From the NCBI RefSeq assembly GCF_011045215.1, contig NZ_CP049201.1: DNA of 64,000 nucleotides; one strand, 5' to 3'. The notes beneath the pieces were generated by a model. It was not told the origin of the DNA. It made no database searches and saw only the letters and a list, made by a program, of their open reading frames with translations. The position numbers and the translations under genes were made by a program. The DNA comes from Escherichia coli (GTDB lineage Bacteria; Pseudomonadota; Gammaproteobacteria; Enterobacterales; Enterobacteriaceae). Positions 1 to 64,000 of this stretch are shown here, in pieces (the first letter of the stretch is position 1; the number at the start of each line of letters is the position of its first letter).

Positions 1-417
1 GCTGTAAACCGGCGGGTTAGGCAGATCGCTCGGCAACAAGTTGGTCGCAGCGTTAATCGCGGCCTGCACTTCCTGCTCGGCGACATCGAGCGGTAATGTT
101 AGCTGGAACTGCAAAGTGATAACTGACGCACCGCCGGAACTTTGCGACGACATCTGTTTCAGGCCAGACATCTGCCCGAACTGGCGTTCGAGCGGCGCGG
201 TAACGGCAGAGGTCATGACATCCGGGCTGGCACCTGGGTAGAGCGTGACCACCTGAATGGTCGGATAGTCCACTTCCGGCAGCGCCGAAACGGGCAGGGC
301 GCGATAACCGATAATCCCGGCGAGTAAGATCGCCACCATCAGCAGCGTGGTGGCGACAGGACGCATAATAAACAGGCGCGACGGGCCGCCTGTGCTGCTC
401 GGGGGTAACACCTGCAT
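1..417 (-). CDS. mdtB: Multidrug efflux RND transporter subunit MdtB, N-terminal part (5' partial; continues beyond window start)
   Basis: Reverse complement from 417 reads [19 protein letters not shown]..., matching MdtB N-terminus; ATG overlaps mdtA stop (ATGA). Not in ORF track because it runs off the window. Confidence 0.85.
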
Positions 418-1664
418 CAGGAGCGTGCTCCTTTTTTCGCGTATTCGCGGCTGGTGGCTTTCTCTTCCGGAGTGGTGGCGCTCTGGGCTTCCACCACTTC
501 CACTTTCGCCCCTTCGGTCAGGCGATCAATGCCGTCTGTCACCACGCGATCGCCCGCAGAAATACCTGCACGGATCACCACTTTCTGACTGTCCTGAATG
601 CCCGGCGTCACCAGATGTTTGCTGACCTTGTTTTCACTATTCAGCACCCAGACAAAATGGCCTTCATTGCCCATTTGCAGGGCGGCTGATGGGATCACTA
701 CGGCGTTTTGTTCGGTGTCGACTAACATGCGCGCGTTAACAAACTGATTGGGAAACAGCGCATCATCCTGATTATTAAAGCGTGCTTTCACTTTAATCGT
801 ACCGGTTGTGGCATCGATTTGGTTATCGAGGCTTAACAGCGTGCCTTCACTTAATTTCTTCGAGTTGGTGCGATCCCAGGCTTCTACCACCAGCGGTTTT
901 CCGGCTTTCTGCGCCTGCACGACGGTAGCGATATCGCTTTCCGGCAGGGTAAAGAGCAAATCGATAGGATGCGTCTGGGTGATCACCACGATCCCGGTGG
1001 TATCACCACTGGAGATTTGGTTACCAACATCAACCTGCTTGAGACCAACGCGACCATCGACTGGTGCGGTGATGCGGCTCCAGTCGAGTTGCAGCTGCGC
1101 GCTGGCGACGCTTGCTTCATCAGCCTTAATGGTGCCTTCGGTTTCACTGACCAGCGCCTGTTGGGCATCCAGCTCCTGACGGGATACGAGATTGGTTTTT
1201 GCCAGTTGCTGATAACGCGCCAGGTCACGGCGGGCGTTAGCAAGCGTGGCTTTATCTTTTGCCAGTTGGCCCTGGGCTTGTGCTAATGCAACTTTGAACT
1301 GGCTGGGGTCAATTTCTGCCAGTAAATCGCCTGCTTTGACCTGCTGGCCTTCCTGGAAATGTAACGCCATCAGTTGACCGTCCACGCGGCTGCGCACCGT
1401 AACAGTATTAGCGGCGGTAATGGTGCCAAGCCCGGTGAGGTAACGCGGAACTGCCTGTTCTACGGCGGTCGCCGCCTGAACCGGGGCTAATGGGCCGGAA
1501 CGCATACCACGGCGACCACCCGCTGGCGATTGCTGCGCTTGTTTCGTCGCCCCTGGGGCTGTACTCCGGGAGTCATTGCGGCCTTGCCAGAACCAGAATG
1601 CGGCGATGGCGGCGATAACCACCACGATTACGATTACCCAACGGGATTTATAACTGCCTTTCAT
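417..1664 (-). CDS. mdtA: Multidrug efflux membrane fusion protein MdtA
   Basis: Track ORF 417..1811; real start taken at internal [16 protein letters not shown] (ATG at 1664), giving 415 aa as in K-12 MdtA. HlyD/AcrA-like coiled-coil and lipoyl regions. Confidence 0.9.
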
Positions 1665-1899
1665 CGTTAAGAGTTTCTCTTCCTGAAACGTTTCGCGGAA
1701 TGATACTAGTGTAGCCAGCCAATAAGGGAGAAAAATGGAGGAATTATGAAACACTGTCTGGAATCGTCTGAATGACGGGCACATTTGCGAGCACGCATCC
1801 AGTAATAACACATGAAACTATTTTATCTACGCGTTAGCGATAGACTGCTTGCATGGCGAAAGGAGGTAAGCCGACGATTTCAGCGGGACGCTGAAACGG

Positions 1900-2045
1900 G
1901 AAAGCCCCTCCCGAGGAAGGGGCCATAAATAAGGAAAGGGTCATGATGAAGTGGATCATCATCGTGGTGCTCTTAGTCATAAGCTTCCCGGCTTACTAAG
2001 ACTACCAGGGCGGGGGAAACCCCGCTCTACCCTCACTCCTGAAAG
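1900..2045 (-). ncRNA. sib: Sib-family antisense sRNA (antitoxin) opposite ibs copy 1; ends approximate
   Basis: Established Sib/Ibs organisation (about 140-nt antisense RNA fully overlapping the toxin ORF); flanking GC-rich hairpins (gcccctccc/ggaagggg; gcgggggaaaccccgc). Boundaries inferred, not measured. Confidence 0.45.
1943..1999 (+). CDS. ibs: Ibs-family type I toxin, 18 aa (MMKWIIIVVLLVISFPAY)
   Basis: ATG preceded by aaggaaaggg RBS; hydrophobic peptide matching the IbsA/IbsB family; too short for the ORF track. Confidence 0.75.
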   Translation: MMKWIIIVVLLVISFPAY

Positions 2046-2227
2046 TATGCCTTCACGATAAGATTGTCAATCCGCAGGCTTTGCAGTCTGCGATCCTGCC
2101 AGCAAATATTCTTTGCGAGACGTTACGCAATAATCACACTGGAAACTATTTTATCCGCAAGTCAGCGATAGACTGCATGCATGGCGAAAGGAGGTAAGCC
2201 GACGATTTCAGCGGGATGCTGAAACGG

Positions 2228-2373
2228 GAAAGCCCCTCCCGAGGAAGGGGCCTTAAATAAGGAAAGGGTCATGATGAAGCTACTCATCATCGTGGTGCTC
2301 TTAGTCATTAGCTGGCCAGCTTACTAAGACTACCAGGGCGGGGGAAACCCCGCTCAACCCTCACTCCTGAAAG
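2228..2373 (-). ncRNA. sib: Sib-family antisense sRNA opposite ibs copy 2; ends approximate
   Basis: By homology of unit 2 to unit 1 (328-bp shift). Confidence 0.45.
2271..2327 (+). CDS. ibs: Ibs-family type I toxin, 18 aa (MMKLLIIVVLLVISWPAY)
   Basis: Same position within repeat unit 2; RBS ggaaaggg; IbsB-like peptide. Confidence 0.75.
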   Translation: MMKLLIIVVLLVISWPAY

Positions 2374-2555
2374 TATGCCTTCACGGTCAGATTGTCAATC
2401 TGCAGGCTTTGCAGTCTGCGATCCTGCCAGCAAATATTCTTTGCGAGACGTTACGCAATAATCACACTGGAAACTATTTTATCCGCAAGTCAGCGATAGA
2501 CTGCATGCATGGCGAAAGGAGGTAAGCCGACGATTTCAGCGGGATGCTGAAACGG

Positions 2556-2704
2556 GAAAGCCCCTCCCGAGGAAGGGGCCTTAAATAAGGAAAGGGTTAT
2601 GAGGAAGCACGTCATCATACTGGTGATACTCTTAGTGATTAGCTTCCAGGCTTACTAAGAACACCAGGGGGAGGGGGAAACCTCTCCCTAACCCTCACTC
2701 CTGA
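2556..2704 (-). ncRNA. sib: Sib-family antisense sRNA opposite ibs copy 3; ends approximate
   Basis: By homology of unit 3 to units 1 and 2. Confidence 0.4.
2599..2658 (+). CDS. ibs: Ibs-family type I toxin, 19 aa (MRKHVIILVILLVISFQAY)
   Basis: Same position in repeat unit 3; IbsA-like peptide with P->Q near C-terminus and single Met start. Confidence 0.65.
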   Translation: MRKHVIILVILLVISFQAY

Positions 2705-2878
2705 AATTATGTCACTCCGCCCTTAGTGTCAATCGACGGCTCTCCGTTCTTGCGAGGCGAATAGCAAAATTTTCTGCGCCGCCGGGCCTAATTCTGAAAG
2801 TTTCTTCGTTTGCTCTTATTTCATTATTGCAGTCGGTATGATACCGGACCTCAATAATTCTCTAAGAAAGGATTTCTT

Positions 2879-3538
2879 ATGAGCGAACAAATCACGTTTG
2901 CCACCAGCGATTTTGCCAGTAACCCGGAACCACGTTGCCCCTGCATTCTGCTGCTGGATGTTTCTGGCTCGATGAGTGGCAGACCTATTAATGAACTTAA
3001 CGCCGGATTGGTTACCTTTCGTGATGAACTGCTTGCTGATCCGCTGGCTTTAAAAAGAGTGGAACTCGGCATTGTGACGTTCGGCCCGGTGCATGTGGAA
3101 CAACCCTTTACCAGCGCCGCTAATTTTTTTCCGCCCATCCTGTTTGCCCAGGGCGATACACCAATGGGTGCGGCCATTACCAAAGCCCTGGATATGGTAG
3201 AGGAGCGGAAACGTGAGTATCGTGCAAATGGTATTTCGTATTATCGCCCGTGGATTTTCCTGATTACCGATGGTGCACCAACCGATGAGTGGCAGGCTGC
3301 AGCCAACAAAGTGTTTCGGGGGGAAGAAGATAAAAGGTTTGCTTTCTTTTCCATCGGTGTTCAGGGGGCGGATATGAAGACGCTGGCACAAATTAGCGTT
3401 CGTCAGCCTTTGCCTCTGCAAGGATTACAATTCCGTGAACTGTTTAGCTGGTTATCCAGTTCGCTGCGTTCGGTTTCCCGCTCCACGCCGGGAACGGAAG
3501 TTGTGCTGGAAGCGCCAAAAGGCTGGACGTCAGTGTGA
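2879..3538 (+). CDS. yegL: von Willebrand factor A (vWA) domain protein YegL
   Basis: 219 aa; MIDAS-like motif [11 protein letters not shown] near N-terminus; matches K-12 YegL length and sequence. Confidence 0.9.
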
Positions 3539-4296
3539 GCTGGCGTCTGGTCTATGCATCAACCGTTGGAACGTCGCACATCAGCGCGGACTTGCCTTGT
3601 CAGGATGCCTGCCAGATGCAGATTGCCTGGTTAAATGACCAGCAGCCATTATTGTCGGTATTTGTCGCTGATGGCGCAGGCAGTGTCTCGCAGGGTGGCG
3701 AAGGCGCGATGCTCGCCGTCAATGAAGCGATGGCTTATATGTCGCAAAAAGTGCAGGGCGGGGAATTGGGGCTTAATGATGTCCTCGCCACAAATATGGT
3801 ACTGACCATTCGTCAACGACTTTTTGCCGAGGCGGAAGCCAAAGAATTAGCGGTTCGCGATTTTGCCTGCACATTTCTGGGACTGATTTCATCGCCTGAC
3901 GGCACCTTGATTATGCAGATTGGCGATGGCGGCGTGGTGGTAGATTTGGGTCACGGTCTGCAATTGCCTCTCACGCCGATGGCGGGTGAATATGCCAACA
4001 TGACGCACTTCATTACCGACGAAGATGCCGTTTCCAGACTGGAAACTTTCACCAGCACTGGGCGTGCGCACAAAGTTGCAGCATTTACGGATGGTATCCA
4101 GCGACTGGCGTTAAATATGCTGGATAATTCTCCTCATGTGCCTTTCTTTACCCCGTTTTTCAATGGACTGGCGGCAGCAACGCAGGAACAACTCGATTTA
4201 TTACCTGAATTGTTAAAGCAGTTTTTGTCCAGCCCGGCGGTAAACGAGCGTACGGATGATGATAAAACGTTGGCACTGGCGCTGTGGGCAGAGTGA
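3535..4296 (+). CDS. yegK: PP2C-family Ser/Thr phosphatase-like protein YegK
   Basis: 253 aa; GTG start overlapping yegL stop (GTGA); Asp/Gly-rich metal-binding-like motifs ([14 protein letters not shown]). Confidence 0.85.
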
Positions 4297-4360
4297 GTTT
4301 CTCATGGCGGTTGAAGACAACAATTCAACCGCCAGTTTAAACAATAAATATAACGGCTGA

Positions 4361-4822
4361 TTAGCGAACTAATTTTGCTCTTAGCTCGTCGGCTTCTTCT
4401 TTTGGATAGGTGACCAATAAAGGATCAATGGTATAACCGCCGTAAATTTTATCCCCGCGCGTATACATCCAGTCTGAAATATCTTCTTTCTTGATTTTCC
4501 ACTCCTGGCCATATTCTACGTTTGTAACAATACCAGGGTCATTGCTGATTACGCCAATAAACATGCCGTTAGAATAAGTGACATCCGTAAGCCAGAAATG
4601 CTCGGTTCTTCCGTGATCGGTTATCGGGGCTTTGACTGCGAAAGTATCGGCATCTTTTTTATTCATAACCTCGATGAATTTATCGGTTTCTTTCCGCGCA
4701 TGTTTAATCGCGTCAGACATCGCTTGTTTATCATAACCTCCCGTCACTAACGTATCCGAAACTTCACTAAAGCCCGCGGTAGTAAAAAATAGCAGACTCA
4801 ACATAAGTAATATCTTTTTCAT
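4361..4822 (-). CDS. yegJ: Secreted protein of unknown function YegJ (N-terminal signal peptide)
   Basis: 153 aa; MKKILLMLSLLFFTTAGFS signal-like N-terminus; matches K-12 YegJ. Confidence 0.85.
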   Translation of the reverse strand: MKKILLMLSLLFFTTAGFSEVSDTLVTGGYDKQAMSDAIKHARKETDKFIEVMNKKDADTFAVKAPITDHGRTEHFWLTDVTYSNGMFIGVISNDPGIVTNVEYGQEWKIKKEDISDWMYTRGDKIYGGYTIDPLLVTYPKEEADELRAKLVR

Positions 4823-5021
4823 TTTTTCTCCAGAATCCCTTTGTAGTCAAAGTTAGCAAAAACCTGTGGAAGTTAATCATTATCAGGCCGAAATTGAATT
4901 GTATCCTGATAAAATTGCATTATCATTTTTATTCTTGAGTGGGTTTTCCCTATATAGAAATAATTTTAATGGTTAGTTGTTATTATTCATTGAAATATAA
5001 TATAACTACCCGCGAAATATT

Positions 5022-6968
5022 ATGAAAACAAATATGAAAGTATTTACATCGACAGGTGAATTGACCACTCTTGGCCGTGAACTGGGCAAAGGTGGTGAAG
5101 GCGCGGTTTATGATATCGAGGAGTTTGTCGATAGCGTCGCCAAGATTTATCACACGCCGCCACCCGCCTTAAAACAGGACAAACTTGCCTTTATGGCTGC
5201 GACAGCTGACGCGCAGTTGTTGAATTATGTCGCCTGGCCGCAGGCAACGCTTCACGGTGGACGAGGCGGAAAAGTTATCGGTTTTATGATGCCAAAAGTT
5301 TCTGGTAAAGAACCGATTCATATGATCTATAGCCCGGCACATCGTCGCCAGAGTTACCCTCATTGTGCGTGGGATTTTCTACTCTATGTTGCGCGCAATA
5401 TTGCTTCATCTTTTGCTACGGTTCACGAGCACGGGCACGTCGTGGGTGACGTAAACCAGAACAGTTTTATGGTAGGTCGCGACAGCAAAGTGGTACTGAT
5501 TGATAGCGACTCCTTTCAGATTAACGCCAATGGCACACTGCATTTATGCGAAGTCGGCGTGTCGCATTTTACGCCGCCAGAGCTACAAACCTTGTCGTCA
5601 TTTGTCGGCTTTGAACGCACAGAAAATCACGATAATTTTGGCCTTGCGTTGCTGATTTTTCACGTCTTGTTTGGTGGCCGGCATCCTTATTCTGGTGTGC
5701 CGCTTATCTCTGATGCGGGTAATGCGCTGGAGACGGATATTACCCATTTCCGTTATGCCTACGCGTCAGATAATCAGCGACGTGGTTTAAAACCGCCGCC
5801 ACGATCGATTCCGCTATCGATGTTACCGAGTGATGTTGAAGCCATGTTTCAGCAGGCATTCACGGAAAGTGGCGTGGCAACCGGGCGTCCGACGGCTAAA
5901 GCGTGGGTAGCGGCACTTGATTCTCTGCGCCAACAGTTAAAGAAATGTCCCGTTTCGGCAATGCATGTTTATCCCGCTCATTTGACCGACTGCCCGTGGT
6001 GTGCGCTGGATAATCAAGGCGTTATCTATTTTATTGATCTCGGCGAAGAGGTCATTACCACCAGCGGTGATTTTGTGCTGGCGAAAGTCTGGGCGATGGT
6101 GATGGCGTCAGTAGCACCGCCAGCATTGCAATTGCCATTACCCGATCATTTCCAACCGACTGGCAGGCCGCTTCCTTTAGGCCTGTTACGGCGCGAATAC
6201 ATCATTCTGATTGAGATCGCACTGTCAGCGTTATCGCTGTTGCTTTGCGGCCTTCAGGCAGAACCGCGTTATATTATTTTGGTTCCTGTGCTGTCGGCTA
6301 TCTGGATTATTGGCAGTCTGACAAGCAAAGCGTACAAAGCAGAAGTTCAGCAACGCCGTGAGGCATTTAATCGCGCGAAAATGGACTATGACCATTTAGT
6401 CAGCCAGATCCAACAGTTGGGCGGGCTGGAAGGTTTTATCGCCAAACGGACGATGCTCGAAAAAATGAAGGACGAAATGCTCGGGTTACCGGAAGAAGAA
6501 AAACGTGCTCTGGCAGCACTTCACGACACCGCAAGGGAACGGCAGAAGCAGAAGTTTCTGGAGGGATTTTTTATTGATGTTGCCTCTATTCCCGGCGTTG
6601 GCCCTGCGCGTAAAGCGGCGTTACGGTCCTTTGGTATTGAAACAGCAGCGGATGTTACCCGTCGTGGGGTTAAGCAAGTGAAAGGGTTTGGTGATCATCT
6701 GACCCAGGCAGTTATCGACTGGAAAGCAAGTTGCGAACGCCGTTTTGTGTTCAGGCCGAATGAAGCGGTAACGCCAGCAGACAGACAAGCGGTAATGGCG
6801 AAAATGACCGCCAAACGACATCGGCTGGAATCGACGTTGACTGTCGGCGCGACAGAGTTGCAGCGATTCCGCCTTCATGCTCCAGCACGGACCATGCCGT
6901 TGATGGAACCGTTACGTCAGGCGGCAGAAAAACTGGCTCAGGCGCAGGCTGATTTAAGCCGCTGCTGA
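5022..6968 (+). CDS. yegI: Hanks-type (eukaryote-like) Ser/Thr protein kinase YegI
   Basis: 648 aa; N-terminal kinase-like region, hydrophobic segment LIEIALSALSLLLCGL...VPVLSAIWIIGSL, C-terminal helix-hairpin-helix-like motifs (IPGVGPARKAAL; VKGFGDHLTQAV). Confidence 0.9.
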   Translation: MKTNMKVFTSTGELTTLGRELGKGGEGAVYDIEEFVDSVAKIYHTPPPALKQDKLAFMAATADAQLLNYVAWPQATLHGGRGGKVIGFMMPKVSGKEPIHMIYSPAHRRQSYPHCAWDFLLYVARNIASSFATVHEHGHVVGDVNQNSFMVGRDSKVVLIDSDSFQINANGTLHLCEVGVSHFTPPELQTLSSFVGFERTENHDNFGLALLIFHVLFGGRHPYSGVPLISDAGNALETDITHFRYAYASDNQRRGLKPPPRSIPLSMLPSDVEAMFQQAFTESGVATGRPTAKAWVAALDSLRQQLKKCPVSAMHVYPAHLTDCPWCALDNQGVIYFIDLGEEVITTSGDFVLAKVWAMVMASVAPPALQLPLPDHFQPTGRPLPLGLLRREYIILIEIALSALSLLLCGLQAEPRYIILVPVLSAIWIIGSLTSKAYKAEVQQRREAFNRAKMDYDHLVSQIQQLGGLEGFIAKRTMLEKMKDEMLGLPEEEKRALAALHDTARERQKQKFLEGFFIDVASIPGVGPARKAALRSFGIETAADVTRRGVKQVKGFGDHLTQAVIDWKASCERRFVFRPNEAVTPADRQAVMAKMTAKRHRLESTLTVGATELQRFRLHAPARTMPLMEPLRQAAEKLAQAQADLSRC

Positions 6969-6979
6969 GCCATTTTCTT

Positions 6980-8332
6980 TTAACGAAATACCACTTCTGC
7001 CCAGCGTGCCAGCCCGGCGGTGACGGAGCCAAAGTCATCGCCGCCTGCAATCGGAATGCCCGGCAACTGTTCTGCCAGCGCTTTTTTAATCAGCGGCGAA
7101 CGGGCGCTACCGCCGGTCAGGTAGATAACGTCCGGTTTTTCCTGGGCGTTATCCAGCGCCAGTTGCACCTGTTCCAGAATCCGCGCCAGTGGCTGGCTGA
7201 GGGCGCTTTCCAGCCCTTGCTGGCTAATCAGCGTAGCCAGTTCATCGCTGATAAACGGCAGTGAGGCGCGGGTTTCCGCAGTGCTTGAAAGGGCGATTTT
7301 GCTCTCTTCTGCGCTACGCACCAGGCGATAGCTTAAACGCTGACGCCAGACTTTCTGTAACAGGGCCACTTTTTCCGGTTCGCGGGCATCGCGTACCAGA
7401 TCGTTAAGCAGACGACCGTTGGCACTACTGTAGAAATCACTCTGTGCAGGAACGTCGTTGATGGCAACCGCATTCCACCACGGCAGAATCGGCAGGGCGA
7501 TGCCTTTTTCGGTTTCGCCACCCATGCCCAGTAACGGCATCAGGTTTTTAAACGCCAGCGCGATATCCAGATCGTTACCGCCAATACGGCAACCACTGTG
7601 ACCCAGCAGGCTGGCTTCACGATCGAGACGCGAACGCCACTGCGGCCCCATCAGCAGCAATGAACAGTCAGTCGTACCACCGCCGATATCCACCACCAGC
7701 ACCCGTTTTTCTTCCTGCAAGGTGGCTTCGTAATCCAGCCCAGCCGCGACCGGCTCGTACTGGAATACCACGTCCCTGAATCCGGCACGCTTCGCCGCGC
7801 GTTCCAGAATCCCTTGCGCCTGGGTGTTTGCTTCATCACCGCCCAGCCCCTGGAAGTTGATCGGACGACCAATCACCGCCTGAGTAATCGCTTCTGGCAG
7901 CTGTGCCTGCGCCTGCTGGCGAATGTGCAACATCATTGCGCAGACCAGATCCTCAAACAGCGCTACCTGCTGCGGTTTTAAGCCGCTGGCACCGAGGAAC
8001 GATTTTGGTGATTTCACAAACCACACTTCTTCTGGATCATCAATGTACTGTGCCAGTGAGGAAAGACCGAACTGCACGCTTTTCGCCGTAACATCGATAT
8101 CTTCTTCGCGGTTATAACGAATCGCCCGACGTAACAGCGCCTGCGTTTCATCGTCGTCTGCCGGAACATCATGATGGCGGTACAGCCATTCGCTTACCGC
8201 TTCACGCGTTGGCGCGCAAAGCATTGAAGGCAGCAGCGTGCTGTCGTTTTCCATTTTTAGCAAATGCGGTTTACCGTCACGCATGACCGCCACTGAACAG
8301 TTTGCTGTACCGTAATCAAAACCAATAAACAC
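6980..8332 (-). CDS. yegD: Hsp70/actin-fold ATPase YegD (DnaK-like, no obvious substrate-binding domain)
   Basis: Track ORF 6980..8395; start set at GTG 8332 (MFIGFDYGTANCSVAV), giving 450 aa as in K-12. Phosphate-binding motifs FDYGTAN and VVDIGGGTTD. Confidence 0.88.
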   Translation of the reverse strand: MFIGFDYGTANCSVAVMRDGKPHLLKMENDSTLLPSMLCAPTREAVSEWLYRHHDVPADDDETQALLRRAIRYNREEDIDVTAKSVQFGLSSLAQYIDDPEEVWFVKSPKSFLGASGLKPQQVALFEDLVCAMMLHIRQQAQAQLPEAITQAVIGRPINFQGLGGDEANTQAQGILERAAKRAGFRDVVFQYEPVAAGLDYEATLQEEKRVLVVDIGGGTTDCSLLLMGPQWRSRLDREASLLGHSGCRIGGNDLDIALAFKNLMPLLGMGGETEKGIALPILPWWNAVAINDVPAQSDFYSSANGRLLNDLVRDAREPEKVALLQKVWRQRLSYRLVRSAEESKIALSSTAETRASLPFISDELATLISQQGLESALSQPLARILEQVQLALDNAQEKPDVIYLTGGSARSPLIKKALAEQLPGIPIAGGDDFGSVTAGLARWAEVVFR

Positions 8333-8465
8333 GAAATAATCCCCATGCCGGTGAAGAAGGGGCGTGACTTTAGCGAAATGTTGCCGTCGCGACAACCGGA
8401 ATATGAAAGCAAAGCGTAGCGTCTGAATAACGTTTATGCTGAAAGCGGATGAATAAGGAGATGCG

Positions 8466-9314
8466 ATGTATACCCTGAACTGGCAGCCGCCGTATGACTG
8501 GTCGTGGATGTTGGGATTTCTCGCCGCCCGTGCAGTGAGTGGTGTGGAAACGGTCGCTGAGGATTATTATGCCCGTAGTCTGGCGGTGGGCGAATATCGC
8601 GGCGTGGTGACTGCTATTCCGGATATAGCCCGCCATACTCTGCACATAAATTTAAGTGCAGGTTTAGAACCCGTTGCCGCTGAGTGTCTGGCGAAAATGA
8701 GCCGCCTGTTTGATCTGCAATGTAACCCGCAGATTGTTAACGGTGCGTTGGGCAAGTTAGGCGCGGCGCGGCCCGGATTGCGTTTACCCGGCTGTATTGA
8801 TGCTTTTGAGCAGGGTGTGCGGGCGATTTTAGGCCAACTGGTGAGCGTGGCGATGGCGGCAAAATTGACTGCCAAAGTTGTACAGTTTTATGGCGAACGG
8901 CTGGATGATTTTCCGGAGTATATCTGCTTCCCCACGCCTCAGCGGCTGGCAGCAGCCGACCCGCAGGCATTAAAAGCGTTAGGCATGCCGTTGAAACGGG
9001 CAGAGGCACTGATTCATCTGGCAAATGCGGCGCTGGAGGGCAGCTTACCAATGACAATTCCGGGCGATGTGGAGCAGGCGATGAAAACGCTGCAAACTTT
9101 TCCGGGTATCGGGCGCTGGACGGCGAATTATTTCGCTTTGCGTGGCTGGCAGGCGAAAGATGTTTTTCTGCCGGATGATTATCTGATTAAACAGCGATTT
9201 CCGGGGATGACACCGGCACAAATCCGCCGTTATGCCGAGCGCTGGAAGCCCTGGCGTTCTTATGCGCTGTTGCATATCTGGTATACGGAAGGCTGGCAAC
9301 CAGACGAAGCATGA
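8466..9314 (+). CDS. alkA: 3-methyladenine DNA glycosylase II
   Basis: 282 aa, matches AlkA length and sequence (HhH-GPD glycosylase). Confidence 0.92.
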   Translation: MYTLNWQPPYDWSWMLGFLAARAVSGVETVAEDYYARSLAVGEYRGVVTAIPDIARHTLHINLSAGLEPVAAECLAKMSRLFDLQCNPQIVNGALGKLGAARPGLRLPGCIDAFEQGVRAILGQLVSVAMAAKLTAKVVQFYGERLDDFPEYICFPTPQRLAAADPQALKALGMPLKRAEALIHLANAALEGSLPMTIPGDVEQAMKTLQTFPGIGRWTANYFALRGWQAKDVFLPDDYLIKQRFPGMTPAQIRRYAERWKPWRSYALLHIWYTEGWQPDEA

Positions 9315-9322
9315 CGTTGGTC

Positions 9323-9407
9323 GCCGGATGCGGTGCGAGCGCCTTATCCGGCCTGGGGAATGAGCGATTTGTAGGCATGATAAGACGCGTTAGCGTCGCA
9401 TCAGGCG
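9323..9407. repeat. REP/BIME element (two REP palindromes) between convergent alkA and dgcE
   Basis: gccggatgcggtgcgagcgccttatccggc and gtaggcatgataagacgcgttagcgtcgcatcaggc, typical E. coli REP sequences. Confidence 0.85.
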
Positions 9408-9422
9408 ATGGGGAAGCACGCC

Positions 9423-12400
9423 TCAGTTAATCGCGAAATAACTACTATTTACCAGCAAATCCAGCGGTTGGGCATCGGCAATCACCTCACCATAAATCAG
9501 ATCGACGCCGATGCCAGAAAGCGTATCCATCACTAAGGGTAAAACGACTGGCCCGGCGATGGTTTTCATCCCGAGTCGCTGAGCGTGCCCCTGAATAATC
9601 GTAATCAGCATCTCATCCATCAAATTACCCTGCACGTTGGCGCATAACTCACCATCAAGTAGCAGGTAATCTGCCATATTCGCTTTCAGCGAGTTGAAGA
9701 TTTGCAGATCGCGGCCCACCTGGCTGAGCACTATCCGACATCCCGCCAGCCGCAGTTTTTGCACGCTTTCTGCGTGATCTAAAATCGCTTCAGCCGGAAT
9801 AATCAGATGTAATAACCGTGGTGGTAGAGGGCTATTTTCCAGCTGCTCAAGCAGATCATTCACCAGCGTGGCGCTACTCAAACCGGCAACGGAAAGGGGG
9901 AGGGCGATGCTTATGCCTTTACTGGCAACCGCTTTTGCGGCCTGCTGGAAAAATTCGTGGAATACCCGGCGGTCAAGAGCATGGCTAAGCGCCGGATCGC
10001 TGAAGCTACGACGAAATGTTTGTTCATCAATAATCTCGCCTTCGCAACTCCAGAGCTTAAGTGAAATCAGCCACAAATTACGCGCTTCCGGGATCCGTGG
10101 CGAAGCGACACCGTGGGCGAGCATCATCAACTGATTCTCTTTAATCATCCGCCACTGTTCATCAAGCGACATCGCCGCCCGTTCGCTATGTGCGACAGCT
10201 TGCTGCGGTTCGTAAACCGTCACCCGGCCCCGGCCACCATTTTTGGAGGCATAACAGGCGATATCAGCCTGCGACATCACTTCTGCCGCCTGATGATTGT
10301 TGTCATCGATCAAGGTAATCCCGGCGCTGGCACCTACCCGATGTACCCGGCCTTCCCATATAAAGTGATAGTCATTCACAGCACTGATAATACGTGTAGC
10401 GATAAAACGAGCGCTTTCAACATTGCAGTCTGGCAGCAGCAGACCAAATTCATCACCGCCGAGCCGCGCCAGCACGTCACTGGAGCGCAGCATACTCAGC
10501 ATCAACGACGCCAGTTCGCGCAGCAAAGCGTCGCCCGCCGCATGCCCGGCGCTGTCATTCACCGCTTTAAAGCGATCAAGATCGATAAACACCAGTGCAT
10601 GTCGCTGATGCGTACTGTTTACCGTTTGCAGCAGGATACGCAGTTGTTTCTCAAAACTGGCGCGGTTGGCGAGATGCGTCAGTGCATCATGGGAGGCGCT
10701 GTAGCTCAGCTGGCGCAGCATTTTGCGTGATTCGGTAACGTCCTGAATCACCAGAACCGAACCAATATTGCTGCCGTCCAGAGTACTTAACGGCGTAATA
10801 CTGTAATGCACGTCGTAACTGCCGCCGCTCCGACAGTGCAACACCACATCTTGTTCGATCGCGGAACGTGAGGTGTCGGCACTGTAAATGTTCTCCATTA
10901 ATGGTCCGTTGTCGCCAAAAGTAATATGCAACACCGTCAGGAGCGGAACACCTAACGCTTCTTCCTGCGTCCAGCCGCTCATCTTCTCCGCCACTGGATT
11001 CATAAAGGTAATTTTCATCGCCATATCAATACAGACCACGGCTTCACCGATGGAATCAAGCGTAATGTGCAGGCGCTCTTTTTCCTGAAACAATGCCTCG
11101 TTAAGCTGTTTAACCTCAGTCATATCCATATTAATGCCGAGCAGGCGTTCGACTTCGCCTTCTTTATTCAGTACCCGGTTGGCGAGGGCGCGGATATGGC
11201 GGATGCCATCTTTCACGGCAATGCGAAATTCCAGCTTAAAGGGCGAGCGTGATTGCAACGAATCACGAATCACTTTTTCGGCGTGTTGGCGATCTTCCGG
11301 CAATACACACTCGTACCACACCTGCCAGTTCGGTTTGATATGCGGAGGAATTTCATACAGCTCGAACATCCGCTTATCCCAGCTAAAAATATTCGGCTTC
11401 AACTCCCACTCCCAGATGCCAATCCCGCCCGCTTCGTTAGCCAGCGTGATGCGCTCCATCAGTTGCTGATTGACCTGTTCGGTGCGTTTTAGCTCGTTAA
11501 TGTCTTCAATCTGAGCGATAAAATAGAGCGGCGTGCCATCCGTGTGGCGCACCAGTGAGACGGCAAGCAACGCCCAGACAACATCGCCATTGCGGTTGTA
11601 GTAGCGTTTTTCCATTGAATAGGTGTTTATTTCACCGCTTATCAGCTTTTCAACCTGTTGGAGATCTTTATTGAGATCCTCCGGCCAGGTCAGTTGCTGA
11701 AAGGTGAGTCCGCGCAGCTCTTCCTGACTGTAACCGAGAAACTGACATAAGGCTTTATTGGCTTGCAGCCATTGTCCTTCCGTTCCCACAAGGGCCATGC
11801 CGATGGCGGAATACTCCATCGCGTTGCGAAAACGGGTTTCGCTTTCGGAAATGTGTTTGCGTTCCGCACGAAAGGCATACATCACCATCGTCATGATGTT
11901 GGCGGGCAGCAGGATCAGCAAAAACGGTAGCCACGGCATATGGCTCATCAGGTATGTACGCGGCGTAGCAAGCAGGGAGGGATCCGCGGCCATCATCAGC
12001 GACACCATCATCACCGTGGTAAGGAAGATCAAAAAGGCTTCCATTCGTGGCAGGCGCACGGCGCTCCACATCAACAGCACAATAATGAAAGTAAAAGGCC
12101 ACGGCAGGTACAACATAGAAAGCCAGCTTAACGTCAGCGTGATGGCTAACGTGAGCAGTGACTCAAAAAGTAACCGTGGGTTGCGATGGCGCAGCAGATA
12201 GTGTGGCTTAAATAACAATCCCAGCGGCACTAGTGCCAGAGCGCCGATGGATTCTGACAGTACCCATATCAAAAATGCCCTGAGAGGATCGTCTCCGGGC
12301 GTCAGCAGGACAACCAGAACACCCCCTAACAGAGGCGGAACAATGGCGCTGCCGAATGCCAGACGCAGCCAGTCAGCCAGATTTTGCAAGGGGTTATACC

Positions 12401-12740
12401 ACGGCAGCAATTTACGTAGCAGCACTGCCCCGACCACGGCTTCAACAATATTGATGGTCGTCCAGGTCATGTTCAGCGAGCTGGTGGAAAAAAGCAGGAT
12501 GGATGCGGCGATATTTCCCAGCGAGCAGCTCAGCGCAATTCCCGGCCACATGCGCCCGGCATGGCGATAAAACGCCACCATCATGATGGACGTCGGGAAC
12601 CACAGTGGGGCGAGTTGGGTGCTAAACTGCGAAAGCTCAAGCGAGAAAAGGGTAAAGATAAACGAGACTAAACCTAAACTGACCAGGTGAAGCAGCGGGT
12701 GGGGCAGGGCAATTAATACATGCTGTGATTGTTTGCTCAT
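9423..12740 (-). CDS. dgcE: Diguanylate cyclase DgcE (YegE): N-terminal multi-pass membrane region, PAS repeats, GGDEF, C-terminal EAL-like domain
   Basis: 1105 aa; GGDEF motif in ...VLARLGGDEFGLLLPD...; hydrophobic N-terminal third; matches K-12 YegE length. Confidence 0.92.
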   Translation of the reverse strand: MSKQSQHVLIALPHPLLHLVSLGLVSFIFTLFSLELSQFSTQLAPLWFPTSIMMVAFYRHAGRMWPGIALSCSLGNIAASILLFSTSSLNMTWTTINIVEAVVGAVLLRKLLPWYNPLQNLADWLRLAFGSAIVPPLLGGVLVVLLTPGDDPLRAFLIWVLSESIGALALVPLGLLFKPHYLLRHRNPRLLFESLLTLAITLTLSWLSMLYLPWPFTFIIVLLMWSAVRLPRMEAFLIFLTTVMMVSLMMAADPSLLATPRTYLMSHMPWLPFLLILLPANIMTMVMYAFRAERKHISESETRFRNAMEYSAIGMALVGTEGQWLQANKALCQFLGYSQEELRGLTFQQLTWPEDLNKDLQQVEKLISGEINTYSMEKRYYNRNGDVVWALLAVSLVRHTDGTPLYFIAQIEDINELKRTEQVNQQLMERITLANEAGGIGIWEWELKPNIFSWDKRMFELYEIPPHIKPNWQVWYECVLPEDRQHAEKVIRDSLQSRSPFKLEFRIAVKDGIRHIRALANRVLNKEGEVERLLGINMDMTEVKQLNEALFQEKERLHITLDSIGEAVVCIDMAMKITFMNPVAEKMSGWTQEEALGVPLLTVLHITFGDNGPLMENIYSADTSRSAIEQDVVLHCRSGGSYDVHYSITPLSTLDGSNIGSVLVIQDVTESRKMLRQLSYSASHDALTHLANRASFEKQLRILLQTVNSTHQRHALVFIDLDRFKAVNDSAGHAAGDALLRELASLMLSMLRSSDVLARLGGDEFGLLLPDCNVESARFIATRIISAVNDYHFIWEGRVHRVGASAGITLIDDNNHQAAEVMSQADIACYASKNGGRGRVTVYEPQQAVAHSERAAMSLDEQWRMIKENQLMMLAHGVASPRIPEARNLWLISLKLWSCEGEIIDEQTFRRSFSDPALSHALDRRVFHEFFQQAAKAVASKGISIALPLSVAGLSSATLVNDLLEQLENSPLPPRLLHLIIPAEAILDHAESVQKLRLAGCRIVLSQVGRDLQIFNSLKANMADYLLLDGELCANVQGNLMDEMLITIIQGHAQRLGMKTIAGPVVLPLVMDTLSGIGVDLIYGEVIADAQPLDLLVNSSYFAIN

Positions 12741-13057
12741 TACCGCTTTATCCGCAAGACCTGGTCGCCAGTATTCGTTTCTGTGTTTATGCTAGTACAA
12801 AAGTTTTACATTTTATATGCGAATTGCTCATAAAGTGACGTAAAGGCGGATAATTTGCGCAACTGCGTATAACATTTTTTACCTTACATAAAACTGATCA
12901 ACGTAATTTGCCCCCGGGAATTCTTTGTCAACAATTAACTCTGAGCGCGCGGCAACGCTATTCGACTGGTATCAGACGGATGAAATCCCTATAATTGCCG
13001 CGTTTGGCGCTTCGTCGCCCCCTTCCTAACATCCAGGTTAATCAGGTCGCTAAATAT

Positions 13058-13699
13058 ATGACTGATCAGTCTCATCAGTGCGTCATTATCGGTATCGCTG
13101 GCGCATCGGCTTCCGGCAAGAGTCTTATTGCCAGTACCCTTTATCGTGAATTGCGTGAGCAAGTCGGTGATGAACACATCGGCGTAATTCCCGAAGACTG
13201 CTATTACAAAGATCAAAGCCATCTGTCGATGGAAGAACGCGTTAAGACCAACTACGACCATCCCAGCGCGATGGATCATAGTCTGCTGCTTGAGCATTTA
13301 CAAGCGTTGAAACGCGGCTCGGCAATTGACCTGCCGGTTTACAGCTATGTTGAACATACGCGTATGAAAGAAACGGTGACGGTTGAGCCGAAGAAGGTCA
13401 TCATTCTCGAAGGCATTTTGTTGCTGACGGATGCGCGTTTGCGTGACGAACTTAACTTCTCCATTTTCGTTGATACCCCGCTGGATATCTGCCTGATGCG
13501 CCGCATCAAGCGTGACGTTAACGAGCGTGGGCGTTCAATGGATTCCGTGATGGCGCAATATCAAAAAACCGTGCGCCCGATGTTCCTGCAATTCATTGAG
13601 CCTTCTAAACAATATGCGGACATTATCGTGCCGCGCGGCGGGAAAAACCGCATTGCGATCGATATATTGAAAGCGAAAATAAGTCAGTTCTTTGAATAA
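13058..13699 (+). CDS. udk: Uridine/cytidine kinase
   Basis: Track ORF 12995..13699; start set at ATG 13058 ([23 protein letters not shown]-loop), 213 aa as in K-12 Udk. Confidence 0.93.
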
Positions 13700-13790
13700 G
13701 CTTGATAAATTGTGTACCGTTCAGTGATAACCTGGTATGCCCTTGACGTAATTGGCGTTAAGGGAGTGATGCGCGAAAGGAGAAAATGCC

Positions 13791-14372
13791 ATGCGTCTGT
13801 GTGACCGAGATATTGAAGCCTGGCTTGATGAAGGCCGTTTGTCGATCAACCCACGTCCGCCAGTGGAGCGTATTAACGGCGCGACGGTGGATGTACGCCT
13901 GGGCAATAAATTTCGTACCTTCCGTGGTCACACGGCAGCGTTTATCGATCTGAGCGGTCCCAAAGATGAAGTGAGCGCCGCGCTTGACCGCGTGATGAGC
14001 GATGAGATCGTTCTCGACGAGGGCGAGGCGTTCTATCTTCACCCAGGAGAGCTGGCGCTGGCGGTGACGCTGGAGTCGGTGACGCTGCCAGCCGATCTGG
14101 TGGGCTGGCTGGACGGGCGTTCCTCTTTGGCGCGTCTGGGGCTGATGGTGCACGTCACCGCGCACCGTATCGATCCGGGCTGGTCTGGCTGCATTGTGCT
14201 GGAGTTCTACAACTCCGGTAAGCTGCCGCTGGCGCTGCGTCCGGGCATGTTAATTGGTGCGCTGAGCTTTGAGCCGCTTTCCGGCCCGGCGGCGCGACCT
14301 TACAACCGCCGTGAAGATGCGAAATATCGCAACCAGCAGGGCGCGGTAGCCAGCCGAATCGATAAAGACTAA
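13791..14372 (+). CDS. dcd: dCTP deaminase
   Basis: 193 aa, matches Dcd. Confidence 0.93.
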
Positions 14373-14393
14373 TTCAGGCCCATTGAGGATACC

Positions 14394-16247
14394 ATGAGAC
14401 GATTTCTGACGACGCTGATGATACTCCTGGTCGTGCTGGTGGCCGGGTTATCTGCGTTAGTGTTGCTGGTGAATCCGAATGATTTCCGCGACTATATGGT
14501 CAAGCAAGTTGCTGCACGTAGCGGTTATCAATTGCAGCTCGACGGGCCACTGCGTTGGCACGTCTGGCCGCAGCTTAGTATCCTCTCCGGGAGAATGTCT
14601 CTCACCGCCCAGGGCGCAAGCCAGCCACTGGTTCGCGCCGACAACATGCGTCTGGACGTGGCGCTTTTACCACTACTGAGTCATCAACTGAGCGTTAAGC
14701 AGGTGATGCTAAAAGGGGCAGTGATCCAACTGACGCCGCAGACGGAAGCGGTGCGCAGTGAAGACGCTCCGGTTGCACCGCGCGACAATACCTTGCCGGA
14801 TCTGTCAGACGATCGCGGATGGTCGTTTGATATATCCAGTCTTAAGGTGGCGGACAGCGTGCTGGTGTTCCAGCATGAAGATGACGAGCAGGTGACAATC
14901 CGCAATATTCGCCTGCAAATGGAACAAGATCCCCAACATCGTGGCTCATTTGAGTTCTCCGGGCGGGTTAATCGCGATCAGCGCGATCTCACGATATCCC
15001 TTAACGGTACGGTGGATGCTTCTGATTATCCGCATGATTTAACGGCTGCTATTGAACAAATTAACTGGCAGTTGCAGGGTGCCGATTTACCAAAACAAGG
15101 TATTCAGGGGCAGGGGAGTTTCCAGGCCCAGTGGCAGGAGTCACATAAACGCCTTTCATTTAACCAAATCAGCTTGACCGCCAATGACAGTACGCTGAGC
15201 GGGCAAGCACAGGTCACGCTGACAGAGAAACCTGAATGGCAGCTGAGACTGCAATTCCCGCAACTGAATCTTGACAACCTCATCCCGCTTAATGAAACCG
15301 CGAATGGTGAAAACGGTGCCGCGCAGCAGGGGCAGAGCCAATCAACGTTGCCGCGCCCGGTTATTTCTTCGCGTATTGATGAACCGGCCTATCAGGGACT
15401 GCAAGGCTTTACGGCTGATATTTTGTTGCAGGCCAGTAACGTGCGCTGGCGCGGAATGAATTTTACAGATGTTGCCACGCAAATGACCAACAAGTCGGGT
15501 TTGCTGGAAATTACTCAACTGCAGGGCAAGCTTAACGGTGGACAGGTTTCACTGCCGGGCACGCTGGACGCGACATCAATAAATCCGCGGATAAACTTCC
15601 AGCCACGGCTGGAAAACGTTGAGATTGGTACCATTCTGAAGGCGTTTAACTATCCGATTTCGTTGACCGGAAAAATGTCACTGGCTGGTGATTTCTCCGG
15701 TGCTGACATAGATGCCGACGCATTCCGCCACAACTGGCAAGGACAGGCACATGTCGAAATGACCGACACGCGCATGGAAGGGATGAACTTCCAGCAGATG
15801 ATTCAGCAAGCGGTAGAACGTAATGGTGGTGATGTGAAGGCCGCTGAAAACTTCGATAACGTAACGCGTCTTGACCGCTTTACCACCGATTTGACGTTGA
15901 AGGATGGCGTCGTGACGTTAAACGACATGCAAGGTCAATCGCCTGTGCTGGCGCTGACAGGGGAAGGCATGTTGAATCTGGCAGATCAAACCTGCGACAC
16001 CCAGTTTGATATTCGGGTCGTGGGTGGCTGGAGCGGGGAAAGCAAACTGATTGATTTCCTCAAAGAAACGCCAGTACCGCTGCGGGTTTATGGCAACTGG
16101 CAGCAACTCAATTACAGTCTGCAGGTGGATCAGTTACTGCGCAAACATCTACAGGACGAAGCGAAACGTCGCCTGAATGACTGGGCCGAGCGGAATAAAG
16201 ATTCCCGCAATGGCAAGGATGTGAAGAAGTTGCTGGAGAAGATGTAG
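14394..16247 (+). CDS. asmA: Outer-membrane assembly / lipid transport protein AsmA
   Basis: 617 aa; N-terminal membrane anchor MRRFLTTLMILLVVLVAGLSALVLLV; matches AsmA. Confidence 0.92.
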   Translation: MRRFLTTLMILLVVLVAGLSALVLLVNPNDFRDYMVKQVAARSGYQLQLDGPLRWHVWPQLSILSGRMSLTAQGASQPLVRADNMRLDVALLPLLSHQLSVKQVMLKGAVIQLTPQTEAVRSEDAPVAPRDNTLPDLSDDRGWSFDISSLKVADSVLVFQHEDDEQVTIRNIRLQMEQDPQHRGSFEFSGRVNRDQRDLTISLNGTVDASDYPHDLTAAIEQINWQLQGADLPKQGIQGQGSFQAQWQESHKRLSFNQISLTANDSTLSGQAQVTLTEKPEWQLRLQFPQLNLDNLIPLNETANGENGAAQQGQSQSTLPRPVISSRIDEPAYQGLQGFTADILLQASNVRWRGMNFTDVATQMTNKSGLLEITQLQGKLNGGQVSLPGTLDATSINPRINFQPRLENVEIGTILKAFNYPISLTGKMSLAGDFSGADIDADAFRHNWQGQAHVEMTDTRMEGMNFQQMIQQAVERNGGDVKAAENFDNVTRLDRFTTDLTLKDGVVTLNDMQGQSPVLALTGEGMLNLADQTCDTQFDIRVVGGWSGESKLIDFLKETPVPLRVYGNWQQLNYSLQVDQLLRKHLQDEAKRRLNDWAERNKDSRNGKDVKKLLEKM

Positions 16248-16267
16248 GTTACCAGGTGACCAGTCCT

Positions 16268-16305
16268 GTAGGCCTGATAAGACGCGTAAAGCGTCGTATC
16301 AGGCG
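16268..16305. repeat. REP element
   Basis: gtaggcctgataagacgcgtaaagcgtcgtatcaggcg palindrome downstream of asmA. Confidence 0.85.
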
Positions 16306-16520
16306 TTCGTGGCGGCATCATTATATTCTGAATATGTAAGATCGAAGGCTGTTCCGTTCACTTGATGTTCCTCGCTACTATGGAACGCTCAAGCCGGTGA
16401 ACGTGCCAGGGTGGCTCAATCGCCACCACCCTGGCAACCCGGGCTCCCGGCGGTAAATCGCCGCTGGCGCGGTTCCCTCATCTTATTCCTTTCGGCTATT
16501 GGGTAAAATGGCCGATATCA

Positions 16521-18104
16521 TCACACCTCGTACTCCATCTCGCCATCTTTACGCAGTGGAATAATCTGCACTTTCTGCACGCGATGGCTTTCCACCTGCA
16601 ACGTTTTAAGCAAATAATCCCCCACCTGAACTTCTTCGCCAGGTTTTGGAATACGCTGTAAATATTCCATCAACAGCCCGGCAATGGTGTGATATTCACG
16701 TTTTTCATCCAGCGGCAGCGGCACATATTGCACCAGATCCTCCAGCGGCATATGACCATTCGCCGTCCAGGAACCGTCCGCATTCTTCTGAATATCATGG
16801 CGGGCGTCGATCTCTTCCACTTCGTTCGGTAAGTTACCGGCAATGGTTTCAGTGACGTCACTTAATGTCACAATCCCTTCCACCGAGCCAAACTCATCCA
16901 CCACAAAAGCAAAGTGCGTGCGGGCATTACGGAACTGCTCCAGGGCAGGTAACAACGGCAAGGTTTCCGGGAACACCAGCGGCTGGCGAATCAACACCCG
17001 CAGGTTGAGCGGTTCGCCGCGCAGAGACTGTTGTAGCAGGTCGATAACGTGAACAACACCGAGCAAATCTTCTGCGTCATCACCGTCGGTAACCACCAGC
17101 CGCGTATGCTGATTTCGCTCCAGTAACTGGCGGATCTCGTCTTCCGGCGCGTTGAGATCGATATGCTCAATATCGTGGCGCGACGTCATAATGCTGCTGA
17201 CGGTACGCTGGTTAAGATTTAGTACCCGCTCAATCATCCGCCGTTCCTGCGGATTAAAGATCTGCTGGTTACCATGATCCACCAGCATGGACGCGGTTTC
17301 GGCGTCCAGTTCCGCATCTTCTTTTTGCCCGCTAAGCAGGCGCATTACCGCTTCGGTAGTCCGCTGGCGCAGCGTCTGGTTAGCGGAAAGAAAACGTCGC
17401 CGGTTAAAGATAGCCAACTGATTGAGCGCCTCGATCATCACCGAGAAACCAATGGCAGCGTACAGGTAGCCTTTCGGAATGACGAAGCCGAAACCTTCTG
17501 CCACCAGGCTAAAGCCAATCATCAACAGGAAGCTTAAGCAGAGAATAACGATCGTCGGGTGACTGTTAACAAATTGCGTTAACGGCTTGCTGGCCATCAA
17601 CATCAGGCTGATAGCGATAACCACGGCGGCCATCATGACCAGTAAATGGTCGACCATCCCGACGGCGGTAATCACTGAGTCGAGTGAGAAAATGGCGTCC
17701 AGTACCACAATTTGCGTCACCACGCCCCAGAACTTCGCACCTTTGCGTTGTGTGGGATTATTGCTGTCTTTCCCTTCCAGCCGTTCGTTCAGCTCCATCG
17801 TGGCTTTGAACAACAGGAAGAAACCACCAAACAGCATGATTAAGTCGCGGGCGCTAAAGGTAAACGAGCGGAAGCTGAACAGCGGTTGAGTCAGGGTGAC
17901 CAGCCAGGAGATTGACGCCAGCAGTAACAGGCGCATTAACATCGCCAGCAGCAGCCCGGTAACCCGTGCGCGGTCGCGCTGCTTCGGCGGTAGTTTTTCG
18001 GCGAGGATGGCAATAAAGACCAGGTTATCAATGCCGAGGACCAGTTCGATCACAATCAGCGTGATTAACCCGGCCCAGATAGACGGATCGGCAATCCATT
18101 CCAT
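16521..18104 (-). CDS. yegH: TerC-family membrane protein with CBS and CorC/HlyC domains, YegH
   Basis: Track ORF 16521..18170; start set at ATG 18104 ([16 protein letters not shown]), 527 aa as in K-12 YegH. Confidence 0.88.
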
Positions 18105-18265
18105 AGTAAGTACAAAACCTATTCGTTGTATGACAAATGTCACAATTCGATCATGGATAAATCGGGGCAAAAATGCAATGTTGCAGCACTATTTATCTCA
18201 TATTATTTGAGGGTAATAACCTCACATTATCGCTGAATTAAAAGTGGTAATAATAAAACATTATT

Positions 18266-18279
18266 TAAGAAATATCGCA
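18266..18279 (+). promoter_or_regulatory. Candidate RcsAB box upstream of the colanic acid (cps) operon
   Basis: taagaaatatcgca resembles the RcsAB box consensus TaAGaatatTCctA; lies about 280 bp upstream of the JUMPstart. Match is from memory, not scored. Confidence 0.35.
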
Positions 18280-18545
18280 TGTGGAGGCGCAATATTAAAT
18301 ATTGTCAACCTAAAGAAACTCCTAAAAACCATATTGAATGACACTTAATATAATTCTTAAAAATAGCCAATTACCGAATTGTTACCTTGCCTGCTATTCC
18401 GTTAGCTGTAACACTTCCTCCTGCATTATTGGAGAGCCAATATTCAATTACCATAATGTCACCTTATATTCGGAAGTTAATTTCCGCAATAACCCTTTCT
18501 CATCAACGATTGTATGCAGAGAGGGTTTGAAAAATTAAGCTAAAT

Positions 18546-18584
18546 CAGTGTATTGGTAGCTAGAAAGCCAGGGGCGGTAGCGTG
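18546..18584 (+). promoter_or_regulatory. JUMPstart element with ops site (GGCGGTAGCGTG), RfaH-dependent antitermination signal in the cps leader
   Basis: cagtgtattggtagctagaaagccaggggcggtagcgtg; ops at 18573..18584; about 180 bp upstream of wza. Confidence 0.85.
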
Positions 18585-18762
18585 TCTGGATGCCTGAAAG
18601 ACCAGTCTGAATTATTCTGTCAATAGCCTACGGATGAAATCAATTTTTTTAGGACTGATGCCAGTTAAATTTTTATTCAATTAACTGCAAGGTAAATGTG
18701 CATGGCGACATTGCTATTAATAGTGCACAGGATAATTACTCTGCCAAAGTGATAAATAAACA

Positions 18763-19902
18763 ATGATGAAATCCAAAATGAAATTGATGCCATTATTGGT
18801 GTCAGTAACCTTGATAAGCGGTTGCACAGTACTTCCGGGCAGCAATATGTCGACGATGGGCAAAGACGTCATCAAACAGCAGGACGCTGATTTCGATCTC
18901 GACAAAATGGTGAATGTTTATCCGCTGACCCCGCGCCTGATTGACCAATTACGCCCACGCCCGAATGTAGCGCGCCCCAATATGACGCTGGAAAGTGAGA
19001 TCGCGAATTACCAGTATCGCGTCGGGCCGGGGGACGTTCTTAATGTCACCGTCTGGGATCACCCGGAACTCACCACGCCAGCCGGTCAGTACCGCAGCTC
19101 CAGCGACACCGGCAACTGGGTACAGCCTGACGGCACTATGTTTTACCCGTATATCGGCAAGGTCCACGTAGTCGGGAAAACGCTCGCTGAAATCCGCAGT
19201 GATATTACCGGGCGCTTAGCGACGTACATCGCTGACCCGCAGGTGGACGTTAATATCGCCGCCTTCCGCTCACAAAAGGCCTATATCTCCGGTCAGGTGA
19301 ATAAATCCGGTCAACAGGCGATCACCAACGTGCCACTGACTATTCTCGACGCCATCAACGCCGCAGGTGGCCTGACCGACACCGCTGACTGGCGCAACGT
19401 GGTGTTAACACACAATGGTCGCGAAGAACGCATTTCTTTGCAGGCGCTGATGCAAAACGGCGACCTCAACCAGAATCGACTGCTTTACCCCGGCGATATT
19501 CTCTACGTGCCGCGTAATGATGATCTGAAAGTGTTTGTGATGGGTGAAGTGAAGAAACAGAGCACCCTGAAAATGGACTTTAGCGGTATGACCCTGACTG
19601 AAGCCCTGGGCAATGCTGAAGGTATCGACATGACCACCTCCAACGCCAGCGGCATCTTTGTCATTCGTCCGTTGAAAGGCGAGGGCGGGCGTAACGGCAA
19701 GATTGCCAATATCTACCAGCTGGATATGTCCGATGCGACGTCGCTGGTGATGGCGACAGAATTCCGCCTGCAACCTTATGACGTGGTGTATGTCACCACC
19801 GCCCCGGTTTCCCGCTGGAACCGTCTGATCAATCAGTTGCTGCCAACTATTAGCGGTGTCCGTTACATGACGGATACAGCCAGCGACATTCATAACTGGT
19901 AA
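18763..19902 (+). CDS. wza: Outer-membrane polysaccharide export lipoprotein Wza
   Basis: 379 aa; lipoprotein signal ...LISGCTV; matches Wza. Confidence 0.95.
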
Positions 19903-19907
19903 TCGTC

Positions 19908-20351
19908 ATGTTTAACAACATCTTAGTTGTCTGTGTCGGCAATATTTGCCGTTCCCCGACGGCGGAGCGCTTACTGCAACGTTATCACCCGGAGCTGAAA
20001 GTGGAGTCCGCTGGACTCGGCGCGCTGGTCGGTAAGGGCGCTGACCCTACCGCTATCAGCGTCGCCGCAGAACATCAACTGTCTCTGGAAGGTCACTGTG
20101 CACGGCAAATCAGCCGCCGCCTGTGTCGCAACTATGACCTGATTTTGACCATGGAAAAGCGCCATATCGAACGCTTATGCGAGATGGCACCCGAGATGCG
20201 CGGCAAAGTGATGCTGTTTGGTCACTGGGATAACGAATGTGAAATCCCCGATCCGTATCGCAAAAGCCGGGAAACGTTTGCAGCGGTGTACACATTACTT
20301 GAACGGTCTGCCCGCCAGTGGGCGCAGGCATTGAACGCAGAGCAGGTATAA
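19908..20351 (+). CDS. wzb: Low-molecular-weight protein-tyrosine phosphatase Wzb
   Basis: 147 aa; CVGNICRSP active-site loop. Confidence 0.95.
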   Translation: MFNNILVVCVGNICRSPTAERLLQRYHPELKVESAGLGALVGKGADPTAISVAAEHQLSLEGHCARQISRRLCRNYDLILTMEKRHIERLCEMAPEMRGKVMLFGHWDNECEIPDPYRKSRETFAAVYTLLERSARQWAQALNAEQV

Positions 20352-20353
20352 GA

Positions 20354-22516
20354 ATGACAGAAAAAGTAAAACAACATGCCGCTCCGGTAACGGGCAGTGA
20401 TGAAATCGATATTGGTCGCCTGGTCGGCACCGTCATTGAAGCGCGCTGGTGGGTGATTGGCATCACCGCCGTATTTGCCCTCTGTGCCGTGGTTTACACT
20501 TTCTTCGCCACGCCGATTTATAGTGCCGACGCACTGGTACAAATCGAGCAAAACAGCGGCAATTCGTTAGTGCAGGACATTGGTTCGGCATTAGCCAACA
20601 AACCGCCTGCATCGGACGCCGAGATCCAGTTGATTCGTTCGCGTCTGGTGCTTGGTAAAACGGTGGACGATCTCGACCTCGATATTGCGGTGAGCAAAAA
20701 CACGTTCCCGATTTTCGGTGCGGGCTGGGATCGTTTGATGGGACGTCAGAACGAGACGGTGAAAGTGACCACCTTTAACCGCCCGAAAGAGATGGCGGAT
20801 CAGGTGTTTACGCTTAATGTGCTGGACGATAAAAACTACACCCTGAGCAGTGATGGCGGCTTTAGCGCCCGTGGGCAAGCGGGCCAGATGCTGAAAAAAG
20901 AAGGCGTCACGCTGATGGTTGAAGCCATTCACGCCCGCCCGGGCAGTGAGTTTACCGTCACCAAATACTCCACGTTGGGGATGATCAACCAACTGCAAAA
21001 CAGCCTGACGGTAACGGAGAACGGCAAAGACGCAGGCGTACTGAGCCTGACTTATACCGGTGAAGATCGCGAACAGATCCGCGACATTCTTAACAGCATC
21101 GCCCGTAACTATCAGGAACAAAATATTGAGCGCAAATCGGCGGAAGCGTCGAAAAGCCTCGCTTTCCTCGCGCAACAGTTACCGGAAGTACGTAGCCGCC
21201 TTGATGTTGCCGAAAACAAACTGAATGCCTTCCGTCAGGATAAAGATTCTGTTGATCTGCCGCTGGAAGCGAAAGCGGTGCTCGATTCGATGGTGAACAT
21301 CGACGCCCAGTTGAACGAACTGACCTTTAAAGAGGCGGAAATCTCCAAGCTGTACACCAAAGTTCACCCGGCGTACCGCACGCTGCTGGAGAAACGTCAG
21401 GCGCTGGAAGACGAAAAAGCCAAACTTAACGGTCGCGTAACGGCGATGCCGAAAACCCAGCAGGAGATTGTCCGTCTGACCCGCGATGTCGAGTCTGGTC
21501 AGCAGGTCTATATGCAACTGCTGAATAAAGAGCAGGAGCTGAAAATCACCGAAGCCAGCACCGTCGGCGATGTGCGCATTGTTGACCCGGCAATCACTCA
21601 GCCTGGTGTGCTAAAACCGAAGAAAGGGCTGATTATCCTTGGGGCGATTATTCTTGGCCTGATGCTCTCTATCGTGGGTGTGCTGCTGCGCTCGTTGTTT
21701 AATCGCGGCATCGAAAGCCCGCAGGTGCTGGAAGAACACGGTATCAGCGTCTATGCCAGCATCCCGTTGTCGGAATGGCAGAAAGCGCGCGATAGCGTCA
21801 AAACCATCAAAGGGATTAAACGCTATAAACAGAGCCAGCTACTGGCGGTGGGGAATCCAACCGATCTGGCGATTGAAGCCATCCGCAGTCTGCGTACCAG
21901 TCTGCACTTCGCGATGATGCAGGCGCAGAACAATGTGTTGATGATGACCGGGGTTAGCCCGTCAATCGGTAAAACCTTTGTCTGCGCCAACCTGGCGGCG
22001 GTGATCAGCCAGACCAATAAACGCGTGTTGTTGATCGACTGCGATATGCGCAAAGGCTACACCCACGAGCTGTTGGGCACCAATAACGTCAATGGCCTGT
22101 CGGAAATTCTGATTGGTCAGGGCGATATTACTACCGCAGCTAAACCGACCTCTATTGCCAAATTTGACCTGATCCCGCGCGGTCAGGTGCCGCCAAATCC
22201 TTCTGAACTGTTGATGAGCGAACGCTTTGCCGAACTGGTGAACTGGGCGAGTAAAAACTATGACCTGGTGTTGATTGATACGCCGCCGATTCTGGCAGTG
22301 ACCGATGCGGCAATTGTTGGTCGTCATGTCGGAACCACATTAATGGTGGCGCGTTATGCGGTCAACACATTGAAAGAAGTGGAAACCAGTCTGAGCCGCT
22401 TTGAGCAAAACGGTATTCCGGTGAAAGGGGTGATTCTGAACTCCATCTTCCGCCGCGCCAGCGCGTATCAGGATTATGGCTATTACGAATACGAATATAA
22501 GTCGGATGCGAAATAA
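20354..22516 (+). CDS. wzc: Tyrosine autokinase / polysaccharide co-polymerase Wzc
   Basis: Track ORF 20318..22516; start set at ATG 20354 (MTEKVKQHAAP), 720 aa; Walker A GVSPSIGKT; C-terminal Tyr-rich tail YGYYEYEYKSD. Confidence 0.93.
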   Translation: MTEKVKQHAAPVTGSDEIDIGRLVGTVIEARWWVIGITAVFALCAVVYTFFATPIYSADALVQIEQNSGNSLVQDIGSALANKPPASDAEIQLIRSRLVLGKTVDDLDLDIAVSKNTFPIFGAGWDRLMGRQNETVKVTTFNRPKEMADQVFTLNVLDDKNYTLSSDGGFSARGQAGQMLKKEGVTLMVEAIHARPGSEFTVTKYSTLGMINQLQNSLTVTENGKDAGVLSLTYTGEDREQIRDILNSIARNYQEQNIERKSAEASKSLAFLAQQLPEVRSRLDVAENKLNAFRQDKDSVDLPLEAKAVLDSMVNIDAQLNELTFKEAEISKLYTKVHPAYRTLLEKRQALEDEKAKLNGRVTAMPKTQQEIVRLTRDVESGQQVYMQLLNKEQELKITEASTVGDVRIVDPAITQPGVLKPKKGLIILGAIILGLMLSIVGVLLRSLFNRGIESPQVLEEHGISVYASIPLSEWQKARDSVKTIKGIKRYKQSQLLAVGNPTDLAIEAIRSLRTSLHFAMMQAQNNVLMMTGVSPSIGKTFVCANLAAVISQTNKRVLLIDCDMRKGYTHELLGTNNVNGLSEILIGQGDITTAAKPTSIAKFDLIPRGQVPPNPSELLMSERFAELVNWASKNYDLVLIDTPPILAVTDAAIVGRHVGTTLMVARYAVNTLKEVETSLSRFEQNGIPVKGVILNSIFRRASAYQDYGYYEYEYKSDAK

Positions 22517-22540
22517 CGACGCCTGCATTCGCACCGCCCC

Positions 22541-22577
22541 GTAGGCCGGATAAGGCGTTCACGCCGCATCCGGCAAG
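22541..22577. repeat. REP element between wzc and wcaA
   Basis: gtaggccggataaggcgttcacgccgcatccggcaag. Confidence 0.8.
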
Positions 22578-22608
22578 CAAACCAGCTCATAAGCCGGGAG
22601 AACAACCT

Positions 22609-23448
22609 ATGAAAGACAATCCGCTGATCTCAATCTATATGCCGACCTGGAACCGCCAACAACTGGCGATTCGGGCGATAAAATCGGTCTTGCGCCAGGA
22701 CTACAGCAACTGGGAGATGATCATCGTGGATGATTGCTCCACCTCCTGGGAACAGCTTCAGCAGTACGTCACCGCCCTCAACGATCCGCGTATTACCTAC
22801 ATTCACAACGACATTAACAGCGGGGCGTGCGCGGTACGTAACCAGGCGATTACGCTGGCGCAAGGGGAATACATCACCGGGATCGATGATGATGATGAAT
22901 GGACGCCCAACCGCCTGAGCGTCTTCCTCGCCCATAAACAGCAACTGGTCACCCACGCCTTTTTGTACGCTAACGACTACGTTTGTCAGGGCGAAGTCTA
23001 TTCCCAACCGGCAAGTTTGCCGCTGTATCCCAAATCGCCGTATTCACGCCGCCTGTTCTACAAACGCAATATCATTGGCAATCAGGTCTTTACCTGGGCG
23101 TGGCGTTTCAAAGAGTGTTTGTTCGATACCGAACTGAAAGCGGCACAGGATTACGACATCTTCCTGCGGATGGTGGTGGAGTATGGCGAACCGTGGAAAG
23201 TGGAAGAAGCGACGCAGATCCTGCATATCAATCACGGTGAAATGCAGATCACCTCGTCACCGAAAAAATTCTCCGGATACTTCCACTTTTACCGCAAGCA
23301 CAAAGACAAATTCGACCGGGCCAGTAAAAAATATCAGCTGTTTACCCTCTACCAGATCCGCAATAAACGCATGACCTGGCGCACCTTGTTGACGCTGCTG
23401 TCGGTGCGTAACGGCAAACGTCTGGCTGATGGTATTCGGGGGCGCTAA
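22609..23448 (+). CDS. wcaA: Colanic acid glycosyltransferase WcaA (GT2)
   Basis: 279 aa; ISIYMPTWN...IIVDDCS GT2 signature. Confidence 0.92.
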   Translation: MKDNPLISIYMPTWNRQQLAIRAIKSVLRQDYSNWEMIIVDDCSTSWEQLQQYVTALNDPRITYIHNDINSGACAVRNQAITLAQGEYITGIDDDDEWTPNRLSVFLAHKQQLVTHAFLYANDYVCQGEVYSQPASLPLYPKSPYSRRLFYKRNIIGNQVFTWAWRFKECLFDTELKAAQDYDIFLRMVVEYGEPWKVEEATQILHINHGEMQITSSPKKFSGYFHFYRKHKDKFDRASKKYQLFTLYQIRNKRMTWRTLLTLLSVRNGKRLADGIRGR

Positions 23449-23450
23449 AG

Positions 23451-23939
23451 ATGCTGGAAGATCTGCGCGCCAACAGCTGGAGTTTACGCCCGTGCTGCAT
23501 GGTTCTTGCCTATCGCGTCGCTCATTTTTGTTCGGTGTGGCGCAAAAAGAACGTCCTCAACAATCTGTGGGCGGCCCCGCTGCTGGTGCTGTATCGCATT
23601 ATCACCGAATGCTTTTTCGGTTATGAAATCCAGGCCGCCGCAACCATTGGCCGCCGCTTTACTATCCATCACGGTTACGCCGTAGTGATCAATAAAAACG
23701 TGGTAGCGGGGGATGATTTTACCATTCGCCACGGCGTCACTATCGGCAATCGTGGTGCCGATAACATGGCATGTCCACACATTGGCAACGGCGTCGAACT
23801 CGGTGCCAACGTCATTATTCTTGGTGATATCACGCTTGGTAACAACGTCACCGTGGGTGCGGGCAGCGTGGTGCTCGACTCTGTCCCGGACAACGCGCTG
23901 GTGGTGGGAGAAAAAGCGCGAGTGAAGGTAATTAAATGA
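23451..23939 (+). CDS. wcaB: Colanic acid acetyltransferase WcaB (hexapeptide repeat)
   Basis: 162 aa, matches WcaB. Confidence 0.92.
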   Translation: MLEDLRANSWSLRPCCMVLAYRVAHFCSVWRKKNVLNNLWAAPLLVLYRIITECFFGYEIQAAATIGRRFTIHHGYAVVINKNVVAGDDFTIRHGVTIGNRGADNMACPHIGNGVELGANVIILGDITLGNNVTVGAGSVVLDSVPDNALVVGEKARVKVIK

Positions 23940-25153
23940 ATATTCTGCAATTTAATGTGCGACTGGCGGAAGGCGGAGCGGCAGGTGTGGCGTTAGATCT
24001 CCACCAGCGTGCGCTGCAACAGGGGCTGGCGTCACATTTTGTCTACGGTTACGGCAAAGGCGGCAAAGAGAGCGTCAGCCATCAGAACTATCCGCAGGTC
24101 ATCAAACATACGCCGCGGATGACCGCGATGGCGAACATTGCCCTGTTTTGTCTGTTTAATCGCGATCTGTTTGGCAATTTCAATGAGTTATATCGCACCA
24201 TTACTCGCACACCGGGTCCGGTGGTCCTGCATTTTCATGTGCTGCACAGCTACTGGCTAAATCTTAAGAGCGTGGTGCGCTTTTGCGAAAAGGTGAAAAA
24301 CCATAAACCGGACGTCACTCTGGTCTGGACGCTGCACGACCACTGGAGTGTAACCGGACGCTGCGCCTTTACCGACGGTTGCGAAGGCTGGAAAACGGGC
24401 TGCCAGAAATGCCCGACCTTAAATAATTATCCGCCGGTGAAGATTGATCGCGCACACCAACTGGTGGCGGGCAAACGCCAGTTATTCCGTGAGATGCTGG
24501 CGCTGGGCTGTCAGTTTATTTCCCCCAGCCAGCATGTGGCTGACGCTTTCAATAGCCTGTACGGTCCAGGGCGTTGCCGGATTATCAATAACGGTATTGA
24601 TATGGCAACCGAAGCGATTCTGGCGGACTTGCCTCCGGTGCGCGAAACCCAGGGCAAGCCGAAAATCGCGGTGGTGGCGCATGACCTGCGTTACGACGGC
24701 AAAACTAACCAGCAACTGGTGCGTGAGATGATGGCGCTGGGCGACAAAATCGAACTGCATACCTTTGGTAAGTTCTCGCCGTTCACCGCTGGCAACGTGG
24801 TTAATCACGGCTTTGAAACTGACAAGCGCAAGTTGATGAGCGCGCTCAATCAGATGGATGCGCTGGTATTCAGTTCTCGCGTCGATAACTACCCGCTGAT
24901 TTTGTGTGAGGCGTTATCAATTGGCGTGCCGGTGATTGCCACCCATAGCGACGCGGCACGGGAAGTGTTGCAAAAATCCGGCGGTAAAACCGTCAGTGAA
25001 GAAGAGGTGCTGCAACTGGTGCAGTTAAGCAAACCGGAAATCGCGCAGGCGATATTTGGTACCACGCTGGCTGAGTTCAGCCAACGCAGCCGCGCCGCCT
25101 ACAGTGGACAACAGATGCTGGAGGAGTATGTCAACTTCTATCAGAATCTGTAG
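23936..25153 (+). CDS. wcaC: Colanic acid glycosyltransferase WcaC (GT4)
   Basis: 405 aa, matches WcaC; start overlaps wcaB stop. Confidence 0.92.
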   Translation: MNILQFNVRLAEGGAAGVALDLHQRALQQGLASHFVYGYGKGGKESVSHQNYPQVIKHTPRMTAMANIALFCLFNRDLFGNFNELYRTITRTPGPVVLHFHVLHSYWLNLKSVVRFCEKVKNHKPDVTLVWTLHDHWSVTGRCAFTDGCEGWKTGCQKCPTLNNYPPVKIDRAHQLVAGKRQLFREMLALGCQFISPSQHVADAFNSLYGPGRCRIINNGIDMATEAILADLPPVRETQGKPKIAVVAHDLRYDGKTNQQLVREMMALGDKIELHTFGKFSPFTAGNVVNHGFETDKRKLMSALNQMDALVFSSRVDNYPLILCEALSIGVPVIATHSDAAREVLQKSGGKTVSEEEVLQLVQLSKPEIAQAIFGTTLAEFSQRSRAAYSGQQMLEEYVNFYQNL

Positions 25154-26345
25154 CTACCTGCTGCTGCCGCTGATCTACCTGCTGGTTAACGTCAAAATCG
25201 CCCAGCTTGGTGAAAGTTTCCCCATCACCATCGTCACTTTTTTACCTGTCTTGTTACTGCTGTTTTTAGAACGCATCAGCGTTAAAAAATTGATGATTGC
25301 CTTAGGGATTGGTGCGGGACTCACGGCGTTTAACTATCTGTTTGGTCAGTCGCTGGATGCCAGTAAATACGTCACTTCAACCATGCTGTTTGTCTATATT
25401 GTGATCATTATTGGCATGGTGTGGAGTATTCGCTTTAAAACGATTTCGCCACACAACCATCGCAAGATATTACGTTTCTTTTATCTGGTGGTCGGGCTGG
25501 TGGTGGCGCTGGCGGCGGTGGAGATGGCGCAAATTATCCTCACCGGCGGCAGCAGTATTATGGAGTCGATTTCGAAATATCTGATTTACAGCAACAGCTA
25601 TGTACTGAATTTCATTAAATTCGGCGGCAAGCGCACGACAGCACTTTATTTCGAACCGGCATTTTTCGCTCTGGCATTAATCTCAATTTGGCTCAGCATC
25701 AAACAGTTTGGTATCAAAACGCCTAAAACAGATGCTATGATTCTCGCAGGGATAATATTATCCGGATCGTTTTCAGGGGTTATGACCTTTATCCTGTTTT
25801 ATTTGCTGGAGTGGGCATTCCAATATCTGAATAAAGAGGCGATTAAGAAAAAGTTACCGTTAGCATTGATTTCTCTGGCTGTATTCCTGGTTGGTGTGGT
25901 AATCGCGTTTCCTTATATTTCCACCCGTCTGGGCGATTTAGGTACGGAAGGATCGTCATCGTATTATCGTATTGTCGGTCCGCTGGTGATGGTCGGTTAT
26001 TCTTTGACCCATATTGACGGTGTAGTCAGATTTGGCTCACTTTATGAATATGTCGCATCATTCGGAATATTTAACGGTGCGGATGTCGGAAAAACTATAG
26101 ACAATGGTTTGTATCTGCTGATTATTTATTTTTCCTGGTTCGCGGTGTTTTTATCGCTGTGGTACATGGGGAAAGTGATAAAAATGATGATCAACGCTTT
26201 TGGTGATAACCGCAATTTTCGCGTGCAATTATATCTTTTTACTCCGGTATCGCTGTTTTTTACCGGTTCGATATTTAGCCCGGAATATGCATTTTTAATC
26301 GTCTGTCCGTTTATTTTGCGAAAAGCGTTAAATATTACGAGGTAA
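25128..26345 (+). CDS. wcaD: Colanic acid polymerase WcaD
   Basis: Track ORF 25056..26345; start set at ATG 25128 ([19 protein letters not shown]), 405 aa; polytopic membrane protein. Confidence 0.88.
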
Positions 26346-26355
26346 GAATAAGAAC

Positions 26356-27102
26356 ATGTTGCTTAGCATAATCACTGTCGCGTTTCGTAACCTCGAAGGG
26401 ATAGTCAAAACACATGCCTCGCTGGCGCATCTGGCGCAGGCGGAAGATATCAGCTTCGAATGGATTGTTGTCGATGGCGGTTCCAACGACGGCACCCGTG
26501 AGTATCTGGAAAATCTCAATGGTATCTTTAACCTACGCTTTGTCAGCGAGCCAGATAACGGTATCTACGACGCCATGAACAAGGGCATTGCGATGGCACA
26601 AGGCAAGTTCGCGTTGTTTCTCAATTCGGGCGATATTTTTCATCAGGATGCCGCAAATTTTGTCCGTAAGTTAAAAATGCAAAAAGATAACATGATGATC
26701 ACCGGCGATGCGCTGCTGGATTTTGGCGACGGGCATAAAATTAAACGTAGCGCCAAACCTGGCTGGTATATTTATCACAGCCTGCCCGCCAGTCATCAGG
26801 CGATATTTTTCCCTGTATCCGGCTTGAAAAAATGGCGTTATGACCTGGAATATAAAGTTTCTTCCGACTACGCGCTGGCAGCCAAAATGTATAAAGCCGG
26901 TTATGCATTTAAAAAACTCAATGGCCTGGTGTCTGAATTTTCCATGGGTGGGGTATCTACCACCAATAATATGGAATTGTGTGCTGACGCGAAAAAAGTC
27001 CAACGACAAATATTACATGTGCCTGGCTTTTGGGCTGAATTATCCTGGCATTTACGCCAACGTACTACCTCAAAGACGAAAGCCTTATATAACAAAAGCT
27101 GA
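26356..27102 (+). CDS. wcaE: Colanic acid glycosyltransferase WcaE (GT2)
   Basis: 248 aa, matches WcaE. Confidence 0.92.
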
Positions 27103-27117
27103 ATATAAGGGAAAACG

Positions 27118-27666
27118 ATGCAGGATTTAAGTGGATTCTCGGTGCCGAAAGGGTTCCGGGGTGGCAACGCTATTAAAGTGCAATTGTGGTGGGCAGTACA
27201 GGCAACATTATTTGCCTGGTCGCCACAAGTATTGTATCGCTGGCGGGCATTTTTATTACGTTTATTCGGCGCAAAAATAGGAAAAAACGTAGTTATTCGT
27301 CCGTCAGTAAAAATTACCTATCCGTGGAAATTAACCTTAGGTGATTACGCGTGGGTCGGCGATGAGGTCAATTTATATACCCTCGGTGAAATAACCATTG
27401 GCGCACATTCGGTGATATCGCAAAAAAGTTATTTATGCACCGGTAGCCACGACCATGCAAGTCAACATTTCACCATTAACGCCACGCCTATTGTGATTGG
27501 CGAGAAATGCTGGCTGGCAACCGATGTCTTTGTTGCCCCAGGCGTCACAATCGGCGACGGCACCGTCGTGGGTGCACGAAGCAGTGTTTTTAAATCGCTT
27601 CCGGCAAATGTGGTTTGCCGGGGGAATCCCGCAGTGGTGATACGCGAACGCGTTGAAACTGAATAA
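27118..27666 (+). CDS. wcaF: Colanic acid acetyltransferase WcaF (hexapeptide repeat)
   Basis: 182 aa, matches WcaF. Confidence 0.92.
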   Translation: MQDLSGFSVPKGFRGGNAIKVQLWWAVQATLFAWSPQVLYRWRAFLLRLFGAKIGKNVVIRPSVKITYPWKLTLGDYAWVGDEVNLYTLGEITIGAHSVISQKSYLCTGSHDHASQHFTINATPIVIGEKCWLATDVFVAPGVTIGDGTVVGARSSVFKSLPANVVCRGNPAVVIRERVETE

Positions 27667-27691
27667 ATTCAAAAATACAGAGGAATAAGAC

Positions 27692-28813
27692 ATGTCAAAA
27701 GTCGCTCTCATCACCGGTGTAACCGGACAAGACGGTTCTTACCTGGCAGAGTTTCTGCTGGAAAAAGGTTACGAGGTGCATGGTATTAAGCGTCGCGCAT
27801 CGTCATTCAACACCGAGCGCGTGGATCACATTTATCAGGATCCGCACACCTGCAACCCGAAATTCCATCTGCATTATGGCGACCTGAGTGATACCTCTAA
27901 CCTGACGCGCATTTTGCGTGAAGTACAGCCGGATGAAGTGTACAACCTGGGCGCAATGAGCCACGTTGCGGTCTCTTTTGAGTCACCAGAATATACCGCT
28001 GACGTCGACGCGATGGGTACGCTGCGCCTGCTGGAGGCGATCCGCTTCCTCGGTCTGGAAAAGAAAACTCGTTTCTATCAGGCTTCCACCTCTGAACTGT
28101 ATGGTCTGGTGCAGGAAATTCCGCAGAAAGAAACCACGCCGTTCTACCCGCGATCTCCGTATGCGGTCGCCAAACTGTACGCCTACTGGATCACCGTTAA
28201 CTACCGCGAATCCTACGGCATGTACGCTTGTAACGGAATTCTCTTCAACCATGAATCCCCGCGCCGCGGCGAAACCTTCGTTACCCGCAAAATCACCCGC
28301 GCAATCGCCAACATCGCCCAGGGGCTGGAGTCGTGCCTGTACCTCGGCAATATGGATTCCCTGCGTGACTGGGGCCACGCCAAAGACTACGTAAAAATGC
28401 AGTGGATGATGCTGCAACAGGAACAGCCGGAAGATTTCGTTATCGCGACCGGCGTTCAGTACTCCGTGCGTCAGTTCGTGGAAATGGCAGCGGCACAGCT
28501 GGGCATCAAACTGCGCTTTGAAGGCACGGGTGTTGAAGAGAAGGGCATTGTGGTTTCCGTCACCGGGCATGACGCGCCGGGCGTTAAACCGGGTGATGTG
28601 ATTATCGCCGTTGATCCGCGTTACTTCCGTCCGGCTGAAGTTGAAACGCTGCTCGGCGACCCGACCAAAGCGCACGAAAAACTGGGTTGGAAACCGGAAA
28701 TCACCCTCAGAGAGATGGTGTCTGAAATGGTGGCTAATGACCTCGAAGCGGCGAAAAAACACTCTCTGCTGAAATCTCACGGCTACGACGTGGCGATCGC
28801 GCTGGAGTCATAA
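27692..28813 (+). CDS. gmd: GDP-mannose 4,6-dehydratase
   Basis: 373 aa; [15 protein letters not shown] Rossmann motif; matches Gmd. Confidence 0.95.
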
Positions 28814-28815
28814 GC

Positions 28816-29781
28816 ATGAGTAAACAACGCATTTTTATCGCTGGCCATCGTGGGATGGTCGGTTCTGCCATCAGGCGGCAGCTCGAACAGCGCGGTGATG
28901 TGGAACTGGTATTACGCACCCGCGACGAGCTGAACCTGCTGGACAGCCGCGCGGTGCATGATTTCTTTGCCAGCGAACGCATTGACCAGGTCTATCTGGC
29001 GGCGGCGAAAGTGGGCGGCATTGTTGCCAACAACACCTATCCGGCGGATTTCATCTACCAGAACATGATGATTGAGAGCAACATCATTCACGCCGCGCAT
29101 CAGAACGACGTGAACAAACTGCTGTTTCTTGGATCGTCCTGTATCTACCCGAAACTGGCAAAACAGCCGATGGCAGAAAGCGAGTTATTGCAGGGCACGC
29201 TGGAGCCGACCAACGAGCCTTACGCCATTGCCAAAATCGCCGGGATCAAACTGTGCGAATCATACAATCGCCAGTATGGACGCGATTACCGCTCAGTCAT
29301 GCCGACCAACCTGTATGGCCCGCATGACAACTTCCACCCGAGTAATTCGCATGTGATCCCTGCATTGCTGCGTCGCTTCCACGAGGCGACGGCACAGAAT
29401 GCACCGGACGTGGTGGTGTGGGGTAGCGGTACACCGATGCGTGAATTCCTGCACGTCGATGATATGGCGGCGGCGAGCATTCATGTCATGGAGCTGGCGC
29501 ATGAAGTCTGGCTGGAGAACACCCAGCCGATGCTGTCGCACATTAACGTCGGCACGGGCGTTGACTGCACTATCCGCGAGCTGGCGCAAACCATCGCCAA
29601 AGTGGTGGGTTACAAAGGTCGGGTGGTTTTTGATGCCAGCAAGCCGGATGGTACGCCGCGCAAACTGCTGGATGTGACGCGCCTGCATCAGCTTGGCTGG
29701 TATCACGAAATCTCACTGGAAGCGGGGCTTGCCAGCACTTACCAGTGGTTCCTTGAGAATCAAGACCGCTTTCGGGGGTAA
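28816..29781 (+). CDS. fcl: GDP-L-fucose synthase (GDP-4-keto-6-deoxymannose epimerase/reductase)
   Basis: 321 aa, matches Fcl (WcaG). Confidence 0.95.
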
Positions 29782-30263
29782 TGATGTTTTTACGTCAGGA
29801 AGTCTTTGCCACGGTAGTGCGCTCCACTCCGCTTGTCTCTCTCGACTTTATTATCGAGAACAGTCGCGGCGAGTTTCTGCTTGGTAAAAGAACCAACCGC
29901 CCGGCGCAGGGTTACTGGTTTGTGCCGGGAGGGCGCGTGCAGAAAGATGAAACGCTGGAAGCCGCATTTGAGCGGCTGACGATGGCGGAACTGGGGCTGC
30001 GTCTGCCGATAACAGCAGGCCAGTTCTACGGTGTCTGGCAGCACTTTTATGACGATAACTTCTCCGGCAAGGATTTCACCACTCACTATGTGGTGCTCGG
30101 TTTTCGCTTCAGAGTAGCGGAAGAAGAGCTGTTACTGCCGGATGAGCAGCATGACGATTACCGCTGGCTGACGCCGGACGCACTGCTCGCCAGTGACAAT
30201 GTTCACGCTAACAGCCGCGCCTATTTTCTCGCTGAGAAGCGTGCCGGAGTACCCGGATTATGA
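29781..30263 (+). CDS. gmm: GDP-mannose mannosyl hydrolase (Nudix)
   Basis: 160-aa ORF (start may be the second Met); matches Gmm/WcaH. Confidence 0.9.
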
Positions 30264-31483
30264 AAATACTGGTCTACGGCATTAACTACTCGCCGGAGTT
30301 AACCGGCATCGGCAAATACACCGGAGAGATGGTGGAATGGCTGGCGGCACAAGGTCATGAGGTGCGGGTTATTACCGCACCGCCTTACTACCCGCAATGG
30401 CAGGTGGGCGAGAACTATTCCGCCTGGCGGTACAAACGAGAAGAGGGGGCCGCCACGGTGTGGCGCTGCCCGCTGTACGTGCCAAAACAGCCGAGCACCC
30501 TGAAACGCCTGTTACATCTCGGCAGTTTTGCCGTCAGCAGTTTCTTTCCTCTGATGGCGCAACGTCGCTGGAAGCCGGATCGCATTATCGGCGTGGTGCC
30601 AACGCTGTTTTGCACGCCGGGAATGCGCCTGCTGGCGAAACTCTCTGGTGCGCGTACCGTGCTGCATATTCAGGATTACGAAGTAGATGCCATGCTTGGG
30701 CTGGGCCTTGCCGGAAAAGGCAAAGGCGGCAAAGTGGCACAGCTGGCGACGGCGTTCGAACGTAGCGGACTGCATAACGTCGATAACGTCTCCACGATTT
30801 CGCGTTCGATGATGAATAAAGCCATCGATAAAGGCGTGGCGGCGGAAAACGTCATCTTCTTCCCCAACTGGTCGGAAATCGCCCGTTTTCAGCATGTTGC
30901 AGACGCCGATGTTGATGCACTTCGTAACCAGCTTGGCCTGCCGGATAACAAAAAAATCATTCTTTACTCCGGCAATATTGGTGAAAAGCAGGGGCTGGAA
31001 AACGTTATTGAAGCTGCCGAACGCCTGCGTGATGAACCGCTGATTTTTGCCATTGTCGGGCAGGGCGGCGGCAAAGCGCGGCTGGAAAAAATGGCGCAGC
31101 AGCGTGGACTGCACAACATGCAATTCTTCCCGCTGCAATCGTATGACGCTTTACCCGCACTGCTGAAGATGGGGGATTGCCATCTGGTGGTGCAAAAACG
31201 CGGCGCGGCAGATGCCGTATTGCCGTCGAAACTGACCAATATTCTGGCAGTAGGTGGTAACGCGGTGATTACCGCAGAAGCCCACACAGAACTGGGGCAG
31301 CTTTGCGAAACCTTTCCGGGCATTGCGGTTTGCGTAGAGCCGGAATCGGTCGAGGCGCTGGTGGCGGGGATCCGTCAGGCGCTCCTGCTGCCCAAACACA
31401 ACACGGTGGCACGTGAATATGCCGAACGCACGCTCGATAAAGAGAACGTGTTACGTCAATTTATAAATGATATTCGGGGATAA
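30260..31483 (+). CDS. wcaI: Colanic acid glycosyltransferase WcaI (GT4)
   Basis: 407 aa, matches WcaI. Confidence 0.92.
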
Positions 31484-31485
31484 TT

Positions 31486-32922
31486 ATGGCGCAGTCGAAA
31501 CTCTATCCAGTTGTGATGGCAGGTGGCTCCGGTAGCCGCTTATGGCCGCTTTCCCGCGTACTTTACCCCAAGCAGTTTTTATGCCTGAAAGGCGATCTCA
31601 CCATGCTGCAAACCACCATCTGCCGCCTGAACGGCGTGGAGTGCGAAAGCCCGGTGGTGATTTGCAATGAGCAGCACCGCTTTATTGTCGCGGAACAGCT
31701 GCGTCAACTGAACAAACTCACCGAGAATATTATTCTCGAACCAGCAGGGCGTAACACTGCACCAGCCATTGCGCTGGCGGCGCTGGCGGCAACACGTCAT
31801 AGTCCGGAGAGCGACCCGTTAATGCTGGTGCTGGCGGCGGATCATGTGATTGCCGATGAAGACGCTTTTCGCACCGCCGTGCGTAACGCTATGCCGTATG
31901 CCGAAGCGGGCAAGCTGGTGACCTTTGGCATTGTGCCGGATCTACCTGAAACCGGTTATGGCTATATTCGTCGCGGTGAAGTATCTGCGGGTGAGCAGGA
32001 TACGGTGGCCTTTGAAGTGGCGCAGTTTGTCGAAAAACCGAATCTGGAAACCGCCCAGGCCTATGTGGCAAGCGGCGAATATTACTGGAACAGCGGTATG
32101 TTCCTGTTCCGCGCCGGACGCTATCTCGAAGAACTGAAAAAATATCGCCCGGATATTCTCGACGCCTGTGAAAAAGCGATGAGCGCCGTCGATCCGGATC
32201 TTGATTTTATTCGCGTGGATGAAGAAGCGTTTCTGGCCTGCCCGGAAGAGTCGGTGGATTACGCGGTCATGGAACGTACGGCAGATGCCGTTGTGGTACC
32301 GATGGATGCGGGCTGGAGCGATGTCGGTTCCTGGTCTTCATTATGGGAGATCAGCGCCCACACCGCCGAGGGCAACGTTTGCCACGGCGATGTGATTAAT
32401 CACAAAACTGAAAACAGCTATGTGTACGCCGAATCTGGCCTGGTCACCACCGTCGGGGTGAAAGATTTGGTGGTAGTGCAGACCAAAGATGCGGTGCTGA
32501 TTGCCGACCGTAACGCGGTGCAGGATGTGAAAAAAGTGGTCGAGCAGATCAAAGCCGACGGTCGCCATGAGCATCGGGTGCATCGCGAAGTGTATCGTCC
32601 GTGGGGCAAATATGACTCTATCGACGCGGGCGACCGCTACCAGGTGAAACGCATCACCGTGAAACCGGGCGAGGGCTTGTCGGTACAGATGCACCATCAC
32701 CGCGCGGAACACTGGGTAGTGGTCGCGGGAACGGCAAAAGTCACCATTGATGGTGATATCAAACTGCTTGGTGAAAACGAGTCCATTTATATTCCGCTGG
32801 GGGCGACGCACTGCCTGGAAAACCCGGGGAAAATTCCGCTCGATTTAATTGAAGTGCGCTCCGGCTCTTATCTCGAAGAGGATGATGTGGTGCGCTTCGC
32901 GGATCGCTACGGACGGGTGTAA
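31486..32922 (+). CDS. cpsB: Mannose-1-phosphate guanylyltransferase
   Basis: 478 aa, matches CpsB/ManC. Confidence 0.95.
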
Positions 32923-32924
32923 AC

Positions 32925-33112
<188 letters not shown>

Positions 33113-33202
33113 AATGAATGCGAAACCGCGGTGTAAATAACGACAAAAATAAAATTGGCCGCTTCGGTCAGGGCCAACTATTGCCTGAAAAAGGGTAACG
33201 AT

Positions 33203-34573
33203 ATGAAAAAATTAACCTGCTTTAAAGCCTATGATATTCGCGGAAAACTAGGCGAAGAACTGAATGAAGATATCGCCTGGCGCATTGGTCGCGCCTATGG
33301 CGAATTTCTCAAACCGAAAACCATTGTGTTAGGCGGTGATGTCCGCCTCACCAGCGAAACCTTAAAACTGGCGCTGGCGAGAGGTTTACAGGATGCGGGC
33401 GTCGATGTGCTGGATATTGGCATGTCCGGCACCGAAGAGATCTATTTCGCCACGTTCCATCTCGGCGTGGATGGCGGCATTGAAGTTACCGCCAGCCATA
33501 ACCCGATGGATTATAACGGCATGAAACTGGTGCGCGAAGGGGCTCGCCCGATCAGCGGCGATACCGGACTGCGCGACGTCCAGCGTCTGGCAGAAGCTAA
33601 CGACTTCCCTCCAGTCGATGAAACCAAACGCGGTCGCTATCAGCAAATCAATCTGCGTGACGCTTACGTTGATCACCTGTTCGGTTATATCAACGTCAAA
33701 AACCTCACGCCGCTCAAGCTGGTGATCAACTCAGGTAACGGCGCGGCGGGTCCGGTGGTGGACGCCATCGAAGCCCGCTTTAAAGCCCTCGGCGCACCGG
33801 TGGAATTCATCAAAGTGCACAATACGCCGGACGGCAATTTCCCCAACGGTATTCCTAACCCCCTGCTGCCGGAATGCCGCGACGACACCCGCAATGCGGT
33901 CATCAAACACGGCGCGGATATGGGCATTGCCTTTGACGGTGATTTTGATCGCTGTTTCCTGTTTGACGAAAAAGGGCAGTTTATCGAGGGCTACTACATT
34001 GTCGGCCTGTTGGCAGAAGCATTCCTCGAAAAAAATCCCGGCGCGAAGATCATCCACGATCCACGTCTCTCCTGGAACACCGTTGATGTGGTGACTGCTG
34101 CTGGCGGCACGCCGGTGATGTCGAAAACCGGACACGCCTTTATTAAAGAACGTATGCGCAAGGAAGACGCCATCTACGGTGGCGAAATGAGCGCTCACCA
34201 TTACTTCCGTGATTTCGCTTACTGCGACAGCGGCATGATCCCGTGGCTGCTGGTGGCCGAACTGGTGTGCCTGAAAGGAAAAACGCTGGGCGAACTGGTG
34301 CGCGACCGGATGGCAGCGTTTCCGGCAAGCGGTGAGATCAACAGCAAACTGGCGCAACCCGCTGAGGCGATTAATCGCGTCGAACAGCATTTTAGCCGTG
34401 AGGCGCTGGCGGTGGATCGCACCGATGGCATCAGCATGACCTTTGCCGACTGGCGCTTTAACCTGCGCTCCTCCAACACCGAACCGGTGGTGCGGTTGAA
34501 TGTGGAATCGCGCGGTGATGTGCCGCTGATGGAAGCGCGAACGCGAACTCTGCTGACGTTGCTGAACGAGTAA
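33203..34573 (+). CDS. cpsG: Phosphomannomutase
   Basis: Track ORF 33155..34573; start set at ATG 33203 ([15 protein letters not shown]), 456 aa; TASHNP active-site motif. Confidence 0.93.
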
Positions 34574-34627
34574 TGTCGGATCTTCCCTTACCCCATTGCG
34601 GGTAAGGGGCTAATAACAGGAACAACG

Positions 34628-36022
34628 ATGACAAATCTAAAAAAGCGCGAGCGAGCGAAAACCAATGCATCGTTAATCTCTATGGTGCAACGCTTTTCAG
34701 ATATCACCATCATGTTTGCCGGATTATGGCTGGTTTGCGAAGTGAGCGGCCTGTCATTCCTCTACATGCACCTGTTGGTGGCGCTGATTACGCTGGTGGT
34801 GTTCCAGATGCTGGGCGGCATCACCGATTTTTATCGCTCATGGCGCGGTGTTCGGGCAGCGACAGAATTTGCCCTGTTGCTACAAAACTGGACCTTAAGC
34901 GTGATTTTCAGCGCCGGACTGGTGGCGTTCAACAATGATTTCGACACGCAACTGAAAATCTGGCTGGCGTGGTATGGGCTGACCAGCATCGGACTGGTGG
35001 TTTGCCGTTCATGTATTCGCATTGGGGCGGGCTGGCTGCGTAATCATGGCTATAACAAGCGGATGGTCGCCGTAGCGGGGGATTTAGCCGCCGGACAAAT
35101 GCTGATGGAGAGCTTCCGTAATCAGCCGTGGTTAGGGTTTGAAGTGGTGGGGGTTTACCACGACCCGAAACCGGGCGGCGTTTCTAACGACTGGGCGGGC
35201 AATCTGCAACAGCTGGTCGAGGACGCGAAAGCGGGCAAGATTCATAACGTCTATATCGCGATGCAAATGTGCGACGGCGCGCGAGTGAAAAAACTGGTCC
35301 ATCAATTGGCGGACACCACCTGTTCGGTGCTGCTGATCCCCGATGTCTTTACCTTCAACATTCTCCATTCACGTCTCGAAGAGATGAACGGCGTTCCGGT
35401 GGTGCCGCTTTACGACACGCCGCTTTCCGGGGTTAACCGCCTGCTCAAACGTGCGGAAGACATTGTGCTGGCGACGCTTATTCTGTTGCTGATCTCCCCG
35501 GTGCTGTGCTGTATTGCGCTGGCGGTGAAACTCAGTTCACCAGGGCCGGTTATTTTCCGCCAGACTCGCTATGGCATGGATGGCAAGCCGATCAAAGTGT
35601 GGAAGTTTCGTTCCATGAAAGTGATGGAGAACGACAAAGTGGTGACCCAGGCGACGCAGAACGATCCGCGCGTCACCAAAGTGGGGAACTTTCTGCGCCG
35701 CACCTCGCTGGATGAATTGCCGCAGTTTATCAATGTGCTGACCGGGGGGATGTCGATTGTCGGTCCACGTCCACACGCGGTGGCGCATAACGAACAGTAT
35801 CGCCAGCTCATTGAAGGCTACATGCTGCGCCATAAGGTGAAACCGGGCATTACCGGCTGGGCGCAGATTAATGGCTGGCGTGGCGAAACCGACACGCTGG
35901 AGAAAATGGAAAAACGCGTCGAGTTCGACCTTGAGTACATCCGCGAATGGAGCGTCTGGTTCGATATCAAAATCGTTTTCCTGACGGTATTCAAGGGCTT
36001 CGTTAACAAAGCGGCATATTGA
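34628..36022 (+). CDS. wcaJ: Undecaprenyl-phosphate glucose-1-phosphate transferase WcaJ
   Basis: 464 aa, matches WcaJ (polyisoprenyl-phosphate hexose-1-P transferase). Confidence 0.93.
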   Translation: MTNLKKRERAKTNASLISMVQRFSDITIMFAGLWLVCEVSGLSFLYMHLLVALITLVVFQMLGGITDFYRSWRGVRAATEFALLLQNWTLSVIFSAGLVAFNNDFDTQLKIWLAWYGLTSIGLVVCRSCIRIGAGWLRNHGYNKRMVAVAGDLAAGQMLMESFRNQPWLGFEVVGVYHDPKPGGVSNDWAGNLQQLVEDAKAGKIHNVYIAMQMCDGARVKKLVHQLADTTCSVLLIPDVFTFNILHSRLEEMNGVPVVPLYDTPLSGVNRLLKRAEDIVLATLILLLISPVLCCIALAVKLSSPGPVIFRQTRYGMDGKPIKVWKFRSMKVMENDKVVTQATQNDPRVTKVGNFLRRTSLDELPQFINVLTGGMSIVGPRPHAVAHNEQYRQLIEGYMLRHKVKPGITGWAQINGWRGETDTLEKMEKRVEFDLEYIREWSVWFDIKIVFLTVFKGFVNKAAY

Positions 36023-36023
36023 T

Positions 36024-37502
36024 ATGAGCTTACGTGAAAAGACCATCAGCGGCGCGAAGTGGTCGGCGATTGCCACGGTGATCATCATCGGCCTCGGGCT
36101 GGTGCAGATGACCGTGCTGGCGCGGATTATCGACAACCACCAGTTCGGTTTGCTTACCGTGTCGCTGGTGATTATCGCGCTGGCAGATACGCTTTCTGAC
36201 TTTGGTATCGCTAACTCGATTATTCAGCGAAAAGAAATCAGTCACCTTGAACTCACCACGTTGTACTGGCTGAACGTCGGGCTGGGGATCGTGGTGTGCG
36301 TGGCGGTGTTTTTGTTGAGTGATCTCATCGGCGACGTGCTGAATAACCCGGACCTGGCACCGTTGATTAAAACATTGTCGCTGGCGTTTGTGGTAATCCC
36401 CCACGGGCAACAGTTCCGCGCGTTGATGCAGAAGGAGCTGGAGTTCAACAAAATCGGCATGATCGAAACCAGCGCGGTACTGGCGGGCTTCACTTTTACG
36501 GTGGTTAGTGCCCATTTCTGGCCGCTGGCGATGACCGCGATCCTCGGTTATCTGGTCAATAGTGCGGTAAGAACGCTGCTGTTTGGCTACTTTGGCCGCA
36601 AAATTTATCGCCCCGGTCTGCACTTCTCGCTGGCGTCGGTGGCACCGAACTTACGCTTTGGTGCCTGGCTGACGGCGGACAGCATCATCAACTATCTCAA
36701 CACCAACCTTTCAACGCTGGTGCTGGCGCGTATTCTCGGCGCGGGCGTGGCAGGGGGATACAACCTGGCGTACAACGTGGCCGTTGTGCCACCGATGAAG
36801 CTGAACCCAATCATCACCCGCGTGTTGTTTCCGGCGTTTGCCAAAATTCAGGACGACACCGAAAAGCTGCGCGTTAACTTCTACAAGCTGCTGTCGGTAG
36901 TGGGGATTATCAACTTTCCGGCGCTGCTCGGGCTGATGGTGGTGTCGAATAATTTTGTACCGCTGGTCTTTGGTGAGAAGTGGAGCAGCATTATTCCGGT
37001 GCTGCAATTGCTGTGTGTGGTGGGGCTACTGCGCTCCGTGGGTAACCCGATTGGTTCGCTGCTGATGGCGAAAGCGCGGGTCGATATCAGCTTTAAATTC
37101 AACGTATTCAAAACATTTCTGTTTATTCCGGCGATTGTTATTGGTGGGCAGATGGCGGGCGCAATCGGCGTCACGCTCGGTTTCCTGCTGGTGCAGATTA
37201 TCAACACCATTCTGAGTTACTTCGTGATGATTAAACCGGTTCTTGGTTCCAGTTATCGCCAGTACATCCTGAGTTTGTGGCTGCCGTTTTATCTCTCGTT
37301 GCCGACGCTGGTGGTTAGTTATGCGCTGGGCATTGTGCTGAAAGGGCAACTGGCGCTGGGGATGCTGCTGGCGGTGCAAATAGCCGCGGGCGTGCTGGCG
37401 TTTGTGGTGATGATTGTGCTGTCGCGCCATCCGCTGGTGGTGGAAGTGAAGCGTCAGTTTTGTCGCAGCGAAAAAATGAAAATGCTTTTACGGGCGGGGT
37501 GA
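36024..37502 (+). CDS. wzxC: Colanic acid repeat-unit flippase WzxC
   Basis: 492 aa polytopic membrane protein, matches WzxC. Confidence 0.92.
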   Translation: MSLREKTISGAKWSAIATVIIIGLGLVQMTVLARIIDNHQFGLLTVSLVIIALADTLSDFGIANSIIQRKEISHLELTTLYWLNVGLGIVVCVAVFLLSDLIGDVLNNPDLAPLIKTLSLAFVVIPHGQQFRALMQKELEFNKIGMIETSAVLAGFTFTVVSAHFWPLAMTAILGYLVNSAVRTLLFGYFGRKIYRPGLHFSLASVAPNLRFGAWLTADSIINYLNTNLSTLVLARILGAGVAGGYNLAYNVAVVPPMKLNPIITRVLFPAFAKIQDDTEKLRVNFYKLLSVVGIINFPALLGLMVVSNNFVPLVFGEKWSSIIPVLQLLCVVGLLRSVGNPIGSLLMAKARVDISFKFNVFKTFLFIPAIVIGGQMAGAIGVTLGFLLVQIINTILSYFVMIKPVLGSSYRQYILSLWLPFYLSLPTLVVSYALGIVLKGQLALGMLLAVQIAAGVLAFVVMIVLSRHPLVVEVKRQFCRSEKMKMLLRAG

Positions 37503-37530
37503 GTTGCTGTTTTCGGTTCCGACAACGGTT

Positions 37531-37716
37531 GCCGGATGCGGCGTAAAACGCCTTATCCATCCTACGGTTCTGTGCTCGGGACCTGTAGGCCTGATAAGAC
37601 GCGTCAGCGTCGCATCAGGCACTGAATGCCGGATGCGGCGTGAACGCCTTATCCGGCCTACGGTTCTGTGCTCGGGTCTTGTAGGCCTGATAAGACGCGT
37701 CAGCGTCGCATCAGGC
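37531..37716. repeat. BIME cluster (multiple REP palindromes) between wzxC and wcaK
   Basis: Repeated gccggatgcggcgtgaacgccttatccggcctacggttctgtgctcggg and gtaggcctgataagacgcgtcagcgtcgcatcaggc units. Confidence 0.85.
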
Positions 37717-37777
37717 AAAAAGCGGCAACGAAAAAAACAAACGCAGCCTCACCTGGCATCAAATTTATGAGGAAAAA

Positions 37778-39058
37778 ATGAAATTACTTATTCTGGGCAA
37801 CCACACTTGCGGCAATCGTGGCGATAGCGCCATCCTGCGCGGCTTACTTGATGCCATCAACATTCTCAATCCACACGCCGAAGTGGATGTGATGAGCCGC
37901 TATCCGGTCAGTTCTTCCTGGCTGCTCAACCGCCCGGTAATGGGCGATCCGCTGTTCCTGCAAATGAAACAACACAACAGCGCAGCGGGCGTTGTCGGGC
38001 GCGTTAAAAAAGTCCTCCGTCGCCGCTACCAGCATCAGGTACTGCTCTCGCGCGTCACCGACACTGGCAAGTTGCGTAATATCGCCATCGCCCAGGGATT
38101 CACTGACTTCGTGCGCCTGCTGTCAGGTTACGACGCCATTATTCAGGTCGGCGGATCGTTTTTTGTCGATCTCTACGGCGTGCCACAGTTTGAACATGCA
38201 CTTTGCACGTTTATGGCGAAAAAGCCGCTGTTTATGATTGGTCACAGCGTTGGCCCGTTCCAGGATGAGCAATTTAACCAACTGGCGAACTATGTCTTTG
38301 GTCACTGTGACGCGCTGATCCTGCGCGAATCGGTCAGCCTTGATCTGATGAAACGCAGCAATATCACCACCGCAAAAGTGGAACATGGCGTCGATACCGC
38401 GTGGCTGGTCGATCACCACACAGAAGACTTCACCGCCAGCTATGCCGTTCAACACTGGCTGGACGTTGCCGCACAACAGAAAACGGTGGCCATTACCCTG
38501 CGCGAACTGGCACCGTTCGACAAACGTCTCGGCACCACTCAACAAGCGTATGAAAAAGCCTTTGCCGGGGTGGTCAATCGCATTCTCGACGAAGGCTATC
38601 AGGTTATTGCGCTCTCCACCTGTACGGGCATCGACAGCTATAACAAAGACGACCGCATGGTGGCGCTCAACCTGCGTCAGCACATCAGCGATCCTGCCCG
38701 TTACCACGTAGTGATGGATGAACTCAACGATCTGGAAATGGGCAAAATTCTCGGAGCCTGTGAACTCACCGTCGGTACGCGCCTGCACTCCGCCATTATC
38801 TCAATGAACTTTGCCACTCCGGCGATTGCCATCAACTATGAACATAAATCCGCCGGGATCATGCAGCAGCTGGGACTACCGGAGATGGCAATTGATATCC
38901 GTCATTTACTGGACGGCAGCCTGCAAGCGATGGTTGCGGATACCTTAGGCCAACTTCCGGCGCTGAACGCACGACTTAACGAAGCTGTCAGTCGTGAGCG
39001 TCAGACGGGAATGCAGATGGTGCAATCTGTGCTTGAGCGCATCGGGGAGGTGAAATGA
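37778..39058 (+). CDS. wcaK: Colanic acid pyruvyl transferase WcaK
   Basis: 426 aa, matches WcaK. Confidence 0.92.
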   Translation: MKLLILGNHTCGNRGDSAILRGLLDAINILNPHAEVDVMSRYPVSSSWLLNRPVMGDPLFLQMKQHNSAAGVVGRVKKVLRRRYQHQVLLSRVTDTGKLRNIAIAQGFTDFVRLLSGYDAIIQVGGSFFVDLYGVPQFEHALCTFMAKKPLFMIGHSVGPFQDEQFNQLANYVFGHCDALILRESVSLDLMKRSNITTAKVEHGVDTAWLVDHHTEDFTASYAVQHWLDVAAQQKTVAITLRELAPFDKRLGTTQQAYEKAFAGVVNRILDEGYQVIALSTCTGIDSYNKDDRMVALNLRQHISDPARYHVVMDELNDLEMGKILGACELTVGTRLHSAIISMNFATPAIAINYEHKSAGIMQQLGLPEMAIDIRHLLDGSLQAMVADTLGQLPALNARLNEAVSRERQTGMQMVQSVLERIGEVK

Positions 39059-40275
39059 AGGTCGGCTTCTTTTTACTGAAATTTCCGTTGTCGTCAGAAA
39101 CCTTCGTCCTCAATCAAATTACCGCGTTTATTGATATGGGATTTGAGGTGGAGATTGTCGCGCTGCAAAAAGGCGACACACAAAACACCCACGCGGCATG
39201 GACGAAATACAACCTTGCCGCCAGAACCCGTTGGTTACAGGACGAACCTACGGGCAAAGTGGCGAAGCTGCGCCACCGCGCCAGCCAGACTTTACGCGGC
39301 ATTCATCGTAAAAATACCTGGCAGGCGCTCAACCTCAAACGCTATGGTGCCGAGTCGCGGAATCTGATTTTGTCTGCCATTTGCGGTCAGGTCGCAACAC
39401 CATTTCATGCCGATGTCTTTATCGCTCATTTTGGCCCTGCGGGGGTAACCGCAGCAAAACTACGCGAACTGGGTGTCATTCGCGGCAAAATTGCCACTAT
39501 TTTTCACGGCATTGATATTTCCAGTCGGGAAGTGCTCAACCATTACACTCCCGAATATCAACAACTGTTTCGACGTGGCGACCTGATGCTACCGATAAGC
39601 GATCTGTGGGCCGGAAGGCTGCAAAAAATGGGCTGCCCGAGGGAAAAAATCGCCGTATCGCGCATGGGCGTAGATATGACGCGCTTTAGCCCGCGTCCCG
39701 TGAAAGCGCCCGCAACACCGCTGGAGATTATTTCCGTCGCACGCTTAACCGAGAAAAAAGGCCTGCATGTGGCGATTGAAGCCTGCCGTCAGTTGAAAGA
39801 GCAGGGCGTGGCATTTCGCTATCGCATCCTCGGCATTGGCCCGTGGGAAAGACGCCTGCGCACCCTCATCGAACAATATCAACTGGAAGATGTGGTGGAG
39901 ATGCCGGGCTTTAAACCGAGCCATGAAGTGAAAGCGATGCTCGACAACGCGGATGTTTTCTTGTTGCCATCGGTAACGGGTGCGGATGGCGATATGGAAG
40001 GTATTCCGGTGGCGCTAATGGAAGCGATGGCGGTCGGTATTCCGGTGGTTTCTACTCTGCATAGCGGAATACCGGAACTGGTGGAGGCCGATAAATCCGG
40101 CTGGCTGGTGCCTGAGAATGATGCTCGCGCACTGGCGCAACGACTGGCGGCGTTTAGCCAACTGGACACCGACGAACTGGCTCCGGTTATCAAACGTGCT
40201 CGCGAAAAAGTCGAACACGATTTTAACCAGCAGGTGATTAACCGAGAACTCGCCAGCTTGTTGCAGGCTTTATAG
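39055..40275 (+). CDS. wcaL: Colanic acid glycosyltransferase WcaL (GT4)
   Basis: 406 aa, matches WcaL; start overlaps wcaK stop. Confidence 0.92.
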
Positions 40276-40285
40276 AGGAGAACGT

Positions 40286-41680
40286 ATGCCATTTAAAAAA
40301 CTCTCCCGACGCACCTTCCTGACGGCAAGCTCCGCGCTTGCCTTCCTCCATACCCCTTTCGCTCGCGCACTTCCCGCCCGACAAAGCGTTAACATTAACG
40401 ACTACAACCCACACGACTGGATCGCCTCATTTAAACAAGCCTTCGGCGAAGGGCAAACGGTCGTCGTGCCTGCCGGATTGGTTTGCGACAATATCAACAC
40501 CGGCATCTTCATTCCTCCTGGCAAAACGTTACACATCCTTGGAAGCCTGCGCGGCAACGGCAGAGGGCGATTTGTCTTACAGGACGGTAGCCAGGTGACA
40601 GGGGAGGAGGGCGGCAGTATGCATAACATCACCCTGGATGTGCGTGGCTCTGACTGCACCATCAAAGGGCTGGCGATGAGCGGCTTTGGCCCGGTAACGC
40701 AGATTTATATCGGCGGCAAAAACAAACGGGTCATGCGCAACCTGACCATCGATAACCTCACTGTCAGCCACGCTAATTACGCCATCTTACGCCAGGGATT
40801 TCATAACCAGATAATCGGTGCCAACATCACCAATTGTAAGTTCAGCGACTTACAGGGCGATGCCATTGAATGGAACGTGGCGATTAACGACAGTGATATT
40901 TTGATATCTGACCATGTCATCGAGCGCATCAACTGTACCAACGGCAAAATCAACTGGGGCATTGGCATAGGCCTTGCGGGAAGCACTTACGATAATAATT
41001 ACCCGGAAGATCAGGCAGTGAAAAACTTTGTCGTGGCGAATATCACGGGATCGGATTGTCGGCAGTTGATCCATGTTGAAAATGGTAAACATTTTGTTAT
41101 TCGTAATATCAAAGCCCGCAATATCACGCCGGATTTCAGTAAGAAAGCAGGTATTGATAACGCCACGGTCGCTATTTACGGTTGTGATAATTTCGTGATT
41201 GATAATATTGAAATGATTAATAGCGCCGGGATGTTAATCGGCTATGGGGTAATTAAAGGCAAATATCTCTCGATACCGCAAAATTTCCGAGTGAATAATA
41301 TTCAACTGGATAATACCCACCTTGCTTACAAATTGCGCGGTATCCAAATCTCCGCCGGGAATGCTGTCTCCTTTGTGGCGCTGACTAACATTGAGATGAA
41401 GCGTGCGTCGCTGGAGTTACACAACAAACCGCAACATCTTTTTATGCGTAATATCAATGTGATGCAGGAATCCTCTGTTGGACCCGCATTGAGCATGAAC
41501 TTCGACATGCGCAAAGACGTTCGCGGCGTCTTTATGGCGAAAAAAGAAACACTGCTGTCTCTTGCAAATGTTCATGCGGTGAATGAAAGAGGGCAAAGCT
41601 CCGTCGATATCGACAGGATTAATCACCATATTGTTAATATGGAAAAGATTAACTTTAGATTGCCAGAACGGAGGGAGTAG
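40286..41680 (+). CDS. wcaM: Colanic acid biosynthesis protein WcaM
   Basis: 464 aa; twin-arginine-like N-terminus [15 protein letters not shown]; matches WcaM. Confidence 0.92.
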
Positions 41681-41837
41681 ATTTGCGACCATTCATAAAC
41701 TTACTGGATATAATGTTCTAAAAGATTATAATCCTCACACTAACTGTTAAAGCTGGGGCTGGGCAGCATTGACTACTCAGGGAAGGTACTCATCTTTATC
41801 TTGTGTTTCTTACGTAACAACCAGACTAAAGTGATTT

Positions 41838-42833
41838 ATGAACGATAACGTTTTGCTCATAGGAGCTTCCGGATTCGTAGGAACCCGACTACTTGAAACG
41901 GCAATTGCTGACTTTAATATCAAGAACCTGGACAAACAGCAGAGCCACTTTTATCCAGAAATCACACAGATTGGCGATGTTCGTGATCAACAGGCACTCG
42001 ACCAGGCGTTAGCCGGTTTTGACACTGTTGTGCTACTGGCAGCGGAACACCGCGATGACGTCAGCCCTACTTCTCTCTATTATGATGTCAATGTTCAGGG
42101 TACCCGCAATGTGCTGGCGGCCATGGAAAAAAATGGCGTTAAAAATATCATCTTTACCAGTTCCGTTGCTGTTTATGGTTTGAACAAACACAACCCTGAC
42201 GAAAACCATCCACACGACCCTTTCAACCACTACGGCAAAAGTAAGTGGCAGGCGGAGGAAGTGCTGCGTGAATGGTATAACAAAGCACCAACAGAACGTT
42301 CATTAACTATCATCCGTCCTACCGTTATCTTCGGTGAACGCAACCGCGGTAACGTCTATAACTTGCTGAAACAGATCGCTGGCGGCAAGTTTATGATGGT
42401 GGGAGCAGGGACTAACTATAAGTCCATGGCTTATGTTGGAAACATTGTTGAGTTTATCAAGTACAAACTGAAGAATGTTGCCGCAGGTTATGAGGTTTAT
42501 AACTACGTTGATAAGCCAGACCTGAACATGAACCAGTTGGTTGCTGAAGTTGAACAAAGCCTGAACAAAAAGATCCCTTCTATGCACTTGCCTTACCCAC
42601 TAGGAATGCTGGGTGGATATTGCTTTGATATCCTGAGCAAAATTACGGGCAAAAAATACGCTGTCAGCTCAGTGCGCGTGAAAAAATTCTGCGCAACAAC
42701 ACAGTTTGACGCAACGAAAGTGCATTCTTCAGGTTTTGTGGCACCGTATACGCTGTCGCAAGGTCTGGATCGAACACTGCAGTATGAATTCGTTCATGCC
42801 AAAAAAGACGACATAACGTTTGTTTCTGAGTAA
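41838..42833 (+). CDS. gne: NAD-dependent sugar epimerase of the Gne/Gnu type (UDP-GlcNAc / GlcNAc-PP-Und 4-epimerase)
   Basis: 331 aa; Rossmann motif LLIGASGFVGTRL; sits between wcaM and galF, as I recall for the O55/O157-type gne gene. Confidence 0.8.
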   Translation: MNDNVLLIGASGFVGTRLLETAIADFNIKNLDKQQSHFYPEITQIGDVRDQQALDQALAGFDTVVLLAAEHRDDVSPTSLYYDVNVQGTRNVLAAMEKNGVKNIIFTSSVAVYGLNKHNPDENHPHDPFNHYGKSKWQAEEVLREWYNKAPTERSLTIIRPTVIFGERNRGNVYNLLKQIAGGKFMMVGAGTNYKSMAYVGNIVEFIKYKLKNVAAGYEVYNYVDKPDLNMNQLVAEVEQSLNKKIPSMHLPYPLGMLGGYCFDILSKITGKKYAVSSVRVKKFCATTQFDATKVHSSGFVAPYTLSQGLDRTLQYEFVHAKKDDITFVSE

Positions 42834-43075
42834 TGCAGACGAGTCAGAGAAAAAAGGACCAGGTTGGACTACGATTATTCGGAAAGAGGTACTGATTAAA
42901 TTATCAGTATGCGGAATTCCGAGTAATCCGAGTAACCCAGATGCTGATGGTGTGTAGTGTTATTCTAAGGTTTAAGCAAAGTTATGCGGAACTAAGCTTT
43001 GGTATATAGCCATAACGTTTGGCTAACCTATGGCAATAATTTACGCACTATCAGCCACTTAGAGGTAGGAAAAGA

Positions 43076-43969
43076 ATGACGAATTTAAAAGCAGTTATAC
43101 CGGTAGCAGGTCTTGGGATGCATATGTTGCCTGCCACTAAGGCGATTCCCAAAGAGATGCTACCGATCGTCGACAAGCCAATGATTCAGTACATTGTTGA
43201 CGAGATTGTGGCTGCAGGGATCAAAGAAATCCTCCTGGTAACTCACGCGTCCAAGAACGCAGTCGAAAACCACTTCGACACCTCTTATGAATTAGAATCT
43301 CTCCTTGAACAGCGCGTGAAGCGTCAACTGCTGGCGGAAGTACAATCTATCTGTCCGCCGGGCGTGACCATTATGAACGTGCGTCAGGGTGAACCTTTAG
43401 GTTTAGGCCATTCCATTTTGTGTGCACGACCCGCCATTGGTGACAACCCATTTGTCGTGGTGCTGCCAGACGTTGTGATCGACGACGCCAGTGCCGACCC
43501 GCTGCGCTACAACCTTGCTGCCATGATTGCGCGTTTCAATGAAACGGGCCGTAGCCAGGTGCTGGCAAAACGTATGCCGGGTGACCTTTCTGAATACTCC
43601 GTTATTCAGACCAAAGAGCCGCTGGATCGTGAAGGCAAAGTCAGCCGCATTGTTGAATTTATCGAAAAACCGGATCAGCCGCAGACGCTGGACTCAGACA
43701 TCATGGCCGTTGGTCGCTATGTGCTTTCTGCCGATATTTGGCCGGAACTTGAACGCACTCAACCTGGTGCATGGGGACGTATCCAACTGACTGATGCCAT
43801 TGCTGAACTGGCGAAGAAACAGTCCGTTGATGCCATGCTGATGACTGGTGACAGCTACGACTGCGGTAAAAAAATGGGCTATATGCAGGCGTTTGTGAAG
43901 TATGGACTGCGCAACCTGAAAGAAGGGGCGAAGTTCCGTAAAGGGATTGAGAAGCTGTTAAGCGAATAA
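43076..43969 (+). CDS. galF: UTP-glucose-1-phosphate uridylyltransferase regulatory paralogue GalF
   Basis: 297 aa, matches GalF. Confidence 0.95.
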
Positions 43970-44227
43970 TGAAAATCTGACCGGATGTAACGGTTGATAA
44001 GAAAATTATAACGGCAGTGAAGATTCGTGGTGAAAGTAATTTGTTGCGAATATTCCTGCCGTTGTTTTATATAAACAATCAGAATAACAACGAGTTAGCA
44101 ATAGGATTTTAGTCAAAGTTTTCCAGGATTTTCCTTGTTTCCAGAGCGGATTGGTAAGACAATTAGCGTTTGAATTTTTCGAGTTTAGCGCGAGTAGGTA
44201 ACGCTAGTCACATCGTAGACATGTAAG

Positions 44228-44266
44228 CAGTGCTCTGGTAGCTGTAAAGCCAGGGGCGGTAGCATT
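44228..44266 (+). promoter_or_regulatory. JUMPstart element with variant ops site (GGCGGTAGCATT) in the O-antigen cluster leader
   Basis: cagtgctctggtagctgtaaagccaggggcggtagcattg, about 350 bp upstream of the first O-antigen gene; last ops positions differ from canonical GGCGGTAGCGTG. Confidence 0.75.
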
Positions 44267-44618
44267 GTTCTTGATATTTTTAAGTATAAAAATGACACAT
44301 AAAAATAAAATAATTAGTTATCGGTATGTTTTTAATTGTGTTATTATTGAAAAATATCACCATTAATTATTTAATGCGATAAAGGCCAAATAAATCACTC
44401 ATTTATTTCTACATAGGATAGGGGACTATCAGATGGGAATTAAATAAAAATCCAAGTGCTAAATATTTCAATCTTAAATTCCATTGTAAAAAGTTTAAGG
44501 GATTTTATTCTAAAAAAGAATTGGATGAATTGAAAGTTATTTTGAGCTTAATTTATTAAACTTGAAGTTTTTTTACTGAGTTTTTCTGAAAAATAATTTA
44601 TTGTTAATGGAGCCATAT

Positions 44619-45638
44619 ATGTCAATTTTAGTTACCGGAGGTTGTGGTTATATAGGTGTCCACACAATTTATACGTTAATTTCTCAGGGCTACGATGTTA
44701 TTGTACTGGATAACCTGACTAACTCATCAATAGAGTCATTAGAGAGAGTCAAGTTAATGACAAATCATAACATACCCTTTTATAAAGGAGATGTGGGGAA
44801 TAAAAAAATATTGGTAGACATATTCAATGAGCATCAAATAAAAGCGGTTATGCATTTTGCAGGCTTGAAATCAGTAAGTGAATCTATAAAAAAACCGATT
44901 GAATATTATTCAAGTAACGTAATGCAAACGTTATCACTAATATCTACAATGATAGAGTATAACGTAAAAAGCTTTATCTTTAGTTCATCTGCTACTGTAT
45001 ATGGTAAACCAAAGTTATGCCCTATAAATGAAACTCATCCTATTGGCAAAACTACAAATCCTTATGGAACATCAAAATTAATGATGGAGTTAATGTTGTC
45101 TGATTTGTGTAATGCATATGATGATTTTAATGTGACAATTTTACGATATTTTAATCCAATTGGTGCTCATGAATCAGGTAATATTGGTGAACATCCAAAC
45201 GGTATACCAAATAACCTATTTCCTTATCTTACAAAAGTTGCTATTGGAGAGTATCCTTATTTAAAAGTGTATGGTTGTGATTACCCAACGTCTGATGGTT
45301 CTGGTGTTCGAGATTATATTCATGTAGTTGATCTTGCTGAAGCACATGTAAAAGCTTTATCAAAAAATTCAGAGTCGACTGGGCTAAAAATTTATAATTT
45401 AGGAACCGGAAAAGGATATTCTGTACTCGAAGTTATAGAAGCTTTTGAAAAGATAACTGGAATCAAAATACCATATAAAATTATGCCTCGAAGGGATGGT
45501 GATGTTGCGGAGTGTTGGTCTGATAGCACGAAGGCAAATGATAAATTAGAATGGAAAGCAAACAGAGAATTATATGACATGATTAGAGACGCTTGGAATT
45601 GGCAATCAAAAAATCCTCATGGTTATGATAATACATGA
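44619..45638 (+). CDS. UDP-hexose 4-epimerase, GalE family
   Basis: Start taken at ATG 44619 after ggag RBS (track begins at TTG 44601); ILVTGGCGYIG Rossmann motif and YGTSK catalytic motif; AT-rich codon usage. Confidence 0.8.
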   Translation: MSILVTGGCGYIGVHTIYTLISQGYDVIVLDNLTNSSIESLERVKLMTNHNIPFYKGDVGNKKILVDIFNEHQIKAVMHFAGLKSVSESIKKPIEYYSSNVMQTLSLISTMIEYNVKSFIFSSSATVYGKPKLCPINETHPIGKTTNPYGTSKLMMELMLSDLCNAYDDFNVTILRYFNPIGAHESGNIGEHPNGIPNNLFPYLTKVAIGEYPYLKVYGCDYPTSDGSGVRDYIHVVDLAEAHVKALSKNSESTGLKIYNLGTGKGYSVLEVIEAFEKITGIKIPYKIMPRRDGDVAECWSDSTKANDKLEWKANRELYDMIRDAWNWQSKNPHGYDNT

Positions 45639-46003
45639 TGTTATAGTATATTCAATGAATATAATTTATGCTTTGGAGTAAAAGTTGTCACAGCGTTTTC
45701 TTGCAGAACTAAGATGTTTTTAGCATAATTAGACACAGAATTAAAAATATTATCAGGCCGTATCAGTACATATCTTCAGTATGCACTATCATATATTAAT
45801 ATGAGAAAATATTTGTATTTAAAATATGATGTTCTAATAAGATTAAATTAACTGCCTAGGATATTAAAAGCTAATTTGGACTAGCTTTATTAGATAAGTA
45901 AATCTAACAAAATATTACTATGTCCGATATGTTATACCACTATTAATGACATCATGTAATATTATTTTAATAAACTATTTTTTGATCGCAGAGGTAATTA
46001 TAA

Positions 46004-46399
46004 ATGAGAAGAGTTATCACCTTTGGAACATTCGACGTGTTTCATATTGGACATGTTAATATATTAAAAAGGGCGAAGGAGTTTGGTGATTTGCTGATTG
46101 TGGGAGTTTCATCCGATTCATTAAATTTTTCTAAAAAACAGCGTTATCCAATCTATAGCCAGGAGGAGCGCATTGAGATTATATCCTCACTTAAGTTTGT
46201 AGATCATGTCTTTATAGAAGAATCTTTAGATCTTAAGTTAGAATATATTAGAAAGTATGAGGCAAATTTACTTGTAATGGGAGATGATTGGAAGGGCAGA
46301 TTTGACTGGGTTAAAGATGAGTGCGAAGTTATTTATTTGCCCAGAACACCATCGATATCAACTACCGAGATTATAGAAATTGTCCGGAGAATAAAATGA
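46004..46399 (+). CDS. Glycerol-3-phosphate cytidylyltransferase (TagD/TarD-like; makes CDP-glycerol)
   Basis: 131 aa; ITFGTFDVFHIGHVNIL (HxGH nucleotidyltransferase motif) and ...MGDDWKGRFDW...EVIYLPRTPSISTTEI, closely resembling Bacillus TagD. Confidence 0.85.
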   Translation: MRRVITFGTFDVFHIGHVNILKRAKEFGDLLIVGVSSDSLNFSKKQRYPIYSQEERIEIISSLKFVDHVFIEESLDLKLEYIRKYEANLLVMGDDWKGRFDWVKDECEVIYLPRTPSISTTEIIEIVRRIK

Positions 46400-46471
46400 T
46401 AACTCATTTGTTGATAGTGATTTATATTGTATAATTAATATTATGTAAAATGATATATATGGCAAATACAA

Positions 46472-47773
46472 ATGACGTCATGTAATAACTTTAAAAAGTA
46501 TAAAACATTATCTTTATTATCCGTGTGTTTATCCTCTATTCGTGTCTTTTTGGGGCCAATAACATTACTTGTACTAGCCAAAAACCTTTCCACTGAGGAA
46601 CTAGGATTTTATTATGCTTTTTTTTCGTTAACAGCAATGGCACAGTTGCTGGAAGTTGGGATGTCTAGCGTATTGAAACAGTATTATAGCCATTCTTATG
46701 CTATTCATGATATCAGTGAAAAAAATATAAAAATATCGAACTATTTTAACTTTTCAATCTATTGGTATTTAATATTATCAATACTTTTTTTTATATTGGG
46801 AGGGGTGGTGTCATATGTTATGTTTAATGATTATAACGGAATAGTTAACTGGAAATTACCATGGTTTTTTTTGCTTTTTGTTTCATGTACTAATTTATTA
46901 GTATTGCCCTTAAATGCAATGCTTGATGGAACACAAAGGCAACAATTATTGATGAAAGCTAATATTGTTAGTCAGTTAATGATAGCGATATCATTATGGC
47001 TGACAATTTATTTAGGCTTGGGGCTATATTCTCTTGGTCTATCACAATTGGTAGGAATATTATTTTTTTTACTGTCAGTTTTTATATTTAATAAATGTAG
47101 ATTCCAGTTCATAGAAATACATAAAAAAAACTTTTCATTTAAAACAGTATTTAATGAGTTGTGGCCGTTATTGAAAAAAACTAGTATCGTATGGTTTCTT
47201 GGTTATTTCTACTGGAACGGTTTTAATATAATATCATTTAAATATCTTGGTGCAGAGATCGCAGGCTTCGTTGGTATGTCGATGTCAATTATGCGAGCGG
47301 GACAGAATATAGCAATATCTATTTTGAATTCTCAGATGACATTGTATGCAAGCAATATTGCGATGGGAAAGATTGATGAAGCAAGAAGAGTATTTAAGAA
47401 ATATTTTATCATTTCATTTTTGTTATTAATTTCTGGTTACTCAATATTTTATATTTTCTATTATGTTAAGCCTGATTTTTTCTTGTTTAAGAAGGTCCTG
47501 CCCTTAGAACAAATGATTTATGTGTCAATATTTTTTGCCTTTACATTTATAATATCAGGAACTGAAACTTTTATTCGTTGTTTTAAAGTGGAGAAGTTCG
47601 TTATCACTCAGACAATCAATTCAATTTTAACTCCATTCTTATTTGTTTTGGGGCTTAACTTGCATTATCAATATTTTTGTTTACCAATAATATCTGTACT
47701 GATAGTGTCAATCTTAACGTTATATATAAGTCGACGTTTTTACACGGGGTATTCGAATGCAAAAAATACTTAA
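46472..47773 (+). CDS. wzx: O-antigen flippase Wzx (polysaccharide biosynthesis protein family)
   Basis: 433 aa, many predicted TM helices; N-terminal Wzx-like segment FLGPITLLVLAKNLSTEELGFYY. Confidence 0.7.
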   Translation: MTSCNNFKKYKTLSLLSVCLSSIRVFLGPITLLVLAKNLSTEELGFYYAFFSLTAMAQLLEVGMSSVLKQYYSHSYAIHDISEKNIKISNYFNFSIYWYLILSILFFILGGVVSYVMFNDYNGIVNWKLPWFFLLFVSCTNLLVLPLNAMLDGTQRQQLLMKANIVSQLMIAISLWLTIYLGLGLYSLGLSQLVGILFFLLSVFIFNKCRFQFIEIHKKNFSFKTVFNELWPLLKKTSIVWFLGYFYWNGFNIISFKYLGAEIAGFVGMSMSIMRAGQNIAISILNSQMTLYASNIAMGKIDEARRVFKKYFIISFLLLISGYSIFYIFYYVKPDFFLFKKVLPLEQMIYVSIFFAFTFIISGTETFIRCFKVEKFVITQTINSILTPFLFVLGLNLHYQYFCLPIISVLIVSILTLYISRRFYTGYSNAKNT

Positions 47774-48929
47774 GTATATAATGAAATTAATGATGTGGAG
47801 TATTTATCCTATCGGTTTTTTAATTAAAAGGGATAAAAGCATTTGGCTTTTCGGTAGTTATAGCGGTTTTACTGATAATAGTCGATATTTATTTGAATCT
47901 ACCACTAAAAAGAATGATGTAAGATGCATTTGGATATCTGATGATATAAAGCTGATAAAAAAAATTAGATGTAAAGGTTATGAGGCATATTACAAATATA
48001 GTGTTAAAGGTATATATTTTTGTTATATTGCAAAGGTGTATATATATTCAAATTATGTATCAACGATAAACTTTTATACATCTGCAGGCGCGGTATTGGT
48101 AAATTTATGGCATGGGACGCCACTTAAAAAAATCGAATATGATATATCTAAATCTCCTTTATTTAATTATTTTAAAGGAGCCTCATTTATAATTAAAATA
48201 TTGATGCCTGAGAAACATAAAAAGTGTAATTTCATTCTTGCTCCGAGTCAATTTGTTTATGATTATTCATTTAAAAGTGCATTTAGGGTGTATGATATGC
48301 AATATGCCATTATTGCTGATCCACCTAGGATATCTAATCTCTTATCAAGAGCCTATCACAAAGTGAATAATGATAAGAATTCAATTAAAAAAACAAAGAA
48401 AACATTTTTATATGCACCAACATGGAGAGATGATCGCTCGGATTTTATAAGTATTTCAGGTTTAAATTTCAACGAAATTAATAATTTTCTATTAAAAAAT
48501 AACGCGTATTTACAAATCAGGTTGCATCCTAATACAACTTTAAATATTGATATGAGTGAAATGGAAAATATTCACATTGTTGATAATTATGAACCAGCTG
48601 AAGATAGTATGCTAAATTCTGATTTTCTCATAACTGATTACTCTTCAATATATTTTGACTACCTCTATCTTAATAGACCTATAATCTTCTTCCCATTTGA
48701 TCTTGAAAAATATACCGCATCGCGTGATTTTTATTTGAGTTATAACGAAGCAACTCCAGGGGTTAAAGTATATAATCAAGGTGAATTAATCCAGGAGATG
48801 GATAACCTATTGAAGGGCATTGACAATTGGATGAACTATCGAAAGGAGCTTGCTGAAAAATTCTGTTCGCTCGAAAGACGTAACGATGATTATATCATAA
48901 AAAAAATTAAAAAAGGTGTATCTGAATGA
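47757..48929 (+). CDS. CDP-glycerol glycerophosphotransferase (TagF/TagB-like)
   Basis: 390 aa; YAPTWRDD motif typical of the TagF family; directly downstream of the tagD-like gene. Confidence 0.7.
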   Translation: MQKILKYIMKLMMWSIYPIGFLIKRDKSIWLFGSYSGFTDNSRYLFESTTKKNDVRCIWISDDIKLIKKIRCKGYEAYYKYSVKGIYFCYIAKVYIYSNYVSTINFYTSAGAVLVNLWHGTPLKKIEYDISKSPLFNYFKGASFIIKILMPEKHKKCNFILAPSQFVYDYSFKSAFRVYDMQYAIIADPPRISNLLSRAYHKVNNDKNSIKKTKKTFLYAPTWRDDRSDFISISGLNFNEINNFLLKNNAYLQIRLHPNTTLNIDMSEMENIHIVDNYEPAEDSMLNSDFLITDYSSIYFDYLYLNRPIIFFPFDLEKYTASRDFYLSYNEATPGVKVYNQGELIQEMDNLLKGIDNWMNYRKELAEKFCSLERRNDDYIIKKIKKGVSE

Positions 48930-49732
48930 ATCTTGGTAAAATTATAAATTATATAGAGTCTAAGGTTATTAGTATAAATTTTGATTTCAATCATTTAGCT
49001 GGCTATTTAAGTCGTGATGAGCGAGATAAAATAACCTTAAAACATCTAAGCAGTATTATTGATAGAAGAAAAAAACATCCATCTGTTTCTGCTATATACA
49101 GAGTGAAAAATGGAGCTCAATTTATTGAACTATCTATTCTTTCAATAGCTGCATTTTGTCGTGAAATAATTATTGTAGACAATAATTCAACAGATGATAC
49201 TTTACTAATAGTAGAACGTCTTAAAAGCGAACTTCAGGAAATATGTGAAATTAAAATCTATCAGTATACTAGTCAGGTCGCTTTGGCGGGTAAGAATTAT
49301 AATGATGAAATCAGAAAATATCCTGAGCGGTCATTGGCAAAATATTATAACTATGCTTTTTCATTGGCAACATCGGAATTCTTAATGAAGTGTGATGCTC
49401 ATTATATATTCACACCTGCGGGTATAGATAGTATACAACGAAAATTAATTTCAAATCATAAGTCAGTTGATGTTATATGTTATCGTGGCACCGAAGTATT
49501 TGGAGCCATGTTAGATTGTGAACCCTATCTAATACGGAAAAATAGTTTTAAATATTACGACACTCAATATTTTGAACGTTTGACATTAAACAAGAAGAGA
49601 AGTTTTATTCAAAAAATTAAAGGGAGAATTTCATCACCTTGCTTTATACATGTTAAACGTTTGAGTTATGTTAAGTCAGTTCATCTATGTGAAATAAACC
49701 CTGTGGAGTATATGTATAAAAATGATAATTAA
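48926..49732 (+). CDS. Putative glycosyltransferase (GT-A fold, family 2-like)
   Basis: 268 aa; SAIYRVKNGAQFIELSILSIAAF...IIVDNNSTDDT resembles the GT2 N-terminal signature; start overlaps previous stop. Confidence 0.55.
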   Translation: MNLGKIINYIESKVISINFDFNHLAGYLSRDERDKITLKHLSSIIDRRKKHPSVSAIYRVKNGAQFIELSILSIAAFCREIIIVDNNSTDDTLLIVERLKSELQEICEIKIYQYTSQVALAGKNYNDEIRKYPERSLAKYYNYAFSLATSEFLMKCDAHYIFTPAGIDSIQRKLISNHKSVDVICYRGTEVFGAMLDCEPYLIRKNSFKYYDTQYFERLTLNKKRSFIQKIKGRISSPCFIHVKRLSYVKSVHLCEINPVEYMYKNDN

Positions 49733-50951
49733 ATTACATAATATTTGCGTAACTGGGAAGAATGATAATCATGACGGGTCTTTTCGCCTACAAATATACT
49801 ATTTCCTATGTATTTTAATATCTATTCTATTTTTCAGTGCATACCCTTTGGTATCGTTACCTCTTATAGCTCTTTCAAGTCCATTTGTTAATAACTATGC
49901 AAGATGGACTATGTCACTATTAATGATTTTTTATTTTATTTTATTATACTCATCTATTACGCCTTTTTCAGACATAGCAGAGTATATGCTTATCTATAGA
50001 GGAGTAACCGATGTTGATATATTTAGTTTTGGTAGGTTTGGTGGTGGAATCGAGATCTTCATATTAGCTCTCATGCGCTTGGTGTATTTTATATCCGATG
50101 GCAATGAATATCTTTTTTTATTTTTTTGCTTTACTATTATTCAAATATTTCTTTTTGTATTTTGTTATCGTGTTAATCGTCGTTTATCATGTTTATATTT
50201 TTTAGTATTTAATCTTTCATATGCTTATTATTCTTTTAATGCATATTTTTTACGAAGCATGTTATCCGCGGTTTTTTTAATTAATGCCTTTTTGTTTATT
50301 TCTAAAAAAAAGTATGTGTATTATTTTTTTGCAATTATATCGCATTTGTCATCCGTCCTATATATAGGAGTATGGGAATATTTAAGGGCAAGAAATAAAA
50401 AATTAAAAATATGGGTTGCTAGTATGGCAACTGTAACTATTATATGTTGTTTTATTTTTTTGCGAGATAGGATTGAATTTTATTTATTTAAAAGCTCTGG
50501 AAATTCGATGGGGTATGTACAAGTTGTAACCATTGCTTTTAATTATATTTTGTGTTTGTTGTTATTATTCTTTTCAAATGCAAGAAAAGAATTGTCAACT
50601 CAAAGAATAATATTGTTTTTGACTTTTTTCTTTATCTTGGCCTTGGTAACTTATAAAATACCACAAAATTTTGGGATAAGAATCTCTATTTTGCTTTACG
50701 CACTATCACCGTTTTTCTTGTATCCACTTCTTACCTCCTGCAATGTAACAATATTAAATAAGATCAAATCGTTGTCTCTTTATATGATTGTTAACTGTTG
50801 CTTTCTCTTTGTTGTGTTATATAAGGGCGATGATATTTCAAATCACATGCGTTCAAATCCATTAGATACTAGTTTTATTGATTTATTAATAAAGGACATA
50901 GATTATTTTGTTAAAGGATATTATCCAGTAATATATTCTAGAGACGAATAA
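49722..50951 (+). CDS. wzy: O-antigen polymerase Wzy (putative)
   Basis: 409 aa, very hydrophobic and F/Y/I/L-rich polytopic membrane protein with no strong family signature, as is typical for Wzy. Confidence 0.6.
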   Translation: MIIKLHNICVTGKNDNHDGSFRLQIYYFLCILISILFFSAYPLVSLPLIALSSPFVNNYARWTMSLLMIFYFILLYSSITPFSDIAEYMLIYRGVTDVDIFSFGRFGGGIEIFILALMRLVYFISDGNEYLFLFFCFTIIQIFLFVFCYRVNRRLSCLYFLVFNLSYAYYSFNAYFLRSMLSAVFLINAFLFISKKKYVYYFFAIISHLSSVLYIGVWEYLRARNKKLKIWVASMATVTIICCFIFLRDRIEFYLFKSSGNSMGYVQVVTIAFNYILCLLLLFFSNARKELSTQRIILFLTFFFILALVTYKIPQNFGIRISILLYALSPFFLYPLLTSCNVTILNKIKSLSLYMIVNCCFLFVVLYKGDDISNHMRSNPLDTSFIDLLIKDIDYFVKGYYPVIYSRDE

Positions 50952-51238
50952 GGGACATTGTTTAGATGTGCAAGGTGGAAATGTATCAAAGAAAATTGTA
51001 GTTACTACAGTAACAGTTACTTTGTAAAGTATATTTCGGTAAAACCTGCAATAACCAAGGGCGCTAAACTCCCTAACAACTCCGCTAATGGAATTAGAAT
51101 TAGAGAGTGACGAGTTTAAATATGAGAGTTTAGGGTAATAGAACAAATTTTTAAGTTTATAGAGTAAGAACAGATTAAGTTAAGTTTGCTTATTTTATAA
51201 TAAGCTCTTTCTTAAACCATATATAGTATTATCTACAA

Positions 51239-51961
51239 TTGAGTGATATCAAATTGAATATTGAGATCGGTTTATCAGCGCTGAATTCAGGAATTTATAA
51301 AATTAAATTTCGTAATGATTATAATTATCTTATTATTCATCAGATTACTGATGAATGTGATTACTCTGATTATGTGGCATCTTTCCCTGAAAATGTTAGA
51401 TACATATCTTCATATGAGTCTGGGTTGTCCAAAAGTCGAAATATGGCCATTGAAAATGCAAAATACGATTATCTTTGGTTAATGGATGATGATATGGAAA
51501 TAGATGATGCGGCTTGGGATTATCTGACGAAATTTATTAGTGATTATAAAAATAGTCCTTTGCTGGTTGTTTCTCATTCATTGGCAAAAAAGTATAATAA
51601 TGAAAAAGAGAGGATTAAAAGATTGAATCCTATAACTGCTGCGGGAATTTGTTCTGTAGATATGATATTAAAAATTTCAGCACTGGACGGTATTAGATTT
51701 AACTCAGATTTTGGGTTAGGAGCTAAATATCCTTCCGGTGAGGAATATATTTTTGCATGTGATTTGATGAGAGCTGGAAAAAAAATATATAAATCTAATA
51801 AAATTTGCTCGAATCATCCTGACACGACTTCTAGTGATAAAACATATCCAAATAAAGACGCTTTTAGTACGAAGAAGAAAATGTTTAAAGTCGCAAATGG
51901 GAAATACTTAGGGAGCATTTTGTATATTGCTTTTGTTGTCAAAAAATTACTATATAAATAA
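51239..51961 (+). CDS. Putative glycosyltransferase family 2 (possible TTG start)
   Basis: 240 aa; DxD-like motif in KYDYLWLMDDDMEIDD; ORF opens right after an in-frame stop at 51224 and first in-frame start is TTG 51239, so start is uncertain. Confidence 0.55.
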   Translation: MSDIKLNIEIGLSALNSGIYKIKFRNDYNYLIIHQITDECDYSDYVASFPENVRYISSYESGLSKSRNMAIENAKYDYLWLMDDDMEIDDAAWDYLTKFISDYKNSPLLVVSHSLAKKYNNEKERIKRLNPITAAGICSVDMILKISALDGIRFNSDFGLGAKYPSGEEYIFACDLMRAGKKIYKSNKICSNHPDTTSSDKTYPNKDAFSTKKKMFKVANGKYLGSILYIAFVVKKLLYK

Positions 51962-52005
51962 TAATTTACATAATTTTATTTTTATATAATCTATTTATTG
52001 TCTAG

Positions 52006-53052
52006 ATGCCTATGAAAAAAGTATATATTTTTATTGATGATATATCCCGTTCCGGTGGCACAGAACGAGTTGCGACATTTCTCTCTAATCAAATGTTTTT
52101 ATCCGGATTTTCAGTCACACTAATATCATTAGCATTAGAAGGAGGGAATACATACTATCCGCTGCAACCCGGAGTCAAGTTAGAGGTTTTAAGTGAATCA
52201 ACATTATACGAATTGTTTCTTTTTTTAAGAAAAAATTCATGTGATGTGTTGATTTCTGTTTCCATGGGTAGTTTATCGTTTAAGCTTGCATGTTTACATT
52301 TTCTATTACGATTAAAATCTCGTCTTATTTTAAGTGAGCATGTGGCTTTTGAATCCTCATCAAAGTTCATTCGTTCTCTAAAATGGTTAAGCTATCAATT
52401 CGCTGATGATCTTGTATTATTGACAAAGCATGATTATAAATTGCTTAAGTCAAATGTTAGGGCTCATACTCACGTTATCAATAATGCTAGTGGTTTCGAA
52501 CAATTATCTGAATCTGTTCTTATTCAAAAGCAAAAGATAGTATTAGCAGTGGGACGTTTAACTTATCAGAAGGGGTTTGATAGGTTAATTCGTATTTGGG
52601 CTTCCATATCGGACAATCACGGTTGGGTTTTACGGATCGTAGGGGATGGAGAATTGCGTTCAGAACTACAAAAAATGATTGTTGACCTGAATGTTACACA
52701 TAATGTCCAACTTATACCAGCAACAAAATGTATAGAACAAGAATATACTAATGCAGCTATATTAGCTATGACTTCTCGCTATGAAGGACTACCATTGGTT
52801 CTTATAGAGGCTAAATCTTTTGGATTAGCAGCAGTCGCTTTTGATTGTAAAACAGGTCCTGCTGAAATTATTCATCACAAAAAAGATGGGTTCTTGATTA
52901 CTGAAGATAATGAACCTGAATTTTCATATCGTCTTCAGTCTTTAATGATCGATGATGTTTATCGAAACAAAATACAAAGTATGGCCTTAAGAAATGCTAA
53001 TGATTATTCTGTTGAAAAAATAAGTCGGCAGTGGTTGGAGTTAATATCATGA
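52006..53052 (+). CDS. Glycosyltransferase family 4 (GT-B fold)
   Basis: 348 aa; C-terminal motif RYEGLPLVLIEAKSFGLAAVAFDCKTGPAEII typical of GT4 donor-binding region. Confidence 0.75.
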   Translation: MPMKKVYIFIDDISRSGGTERVATFLSNQMFLSGFSVTLISLALEGGNTYYPLQPGVKLEVLSESTLYELFLFLRKNSCDVLISVSMGSLSFKLACLHFLLRLKSRLILSEHVAFESSSKFIRSLKWLSYQFADDLVLLTKHDYKLLKSNVRAHTHVINNASGFEQLSESVLIQKQKIVLAVGRLTYQKGFDRLIRIWASISDNHGWVLRIVGDGELRSELQKMIVDLNVTHNVQLIPATKCIEQEYTNAAILAMTSRYEGLPLVLIEAKSFGLAAVAFDCKTGPAEIIHHKKDGFLITEDNEPEFSYRLQSLMIDDVYRNKIQSMALRNANDYSVEKISRQWLELIS

Positions 53053-53837
53053 GTAGTTATGAAACAGTATCTATAATCATGCCTACGTTTAATGCTGCAT
53101 CTTATATTTCGTATAGCATCATTTCTGTAATTGAACAATCATATAATGATTGGCATTTATATATAATAGATGATGGTTCAACTGACAATACCGCACATGA
53201 AATATCTAATTTTACCGATCTGCGAATAACATATGTAATGCTTCCTATCAATAGTGGAGTTGCAAATGCTAGAAATATAGGTATTAAAATGGCAAAAGGG
53301 AAATTTATTGCGTTTCTTGATAGTGATGACATTTGGGAAAAAGAAAAATTATCCTTGCAAATCCCTTTACTCGAAAAAGGATATGATGTAGTTTGTTCAA
53401 ATTATGCCATTTTTAAAAATGAACCAAAAAAAATAATCGGTTCTCGAACTGCACCACAACAGATCACCTATTCGCGTTTGTTACGCGGTAATTGTATCGG
53501 CAATTTAACGGGGATTTATAACCGAGAACGACTAGGTAAATGCTTACAGGAAGAATGTGGACATGAAGACTATCTAATGTGGTTACAGTTGGTAAAGCTT
53601 TCTGGTAGCGCTTATTGCATACAGAAAAATTTAGCCCGGTATCGAGTTACGGAACATTCAGTATCATCAAATAAATTAAAAGCAGCATTTTGGCAATGGA
53701 ATATATATCGTAAAAAACTCAAGCTTAATATTTTGAGCAGTATATATTACTGGTGTAATTATTCTTTTTACGCATTTATGCACATGTTAAAAATGAAGTT
53801 TCATGTGAATAAAAGTAATCTAATATATAAGAGATAA
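53049..53837 (+). CDS. Glycosyltransferase family 2
   Basis: Start set at ATG 53049 (MSSYETVSIIMPTFN; track begins at 53031); classic GT2 N-terminus ...IIDDGSTDNT; ATGA overlap with upstream gene. Confidence 0.8.
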   Translation: MSSYETVSIIMPTFNAASYISYSIISVIEQSYNDWHLYIIDDGSTDNTAHEISNFTDLRITYVMLPINSGVANARNIGIKMAKGKFIAFLDSDDIWEKEKLSLQIPLLEKGYDVVCSNYAIFKNEPKKIIGSRTAPQQITYSRLLRGNCIGNLTGIYNRERLGKCLQEECGHEDYLMWLQLVKLSGSAYCIQKNLARYRVTEHSVSSNKLKAAFWQWNIYRKKLKLNILSSIYYWCNYSFYAFMHMLKMKFHVNKSNLIYKR

Positions 53838-54085
53838 CAAGATATATAGTGTTAATTGTCACCTTCATTATATAAAGTAGATTAATTTGCGATGGTGACT
53901 TTTACATTAACATCGAAGTAAATATTGAGATAAATATTATACAATATTAATAATATGTTATGAATTTAAATTTTATTTTGAATTGCCCAATAATATTTTT
54001 TTAAATTATTACTTTAAGTAGTCATTTTAGGTTAATATATTACCGTTAAGCAAACCATGCAGTATATTACTGACAGGAGTAAACA

Positions 54086-55492
54086 ATGTCAAAGCAACAG
54101 ATTGGCGTCGTCGGTATGGCAGTGATGGGGCGCAACCTTGCGCTCAACATCGAAAGCCGTGGTTATACCGTCTCTATTTTCAACCGTTCCCGTGAGAAGA
54201 CGGAAGAAGTGATTGCCGAAAATCCAGGCAAGAAATTGGTTCCTTACTTTACGGTAAAAGAGTTTGTTGAATCTCTGGAAACGCCTCGTCGCATCCTGTT
54301 AATGGTGAAAGCAGGTGCAGGCACGGATGCTGCTATTGATTCTCTCAAGCCATACCTCGATAAAGGTGACATCATCATTGATGGTGGTAACACCTTCTTC
54401 CAGGACACCATTCGTCGTAACCGTGAGCTGTCTGCAGAAGGTTTTAACTTTATCGGTACTGGTGTTTCCGGTGGTGAAGAAGGTGCACTGAAAGGACCTT
54501 CCATCATGCCTGGTGGCCAGAAAGAAGCCTATGAACTGGTTGCACCGATCCTGACCAAAATCGCCGCAGTGGCTGAAGATGGGGAGCCATGTGTTACCTA
54601 TATTGGTGCCGATGGTGCTGGTCACTATGTGAAGATGGTTCACAACGGTATTGAATACGGAGATATGCAACTGATTGCTGAAGCCTATTCTCTGCTAAAA
54701 GGTGGCCTGAACCTCACCAACGAAGAACTGGCGCAGACCTTTACCGAGTGGAATAACGGTGAACTGAGCAGCTACCTGATCGACATCACCAAAGATATCT
54801 TCACCAAAAAAGATGAAGACGGTAACTACCTGGTTGATGTGATTCTGGATGAAGCTGCAAACAAAGGTACGGGTAAATGGACCAGCCAGAGTGCGCTGGA
54901 TCTCGGCGAACCGCTGTCGCTGATTACCGAGTCTGTGTTTGCACGTTATATCTCTTCTCTGAAAGATCAGCGCGTTGCCGCATCTAAAGTTCTCTCTGGC
55001 CCGCAAGCGCAGCCAGCAGGCGACAAAGGTGAGTTCATCGAAAAAGTTCGCCGTGCGTTGTATCTGGGCAAAATCGTTTCTTACGCCCAGGGCTTCTCTC
55101 AGCTGCGTGCGGCGTCTGAAGAGTACAACTGGGATCTGAACTACGGCGAAATCGCGAAGATTTTCCGTGCTGGCTGCATCATCCGTGCGCAGTTCCTGCA
55201 GAAAATCACCGATGCTTATACCGAAAATCCGCAGATCGCTAACTTGCTGTTGGCTCCATACTTCAAGCAAATTGCCGATGACTATCAGCAGGCGCTGCGT
55301 GATGTTGTTGCTTATGCAGTACAGAACGGTATCCCGGTTCCCACCTTCGCCGCTGCGGTTGCCTATTATGACAGCTACCGTGCCGCTGTTCTGCCTGCGA
55401 ACCTGATCCAGGCACAGCGTGACTATTTCGGTGCACATACTTATAAGCGCATTGATAAAGAAGGTGTGTTCCATACTGAATGGCTGGATTAA
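54086..55492 (+). CDS. gnd: 6-phosphogluconate dehydrogenase (decarboxylating)
   Basis: 468 aa; [15 protein letters not shown] Rossmann motif; matches Gnd. Confidence 0.96.
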
Positions 55493-55517
55493 TCTTATTT
55501 AACTAACAATAAATTGA

Positions 55518-55549
55518 GGCCTGGCGTATATTGCGCCGGGCTTTTTTTT
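55518..55549 (+). terminator. Rho-independent terminator downstream of gnd
   Basis: GC-rich hairpin ggcctggcg...cgccgggc followed by an 8-T run. Confidence 0.8.
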
Positions 55550-55730
55550 GCCAATTATCTTATAGACTAAATTTCACTGCTTAATATTAACTTAATAAAT
55601 ATCAGCTATTCTTATAAAGAAAATCTGAATTGTTTTTCGTTGCGTTGACCATCTGACAACGTAGCGTTAAAACTTTTAGCTCTTATCAGGATGCTAAAAA
55701 CATCATGATTCACAGTTAAGTTAATTCTGA

Positions 55731-56906
<1,176 letters not shown>

Positions 56907-56916
56907 CATCATGTTA

Positions 56917-56945
56917 TCAGGGCGATTTTCGCCCTGATTCTCTTA
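56917..56945 (+). terminator. Terminator-like hairpin downstream of ugd
   Basis: Perfect inverted repeat tcagggcga-ttt-tcgccctga followed by T-rich sequence. Confidence 0.6.
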
Positions 56946-57049
56946 TGTTCCCTTTGTAATAATTCATTTTTTTTATCATTTATCCTATAGCATTCATGGC
57001 GATTATCGCTAAACTATGGCGACTTAAAATTATTTCGTCCGTTAGGGTA

Positions 57050-58030
57050 ATGATGAGAGTAGAAAATAATAATGTTTCTGGGCAAAACCATGACCCGGAA
57101 CAGATTGATTTGATTGATTTACTGGTGCAGTTGTGGCGTGGCAAGATGACAATTATCATCTCTGTCATTGTGGCTATTGCCCTGGCTATAGGGTATCTGG
57201 CCGTTGCCAAAGAAAAGTGGACTTCCACAGCTATCGTTACTCAACCTGATGTGGGGCAAATCGCTGGTTATAACAATGCCATAAATGTGATTTATGGTTC
57301 GGCAGCGCCGAAAGTGTCTGAGATCCAGTCGATGTTAATTGGTCGTTTCAGCACGACATTTTCTGCATTAGCAGAAACGCTGGATAATCAGGAAGAACCT
57401 GAAAAACTGACCATTGAGCCTACCGTTAAAAATCAGTCATTACCTTTAGCGGTTTCTTATGTGGGTGAAACACCTGAAGGTGCGCAGAAACAGCTGGCGA
57501 AGTATATCCAGCAAGTTGACGACCAGGTAAATGAAGAACTGGAACAAGACCTGAAAGACAACATCGCGCTGCAAATGAAAAACTTGCAGGATTCTCTGAA
57601 GACCCAGGAAGTGGTTGCGCAGGAGCAGAAAGATCTGCGTATCCGTCAGATTCAGGAAGCGTTGCAGTATGCGAATCAGGCGCAGGTGACAAAGCCGCAG
57701 ATTCAGCAGACACAGGACGTAACCCAAGATACTATGTTCCTTTTGGGGAGCGAAGCGCTGGAGTCGATGATTAAGCACGAGGCGACTCGTCCGTTGGTGT
57801 TCTCATCAAACTACTATCAGACTCGTCAAAACCTGCTGGATATCGACAATCTTGACGTTGATAAACTTGATATTCATGCTTACCGCTATGTAATGAAACC
57901 GACGTTACCTATTCGTCGCGATAGCCCGAAAAAGGCAATTACCTTGATTCTGGCGGTGCTGCTGGGCGGCATGGTTGGCGCGGGGATTGTGCTGGGGCGT
58001 AACGCTCTGCGTAATTACAACGCGAAGTAA
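57050..58030 (+). CDS. wzzB: O-antigen chain-length determinant Wzz (polysaccharide co-polymerase)
   Basis: Track ORF 56996..58030; start set at ATG 57050 (MMRVENNNVSGQNHDPEQIDLIDL) after taggg RBS; two TM segments flanking a coiled-coil periplasmic region. Confidence 0.9.
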   Translation: MMRVENNNVSGQNHDPEQIDLIDLLVQLWRGKMTIIISVIVAIALAIGYLAVAKEKWTSTAIVTQPDVGQIAGYNNAINVIYGSAAPKVSEIQSMLIGRFSTTFSALAETLDNQEEPEKLTIEPTVKNQSLPLAVSYVGETPEGAQKQLAKYIQQVDDQVNEELEQDLKDNIALQMKNLQDSLKTQEVVAQEQKDLRIRQIQEALQYANQAQVTKPQIQQTQDVTQDTMFLLGSEALESMIKHEATRPLVFSSNYYQTRQNLLDIDNLDVDKLDIHAYRYVMKPTLPIRRDSPKKAITLILAVLLGGMVGAGIVLGRNALRNYNAK

Positions 58031-58052
58031 TCTTTTCGGTTTTAAAGAAAAA

Positions 58053-58085
58053 GGGCAGGGTGGTGACACCTTGCCCGTTTTTTTT
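58053..58085. terminator. Bidirectional rho-independent terminator between convergent wzz and hisI
   Basis: Hairpin gggcagggtggtgacaccttgccc flanked by T8 on the plus strand and by a T-rich tract on the minus-strand reading. Confidence 0.7.
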
Positions 58086-58126
58086 GCCGGATGCGATGTT
58101 GTTGTCGCATCCGCTTACCCCGCAAC

Positions 58127-58731
58127 TCACTGATGCCGTTTGCGCAGGTTCTCAATCACCGTTGTTAAATCCAGATCCTGATCCTGCAACAGCACCAACA
58201 GGTGATACACCAAGTCAGATGCCTCATTCTTCAGCTCAAAGCGGTCATGTACTGTCGCTGCCAGTGCGGTTTCCACGCCTTCTTCGCCCACTTTCTGCGC
58301 AATGCGTTTGGTGCCGCTGGCATACAGTTTGGCGGTATAGGAGGTTTCCGGATCGGCAGATTTACGTTCGGCGAGCAATTGTTCCAGTTGATACAGGAAC
58401 AGCCACTGGTGAGCGGTATCGCCGAAGCAGCTGCTGGTGCCTTTGTGGCAGGTTGGTCCGATAGGATTCGCCAGTACCAGTAGCGTGTCGTTGTCGCAGT
58501 CCGGCGCAATATTTACTACGTTGAGGAAATTGCCCGACGTTTCGCCTTTGGTCCACAGTCGCTGTTTAGTGCGCGAGAAGAAGGTGACTTTGCCGCTTTC
58601 GATGGTTTTGTCTAAGGCTTCCGGGTTCATATAGCCCAGCATTAACACTTCGCCGGATACCGCGTGTTGCACAATCACCGGCATAAGTCCGTCGGTTTTT
58701 TCCCAGTCCAGTTCGCGACGTTGTTGTTCTG

Positions 58732-58738
<7 letters not shown>
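58127..58738 (-). CDS. hisI: Bifunctional phosphoribosyl-AMP cyclohydrolase / phosphoribosyl-ATP pyrophosphatase
   Basis: 203 aa, matches HisIE. Confidence 0.95.
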
Positions 58739-60816
<2,078 letters not shown>

Positions 60817-60817
<1 letters not shown>

Positions 60818-61883
60818 TACAGCACTCCTTTCGACGAGGGCAGGGTATCGCCTTCCACGCGGATGGCCTGGCGCAGGGTGCGACCAAAAGCTTTGAACAG
60901 GCTCTCTACACGGTGGTGATCGTTTTTACCTTTGGTTTTCAGGTGCAGGGTCACGCCCATGGTGTATGAGAGCGAACGGAAGAAGTGCTCGATCATTTCG
61001 GTGCTGAGATCGCCCACGCGCTGGTAGGTAAATTCGGCTTTATATTCCAGGTGCGGGCGACCAGAGATATCCAGTGCACAGCGGGCAAGGCATTCATCCA
61101 TTGGCAGCACAAAACCGAAGCGGCAAATACCGCGTTTGTCTCCGAGGGCGATTTTTAGCGCTTCGCCCAGCGCCAGACCGGTATCTTCGACGGTGTGGTG
61201 ATCGTCGATATAGAGGTCGCCTTTGACGTTGATTTCCATGCGGAAACCGCCGTGGGTGGCGATCTGATCCAGCATGTGATCAAAGAAGCCAACGCCGGTA
61301 TTAATCTTGCTGCCACCTTCGCGATCCAGCCACACCTGGACGTCAATTTGCGTCTCTTTGGTGTTACGCACTACATGGGCGTAACGGTCTCGTTTAGTGA
61401 GTTGCTCGCCAATCATCGGCCAGTTCAGGGTTTCGCGGTCGTAGCGTAAACCATTAATGCCCATGTTTTCCGCCAGTTGAATGTCGGTCGCGCGATCGCC
61501 AATCACATAACTGTTAGCGCGATCCATCGCTTGCTCAGCCAGATAACGTTCCACCAGTTTTACTTTCGGCTTACGGCAGTCGCACTCATCGGCGGGCAGG
61601 TGCGGACAAATCAGCACTTCATCAAATTGTACGCCTTGCGAGGTGAAGATCTGCATCATCAGGTTGTGCGGGCCATCGAAATCCGCCTGCGGGAAACTTT
61701 GTGTTCCCAGACCATCCTGATTAGTGATCATCACCAGCTTGTAGCCCGCTTTTTGCAGCTTTAGTAGCTCCGGGATCACGCCCGGTTCAAAGGCGAGTTT
61801 GTCAAAACGGTCCACCTGAAAATCACTCGGCGGTTCGCTAATCAGGGTTCCATCGCGATCGATAAAAAGATACTTCTGACTCA

Positions 61884-61884
<1 letters not shown>
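60817..61884 (-). CDS. hisB: Bifunctional histidinol-phosphatase / imidazoleglycerol-phosphate dehydratase
   Basis: 355 aa, matches HisB. Confidence 0.96.

Positions 61885-64000
<2,116 letters not shown>

What the first reader, a model, noticed from the sequence alone, without database searches (positions are those of the whole stretch)
41838..42833. Extra epimerase gene (gne) inserted between wcaM and galF, plus a second GalE-family epimerase inside the O-antigen cluster
Seen in sequence: a 331-aa Rossmann-fold epimerase sits in the colanic acid / galF junction, where K-12 has none as I recall, and another 339-aa GalE-family epimerase opens the O-antigen cluster. Established: gne upstream of galF accompanies GalNAc-containing O-antigens. 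Two epimerases suggest two different 4-epimerised sugars (for example GalNAc plus Gal) in the repeat unit.
Basis: partly seen in the sequence, partly recalled or inferred. Interest (0 to 1): 0.3.

Follow-up and report, generated by a model that had tools for sequence, protein, structure and literature searches.

The report
Known gnu plus gne epimerase pair
This is an ordinary, already-described arrangement in an E. coli O81 strain: one enzyme turns the lipid-bound starter sugar GlcNAc into GalNAc, and a second, unrelated-looking one most likely makes the soluble donor UDP-GalNAc for later positions in the O-antigen repeat.

Summary
A 331-aa SDR-fold ORF lies at 41838-42833 between wcaM and galF, where K-12 has only a 174-bp spacer. 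A 339-aa GalE-family gene (44619-45638) is the first gene of the O-antigen cluster, which is serogroup O81.

The interpretation needs correcting. The upstream protein is 331/331 identical to the O157:H7 enzyme. That enzyme was once called Gne and is now named Gnu (GlcNAc-PP-undecaprenol 4-epimerase). It is not a GalE-family member: it scores 71 bits against a 262-bit cutoff and shares 26% identity over the Rossmann half only. About 24% of complete E. coli genomes carry it (1306 of 5426).

The in-cluster protein is a true GalE-family enzyme. At the position of E. coli GalE Tyr299 it has Cys299, as in human GALE, B. longum GalE and the Y299C mutant. I therefore predict that it also interconverts UDP-GlcNAc and UDP-GalNAc, which makes it a Gne.

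The two enzymes differ in the carrier of their substrate (undecaprenyl diphosphate versus UDP), not necessarily in the sugar they make. The same pairing is published for O86, O125 and Yersinia pseudotuberculosis O6/O7, where GalNAc is both the first and a later sugar.

I could not retrieve the published O81 structure, so the sugar composition remains unconfirmed here. Novelty: already known. Interest: low.

The parts
40286..41680 (+). wcaM, the last gene of the colanic acid cluster (left flank)
   Evidence: ORF. RefSeq annotation of the collinear O81 genome. 95.7% nucleotide identity to K-12 up to window 41694.
41695..43058 (+). gnu-bearing alternative segment (1364 bp) that replaces 142 bp of spacer found in gnu-negative strains such as K-12, O6 and O23
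   Evidence: blastn against K-12 shows homology ending at 41694 and resuming at 43059. The K-12, O6 and O23 spacers are near-identical to one another and unrelated to this segment. The full-length segment is present in 1306 of 5426 complete genomes.
41838..42833 (+). gnu: GlcNAc-PP-undecaprenol 4-epimerase (formerly 'gne' or Z3206-type), 331 aa. NAD motif G9xxG12xxG15; catalytic S109, Y132, K136.
   Evidence: 331/331 identical to O157:H7 Sakai ECs_2847. RefSeq product name. Below the GalE cutoff, 71 vs 262 bits. Motifs. No transmembrane segment.
41705..41732 (+). Sigma-70-like site (TGGATA-16-TATAAT, 10/12) about 105 bp upstream of gnu. Possibly its own promoter; a lead only.
   Evidence: The number of such sites in the region is not above the shuffle expectation (9 found vs 7.3 +/- 2.4).
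43076..43969 (+). galF (UTP-glucose-1-phosphate uridylyltransferase paralogue), the conserved left boundary gene of the O-antigen locus
   Evidence: 94% nucleotide identity to K-12 galF.
44255..44263 (+). ops element (GGCGGTAGC) of the JUMPStart sequence. It marks the start of the O-antigen transcription unit and the left edge of the O81-specific DNA.
   Evidence: Exact match. In gnu-positive genomes of other serogroups, homology to the window stops at query position 2564, which is window 44263.
44619..45638 (+). gne (annotated galE): GalE-family UDP-hexose 4-epimerase, 339 aa. Catalytic S124/Y149/K153; sugar pocket K84/N199/C299. Predicted group-2 enzyme acting on UDP-GlcNAc/GalNAc as well as UDP-Glc/Gal.
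   Evidence: TIGR01179 444 bits against a 262 cutoff. 51% ungapped identity to K-12 GalE. Cys at the Tyr299 position, and best PDB hits are B. longum GalE (6k0g) and E. coli Y299C (1lrk). Residue table.
46004..46399 (+). TagD-like glycerol-3-phosphate cytidylyltransferase (makes CDP-glycerol)
   Evidence: TIGR01518 134 bits (below the 165 cutoff) and PF01467.
46472..47773 (+). wzx, O81 O-unit flippase
   Evidence: RefSeq 'O81 family O-antigen flippase' at the collinear position.
47757..48929 (+). TagF/TarF-like CDP-glycerol glycerophosphotransferase (adds glycerol phosphate to the O-unit). The RefSeq start corresponds to window 47781.
   Evidence: PF04464 E=3.5e-58. TarF 133 bits, below cutoff.
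48926..49732 (+). Glycosyltransferase (weak GT2 match)
   Evidence: PF00535 E=1.3e-8. RefSeq 'glycosyltransferase'.
49722..50951 (+). wzy, O81 O-antigen polymerase
   Evidence: RefSeq 'O81 family O-antigen polymerase'. EpsG family.
51239..51961 (+). GT-A fold glycosyltransferase (RefSeq start corresponds to window 51254). 34% identical to the first gene of the O38 cluster.
52006..53052 (+). GT4 glycosyltransferase and candidate GalNAc transferase. Its best family matches are the alpha-1,4-GalNAc transferases PglH and PglJ (below cutoff). 36% identical to a GT of the O102 cluster.
   Evidence: NCBIfam PglH E=2.3e-42 and PglJ E=1e-27. tblastn against L006.
53031..53837 (+). WbdN-like GT2 with a DxDD motif (DSDD). 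Predicted to add Glc or Gal in beta-1,3 linkage to the lipid-linked first HexNAc, the step straight after Gnu. RefSeq start corresponds to window 53049.
   Evidence: 48% identity to the first gene of the O157 cluster, the wbdN position. 55% and 40% identity to GT2s of the gnu-positive O102 and O38 clusters. DxDD rule from PMC4202792.
54086..58030 (+). Right flank: gnd (54086-55492), ugd (55740-56906) and wzzB (ORF 56996-58030)

Best explanation
The window is the colanic acid, O-antigen and his region of an E. coli O81 strain.

The 331-aa gene between wcaM and galF is gnu. Its product is an NAD-dependent SDR that epimerises C4 of the lipid-linked starter sugar, converting GlcNAc-PP-undecaprenol (made by WecA) into GalNAc-PP-undecaprenol.

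The 339-aa gene that opens the O81 cluster is a GalE-family enzyme with an enlarged sugar pocket (Cys299 in place of Tyr299). It is best called gne. It supplies UDP-GalNAc from UDP-GlcNAc and can probably also interconvert UDP-Glc and UDP-Gal.

Proposed order of events: WecA, then Gnu, then the WbdN-like GT2 adding a beta-1,3-linked Glc or Gal to GalNAc-PP-Und. Three more glycosyltransferases follow, at least one using the UDP-GalNAc made by Gne. Glycerol phosphate is added from CDP-glycerol (TagD-like and TagF-like enzymes). Wzx then flips the unit, Wzy polymerises it and WzzB sets chain length.

What is shown here: the protein identities, the motifs, the genomic layout and the distribution across genomes. 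What is inferred: the enzyme activities in this strain, the order of the transferases, and that the O81 unit starts with GalNAc and contains at least one more GalNAc.

My confidence by part: gnu identity about 0.97; gne capable of using UDP-GlcNAc about 0.8; GalNAc both first and internal in O81 about 0.7.
For: gnu: 331/331 identity to the O157:H7 enzyme, whose activity on GlcNAc-PP-Und and inactivity on UDP-GlcNAc are reported in Cunneen 2013 citing Rush 2010. It sits at the same locus between wcaM and galF and carries the RefSeq product name. It has S109/Y132/K136 and GxxGxxG. Its similarity to GalE is confined to residues 4-173.

gne: above the GalE family cutoff, with Cys at the Tyr299 position and K84/N199 retained. 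A small residue at this position gives activity on N-acetylated substrates: eGalE Y299C gains 230-fold activity on UDP-GalNAc, human C307Y loses it, and Neisseria S299F/F300S behave the same way (PMC6668579; PMC5349592). All 9 polysaccharide-locus homologues sampled have Cys or Ser, and the gal-operon GalE has Tyr.

Context: all 10 O81 genomes carry gnu-galF-gne contiguously. gnu plus gne also occur together in O102 and O38, while O6 and O23 have gne without gnu, matching the published rule (review PMC7685785). The last GT is 48% identical to the O157 wbdN-position GT2 and has DxDD. The GT4 is most like the GalNAc transferases PglH and PglJ. O81 is absent from the review's lists of O-antigens that contain both GlcNAc and GalNAc, so if any GalNAc is present it must be the first sugar.
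Against: I could not read the O81 repeat-unit structure (Zdorovenko 2018 is not held), so the presence and number of GalNAc residues is unverified here. Cunneen 2013 states that GalE and Gne cannot be rigorously separated by sequence alone. The PglH/PglJ matches are far below the curated cutoffs (145 vs 600 bits). DxDD GT2 enzymes accept either GlcNAc or GalNAc acceptors. gnu lies in the shared flank outside the O81-specific cassette, so physical linkage alone could explain why it co-occurs. [quoted passage not shown]
Confidence: 0.8

Rival explanations
1. One reading: the two epimerases provide two different sugars. The upstream one would make GalNAc, and the in-cluster GalE's main job would be to make UDP-Gal for a galactose residue.
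For: RefSeq labels the in-cluster gene 'galE: UDP-glucose 4-epimerase'. All UDP-Glc-binding and catalytic residues are kept. Group-2 enzymes handle UDP-Gal and UDP-GalNAc about equally. The DxDD GT2 may well add Gal.
Against: 5391 of 5426 E. coli genomes already have the gal-operon galE for UDP-Gal. The Tyr-to-Cys change is exactly the one that opens the pocket to N-acetylated substrates. Every polysaccharide-locus copy sampled has it, including O6 and O23, where the review assigns it the gne role. Cunneen 2013 advises reading a clade A gene in an O-antigen cluster as gne when galE exists elsewhere.
Confidence: 0.1
2. gnu is a passenger. It sits in the conserved flank and travelled with galF by recombination, while O81 synthesis actually starts from GlcNAc and does not need it.
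For: gnu lies outside the O81-specific DNA, whose left edge is at the ops element, and outside the JUMPStart operon. Cunneen 2013 lists 10 cases of a gnu or gne gene present beyond need. Strain 98208 keeps gnu next to a degraded cluster while carrying O8-family wzm/wzt export genes.
Against: All 10 O81 genomes, from human, chicken, pig and horse, keep an intact gnu. gnu presence matched structural expectation in 104 of 115 serogroups. The cluster's last GT is related to GTs of three other gnu-positive clusters, including the O157 wbdN-position GT2.
Confidence: 0.06
3. The upstream protein is what its old name says, a soluble UDP-GlcNAc 4-epimerase, so the two genes are redundant sources of UDP-GalNAc.
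For: That was the original assignment. The Sakai record still calls it 'gne, UDP-galactose 4-epimerase', and one cluster member is still named UDP-N-acetylglucosamine 4-epimerase. The title of Guo 2007 implies overlapping UDP-hexose activities in vitro.
Against: [quoted passage not shown] The protein scores 71 bits against the 262-bit GalE cutoff. Its nearest families are lipid-substrate SDRs: HpnA, 3-beta-HSD, NSDHL and OleD. The C-terminal substrate domain shows no similarity to GalE.
Confidence: 0.03

Closest known systems
E. coli O157:H7 Gnu (Z3206 / ECs_2847), GlcNAc-PP-undecaprenol 4-epimerase, clade D of Cunneen 2013
   Same: Identical protein (331/331), at the same position between wcaM and galF in the same orientation.
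   Different: No difference in the protein. The downstream cluster differs: O157 has a single GalNAc and no in-cluster GalE homologue, whereas O81 has one.
E. coli O86:B7 gne1/gne2 pair (also O125, and Y. pseudotuberculosis O6/O7)
   Same: The same two-gene logic and layout: gnu upstream of galF, plus a clade A epimerase as the first gene after galF. The published interpretation is GalNAc as both the first and a later sugar. An unnamed locus with this layout (strain 98208) was sampled.
   Different: The clade A protein of that sampled locus is only 56.5% identical and has Ser rather than Cys at the gatekeeper position. The O86 cluster makes a fucose-containing unit, while O81 makes a glycerol-phosphate-containing one.
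Group-2 GalE enzymes: Bifidobacterium longum GalE (PDB 6k0g) and human GALE (1ek6)
   Same: These are the best structural-database matches (398 and 381 bits). The sugar pocket K/N/C is identical (K84, N199, C299 in E. coli numbering).
   Different: Their roles are catabolic or housekeeping. This enzyme sits in an O-antigen operon downstream of the JUMPStart/ops element and is presumably dedicated to supplying donor sugar.
E. coli K-12 GalE (group 1, gal operon)
   Same: 51% identity, ungapped over 336 residues, with the same catalytic triad.
   Different: K-12 GalE has Tyr299, the window protein Cys299. K-12 galE is in the galETK operon rather than the O-antigen cluster.
WbdN of E. coli O157 (GT2 with DxDD; a beta-1,3-glucosyltransferase per Gao 2012, cited in PMC4202792)
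   Same: The last glycosyltransferase in the window is 48% identical to the GT2 at the O157 wbdN position and keeps the DxDD motif.
   Different: The donor (Glc or Gal) and the acceptor (GalNAc or GlcNAc) are not determined. The gene is last in the O81 cluster but first in the O157 cluster.

Membership tests
Gnu (clade D UndPP-GlcNAc 4-epimerase, EC 5.1.3.26) | Sequence falls with the characterised O157 enzyme | tested here: met
   331/331 identity to O157:H7 Sakai ECs_2847. Public sources give the Gnu product name to this exact sequence.
Gnu (clade D UndPP-GlcNAc 4-epimerase, EC 5.1.3.26) | Gene located just upstream of galF, after the colanic acid cluster | tested here: met
   wcaM 40286-41680, gnu 41838-42833, galF 43076-43969. 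Same order in O157, O102 and O38.
Gnu (clade D UndPP-GlcNAc 4-epimerase, EC 5.1.3.26) | Extended-SDR cofactor and catalytic motifs (GxxGxxG; Ser...YxxxK) | tested here: met
   G9-G12-G15 and Y132-K136. S109 aligns with GalE S124.
Gnu (clade D UndPP-GlcNAc 4-epimerase, EC 5.1.3.26) | Acts on GlcNAc-PP-undecaprenol and not on UDP-GlcNAc | not testable with these tools
   Reported for the O157 enzyme by Rush 2010, as summarised in PMC3682973. The primary paper is not held.
Gnu (clade D UndPP-GlcNAc 4-epimerase, EC 5.1.3.26) | O-unit has GalNAc as its first sugar | tested here: inconclusive
   The O81 structure paper is not held. Indirect support comes from the WbdN-like DxDD GT and from O81's absence from the review's mixed GlcNAc+GalNAc lists.
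GalE/Gne (clade A UDP-hexose 4-epimerases) | Scores above the curated GalE family cutoff over its full length | tested here: met
   For the 339-aa protein: TIGR01179 443.7 vs 262.3 and NF007956 448.6 vs 394. For the 331-aa protein this is NOT met: 71.4 vs 262.3, over residues 5-170 only.
GalE/Gne (clade A UDP-hexose 4-epimerases) | Catalytic Ser124, Tyr149, Lys153 and sugar-binding Lys84, Asn179, Asn199 | tested here: met
   All are conserved in the 339-aa protein.
Gne subtype (accepts UDP-GlcNAc/GalNAc; Ishiyama group 2) | Small residue (Cys or Ser) at the E. coli GalE Tyr299 position | tested here: met
   Cys299 in an ungapped alignment. Rule taken from PMC6668579 and PMC5349592.
Gne subtype (accepts UDP-GlcNAc/GalNAc; Ishiyama group 2) | Lies in a polysaccharide gene cluster while a separate gal-operon galE exists in the genome | tested here: met
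   It is the first gene after the ops element, inside O81-specific DNA. The gal-operon galE is present in 5391 of 5426 E. coli genomes, though this was not checked for this particular strain because the gal operon lies outside the window.
Gne subtype (accepts UDP-GlcNAc/GalNAc; Ishiyama group 2) | Measured epimerase activity on UDP-GlcNAc | not testable with these tools
   Needs an enzyme assay.
GalE group 1 (UDP-Glc/Gal only) | Bulky residue (Tyr, Leu or Phe) closing the C5 pocket | tested here: not met
   The window protein has Cys299.
GnaB (clade B UDP-GlcNAcA 4-epimerase; WbpP/TviC type) | Clade B sequence and an adjacent gnaA/wbpO dehydrogenase gene | tested here: not met
   The TviC model scores 75.5 against a 760 cutoff for the 339-aa protein and is not listed for the 331-aa protein. 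There is no wbpO-like gene in the cluster.

The most novel reading that the evidence does not exclude
The most novel reading that remains open is that the O81 unit does not follow the textbook rule. For example, Gne might mainly feed an extra UDP-Gal demand, or gnu might be dispensable. O81 would then be one of the few exceptions to the gnu/gne-versus-structure correlation. Separately, no Gnu-type enzyme has a solved structure (best PDB match 67 bits), so how an SDR epimerase recognises a polyprenyl-diphosphate-linked sugar is still open. That question concerns the whole family, not this locus.
Probability: 0.05. Interest if true: 0.25.

Novelty: already known. Interest (0 to 1): 0.08.

Why it matters
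Practically, it matters for annotation. The gene upstream of galF should be called gnu, not gne. The first gene of the O81 cluster, labelled galE in RefSeq, is most likely a gne. Read correctly, the pair predicts that the O81 repeat unit starts with GalNAc and contains further GalNAc. That is useful for serotype-to-structure inference, glycoengineering and phage-receptor work. It opens no new biological question, because this arrangement has been described and explained since 2010-2013.

Tried and rejected
1. I tried repeatedly to obtain the published O81 repeat-unit structure. Zdorovenko 2018 is not held by PubMed id or DOI. The Liu 2020 review's tables and supplements are not held. Papers using strain HS3-104 do not restate the structure. 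Two further text searches found nothing. Cunneen's Table S2 predates the O81 structure.

2. The primary papers Rush 2010 and Bengoechea 2002 are not held. Their results are cited through Cunneen 2013, PMC6668579 and PMC5349592.

3. I considered and rejected the idea that the 331-aa protein is a GalE-family enzyme, that either protein is a GnaB, and that gnu is a simple insertion. It is an alternative 1364-bp segment replacing 142 bp.

4. The TTG start at 44601 (345 aa) was rejected in favour of the ATG at 44619, which matches RefSeq and aligns from residue 1 of GalE.

5. The promoter and terminator scan gave no more sites than the shuffles, so the putative gnu promoter is only a lead.

6. I did not run structure prediction, fold search or the large protein-database searches. 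No plausible result would have changed the verdict.

7. The locus of strain 98208 could not be assigned to O86. It is a degraded, IS-interrupted fucose-type cluster beside O8-family wzm/wzt genes.
Full report
OBSERVATION. The reported ORF exists exactly as described. It is an ATG-initiated 331-codon frame at 41838..42833 (+), between wcaM (40286..41680) and galF (43076..43969). Downstream of galF the GC content falls from about 0.50 to about 0.30 for roughly 10 kb, then rises again at gnd. This is the usual signature of an E. coli O-antigen cluster. The first gene of that cluster is a 339-aa protein counted from the ATG at 44619 (the ORF extends to a TTG at 44601).

SEROGROUP AND CONTEXT. The 10-kb cluster matches ten complete E. 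coli genomes at 99.6-100% identity, and RefSeq names their wzx and wzy 'O81 family'. The whole window is ordinary chromosome: mdtBA, yeg genes, asmA, the colanic acid cluster wza-wcaM, the 331-aa gene, galF, the O81 cluster, gnd, ugd, wzzB and the his operon. Besides the GalE homologue, the O81 cluster encodes:
- a TagD-like glycerol-3-phosphate cytidylyltransferase;
- wzx;
- a TagF/TarF-like CDP-glycerol glycerophosphotransferase;
- wzy;
- four glycosyltransferases.
It has no other sugar-nucleotide pathway genes.

THE UPSTREAM GENE IS gnu. The protein is 331/331 identical to O157:H7 Sakai ECs_2847, which lies at the same position between wcaM and galF. Cunneen et al. 2013 (PMC3682973) summarise the history. 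The gene was first called gne. Rush et al. 2010 then showed that the O157 enzyme has no activity on UDP-GlcNAc and instead converts UndPP-GlcNAc to UndPP-GalNAc. The clade (clade D) was renamed gnu. RefSeq already gives the corresponding product name to this gene in every genome I looked at, and the exact sequence occurs on at least 1000 public contigs.

It is not a GalE-family protein. It scores 71 bits against a cutoff of 262 for TIGR01179, and only over the N-terminal Rossmann half. It shares 26% identity with the in-cluster epimerase over residues 4-173 and nothing detectable beyond. Its nearest named families are SDRs that work on lipid substrates: HpnA, 3-beta-HSD, NSDHL and OleD. That fits a polyprenyl-linked substrate, although this link is my inference. 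It keeps GxxGxxG (residues 9-15) and the Ser109/Tyr132/Lys136 triad. The likely chemistry is therefore the usual transient C4 oxidation and re-reduction with bound NAD. It has no transmembrane segment. No Gnu-type enzyme has a solved structure; the best PDB match scores 67 bits.

ANATOMY OF THE gnu POLYMORPHISM. Homology to K-12 ends 14 bp after the wcaM stop (41694) and resumes 17 bp before the galF start (43059). The intervening 1364 bp replace 142 bp of a spacer that is near-identical in K-12, O6 and O23 strains. It is therefore an alternative allele of the junction, not a clean insertion. The full-length segment is present in 1306 of 5426 complete genomes, about 24%. Its GC content (0.45) resembles the flanks, not the 0.30 of the O-antigen cassette.

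The ops element of the JUMPStart sequence lies at 44255-44263, between galF and the in-cluster epimerase. In gnu-positive genomes of other serogroups, homology stops exactly at 44263. So gnu lies in the shared flank and outside the O-antigen transcription unit, while the GalE homologue is the first gene of the serogroup-specific operon. A sigma-70-like site at 41705-41732 could serve gnu, but such sites are no more frequent here than in shuffled sequence.

THE IN-CLUSTER GENE IS A GalE-FAMILY ENZYME WITH AN OPEN POCKET. It scores 444 bits on TIGR01179 and aligns without gaps to K-12 GalE at 51% identity. The catalytic Ser124/Tyr149/Lys153 and the sugar-binding Lys84/Asn179/Asn199 are all kept, but Tyr299 is replaced by Cys. 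Its best PDB matches are the broad-specificity B. longum GalE (6k0g, which has Cys299) and the E. coli Y299C mutant (1lrk), both ahead of wild-type E. coli GalE.

The literature is consistent that this position is the main determinant of specificity. Group 2 and 3 enzymes have Cys or Ser here, and group 1 enzymes have Tyr or Leu. E. coli Y299C gains 230-fold activity on UDP-GalNAc, and human C307Y loses it (PMC6668579). The equivalent Ser/Phe swaps switch Neisseria GalE between bifunctional and monofunctional forms (PMC5349592).

As a local test I extracted GalE homologues from nine E. coli polysaccharide loci: O81, O128, O102, O38, O6, O23, an unnamed fucose-type cluster and two kps capsule loci. 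All nine have Cys or Ser, and the gal-operon GalE has Tyr. Cunneen 2013 cautions that GalE and Gne cannot be formally separated by sequence, but recommends reading a clade A gene inside an O-antigen cluster as gne when galE exists elsewhere. The gal-operon galE is present in 5391 of 5426 genomes. I therefore call this gene gne, a predicted bifunctional (group 2) enzyme. RefSeq's 'galE' label is conservative rather than wrong.

WHY TWO EPIMERASES. The two enzymes differ in the carrier of their substrate, not necessarily in the sugar they produce. For O86 (gne1 upstream of galF, identical to the O157 protein; gne2 the first gene after galF), both genes are needed, because GalNAc is both the first and the second sugar. 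The same explanation is given for O125 and for Y. pseudotuberculosis O6/O7. Across 115 serogroups, gnu and gne presence matched structural expectation in 104 and 105 cases respectively. My sample agrees with the rule. O102 and O38 have both genes. O6 and O23, which the review lists as GlcNAc-initiated with an internal GalNAc, have gne but the gnu-less spacer. All ten O81 genomes carry gnu-galF-gne together.

SUPPORT FROM THE TRANSFERASES. The last glycosyltransferase (53031..53837) is 48% identical to the first gene of the O157 cluster, the wbdN position. It is 55% and 40% identical to GT2 genes of the gnu-positive O102 and O38 clusters. It carries the DxDD motif (DSDD). Brockhausen 2014 links that motif to GT2 enzymes adding Gal or Glc in beta-1,3 linkage to GalNAc or GlcNAc, and names WbdN among them. 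That is the step expected right after Gnu. The GT4 (52006..53052) is most similar to the GalNAc transferases PglH and PglJ, well below their cutoffs, and 36% identical to a GT of O102. In Cunneen's Table S2, O102 has one main-chain and one side-chain GalNAc. These are hints rather than proof.

WHAT REMAINS OPEN. I could not read the O81 structure paper. One indirect deduction is possible. The Liu 2020 review lists by name the O-antigens that contain both GlcNAc and GalNAc, and O81 is not among them. So if O81 has any GalNAc, it has no GlcNAc, and GalNAc must be the initiating sugar. The main rivals, ranked in the report sections, are:
- the in-cluster enzyme chiefly supplies UDP-Gal;
- gnu is a hitch-hiker in the flank;
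- the upstream enzyme is a soluble UDP-GlcNAc epimerase after all.
Each would be settled by the published structure or by simple knockouts and assays.

VERDICT. The feature is a textbook gnu plus gne pair in an O81 strain. Novelty: already known. Interest: low.

Noticed in passing
window 37503-37777 (wzxC-wcaK intergenic); L013 37407-37777: The spacer holds tandem REP/BIME-like units of about 96 bp. The window has two copies (275-bp spacer), while the otherwise collinear O81 strain LR-03 has three (371 bp).
   Followed up: partly
window 18573-18581 (+) and 7106-7114 (-): Two further exact ops motifs (GGCGGTAGC). The first lies about 100 bp upstream of wza and is presumably the colanic acid JUMPStart. 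The second lies inside the yegD coding region and is probably a chance match. Three matches in 64 kb exceed the shuffle expectation of 0.42.
   Followed up: partly
L006 13656-14675 (O102 strain ECE204): Cunneen 2013 Table S2 scores O102 as 'gne missing'. This O102-typed genome nevertheless has a GalE homologue with a Cys gatekeeper as the last gene before gnd, plus gnu upstream of galF.
   Followed up: no
L009 and L015 (strain 98208, NZ_CP173533.1): This strain keeps wcaM-gnu-galF-galE(Ser gatekeeper)-GT-gmd-fcl-gmm, followed by IS and retron fragments and more O-antigen genes. It also carries O8-family wzm/wzt ABC-transporter genes beyond wzzB. This looks like a degraded Wzy-type cluster that retains gnu and gne next to an O8 cluster.
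   Followed up: partly
L011 11785-12798 and L012 3661-4686: GalE homologues with small gatekeepers (Cys, Ser) also sit in kps-type capsule regions next to ABC-transporter genes, IS elements and, in one case, a sulfotransferase gene.
   Followed up: no
window 52006-53837 vs L006 11824-13617: O81 and O102 share an adjacent two-gene module, a GT4 followed by the WbdN-like GT2 (36% and 55% protein identity). This suggests a common reducing-end disaccharide or trisaccharide.
   Followed up: partly
window 44619-45638: RefSeq/PGAP labels this and every other O-antigen-cluster copy 'galE: UDP-glucose 4-epimerase GalE', even though the gatekeeper residue predicts UDP-GlcNAc/GalNAc activity. This is a systematic annotation gap rather than an error.
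   Followed up: yes
window 44251-44273 (+): The terminator-like hairpin reported by the pattern scan overlaps the ops/JUMPStart element. It is likely part of the conserved JUMPStart structure rather than a terminator.
   Followed up: no

Follow-up and report, generated by a model that had tools for sequence, protein, structure and literature searches.

Does an ops element that lacks the G at its last position still serve as a loading site for RfaH? The question is raised by the JUMPstart that heads the O-antigen cluster in a 64-kb stretch of Escherichia coli DNA (the window), which carries the O81 O-antigen genes. For canonical ops it is established that the non-template strand forms a hairpin with a flipped T6, that RNA polymerase pauses at U11 and that RfaH binds there; RfaH-dependent read-through of AT-rich operons occupied by H-NS is likewise known from the literature. 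The O81 copy reads GGCGGTAGCATT, in which A (44264) and T (44266) take the place of the two G residues that canonical ops has at positions 10 and 12. In the initial annotation, this variant was proposed to weaken RfaH recruitment and so lower the expression of distal O-antigen genes. The comparisons below instead favor a natural allele that is likely to be a normal RfaH loading site, functional and at most modestly altered in pause strength or loading.

The identity of the element is secure. The O81 JUMPstart (CAGTGCTCTGGTAGCTGTAAAGCCAGGGGCGGTAGCATT) matches Rfam family RF01707 with 55.2 bits and E = 6e-10 (cmscan, 64-kb window), and the alignment spans model positions 1-38 of 38. The JUMPstart of the colanic-acid (cps) cluster (CAGTGTATTGGTAGCTAGAAAGCCAGGGGCGGTAGCGTG), which carries the canonical ops GGCGGTAGCGTG, gives a full-length match with E = 2e-10 in the same window, and with a gathering score of 35 bits both matches are far beyond chance. 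All five pairs of the O81 JUMPstart hairpin are standard or G-U, no non-canonical pair is flagged in the cmscan structure line, and the final U of the variant receives a positive score where the consensus has G. Aligned over 39 positions, the two copies match at 32; of the mismatches, five lie in the 5′ half (positions 6, 7, 8, 17 and 18) and two in ops, where cps and O81 differ by G>A at position 37 (ops 10) and G>T at position 39 (ops 12). Thus, the element and its departure from the cps copy at the 3′ ops bases were both correctly recognized at the outset. Within ops, the core GGCGGTAG is exact at 44255-44262, including the RfaH-contact and hairpin bases 3-8; C9 is intact and the pause base T11 (44265) is kept. 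What is absent is the G12 of the published consensus, quoted as GGCGGTAGnnTG with an "n" at position 10.

The core 8-mer occurs four times in the window, where 1.3 occurrences are expected. Two of these lie outside the JUMPstarts, at 17986-17997 (+; full site GGCGGTAGTTTT) and at 7107-7114 (-), and are most likely chance matches; the former is antisense within a 549-aa minus-strand ORF, about 590 bp ahead of the cps JUMPstart.

The O81 element also stands where it was first placed, at the head of the O-antigen operon, between galF and galE-wzx-wzy and on the sense strand (Table 1). Its ops lies on the non-template strand of an untranslated 5′ leader, 352 nt ahead of the first start codon. ORFs over the JUMPstart are chance ones of 33-37 aa, and the leader downstream holds no ORF of note, only ones of 20-37 aa. 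Even with two mismatches allowed, the + strand of the cluster shows no second, compensating ops. A search of 43900-44700 with a promoter consensus brought up nothing convincing, its hits being no more numerous than those in shuffled sequence. The CFT073 wzx transcription unit has a predicted start 67 nt upstream of ops, and by analogy the O81 start site would lie near 44188.

Table 1. Features of the O81 O-antigen locus and the cps comparison copy, in window coordinates
Feature	Position	Strand	Basis
Colanic-acid (cps) JUMPstart, canonical ops GGCGGTAGCGTG, upstream of wza	18546..18584	+	RF01707, 57.3 bits
galF, last conserved gene ahead of the O-antigen cluster	43076..43969	+	ORF; PGAP annotation of the identical CFSAN061772 region
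Conserved spacer between galF and JUMPstart, presumed site of the O-antigen promoter	43970..44227	+	Cross-serogroup identity
39-bp JUMPstart	44228..44266	+	Rfam RF01707
JUMPstart hairpin, CTGGT (44235-44239) with GCCAG (44249-44253), 9-nt loop	44235..44253	+	cmscan
ops, GGCGGTAGCATT	44255..44266	+	Sequence; sole + strand ops-like site in the cluster
O81-specific untranslated leader, 352 nt, 22.7% G+C	44267..44618	+	Chance-level identity to other serogroups
O81 O-antigen genes, 30% G+C overall	44619..53837	+	ORFs and PGAP names of the identical locus
galE	44619-45638	+	ORF, PGAP
Small cytidylyltransferase-like gene	46004-46399	+	PGAP 'FAD synthase family'
wzx, 'O81 family'	46472-47773	+	ORF, PGAP
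CDP-glycerol glycerophosphotransferase	47757-48929	+	ORF, PGAP
Glycosyltransferase	48926-49732	+	ORF, PGAP
wzy, 'O81 family'	49722-50951	+	ORF, PGAP
Three further glycosyltransferases	51254-53837	+	ORFs, PGAP
gnd, ugd and wzzB, downstream	54086..58030	+	ORFs, PGAP

The O81 leader is unusually long and AT-rich, at 352 nt compared with 40-71 nt in the wzx, kps and rfa leaders of CFT073. An attenuator was considered here, as a terminator-like hairpin (44251-44273) overlaps ops and is followed by ATATTTTTAA, with a T run to 44283. This candidate was rejected: the local fold is no better than that of shuffled sequences (z = -1.0) and the stem consists mostly of G-U pairs. Among the genes of the cluster, the cytidylyltransferase-like gene together with the CDP-glycerol glycerophosphotransferase suggests a glycerol-phosphate substituent in the O81 repeat unit.

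The variant is not peculiar to one assembly. Strains CFSAN061772 and LR-03 match positions 43900-45700 at 100% identity, and the entire stretch recurs in 10 complete genomes, which come from different countries and from sources as varied as cheese, humans, horses, chicken and pig. All 10 complete E. coli genomes with an O81 cluster carry GGCGGTAGCATT, with no reversion, and it is therefore a fixed feature of the O81 cassette and no sequencing error. An assembly or sequencing artefact, or a mutation private to a single strain, has nothing in its favor but the rarity of the variant among E. coli genomes; it is refuted by an identical 30-mer in these 10 independent complete genomes, and its probability is practically nil.

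The position of the variant bases relative to the cassette boundary is informative. From 285 nt upstream of ops through ops position 11, identity to the O100, O172, O93 and other clusters is 86-97%, while the 150 nt past position 11 resemble other serogroups no better than shuffled sequence does. In every case, divergence between serogroups starts directly after ops. Judged from these alignments, position 12 either closes the shared block or opens the serogroup-specific cassette, and since cross-serogroup identity stops at position 11, position 12 would travel with the serogroup-specific DNA. Two O93 strains that have a non-G12 ops and a leader in common fit such cassette-linked inheritance. 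Leader matches to O93, O80 and O110 that run 3-16 nt past ops were set aside as chance extensions, not additional homology. An origin of GCATT by a 4-base deletion from GGCGGTAGC(A/G)TGCATT, as found in rmlB-type leaders (e.g. O100), was likewise rejected, as the O81 sequence past ATT (GTTCTTG...) is dissimilar to those leaders.

What would the loss of G12 be expected to do? According to Zuber et al. 2018 (PMC5995543), T11-G12 is common to all validated E. coli targets, and every single substitution but G2C reduces the RfaH effect in a reporter. The effect is 35.9-fold for the wild type, 18.6-fold for G10C and 20.0-fold for G12C, compared with 4.8-fold for T11G, 4.7-fold for G5A and 4.9-fold for G8C. 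G12C abolishes the U11 pause in vitro and its reporter output with RfaH is 0.25 of wild type, although RfaH recruitment persists (PMC5995543). A published structure of the paused complex shows G12 in specific contact with the polymerase CRE pocket. The engineered G10C and G12C changes fall at the same two positions as the O81 changes, but they introduce C instead of A or T, are single instead of double and were made in a synthetic reporter context. From such data it could be argued that A10 and T12 weaken the ops pause and RfaH loading, leaving the distal O81 genes and O-antigen expression substantially lower. The operon has a single ops, and its 352-nt AT-rich leader is exposed to Rho.

Natural sites bound by RfaH argue against a substantial defect. 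RfaH ChIP-seq in strain CFT073 (Hustmyer et al. 2022; PMC9765446, Data set S2) places the genome's strongest peak at kpsM, whose ops is GGCGGTAGCATA, with a fold enrichment of 70.9, a height that partly reflects high transcription and is no measure of loading efficiency per polymerase. Enrichment is 30.6 at wzx and 19.0 at rfaQ, both with canonical ops, and 5.7 at hlyC with GCATG; c1882, with GCGTA, is bound only on removal of H-NS and StpA (PMC9765446). The kpsM site, at the head of region 3 of the group 2 capsule locus, resembles the O81 site in having A10, in lacking G12 and in lying inside a JUMPstart, and the sole difference between the two ops is A versus T at position 12. It belongs to another locus, that of the capsule ABC transporter genes, and its ops is 40 nt from the first gene. 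As this one-base neighbor of the O81 ops gives the strongest RfaH peak, an ops with A10 and no G12 loads RfaH efficiently in vivo. Progress of RNA polymerase through kps without RfaH is 0.1-0.34 of wild type in CFT073, and a kpsM-type JUMPstart with GGCGGTAGCATA is found in 246 complete E. coli genomes.

The CFT073 wzx leader, with GGCGGTAGCGTG, is the closest counterpart in position. It occupies the same place after galF, shares the 27-nt 5′ part of the JUMPstart and the ops core, C9 and T11 with O81, and is likewise the single-ops leader of a polysaccharide operon low in G+C. It differs in having G at positions 10 and 12, where O81 has A and T, and in a distance from ops to first gene of 71 nt versus 352 nt. 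RfaH binding in CFT073 is restricted to leader sites, and the RfaH signal extends to wzzB.

Ops sites without G12 are also far from exceptional in natural genomes. When 5426 complete E. coli genomes were searched for exact 28-mers that join the 16-nt JUMPstart segment tagctgtaaagccagg to a 12-nt ops, the ops ended in GCGTG in 2153 genomes, GCGTA in 122, GCGTT in 34, GCGTC in none, GCATT in 11 and GCAT followed by a base other than T in 47; two cases of this last class were read, and both are GCATG (O100, NCTC9040). Ops without G12 thus account for 167 of the 2367 genomes that share the upstream 16-mer (7%), and they precede intact O172 and O93 clusters as well as one unnamed cluster. The exact O81 12-mer is rare, and its 11 genomes out of 5426 comprise the 10 with O81 and one with a decayed kps locus. 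The latter, from a chicken isolate (NZ_CM163382.1, 3019-3030), has GGCGGTAGCATT in a kps-type JUMPstart after gspM/yghD and ahead of a frameshifted, truncated ABC-transporter permease gene; the capsule locus appears to be decayed.

One strain in this collection, KSC9 (NZ_CP018323.1), has two galF-JUMPstart units, at 12017 and 18084 and about 6 kb apart, that are separated by IS1, IS26, other IS fragments and a plasmid stbA gene. The first unit has an ops ending in GCGTT and the second in GCGTG, and the duplicated units with differing ops indicate that the head of its O-antigen locus was rearranged.

Beyond complete genomes, an unselected metagenome sample of 120 JUMPstarts gave 98 unique contexts. 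Positions 9 and 11 are invariant among them (C and T, respectively, in 98 of 98), position 10 is G in 89, A in 7 and T in 2, and position 12 is G in 72, C in 16, T in 5 and A in 5, so that G12 is missing from 26 of 98 contexts (27%). The C12 contexts precede wzi-wza-wzb capsule genes; the Wzi-like protein was identified by Pfam, while an NCBIfam search gave no match for it. From gene order and the Wzi sequence, these contigs are probably Klebsiella. Such loci of the Klebsiella K-locus type, with ops GGCGGTAGCGTC, parallel O81 in that a JUMPstart without G12 heads a long polysaccharide operon, but they combine C12 with G10 and belong to another genus. In K. pneumoniae, deletion of rfaH cuts wzi and manC transcript levels by about 60% and leaves less capsule.

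A scan of species-representative genomes for GCCAGGGGCGGTAGNNTH returned mostly chance matches in unrelated phyla, with about a dozen usable true JUMPstarts among the matches listed, and provides examples, not a frequency. The exact O81 12-mer lies ahead of an intact ABC-transporter-type cluster in Pantoea dispersa DSM 30073 and, on one metagenome contig, ahead of a glycosyltransferase-rmlB-rmlA cluster. Further JUMPstarts without G12 among the matches listed come from Citrobacter (both cps and O-antigen copies), Siccibacter, Pluralibacter and Brenneria.

How common the variant is in functional clusters, and among the JUMPstarts of other O-antigen clusters, was the comparison on which the initial annotation staked its proposal. 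Forms with A10 or without G12 are common, O172 and O93 being O-antigen examples that lack G12, but the exact 12-mer is rare and GCATT occurs in only 11 of 5426 E. coli genomes. In substance, the variant class does occur widely ahead of functional clusters. With non-G12 ops common and the kpsM peak the strongest, weaker RfaH recruitment and lower distal expression are not well supported. Sites without G12 stand ahead of intact clusters that are serologically recognized or RfaH-dependent, and the O81 allele is fixed in 10 of 10 genomes. The structure of the O81 O-polysaccharide has been published, for which the yield was sufficient, and the serogroup is therefore expressed. We regard a substantial loss of O81 expression through A10 and T12 as unlikely.

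If loading is close to normal, one might ask whether the O81 site compensates for the missing G12. The sequence continues as ...GCATTG, and T12 with G13 recreates a pyrimidine-G pause dinucleotide one base downstream, which could give a U12 pause and normal RfaH loading. Footprinting is consistent with some latitude in position, with RfaH able to load at C9, G10 and U11 and remaining on ops DNA at positions 12/13 (PMC5995543). A tally of positions 12 and 13 was made over JUMPstart contexts in 84 families (loci L001-L251). C or T at position 12 is followed by G13 in 10 of 16 context families, and T12 alone in 5 of 11, against a background G frequency of 16%. These families are non-independent, however, and the five C12 families are related capsule leaders; compared with G13 after G12 (29%), the enrichment for T12 is not significant (p = 0.18). 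Moreover, A12 sites (kpsM, c1882) work without a pyrimidine-G dinucleotide, and after a one-base shift the upstream G no longer lines up with the pause consensus. A compensating U12 pause is, accordingly, a quite improbable account of the O81 site. In the same tally, G at position 12 is followed by A at position 13 in only 2 of 59 context families.

The reading we prefer, a normal loading site of slightly unusual sequence, can be laid out by analogy with the canonical element. Transcription would start in the conserved galF-JUMPstart spacer. As RNA polymerase melts ops, the non-template strand would form the C3:G8 hairpin that presents G5 and T6, the polymerase would pause around U11 and RfaH would bind. 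The RfaH-modified complex would then read through the 352-nt, 23% G+C leader and the 9.6-kb, 30% G+C cluster, where Rho and H-NS would be expected to halt a polymerase lacking RfaH. T12 would take the place of the G seated in the CRE pocket of the paused complex, and A10 would fall at a consensus-free position, leaving the RfaH-contact bases 3-8 and the pause base T11 intact. Given how well ops sites that lack G12 recruit RfaH in vivo, the O81 allele is most likely functional. The rarity of the exact 12-mer, the loss of output and of the U11 pause in G12C, and the CRE contact of G12 count against this functional reading. A modest quantitative effect of A10 and T12 is possible, given the roughly 2-fold reporter cost of G12C and a long AT-rich leader that may sensitize the operon; such a leader could make it more sensitive than others to a loss of loading.

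For the O81 locus itself, the consequence is small, as the operon very probably uses RfaH just as other O-antigen operons do, and its ops adds one more natural allele to an element known from textbooks and represents no new kind. The wider point concerns the consensus. G12 is not truly defining for ops, as the RfaH-bound CFT073 sites kpsM (GCATA) and c1882 (GCGTA) lack it, and RfaH loading in vivo can evidently do without the contact that G12 makes in the CRE pocket. A consensus in which G12 is fixed captures natural ops sites incompletely: about a quarter of those linked to a JUMPstart, including the E. coli kpsM and wzi-type capsule ops, will be missed or misjudged by a search that requires GGCGGTAGnnTG or treats G12 as essential. 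We found no discussion of the exact O81 12-mer in the literature. It is tempting, if rather doubtful, to see position 12 (perhaps with 13) as a natural tuning knob with which cassettes set their own pause, RfaH loading and polysaccharide expression. Cassettes may do so by using U11 with G12, or by moving the pause to U12 or C12 with G13, as in O81 and the wzi-type loci. Were this true, the T11-G12 requirement for a functional ops would be wrong for roughly a quarter of natural sites.

Several other structured RNAs are recognizable elsewhere in the window. The algC RNA motif (RF02929, 76.6 bits) lies at 33149-33198 (+) in the colanic-acid cluster, ahead of cpsG, and two REP-derived naRNA4 elements (RF02564) are found at 32992-33062 (-) and 37588-37658 (-). 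SIB RNAs are the antitoxin RNAs of Ibs/Sib type I toxin-antitoxin loci, and three tandem copies (RF00113, 138-142 bits) occupy the minus strand at 1928-2070, 2256-2398 and 2584-2732.

Follow-up and report, generated by a model that had tools for sequence, protein, structure and literature searches.

The AT-rich galF-gnd block of an Escherichia coli genome is the O81 O-antigen gene cluster and encodes a TagD/TagF-like pair predicted to handle glycerol phosphate

The window, that is the whole 64,000-nucleotide stretch of Escherichia coli DNA analysed here, contains a block at positions 44619-53837 with a G+C content of 30.3%, as against 51.8% in the remainder. All 500-base segments across 44000-53999 stay within 27-35%, while the flanking genes galF and gnd are at 50.8% and 49.7%, respectively. 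These values bear out the initial annotation, which had described nine genes between galF and gnd as far more AT-rich than their flanks. The block runs from the ATG of galE/gne (44619) to the stop codon of the final glycosyltransferase gene (53837). It holds nine open reading frames, all on the + strand, free of internal stops and with lengths that are multiples of three, whose boundaries agree with the RefSeq annotation of near-identical DNA (Table 1). A leader of 649 bases separates galF from the first cluster gene and holds a JUMPstart element, inside which a sequence match places the ops octamer GGCGGTAG at 44255-44262. The ops element recruits RfaH, which leads to antitermination of long polysaccharide operons. 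Scanning of the coding strand revealed no terminator-like sites between the cluster genes, and no ABC-transporter gene is present in the annotation of the nine genes. Just outside the block, gnu encodes an enzyme that can turn the initiating sugar into Und-PP-GalNAc (PMC7685785); waaL, wecA and any gtr genes are located beyond the window limits. Chance is not an issue for these observations, because they concern coding sequence with strong database support.

Table 1 Features of the galF-gnd locus and its surroundings, in positional order
Feature	Position	Strand	Basis
gnu, Und-PP-GlcNAc 4-epimerase	41838..42833	+	RefSeq annotation of matching genes
galF, conserved upstream edge of O-antigen locus	43076..43969	+	RefSeq annotation of near-identical DNA
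JUMPstart element with ops octamer	44228..44264	+	sequence cagtgctctggtagctgtaaagccaggggcggtagc
galE/gne, UDP-hexose 4-epimerase, 339 aa	44619..45638	+	NCBIfam GalE models passed
TagD-like glycerol-3-phosphate cytidylyltransferase, 131 aa	46004..46399	+	full-length TagD/TarD alignment
wzx, O81 O-unit flippase, 433 aa	46472..47773	+	exact protein on record
TagF-like CDP-glycerol glycerophosphotransferase, 382 aa, single catalytic module	47781..48929	+	Pfam PF04464
Glycosyltransferase, 268 aa, weak GT2/GT-A match	48926..49732	+	PF00535, E 1.1e-6, residues 60-193
wzy, O81 O-antigen polymerase, 409 aa	49722..50951	+	exact protein recorded as 'O81 family O-antigen polymerase'
GT-A fold glycosyltransferase, 235 aa, TTG start	51254..51961	+	PF00535, E 2.3e-8, partial
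GT4 glycosyltransferase (GT-B fold, retaining family), 346 aa	52012..53052	+	RefSeq 'glycosyltransferase family 4 protein'
GT2 glycosyltransferase (inverting family), 262 aa, TuaG-like	53049..53837	+	NCBIfam TuaG
gnd, conserved downstream edge of O-antigen locus	54086..55492	+	RefSeq annotation of near-identical DNA
wzzB, chain-length regulator of O-antigen, partner of Wzy	57053..58030	+	annotation of 100% identical DNA in O81 genome

The AT-rich galF-gnd block is the O-antigen gene cluster of E. coli serogroup O81. The same 10.1 kb region, at 99.6-100% nucleotide identity, occurs in ten complete E. coli genomes, where the flippase and polymerase are labelled "O81 family". The catalogued O81 cluster (O81 Wzy BAQ01252.1) contains the same nine genes in the same order and does not differ substantively from that of the window. 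Compared with strain LR-03, two SNPs are found in the cluster, a synonymous one in the tagD-like gene and a non-synonymous one in wzx. In addition, a primer pair published for O81-specific detection of wzx has perfect matches in the window (47256-47273 and 47484-47503), and in silico PCR gives a product of 248 bp, the published amplicon size. Comparison of wzx and wzy with known serogroups, which the initial annotation had proposed as a check, returned O81 through exact protein matches as well as the primer match; the initial annotation had left the serogroup open. Judging from its sequence, the cluster is very probably a functional O-antigen biosynthesis operon of this serogroup. It is an already known, intact and ordinary O81 cluster, and the reading given in the initial annotation adds nothing past the published work on O81, whose structure and genetics have been described (Zdorovenko et al. 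2018, PMID 29738687).

Two NCBIfam models for GalE recognise the product of the first gene above their cut-offs: TIGR01179 with 443.7 bits (262.3 required) and NF007956 with 448.6 bits (394 required). In the alignment, Cys299 of this product occupies the position of Tyr299 of E. coli GalE, and the protein scores better against the 1LRK chain, which carries a cysteine at position 299, than against wild-type GalE chains. A dual epimerase of the Gne type, with UDP-Glc/Gal plus UDP-GlcNAc/GalNAc as predicted substrates, is a better reading of it than a simple GalE. Two enzymes of solved structure, B. subtilis TagD (1COZ; E 8e-37, 47% identity) and S. aureus TarD (2B7L; 46% identity), can be aligned along the whole of the TagD-like protein. 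This protein matches PF01467 in Pfam and keeps the motifs HIGH (HxGH, residues 14-17) and RTPSISTT (RTxxISTT, residues 114-121). Its top NCBIfam model, TIGR01518, scores 133.8 bits, under the equivalog cut-off of 165.4, and RefSeq names the protein at the family level only. The enzyme is predicted to produce CDP-glycerol.

In the TagF-like protein, PF04464 covers residues 17-366 (E 3.9e-58); an alternative ATG of the gene is located at 47757. The protein aligns with residues 357-717 of S. epidermidis TagF (3L7I, E 1e-24) and keeps the catalytic histidines, His111 and His249 corresponding to TagF His444 and His584. A hydropathy scan predicted no transmembrane segment. Because its NCBIfam score is far under the TarF, TarB and TarL equivalog cut-offs, homology does not fix the acceptor of the enzyme, nor whether one or many units are added. 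The initial annotation had considered that the tagD- and tagF-like genes might be pseudogenes; this is not the case, since both are intact with their catalytic motifs kept.

Wzx is identical to the 'O81 family O-antigen flippase' QIF13137.1 / WP_164475632.1, matches the NCBIfam WZX_like model (E 7e-13) and shows at least nine hydrophobic segments in a hydropathy scan. The same type of scan gave 11 segments for Wzy, which matches the Pfam EpsG family (PF14897, E 1.7e-10); O81 Wzy BAQ01252.1 has been assigned to the inverting CAZy family GT123 (PMC10920833). Among the four glycosyltransferases, the 268-residue protein is identical to one that RefSeq names simply 'glycosyltransferase', and the 235-residue one ('glycosyltransferase family A protein' in RefSeq) has a DDD motif at residue 78 and an alternative TTG at 51239. 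The top NCBIfam matches of the GT4 enzyme are PglH (E 2e-42) and PglJ (E 1e-27), both under their curated cut-offs. PglH and PglJ are alpha-1,4-GalNAc transferases. The last enzyme, a GT2 protein with a DSD motif at residue 91, matches TuaG (E 8e-63) with 212 bits, under the cut-off of 400, and is 40% identical to a GT2 of the glycerol-phosphate-type O locus of BS90R-A. Overall, profile and annotation matches confirm the gene content given in the initial annotation (TagD-like, TagF-like, wzx, wzy and four glycosyltransferases). Its reading of a Wzx/Wzy-dependent O-antigen cluster at galF-gnd likewise stands, with O81 wzx and wzy in place and wzzB downstream.

The sequence establishes which locus this is, that its genes are intact, to which families they belong and that catalytic residues are conserved; from this we infer the following route. 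Transcription would begin upstream of the JUMPstart/ops leader and cover all nine genes. WecA, encoded elsewhere, would make Und-PP-GlcNAc, which Gnu, encoded just upstream of galF, may epimerise to Und-PP-GalNAc. The Cys299 epimerase of the cluster would supply UDP-Gal and probably UDP-GalNAc, and the four glycosyltransferases would extend the lipid-linked unit to about five sugars at the cytoplasmic face; by gene counting, the four to five sugars estimated in the initial annotation fit these four enzymes plus WecA. The TagD-like enzyme would convert CTP and sn-glycerol 3-phosphate into CDP-glycerol, from which the single-module TagF-like enzyme would move one glycerol phosphate to a hydroxyl of the unit. 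The finished unit would then be flipped across the membrane by Wzx and polymerised by Wzy, a member of an inverting family. Finally, WzzB would set the chain length and WaaL would ligate the chain to lipid A-core.

The abstract of the 2018 O81 study reportedly terms the polysaccharide glycerophosphate-containing; the O81 match would then not be one to a serogroup lacking glycerol phosphate, which the initial annotation had named as a refutation of its reading. The same abstract is reported to describe an oligosaccharide, not a dephosphorylated polysaccharide, freed by 48% HF. Such a release would indicate a phosphodiester in the O81 backbone, and we lean slightly towards a main-chain position of glycerol phosphate. 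In this arrangement, the TagF-like enzyme would cap the O unit with glycerol phosphate, and Wzy would link the growing chain through its reducing-end sugar to a hydroxyl of this glycerol, giving a teichoic-acid-like polymer of oligosaccharide-glycerol-phosphate repeats. That O81 is listed with the serogroups lacking an unambiguous assignment of the polymerase linkage (PMC10920833) is consistent with this picture. However, sequence does not separate a main-chain from a side-chain position, and the literature texts searched contained no statement of glycerol phosphate in O81. It is possible, if rather less probable, that glycerol phosphate decorates one sugar as a side chain of a purely glycosidic backbone; the initial annotation had allowed both a decorated and a linked form. 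A single addition to each unit would agree with an enzyme of one module and 382 residues that lacks a polymerase extension, but the same architecture suits the main-chain position equally well, and the reported HF result points the opposite way.

It is improbable that the O81 cluster is present yet unexpressed or unproductive here, which would give a rough or altered phenotype devoid of O81 antigen. In two horse O81 genomes, the annotation marks wzx and wzy as frameshifted, and the required wecA and waaL sit outside the window, but the horse-strain frameshifts are scattered over AT-rich DNA and could well reflect faulty assembly, whereas all nine genes are intact in the window and the JUMPstart/ops leader is present. 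Even less probable is that the TagD/TagF-like pair handles, in place of glycerol phosphate, the phosphate of another alditol or head group, for example ribitol phosphate or phosphoethanolamine. The sub-cut-off TagD-like score would be compatible with it, as would the third-best solved match of this protein, an ethanolamine-phosphate cytidylyltransferase (E 2e-23), and the occurrence of the TarL ribitol-phosphate polymerase among the TagF-like matches. Nevertheless, TagD/TarD are the best matches by a margin of 14 orders of magnitude, their alignments span the whole protein and they have the same size of 130 residues, and the top TagF-like family match is the glycerol-phosphate transferase TarF. 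Moreover, the cluster lacks a ribitol-phosphate dehydrogenase or TarI/TarJ-type gene, and TagD-like proteins that are 74-77% identical to that of O81 are found in the O-antigen loci of O28ac/O42 and strain BS90R-A, and ATCC 25922 has one in a capsule-type locus.

The E. coli precedent is the O28ac/O42 cluster (NCTC9699), likewise located between galF and gnd and Wzx/Wzy-dependent, with the gene order tagD-like, wzx, tagF-like in common. Its TagD-like protein is 77% identical to that of O81, but its TagF-like protein only 27%; its wzx, wzy and glycosyltransferases are unrelated or distant, and it contains glf and an acyltransferase gene but no galE/gne. The Gram-positive TagD/TarD and TagF/TarF enzymes of B. 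subtilis, S. aureus and S. epidermidis probably have their CDP-glycerol chemistry in common with the O81 pair. However, the O81 transferase is one module of 382 residues, as compared with 729 in the structurally solved TagF chain. Its presumed reaction is a single addition to an oligosaccharide carried on Und-PP, whereas the Gram-positive route builds a poly(glycerol phosphate) chain. Export would also differ, through Wzx/Wzy in O81 and an ABC transporter in wall teichoic acid, as would attachment, to lipid A-core and peptidoglycan, respectively. Among Gram-negative bacteria, the group 2 capsule polymerase Cps3D (PDB 8QOY) has a TagF-like catalytic domain (E 2e-15 against the O81 protein). Such capsule polymerases are large and multidomain (1149-1234 aa), unlike the single module of O81. 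In ATCC 25922, the 1234-residue capsule-type TagF-like protein is 26% identical to that of O81 and its adjoining TagD-like gene 74% identical; these genes adjoin ABC-transporter genes at another chromosomal site, and not a Wzx/Wzy O-antigen operon.

The O-antigen cluster between galF and gnd belongs to serogroup O81. The initial annotation had left the serogroup unassigned; it is now given by wzx and wzy identity, by a match over the whole cluster and by typing primers. O81-specific wzx primers for molecular serotyping yield a product of 248 bp (PMC7403468, supplement). Both match the window without mismatch (47256-47273, + strand; 47484-47503, - strand) and delimit a product of 248 bp, as published, and the serogroup is therefore O81. 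This in silico test is independent of annotation. In addition, the Wzx sequence is exactly that of QIF13137.1/WP_164475632.1, named "O81 family O-antigen flippase", and the exact sequence of the 409-residue Wzy is recorded as "O81 family O-antigen polymerase", in agreement with RefSeq on a 100%-identical locus. The exact TagF-like and glycosyltransferase proteins are also present in the public protein collection.

A megablast search of 5,426 complete E. coli genomes identified ten that span window 44000-54100 in full, with an identity of 99.6-100%. They carry the same nine genes in the same order between galF and gnd, and in each of the ten, wzx and wzy are labelled "O81 family" by RefSeq. With 10 of 5,426 genomes, O81 is a rare serogroup. 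The remaining 3,647 matching genomes have little in common with the query apart from the conserved leader with which it begins; among the matches listed beyond the ten, only the first 270-283 bases align. The cluster is already known and of a known kind, the O81 structure and gene cluster having been published in 2018 (Zdorovenko et al., Biochemistry (Moscow) 83:534-541, as the citations of that paper indicate). Papers citing strain HS3-104 assign it to O81, and a gtr prophage is reported for this strain in a paper title.

The composition of the block is sharply distinct from that of its surroundings. The G+C content is 27-35% in every 500-base window of 44000-53999, as against 42-58% in the flanks, and 30.3% for 44619-53837 versus 51.8% for the remaining window. 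At third codon positions, it is 20-33% in the cluster genes and 51-54% in galF and gnd. Nine + strand open reading frames without internal stops, mostly abutting or overlapping by 4-11 bases, occupy the block. These windows and reading frames confirm that the AT-rich block noticed in the initial annotation is real and that its edges are exact; the gene list, including the TagD-like and TagF-like proteins, wzx, wzy and four glycosyltransferases, stands as the set of reading frames in the table.

Features of the O81 cluster and its flanks, in window coordinates
Feature	Position	Strand	Remarks
gnu	41838-42833		upstream of the cluster, between wcaM and galF
galF	43076-43969		upstream bracket of the block
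JUMPstart with ops GGCGGTAG	44228-44264		within the 649-base leader
galE/gne epimerase	44619-45638	+	both NCBIfam GalE cut-offs passed; Cys299
TagD-like cytidylyltransferase, 131 aa	46004-46399	+	47% identity to B. subtilis TagD, 46% to S. aureus TarD
wzx	46472-47773	+	O81 family; typing primers match
TagF-like transferase, 382 aa	47781-48929	+	PF04464, E 3.9e-58
weak GT2-type glycosyltransferase	48926-49732	+	weak family match
wzy	49722-50951	+	EpsG family; 11 hydrophobic segments
GT-A glycosyltransferase, 235 aa	51254-51961	+	Pfam
GT4 glycosyltransferase	52012-53052	+	top matches are the GalNAc transferases PglH and PglJ (NCBIfam)
TuaG-like GT2 glycosyltransferase	53049-53837	+	NCBIfam
gnd	54086-55492		downstream bracket of the block
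wzzB	57053-58030		downstream of the cluster and of ugd

A terminator scan of the coding strand found no terminator-like site between cluster genes, its sole + strand match overlapping the ops element in the leader. The promoter scan (62 sites versus 65 expected) is uninformative in such AT-rich DNA. Two long non-coding gaps, 45639-46003 (365 bases) and 50952-51253 (302 bases), interrupt the otherwise tightly packed operon. Both are very AT-rich, neither an ORF remnant nor a terminator was recognised in them, and they may mark where DNA of different sources was joined when the cluster was assembled.

The TagD-like protein aligns end to end with solved TagD and TarD (1COZ: E 8e-37, residues 1-127 of 131, 47% identity; 2B7L: E 4e-34, 46% identity). 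It carries the HxGH signature as HIGH (residues 14-17) and the C-terminal RTxGISTT motif as RTPSISTT (residues 114-121), where TagD has RTEGISTT. Its top NCBIfam model is TIGR01518, under which equivalog status was not reached (133.8 bits versus a cut-off of 165.4). We therefore call the protein TagD-like, its function being predicted rather than that of a certified equivalog; the score below the curated cut-off also accounts for its generic RefSeq name.

Residues 17-366 of the TagF-like protein match PF04464 (Glyphos_transf, model positions 12-354 of 367, E 3.9e-58) and align with residues 357-717 of Staphylococcus epidermidis TagF (3L7I). In this alignment, His111 (LWHGTPLK) and His249 (RLHPN) fall on the catalytic TagF residues His444 and His584; the second-best matching chain, 3L7J, has an Asn at the His444 position. 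No membrane segments are predicted. The scores against the TarF, TarB and TarL equivalogs were 130.8, 43.4 and 74.9 bits versus cut-offs of 550, 500 and 1000; the protein is assigned to the family but to none of these equivalogs.

Wzx (WZX_like, E 7e-13) has at least nine hydrophobic segments, and Wzy matches the EpsG family in Pfam (E 1.7e-10). Neither Wzy nor the 235-residue glycosyltransferase was placed in a family by NCBIfam; Pfam placed both. None of the nine cluster genes is an ABC-transporter gene (wzm/wzt). With multi-span Wzx and Wzy, no ABC transporter and wzzB downstream, the Wzx/Wzy-dependent pathway proposed in the initial annotation is supported, as is its reading of the cluster as a whole, the observation itself being confirmed. 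RfaH acts at ops, WecA initiates the unit, and the roles of Wzx, Wzy, Wzz and WaaL are established; wecA and waaL are encoded outside the window, as are any gtr genes.

The mechanism with the best support is the usual Wzx/Wzy route, joined by a side pathway through CDP-glycerol. The enzymes' family membership and the conservation of their catalytic residues are observed, and the enzymatic steps are inferred. The TagD-like enzyme would convert CTP and sn-glycerol 3-phosphate into CDP-glycerol, from which the single-module TagF-like transferase would move one glycerol phosphate onto the Und-PP-linked unit. WecA and the four glycosyltransferases would build about five sugars per unit. The linkage made by Wzy would be equatorial, because GT123 (clan GT-C3), the CAZy family of the O81 Wzy, is inverting (PMC10920833).

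Glycerol phosphate could sit in the main chain of the O81 repeat or on a side branch, two positions that sequence does not separate. Among the texts covered by a full-text literature search, none states the composition of the O81 polysaccharide, and the one text returned, a FEMS review, mentions O81 only as a reference. The 2018 paper by Zdorovenko and colleagues reportedly describes the polysaccharide as glycerophosphate-containing, and also an oligosaccharide obtained through HF treatment. Since this treatment reportedly gave an oligosaccharide, the backbone position is favoured. Glycerol phosphate in the backbone would mean that Wzy glycosylates a glycerol hydroxyl instead of a sugar, and that the TagF-like protein is a capping enzyme that makes one addition and has an acceptor specificity of its own, a tentative proposal to which we give slightly less than an even chance. 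Neither activity is known to have been reconstituted in an O-antigen system. If the proposal is true, the O81 locus would be a defined test case and not a new kind of system.

The O28ac/O42 cluster (E. coli NCTC9699) shares with O81 the order tagD-like, wzx, tagF-like. The TagD-like proteins of this cluster, of the O locus of strain BS90R-A and of the capsule-type locus of ATCC 25922 are 74-77% identical to the O81 one, whereas the TagF-like proteins of the same three loci are only 26-29% identical to their O81 counterpart. With respect to other E. coli O-antigen TagF-like proteins, the value is only about 27%. Conserved TagD-like and divergent TagF-like proteins fit a shared precursor pathway serving acceptor-specific transferases. 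Among the O-antigens of E. coli, those containing glycerol phosphate form a well-documented minority, in which paper titles place O28ab, O33, O37, O100 and O130.

In the capsule-type locus of ATCC 25922 (L004, 8001-13500), the TagD-like gene, 74% identical to that of O81, is named 'pantoate--beta-alanine ligase' and adjoins the gene for a 1234-residue TagF-like protein; in other genomes, the TagD-like gene is named 'FAD synthase family protein'. Since it adjoins a TagF-like protein, these names look like RefSeq misnamings of glycerol-3-phosphate cytidylyltransferase.

Cys299 of the cluster epimerase is at the position of the gatekeeper Tyr299 of E. coli GalE, and the 1LRK chain, with a Cys at 299, gives the protein a higher score than wild-type GalE chains do. 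1LRK is E. coli GalE with the mutation Y299C; like human GALE, the enzyme with this substitution accepts UDP-GlcNAc/GalNAc. The Cys at the gatekeeper position argues against a mere duplicate of GalE. On these grounds, the cluster 'galE' probably encodes a Gne-type dual epimerase also making UDP-GalNAc, a hint that the O unit contains GalNAc. The gene gnu, encoding an Und-PP-GlcNAc 4-epimerase, lies in a region of 42-46% G+C, and its product could provide GalNAc as the initiating sugar. Gnu epimerisation is an optional step in O-unit initiation (PMC7685785).

The main gain is one of annotation: the strain is typed as O81, with little beyond and no new question opened. For biochemistry, the locus could be of use in studying TagF-like transferases that add a single unit, as well as the acceptor specificity of Wzy. 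Reports of Shiga-toxin-producing E. coli from cattle include O81 (PMC7403468), which is also the proposed receptor of LtfB, a tail-fibre protein of the T5-like phages DT57C and DT571/2 (PMC4728585).

Two O81 genomes from Thoroughbred faeces (CP091836 and CP091839) have wzx and wzy annotated as frameshifted and tagF-like or glycosyltransferase genes shortened, in a region 12-14 bases shorter. Real decay of the cluster was considered, assembly error in AT-rich DNA and homopolymers being judged likelier; these frameshifts are absent from the window.

Compared with the O81 strain LR-03 over window 41000-57100, 37 of the 42 mismatches fall between 41167 and 43468, and three among the mismatches listed lie past 43468, up to 55352. 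Other O81 genomes match the 10 kb on the downstream side (gnd to hisD) at 100% identity; for the 22 kb upstream, the best identity to any genome is 97.8%. The pattern suggests recombination with a junction within galF, in which the O81 cluster moved as one block together with the flank downstream of it. Within window 22001-44000, a short element has a median of 31 matching places per E. coli genome; it is probably of REP/BIME type, in a colanic-acid intergenic gap such as cpsB-cpsG or wzxC-wcaK.

Follow-up and report, generated by a model that had tools for sequence, protein, structure and literature searches.

A non-coding gap in the Escherichia coli O81 O-antigen operon is probably junction DNA of a galE insertion

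The 365-bp stretch between galE and the tagD-like gene of the Escherichia coli O81 O-antigen operon, which is poor in open reading frames (ORFs), is probably junction (scar) DNA of a galE insertion, with no function of its own and no regulatory role. The gap occupies positions 45639–46003 of the window, by which we mean the whole 64,000-nucleotide stretch of DNA that was analysed. When the window is compared with other O-antigen clusters, homology to four relatives that lack galE (L003, L006, L029 and L031) is lost after JUMPstart and regained just before tagD. The initial annotation had suggested a recombination seam at which a glycerol-phosphate module was joined to the cluster. The seam is borne out by the breaks in homology and by the incongruent genes on its two sides, but the direction of the event has to be corrected, as galE, and not the glycerol-phosphate module, appears to be the newcomer.

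The locus thus provides a concrete case, dated by its context, of an O-antigen cluster gaining a nucleotide-sugar gene. A Gne-like galE and its non-coding flanks would have landed just behind JUMPstart, ahead of the first gene of a cluster whose remaining parts are common to Citrobacter and Pseudocitrobacter. The feature is of an ordinary and already recognised kind, and its importance outside O-antigen genetics is small.

Layout of the O81 cluster

The window is a piece of E. coli chromosome that carries the wca (colanic-acid) genes, gnu (41838–42833), galF (43076–43969), the O-antigen cluster, gnd, ugd, wzz and his. The wzx and wzy genes of the cluster bear the RefSeq label 'O81 family', and the structure and cluster of O81 were reportedly the subject of a 2018 study by Zdorovenko et al. 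The cluster runs in the order JUMPstart, galE, gap, tagD-like gene, wzx, CDP-glycerol glycerophosphotransferase, glycosyltransferase, wzy and three further glycosyltransferases. The features that bear on the gap are as follows.

44228–44266, plus strand: JUMPstart with the ops motif GGCGGTAG (44255–44262); Rfam RF01707, 55.2 bits against a gathering score of 35
44269–44618, plus strand: non-coding leader 5′ of galE, 350 bp, O81-specific; left flank of the putatively acquired segment
44619–45638, plus strand: galE, 339 amino acids, the putatively acquired gene; NCBIfam TIGR01179, 443 bits
45602–45644, plus strand: left arm of an inverted repeat, comprising the last 12 galE codons, the stop and 6 nt more
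45639–45675, plus strand: first 37 nt of the gap, with a weak alignment to the 12-codon 3′ coding extension of O37 galE
45676–45940, no strand assigned: orphan core of the gap, without detectable homolog, ORF, RNA family, repeat family or stable structure; read as probable scar DNA
45946–45989, plus strand: right arm of the inverted repeat, mostly native tagD leader plus an 8-nt O81-specific insertion
45958–46003, plus strand: native tagD leader, common to galE-less relatives, with the Shine-Dalgarno sequence AGAGG at 45990–45994 (9 nt before the ATG)
46004–46399, plus strand: tagD-like glycerol-3-phosphate cytidylyltransferase gene, the first of the tagD-wzx-glycerophosphotransferase module; TIGR01518, TIGR00125

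The limits of the gap are exact, with the galE stop TGA at 45636–45638 and the tagD ATG at 46004. The profile matches support the GalE-like and tagD-like labels that the two neighbours had been given from sequence; the tagD product scores 134 bits against TIGR01518, under the equivalog cutoff of 165, and is above the cutoff for the adenylyl/cytidylyltransferase domain TIGR00125. The gap had also been described as AT-rich and devoid of any ORF of meaningful length, and both descriptions hold. Its GC content is 24.7% (A 138, T 137, G 49, C 41), a composition that is unexceptional in a cluster that is 27–35% GC throughout. Two ORFs of at least 30 amino acids touch it: a 31-residue ORF with a GTG start on the minus strand (45641–45736) and the longest found, of 37 residues (45946–46059), which overlaps tagD out of frame. 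The gap is without a RefSeq feature in all 10 of the complete E. coli genomes in which it is present. By these measures the gap is an ORF-free stretch between co-oriented genes of an O-antigen cluster.

From galE to the last glycosyltransferase gene, the eight junctions measure 365, 72, −17, −4, −11, 302, 50 and −4 bp, four of them overlapping and two lying at 50–72 bp. The earlier description of the other junctions as tight or overlapping is therefore accurate for most of them, but it omitted a second long non-coding gap of 302 bp. This second gap (50952–51253, 30% GC) separates wzy from a GT-A glycosyltransferase gene. Relatives have intergenic space at that place too (136 bp in L003, for example), the sequence of which is non-alignable, and homology blocks with relatives break exactly at the edges of 50952–51253.

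Distribution of the gap sequence

The gap was found in 10 of 5,426 complete E. coli genomes, all of them O81, at 98.1–100% identity, and a blastn search with a word size as small as 11 returned no match elsewhere in the same 5,426 genomes. A 20-mer from the gap centre was absent from 100,044 species-representative genomes (one per species). In JGI metagenomes the same 20-mer was present in one true O81 contig, and four more matches were chance 23-mers from an unrelated organism. Searching plasmids with the segment gave matches that were confined to galE, with no counterpart of the gap. The 350-bp leader was likewise unmatched in other E. coli genomes, plasmids and related loci, and homology between the window and nearly all E. 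coli ends at about 44263–44266, immediately past JUMPstart. As a single-copy, O81-specific sequence, the gap could be used as a marker in annotation and molecular serotyping.

One locus, L012, had the appearance of a variant with a 93% identical TagD and a longer gap. It proved to be O81 DNA (99.2% identity) with assembly indels, and we set it aside.

Homology to galE-less relatives breaks at the gap

The closest non-O81 relatives of TagD and Wzx belong to clusters that share the O81 gene order from tagD on. We compared four such O81-family clusters, from Pseudocitrobacter faecalis (L003), a metagenome contig (L006), Citrobacter sp. (L029/L030) and L031. In all four, tagD comes immediately after wcaM-gnu-galF-JUMPstart, and the genes between galF/JUMPstart and gnd, from tagD as far as the last glycosyltransferase gene, are orthologs of those in O81. 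Unlike O81, the Citrobacter (L029), Pseudocitrobacter (L003), L006 and L031 clusters lack galE, the 350-bp leader and any equivalent of the gap. Their DNA is similar to the window across galF and JUMPstart, and from about 44268–44269 on nothing matches. Homology resumes ~8–45 nt upstream of the tagD ATG, in blastn blocks that begin between 45965 (the position for L029) and 46002, and past that point the relatives are colinear with the window at 64–70% DNA identity.

The last ~45 nt of the gap, TATTTTAATAAACTATTT..CAGAGGTAATTATAA-ATG, which include the Shine-Dalgarno sequence AGAGG, are common to L029 and L006, indicating that they are the native tagD leader. Alignment with these two clusters gives the common sequence TATTTTAATAA(A)CTATTT...CAGAG..AAT..TAAATG, within which O81 has 8 extra nucleotides, TTTGATCG, at about 45981–45988. 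When the gap and the leader were compared with the JUMPstart–tagD spacers of the relatives by Smith-Waterman alignment against dinucleotide shuffles, only these last ~45 nt of the gap were significant. The DNA that is extra in O81 thus amounts to ~1.7 kb and consists of the 350-bp leader, galE and most of the gap.

In all five genes compared, O81 is nearest to L006 (tagD 86%, wzx 68%, gpt 68%, GT 65%, wzy 74%), and L003 is more distant from O81 than L006 in the same five. One gain of the galE segment on the way to O81 therefore calls for fewer events than several losses would and is the most parsimonious history, its polarity being judged from parsimony and the identity-based relatedness of only a few clusters.

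The genes on the two sides of the gap disagree in their relationships. GalE is nearest to that of O37 (80%), and TagD is nearest to those of galE-less or otherwise unrelated clusters (82–87% identical to L003, L006 and L002 versus 77% to O37 TagD), indicating that the genes either side of the gap have different histories. A break in homology and flanking genes with different nearest relatives therefore coincide at this position. The tagD-wzx-glycerophosphotransferase module is present in O81, O100, Citrobacter, Pseudocitrobacter and L002; on these alignments the module is the conserved resident core, and galE with its non-coding flanks is the putative added piece.

Tight junctions in other clusters show that a long junction is not a property of tagD, which follows rfbC across 13 bp in O100 and an SDR epimerase gene across 14–19 bp in L002 and L013. 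A long non-coding junction before tagD was seen only with the galE lineage found in O81, at 365 bp in O81 and 523 bp in O37. The adjacency of an epimerase gene and tagD in L002 and L013 was considered as an instance of the same galE–tagD module and rejected, the upstream SDR epimerase being only 25–27% identical to O81 GalE.

Origin and probable specificity of galE

At 80% amino acid and 80.7% DNA identity, E. coli O37 carries the nearest relative of O81 galE, and the block common to O81 and O37 is essentially galE alone, spanning 44581–45675 at most. This outer limit comes from relaxed-scoring blastn (44581–45675 against L007 376–1470); default scoring ends at 45631, so the 37-nt extension into the gap is weak. 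The O37 gene encodes 351 amino acids against 339 in O81, a difference of a 12-codon 3′ extension. Other members of the galE lineage, at 71–72%, lie near the 3′ end of other clusters with a GT4 gene 22 bp downstream, and the lineage therefore holds different positions in different clusters.

Comparison of residue 299 with the E. coli GalE chains in the PDB showed that O81 GalE has Cys299 where E. coli GalE has Tyr299. The O81 protein scores better against the Y299C mutant chain 1LRK than against the wild type, and an AECWS motif is common to the GalE homologs of O81, O37 and L009. This change at the residue-299 'gatekeeper' permits UDP-GlcNAc/GalNAc epimerisation. The presence of Cys299 makes a Gne-like identity probable, and the galE product of O81 is probably a Gne-like or bifunctional 4-epimerase, not a plain GalE.

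The gnu gene (Und-PP-GlcNAc 4-epimerase) lies between wcaM and galF in the window, as it does in Citrobacter, Pseudocitrobacter and O37 relatives. Its presence implies GalNAc as the initiating sugar, and gnu and galE together would place two different 4-epimerases at the locus.

A long gap at the same position in O37

The O37 cluster (NZ_AP022215, L017) resembles that of O81 in its local layout: after JUMPstart come galE, of one lineage in both, a non-coding gap that is long and rich in AT, and finally tagD and wzx. To judge by the title of Shashkov et al. (2016), as cited in PMC7685785, the O37 O antigen also contains glycerol phosphate. The full order is JUMPstart, an ISAs1 pseudogene with a group II intron, a spacer of ~88 bp, galE, a 523-bp gap (29% GC), tagD and wzx(O37). 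Unlike O81, O37 has this ISAs1 pseudogene, split by the group II intron, directly 5′ of galE; the remaining cluster is also unrelated to that of O81, and TagD is only 77% identical.

The gaps of O81 and O37 show no similarity to one another (Smith-Waterman z = −1.07 against dinucleotide shuffles), and the O37 gap is restricted to the two O37 genomes in our collection. Neutral flanks would be saturated at 80% coding identity, so that two gaps homologous past recognition cannot be told from two of independent origin. The presence of a long gap at the same place in O37 could mean that the spacer has been kept for a reason.

The ISAs1-family transposase pseudogene of O37 (L017 6322–9329) lies between JUMPstart and galE, its intron consisting of reverse transcriptase and maturase fragments, and the IS end falls within ~20 bp of the start of O81/O37 homology. 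Two hairpins can be seen by eye in the O37 gap (L017 10474–10996) shortly after galE, CTGTATAAAGAGTTTATACAG and GACGCG...CGCGTC. The latter, with a T-rich run after it, may be what is left of a terminator from the donor context.

Alternative explanations for the gap

The initial annotation had suggested an internal promoter or a small RNA here. Horizontally acquired DNA of high AT content often harbours promoters in E. coli, and the gap is very AT-rich. A functional promoter in the gap would give tagD and the genes after it a source of transcription separate from the JUMPstart promoter, for example to offset polarity of the galE insertion. O37 too has a long gap at this position, and the plus strand does carry 9/12 matches to the sigma-70 consensus at 45796–45825 (TTAATA-18-TAAAAT), 45801–45830 and 45625–45652. 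However, promoter-like sites are not enriched in the gap, where 12 were counted and 16.7 ± 4.4 were expected from dinucleotide shuffles; the best in-gap matches reach 9/12, all of them without an extended −10. Neither O37 nor any relative conserves the candidate region, and no constraint on it is detectable. Furthermore, tagD in the relatives is expressed straight from the JUMPstart promoter, and ops at 44255 is intact in O81. We therefore consider an internal promoter unlikely, though a weak one may escape an analysis of sequence alone. A little less likely still is that the gap is a decayed gene, once located between galE and tagD or 3′ of the donor galE and encoding, for example, a GT4 glycosyltransferase. 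A GT4 gene does follow galE by 22 bp in the 71–72% GalE relatives, remnants of genes have been recorded as anomalies in 9 of 178 clusters (PMC7685785), and the frame that runs on from galE contains only 5 stops in 121 codons, compared with ~11 estimated from base composition. This shortage of stops is non-significant once six frames are allowed for, and protein-level searches gave no trace of a gene. With both GT4 proteins encoded downstream of related galE genes as queries, tblastn reached a best E-value of 0.65 in the gap; a blastx comparison of the gap with the 349 ORFs of all related loci gave nothing under E = 0.96; a Pfam search of its six frames yielded a single match, which at 14.5 bits fell short of the cutoff of 25; and a phmmer search of 1.84 billion proteins with the frame +0 translation returned one compositional match with no matched stretch.

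A different kind of function, as RNA, is raised by an imperfect 44-nt inverted repeat that exactly brackets the gap (45602–45644 / 45946–45989, two repeat pairs on one anti-diagonal), the right arm of which ends 1 nt before the tagD Shine-Dalgarno sequence. The gap could then be a cis-acting RNA, in which a long-range helix couples translation or stabilises the mRNA, or it could encode a small RNA. The arms form the closing helix in both the minimum free energy (MFE) and the centroid fold, the 8-nt O81-specific insertion partly creates the repeat and adds to the outer helix, and all known substitutions among O81 haplotypes lie outside the arms. The Smith-Waterman score of the repeat, 18, was reached in 3 of 1,000 shuffles and in 7 of 300 in a broader test, but the test is post hoc. 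Fold stability is ordinary, both for the whole bracketed region (z = −0.81) and for the gap alone on its two strands (z = +1.05 and −1.19), and the counterpart region of O37 has no comparable inverted repeat. The O81 haplotypes are nearly identical and offer no covariation, and the left arm, as conserved galE coding sequence common to O37, is constrained by coding anyway. The suggested small RNA fares no better, as the gap contains neither an Rfam family at threshold nor an intrinsic terminator that would define one. An RNA function in either form is thus very improbable. The repeat could have arisen by chance, be left over from the rearrangement or represent a long-range RNA helix. We give little credence to a selected helix that would loop out the ~300-nt scar and place the galE stop beside the tagD Shine-Dalgarno sequence, restoring translational coupling or protecting the untranslated stretch; only if the repeat proves functional would it pose a new mechanistic question.

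Several other candidates were set aside. The only Rfam match under permissive settings was to CRISPR-DR6 (45831–45870, 25.7 bits against a gathering score of 39), which is sub-threshold, single-copy and outside any array and was treated as chance. A MITE or IS was rejected for a sequence that is single-copy and found only in O81 among the 5,426 genomes, with repeat arms that are galE coding sequence and native tagD leader. No tRNAs or tandem repeats were found in the gap.

Proposed history and expression of the insertion

Under the reading that we favour, junction DNA of a galE insertion, the ancestral O81-family cluster would have consisted of galF, JUMPstart, a spacer of ~120–230 bp, tagD, wzx and the genes from CDP-glycerol glycerophosphotransferase onward. 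In the O81 lineage, a segment of ~1.7 kb would then have inserted into the JUMPstart–tagD spacer and partly replaced it. The inserted segment would comprise the 350-bp leader, the Gne-like galE and ~300 bp of trailing non-coding DNA, and the original spacer would survive only as the last ~45 nt with the tagD Shine-Dalgarno sequence. The gap may have been carried in with galE, generated at the insertion or derived from a gene that decayed past recognition; these three origins cannot be told apart by sequence comparison, as the gap and the leader match nothing and the donor segment was not found.

RfaH/ops antitermination is an established route for reading through untranslated stretches in long polysaccharide operons. 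Like such operons, O81 has JUMPstart and ops intact, 350 nt before the start of galE. This copy, at 44228–44266 with ops at 44255, is the sole one in the cluster, and no second ops or JUMPstart lies inside the gap; the part played by RfaH in the following scheme is predicted. The gap would be transcribed passively within a long RfaH/ops-dependent operon transcript begun upstream of JUMPstart, with RfaH loaded at ops carrying RNA polymerase through galE and the untranslated 365 nt into tagD. Ribosomes would stop at the galE stop, and tagD would be translated independently from its own AGAGG. An untranslated stretch of this length would be tolerated because the gap contains no intrinsic terminator, its RNA is low in C (11%) and hence a poor Rho substrate, and the RfaH-modified polymerase would resist Rho.

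Liu et al. (2019, FEMS Microbiol Rev, PMC7685785) counted 68 anomalies in 178 E. coli O-antigen clusters, of which 14 were non-coding regions, 9 were gene remnants and 23 were mobile elements, and read such anomalies as marks of relatively recent genetic events. Like the non-coding and gene-remnant anomalies of E. coli, Shigella and Salmonella clusters (PMC7685785; Liu et al. 2008), the O81 gap is ORF-free, lies in a co-directional operon and sits at a break in homology, and on sequence grounds it fits this known class. It differs from the class in that a mobile-element trace is undetectable in O81 itself, neither the gap nor the leader having any IS or pseudogene similarity; junctions of this kind often, but not always, retain the trace of an agent (IS, H-repeat or gene remnant).

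Variation among O81 genomes

Between the window and the most divergent O81 genome (H10, NZ_CP148366), the gap carries 7 substitutions in 365 positions compared with 21 in 8,430 for cluster coding sequence (Fisher p = 1.1e-4). The gap is thus the most divergent segment of the cluster between O81 haplotypes, a result that depends almost entirely on H10; three further O81 haplotypes have 0–1 gap changes. Five of the seven H10 substitutions fall in the core (45676–45940), and all seven are in the gap outside the inverted-repeat arms. Four lie within 24 bp (45672–45695) and could represent one multi-nucleotide event or micro-conversion; counting these four once gives p = 0.018. The haplotype data are thin and give no hint of constraint on the gap.

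A further O81 isolate (L027 5001–6773, GCA_050938835.1) has single-base deletions in tagD that yield a 147-residue product with an altered C-terminus. Its wzx carries three single-base deletions and no wzx is called, so that the isolate is either an O-antigen-defective variant or a case of assembly errors.

What the first reader, a model, noticed from the sequence alone, without database searches (positions are those of the whole stretch)
58053..58112. Shared bidirectional terminator for the O-antigen/wzz transcript and the his operon
Seen in sequence: one GC-rich hairpin is flanked by T-runs on both strands, sitting between wzz (plus strand) and hisI (minus strand), followed by a second palindrome ggatgcgatgttgttgtcgcatcc. 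It probably insulates the two convergent operons.
Basis: seen in the sequence. Interest (0 to 1): 0.2.

Follow-up and report, generated by a model that had tools for sequence, protein, structure and literature searches.

The report
Known wzzB/his bidirectional transcription terminator
This is the ordinary, already described two-way transcription stop signal shared by the convergent wzzB gene and histidine operon of E. coli, followed by a REP-like repeat hairpin that is not a terminator.

Summary
A 10-bp GC-rich hairpin (58053-58076) has T8 on the + strand (58078-58085) and TTTTTCTTT on the - strand (58052-58044). It lies in the 96-nt gap between wzzB (+) and hisIE (-) of an E. coli chromosome. 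The hairpin is base-for-base identical in E. coli K-12 (its T-run is T7, not T8). There, published 3'-end mapping puts the wzzB 3' end in the T-run and the hisI 3' end in the opposite T-run. The bidirectional-terminator reading is therefore supported, and it is already known: the Salmonella his terminator was published as "convergently functional" in 1985.

Three corrections apply.
- The + strand transcript is wzzB, or possibly ugd-wzzB. It is not the O-antigen operon, because gnd has its own strong terminator at 55516-55544.
- The second palindrome (58088-58113) has no U-tract on either strand. It starts with the exact REP head GCCGGATGCG. It marks a site where 1214 of 5426 E. coli genomes carry a two-REP BIME. 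It is a REP-like element in the his 3' UTR, not a terminator.
- Insulation is not complete. K-12 data show antisense RNA running through hisI that ends at a Rho-dependent site.

One curiosity: the 10-nt loop of the palindrome is exactly inverted in this strain, an allele found in 17 of 5426 genomes. Interest is low.

The parts
57053..58030 (+). wzzB CDS (O-antigen chain-length determinant). An alternative ATG lies 3 nt upstream at 57050, as in the K-12 annotation.
   Evidence: ORF; annotated wzzB in 100%-identical strain ECCHD184 and others; K-12 annotation
58044..58052 (-). U-tract of the his-direction terminator (TTTTTCTTT on the - strand). It doubles as the A-tract upstream of the wzzB-direction hairpin. 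The expected his mRNA 3' end is about 58046.
   Evidence: Sequence; K-12 hisI primary 3' end at 2097305 (+), the 7th base of this tract
58053..58076 (.). Shared terminator stem-loop GGGCAGGGTG-GTGA-CACCTTGCCC, used on both strands.
   Evidence: Invariant in the 7 aligned short-form E. coli alleles; the diverged alleles L004-L006 carry changes in the stem and loop. The core is present in 4592 of 5426 genomes.
58078..58085 (+). T8 U-tract of the wzzB-direction terminator. The expected wzzB 3' end is about 58081-58085. Its length varies from T7 to T9 among strains.
   Evidence: K-12 wzzB 3' ends at 2097267-2097270 (-); alignment
58086..58118 (.). REP-like palindrome in the his 3' UTR. It consists of the REP head GCCGGATGCG (58086-58095), the 8-bp stem 58088-58095/58106-58113, the 10-nt loop 58096-58105 (inverted relative to most E. 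coli), and the tail CTTAC. It is not a terminator. It marks the site of a BIME presence/absence polymorphism.
   Evidence: BIME-containing alleles; allele counts; alignment
58127..58738 (-). hisIE CDS, the last gene of the his operon.
   Evidence: ORF; annotation
55516..55544 (+). gnd intrinsic terminator (context only). It separates the O-antigen cluster and gnd from ugd-wzzB.
   Evidence: K-12 gnd primary 3' end at 2099801-2099805

Best explanation
The hairpin at 58053-58076 is a canonical bidirectional intrinsic (Rho-independent) terminator.

RNA polymerase coming from wzzB transcribes the A-tract, the stem-loop and then U8. The -19 kcal/mol hairpin forms behind a weak rU:dA hybrid, and the transcript is released about 4-8 nt into the U-tract (window ~58081-58085). 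RNA polymerase coming from hisIE transcribes the complementary stem-loop and then UUUUUCUUU, and is released at about 58046. That stem is -14 kcal/mol and has one A.C mismatch. The two mRNAs therefore overlap by about 39 nt, covering the whole stem. The wzzB direction is predicted to be the stronger one.

The terminal hairpin probably also protects both mRNAs from 3' exonucleases. This last point is inferred.

The adjacent palindrome (58088-58113) is a REP-family hairpin, the residue of a polymorphic BIME. It is transcribed as part of the his 3' UTR, and only on read-through from wzzB. It does not terminate transcription. At most it adds a second exonuclease barrier for his mRNA (inferred, low confidence).

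Polymerases that escape the terminator in the wzzB direction make untranslated antisense RNA across hisI. In K-12 this RNA is ended further on, partly by Rho.
For: Anatomy and energetics on both strands.

Experimental 3' ends in K-12, which has the identical hairpin:
- TRS Supplementary Data 2 and 3 give wzzB primary at 2097267/2097269 (-) and hisI primary at 2097305 (+).
- An independent Term-seq data set gives 2097270 (-).
- I predicted these positions from the sequence before looking them up.

The diverged E. coli alleles L003-L005 keep a stable hairpin with T-runs on both strands. L006 keeps it only in the wzzB direction (see evidence against).

Across 80 species, 13 loci have a convergent Wzz homologue after hisI. 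Of these, 12 have a predicted two-way terminator built from unrelated hairpin sequences, for example AAAAAAACCGGGCTTGCCCGGTTTTTTT in Citrobacter. Among the other loci the figure is 18 of 67. Fisher p = 1.4e-5, not corrected for phylogeny.

[quoted passage not shown] It is cited as the reference for the histidine-operon terminator cassette in PMC3148252, and for the suggestion that A/T-flanked stem-loops near convergent genes may act as bi-directional terminators in PMC1590033.

REP nature of the second palindrome:
- It starts with the exact REP head. The same motif occurs in paired opposite-strand sites, consistent with BIMEs, elsewhere in the window: 18 matches against 6.2 expected.
- Full REP pairs occupy this exact site in L002-L004 and L091.
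- The REP part of that insertion matches a median of 4 places per genome.
Against: - 3'-end mapping cannot separate true termination from exonucleolytic trimming back to a stable hairpin.
- The his-direction signal is weaker: a mismatch in the stem and an interrupted U-tract.
- No termination efficiency was measured for this strain.
- Antisense RNA through hisI in K-12 shows that the wzzB-direction stop is leaky, or that another start exists.
- In L006, where hisIE is reduced to a 126-bp pseudogene, the his-direction hairpin is not clearly better than shuffled sequence (z -1.5, 15 of 200 shuffles fold as well).
- The Salmonella sequence itself was not retrieved, and the 1985 paper could not be read.
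- The second palindrome is single-copy in its exact form and lacks the canonical REP tail. 'REP-like' is therefore a resemblance plus positional evidence, not proven membership.
Confidence: 0.9

Rival explanations
1. The hairpin is a true terminator only for wzzB. The his operon is ended by another route, such as Rho or polymerase collision, and the mapped hisI 3' end is a decay intermediate trimmed back to the stable hairpin.
For: The - strand hairpin is weaker (-13.9 against -19.3 kcal/mol, with an A.C mismatch) and its U-tract is interrupted as UUUUUCUUU. 3'-end mapping cannot tell termination from trimming.
Against: The hisI 3' end lies 7 nt into the U-tract, as expected for intrinsic termination. 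By its title, the his terminator studied in Salmonella is Rho-independent and functional in both orientations (references). Symmetric A-tract/hairpin/T-tract architecture recurs in 12 of 13 species with hisI and wzz convergent.
Confidence: 0.06
2. Termination here depends mainly on head-on and trailing RNA polymerase collisions between the convergent units. This is the SEnd-seq 'bidirectional terminator' model, in which the stem-loop only positions the collision.
For: The gene pair is convergent and the 3' ends overlap by about 39 nt. The model and its evidence are described in the bioRxiv preprint 10.1101/2022.10.23.513370.
Against: That class was described as not resembling intrinsic terminators. 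This site has textbook U-tracts on both strands. In LB, his expression is about 15-fold lower than wzzB expression (TRS Supplementary Data 4), so collisions would be rare for wzzB polymerases, yet the wzzB 3' end is sharp.
Confidence: 0.1
3. The second palindrome (58088-58113) is a functional second terminator or insulator that backs up the first hairpin.
For: It forms a stable hairpin on both strands, -15 to -17 kcal/mol. It lies directly after the wzzB U-tract.
Against: It has no U-tract on either strand. No 3' end is mapped at it in K-12. It is absent from the other genera examined, where the hairpin follows hisI by 0-19 nt instead of 50 nt. Its loop and surroundings vary freely within E. 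coli, through loop inversion and BIME presence or absence.
Confidence: 0.04

Closest known systems
his operon terminator of Salmonella typhimurium (Carlomagno, Riccio and Bruni 1985, J Bacteriol 163:362, 'Convergently functional, Rho-independent terminator')
   Same: It sits at the end of the his operon. By its title it is Rho-independent and works in both orientations. It has been reused as a strong terminator cassette (PMC3148252).
   Different: The Salmonella sequence was not retrieved here and the paper was not readable. The related genera that were retrieved (Citrobacter, Pseudescherichia, Enterobacter) use a different hairpin, CCGGGC..GCCCGG, and lack the REP-like palindrome. The E. coli stem is therefore probably not sequence-homologous, only positionally and architecturally equivalent.
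E. coli K-12 wzzB/hisI terminator as mapped by TRS, Term-seq and RNAtag-seq (PMC10687069; bioRxiv 10.1101/2020.07.18.207399)
   Same: Identical 24-nt hairpin and A-tract, and the same flanking genes. The 3' ends lie in both U-tracts.
   Different: K-12 has T7 where the window has T8. The K-12 palindrome loop is in the opposite orientation (GCAACAATAT against ATGTTGTTGT on the wzz strand).
Overlapping bidirectional terminators of convergent gene pairs (SEnd-seq, Ju et al. 2019; collision model of Wang et al., bioRxiv 2022)
   Same: A convergent pair, a single stem-loop between the genes, and overlapping 3' ends.
   Different: That class was reported as lacking intrinsic-terminator features. This one has canonical U-tracts on both sides and needs no collision model.
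REP / BIME elements of E. coli
   Same: The second palindrome starts with the exact REP head GCCGGATGCG and is extragenic. In 1214 genomes it sits in the alternating-orientation position of a third unit next to a two-REP BIME.
   Different: It lacks the canonical ...CTTATCCGGCCTAC tail, having CGCATCCGCTTAC instead. Its stem is a perfect 8-bp palindrome. It is single-copy in its exact form. No REP is annotated at this position in the K-12 record.

Membership tests
Intrinsic (Rho-independent) terminator | GC-rich stem-loop immediately followed by a U-rich tract, downstream of a stop codon | tested here: met
   On the + strand: a 10-bp stem (7 G-C), then G plus U8, starting 23 nt after the wzzB stop. 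On the - strand: the same stem with one A.C mismatch, then UUUUUCUUU, starting 50 nt after the hisIE stop.
Intrinsic (Rho-independent) terminator | Transcript 3' ends map within the U-tract | tested here: met
   Met from published K-12 data on the identical hairpin: wzzB at 2097267-2097270 (-) and hisI at 2097305 (+). Not measured in this strain.
Intrinsic (Rho-independent) terminator | Factor-independent release in vitro, and sensitivity to stem or U-tract mutations | not testable with these tools
   Needs a transcription assay. The title of the 1985 Salmonella paper asserts Rho-independence for the Salmonella his terminator.
Bidirectional terminator | One hairpin flanked by an A-tract and a T-tract, lying between convergent genes and used by both | tested here: met
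   The architecture recurs in 12 of 13 species with hisI and wzz convergent.
REP / BIME (for the second palindrome) | Conserved REP head and tail around an imperfect palindrome of about 35 nt | tested here: inconclusive
   The head GCCGGATGCG is exact. The tail is CGCATCCGCTTAC rather than CTTATCCGGCCTAC. One diverged allele (L005) has ...CATCCGCCTAC.
REP / BIME (for the second palindrome) | Many copies per genome | tested here: not met
   The exact palindrome with its flanks occurs once per genome. Only the neighbouring REP of the BIME-containing allele is multi-copy, with a median of 4 megablast places per genome.
Rfam RNA families (sRNA or cis-regulatory element) | Match at the family's gathering score | tested here: not met
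   The best hits score 15-18 bits against gathering scores of 45-200. All are terminator-shaped chance matches.

The most novel reading that the evidence does not exclude
The exact inversion of the 10-nt loop of the REP-like palindrome could be more than a one-off mutation. This allele occurs in 17 of 5426 genomes. It could instead be a recurrent, hairpin-mediated flip, for example by template switching or arm recombination at a site where convergent transcription extrudes hairpins. The flip shifts the stability of the his 3'-UTR hairpin slightly, from -17.4 to -15.5 kcal/mol, and so could alter his mRNA decay.
Probability: 0.04. Interest if true: 0.3.

Novelty: already known. Interest (0 to 1): 0.1.

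Why it matters
It matters little beyond correct annotation. The site is a clean textbook example of a two-way intrinsic terminator, and both 3' ends are experimentally mapped in K-12. It shows that the architecture is conserved across Enterobacterales while the hairpin sequence turns over. It can also serve as a positive control for terminator predictors. The neighbouring REP-like hairpin records small-scale repeat dynamics, namely BIME gain or loss between 9-10-bp direct repeats and a loop inversion, right next to the O-antigen recombination hot spot.

Tried and rejected
- Rfam at a permissive E-value found only chance, terminator-shaped hits, so an sRNA or riboswitch reading was dropped.
- The promoter scan found no sigma-70-like site in 56500-59500. 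An antisense promoter in the gap is therefore not supported, though the scan is crude.
- The primary and review literature could not be read: Carlomagno 1985, Alifano 1996 and the EcoSal histidine chapter are not held. Several his-operon reviews that are held do not mention the terminal terminator.
- The held TERMITe supplements do not list wzzB or hisI. The Hfq/CsrA CLIP supplements are not held, so a possible Hfq-bound 3'-UTR fragment was not assessed.
- The genome-contig scan returned 80 species but no Salmonella locus, so direct sequence comparison with the 1985 terminator was not possible.
- My first hairpin finder was too strict. It was replaced by an RNAfold-based two-strand caller.
- The K-12 record annotates no repeat or regulatory feature in the gap.

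Full report
**What is there.**
The window is an E. coli chromosome segment. The region 57900-58250 is 100% identical to strain ECCHD184 and matches 4642 of 5426 complete E. coli genomes, annotated wzzB and hisIE. wzzB (+) ends at 58030 and hisIE (-) ends at 58127, leaving a 96-nt gap.

The gap contains the following elements in order:
- AAAGAAAAA at 58044-58052.
- The stem-loop GGGCAGGGTG-GTGA-CACCTTGCCC at 58053-58076.
- G plus T8, with the T-run at 58078-58085.
- GCCGGATGCG-ATGTTGTTGT-CGCATCCGC at 58086-58114.
- 12 more bases up to the hisIE stop codon.

The only omission is that the second palindrome has one more base pair on each side, making it 58088-58113.

**Is it more than chance?**
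The hairpin is the top terminator-like site in a 3-kb scan. In a 47-nt context it folds at -25.2 kcal/mol on the + strand (z -5.3) and -16.0 on the - strand (z -3.7). None of 200 dinucleotide shuffles does as well on either strand. The stem alone is -19.3 on + and -13.9 on -. The difference arises because the G.U pair on the + strand becomes an A.C mismatch on the other strand.

The 55-nt core is single-copy and present in 4592 of 5426 genomes. It is invariant across seven aligned short-form alleles, apart from a T7-T9 length polymorphism and the last base of the A-tract. Three more diverged alleles (L003-L005) still fold into a hairpin with T-runs on both strands. In L006, where hisIE is only a 126-bp pseudogene, the his-direction fold is no longer clearly better than shuffled sequence (z -1.5).

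**Experimental evidence.**
K-12 MG1655 carries the identical hairpin at 2097275-2097298. From the sequence I predicted a wzzB 3' end near 2097267-2097270 (-) and a his 3' end near 2097303-2097307 (+). The published data agree:
- TRS tables (PMC10687069, Supplementary Data 2 and 3; RNAtag-seq and Term-seq in LB and minimal medium) list a primary wzzB 3' terminus with dominant position 2097267 or 2097269 (-).
- The same tables list a primary hisI terminus at 2097305 (+).
- An independent Term-seq study (bioRxiv 10.1101/2020.07.18.207399) lists 2097270 (-) in two conditions.

Both transcripts therefore end in the U-tracts flanking one stem, and they overlap by about 39 nt. In window coordinates the ends fall at about 58081-58085 (+) and about 58046 (-).

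**Prior knowledge.**
The his-operon terminator of Salmonella was published in 1985 as a 'convergently functional, Rho-independent terminator' (Carlomagno, Riccio and Bruni). PMC3148252 cites that paper as the reference for a histidine-operon terminator cassette. PMC1590033 cites it for the suggestion that A/T-flanked stem-loops near convergent genes may act as bi-directional terminators. I could not read the paper itself. From memory, the 1988 comparison of the E. coli and Salmonella his operons by the same group also describes the terminal terminator. That statement rests on my own knowledge, not on a tool result.

**Comparative evidence.**
A HisIE-based scan of one genome per species returned 80 loci. 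Thirteen have a convergent Wzz homologue directly after hisI. An RNAfold-based two-strand caller finds one hairpin with T-rich tails on both strands in 12 of those 13, against 18 of the other 67 loci. Fisher p is 1.4e-5, but the loci are phylogenetically non-independent.

The hairpins are unrelated in sequence. Examples:
- AAAAAAACCGGGCTTGCCCGGTTTTTTT in Citrobacter werkmanii.
- AAAAAGGCCCATATGGAAATATGGGCCTTTTT in Enterobacter sp. Bisph1.
- An AGCCGCC...GGCGGCT stem in Rahnella.

The architecture is therefore conserved while the sequence turns over. In those genera the hairpin follows hisI by 0-19 nt, compared with 50 nt in E. coli. The extra 30-odd bases in E. coli are the second palindrome.

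**The second palindrome.**
It has no U-tract on either strand, and no 3' end maps to it in K-12, so it is not a terminator. Several lines of evidence tie it to REP/BIME elements:
- It begins with the exact REP head GCCGGATGCG. In the window this motif (allowing one mismatch) occurs 18 times against 6.2 expected. Most other occurrences are opposite-strand pairs 65-90 nt apart, consistent with BIMEs.
- In other E. coli genomes (L002-L004, L091) a canonical REP (TGCCGGATGCGATGCTGGCGCATCTTATCCGGCCTAC) and an inverted partner REP lie between the T-run and this palindrome.
- An allele of this kind covers at least 80% of the query in 1214 genomes. Its REP part hits a median of 4 places per genome.
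- The short form, as in K-12 and the window, occurs in at least 2577 genomes.
- The short form equals the long form minus everything between two direct copies of CCGGATGCGA. This is the signature of deletion, or of unequal exchange, between REP heads.
- E. albertii carries the long form (L008).

I therefore read the palindrome as a REP-family hairpin left at a polymorphic BIME site. It does not pass a strict REP membership test: it lacks the canonical tail and is single-copy in its exact form.

Functionally it belongs to the his 3' UTR. A role as a second 3'-exonuclease barrier is plausible by analogy with REP-stabilised mRNAs. This is established knowledge about REPs in general and was not tested here.

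**Loop inversion.**
Relative to short-form alleles such as AHM9C61I and NCCP13983 (loop ACAACAACAT on the wzz strand), the window has ATGTTGTTGT. This is the exact reverse complement, with identical flanks. The allele occurs in 17 of 5426 genomes and in the GTDB E. coli representative L007. It changes the predicted hairpin energy only slightly, from -17.4 to -15.5 kcal/mol in his sense. It looks like a hairpin-loop inversion between 8-9-bp inverted arms. It is a small mutational curiosity with no evidence of function.

**Corrections to the interpretation.**
- gnd (54086-55492) is followed by a strong terminator at 55516-55544. Its K-12 counterpart is a mapped primary 3' end.
- No 3' end between ugd and wzzB appears in the held TRS tables, and the hairpin after ugd (56916-56938) has no T-run. 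The + strand RNA ending at the shared terminator is thus wzzB or ugd-wzzB, not the O-antigen operon proper.
- Insulation is not absolute. K-12 data show an 'antisense' 3' end inside hisI at 2097075 (-). They also show a Rho-dependent termination region at about 2096632 (-), at the hisF/hisI junction, with a Rho score of 3.85. RNA in the wzzB sense therefore does cross hisI, either by read-through or from an unidentified start, and Rho cleans it up.

**Verdict.**
The feature is already known and ordinary. Confidence in the bidirectional intrinsic terminator reading is about 0.9. The main residual doubt is whether the his-direction 3' end reflects true termination or trimming back to the hairpin. 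Interest is 0.1.

Noticed in passing
window 58096-58105: The 10-nt loop of the REP-like palindrome is the exact reverse complement of the loop in most short-form E. coli alleles (ATGTTGTTGT against ACAACAACAT), with identical flanks. The flipped allele occurs in only 17 of 5426 complete genomes.
   Followed up: yes
window 58086 (insertion point); L002 470-565, L003 465-560, L004 1680-1775, L091 12-108 (approximate coordinates): There is a BIME presence/absence polymorphism. 1214 genomes carry two inverted REPs (about 75-90 bp) between the terminator T-run and the palindrome. The short form looks like a deletion between direct CCGGATGCGA repeats.
   Followed up: yes
window ~58277 and ~58720 (K-12 2097075 and 2096632, - strand): Published K-12 data list a 3' end antisense to hisI and a Rho-dependent termination region at the hisF/hisI junction, both in the wzzB sense. 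This implies read-through of the shared terminator or an unidentified antisense start.
   Followed up: partly
window ~57105-57111 (K-12 2098243, - strand): Term-seq (bioRxiv 10.1101/2020.07.18.207399, supplementary files 1 and 3) lists an ORF-internal 3' end 58 nt into wzzB in K-12. This could be premature termination or processing near the 5' end of wzzB.
   Followed up: no
window 56916-56938: A 10-bp hairpin (ATCAGGGCGATTTTCGCCCTGAT) lies right after ugd, with no T-run. No ugd 3' end appears in the held K-12 tables, so ugd and wzzB may be co-transcribed.
   Followed up: partly
window 9323-9406, 13426-13500, 22501-22574, 32944-33112, 37531-37716: Opposite-strand pairs of GCCGGATGCG/GCCTGATGCG motifs lie 65-90 nt apart. 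These are probably REP/BIME clusters in other intergenic regions of the window.
   Followed up: no
L005 1630-3195 and L006 1330-3085: In some E. coli genomes wzzB is not followed by an intact hisIE. In L005, after a diverged BIME region and a diverged hisIE-like remnant that is not annotated, come + strand genes: a hypothetical protein and a mannose-1-phosphate guanylyltransferase. L006 has a 126-bp hisIE pseudogene and then a similar set. In L006 the his-direction hairpin has decayed (z -1.5) while the wzzB direction stays strong.
   Followed up: partly
window 58078-58085: The T-run downstream of the hairpin varies from T7 to T9 among E. coli strains. This is homopolymer slippage within the wzzB U-tract.
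   Followed up: yes
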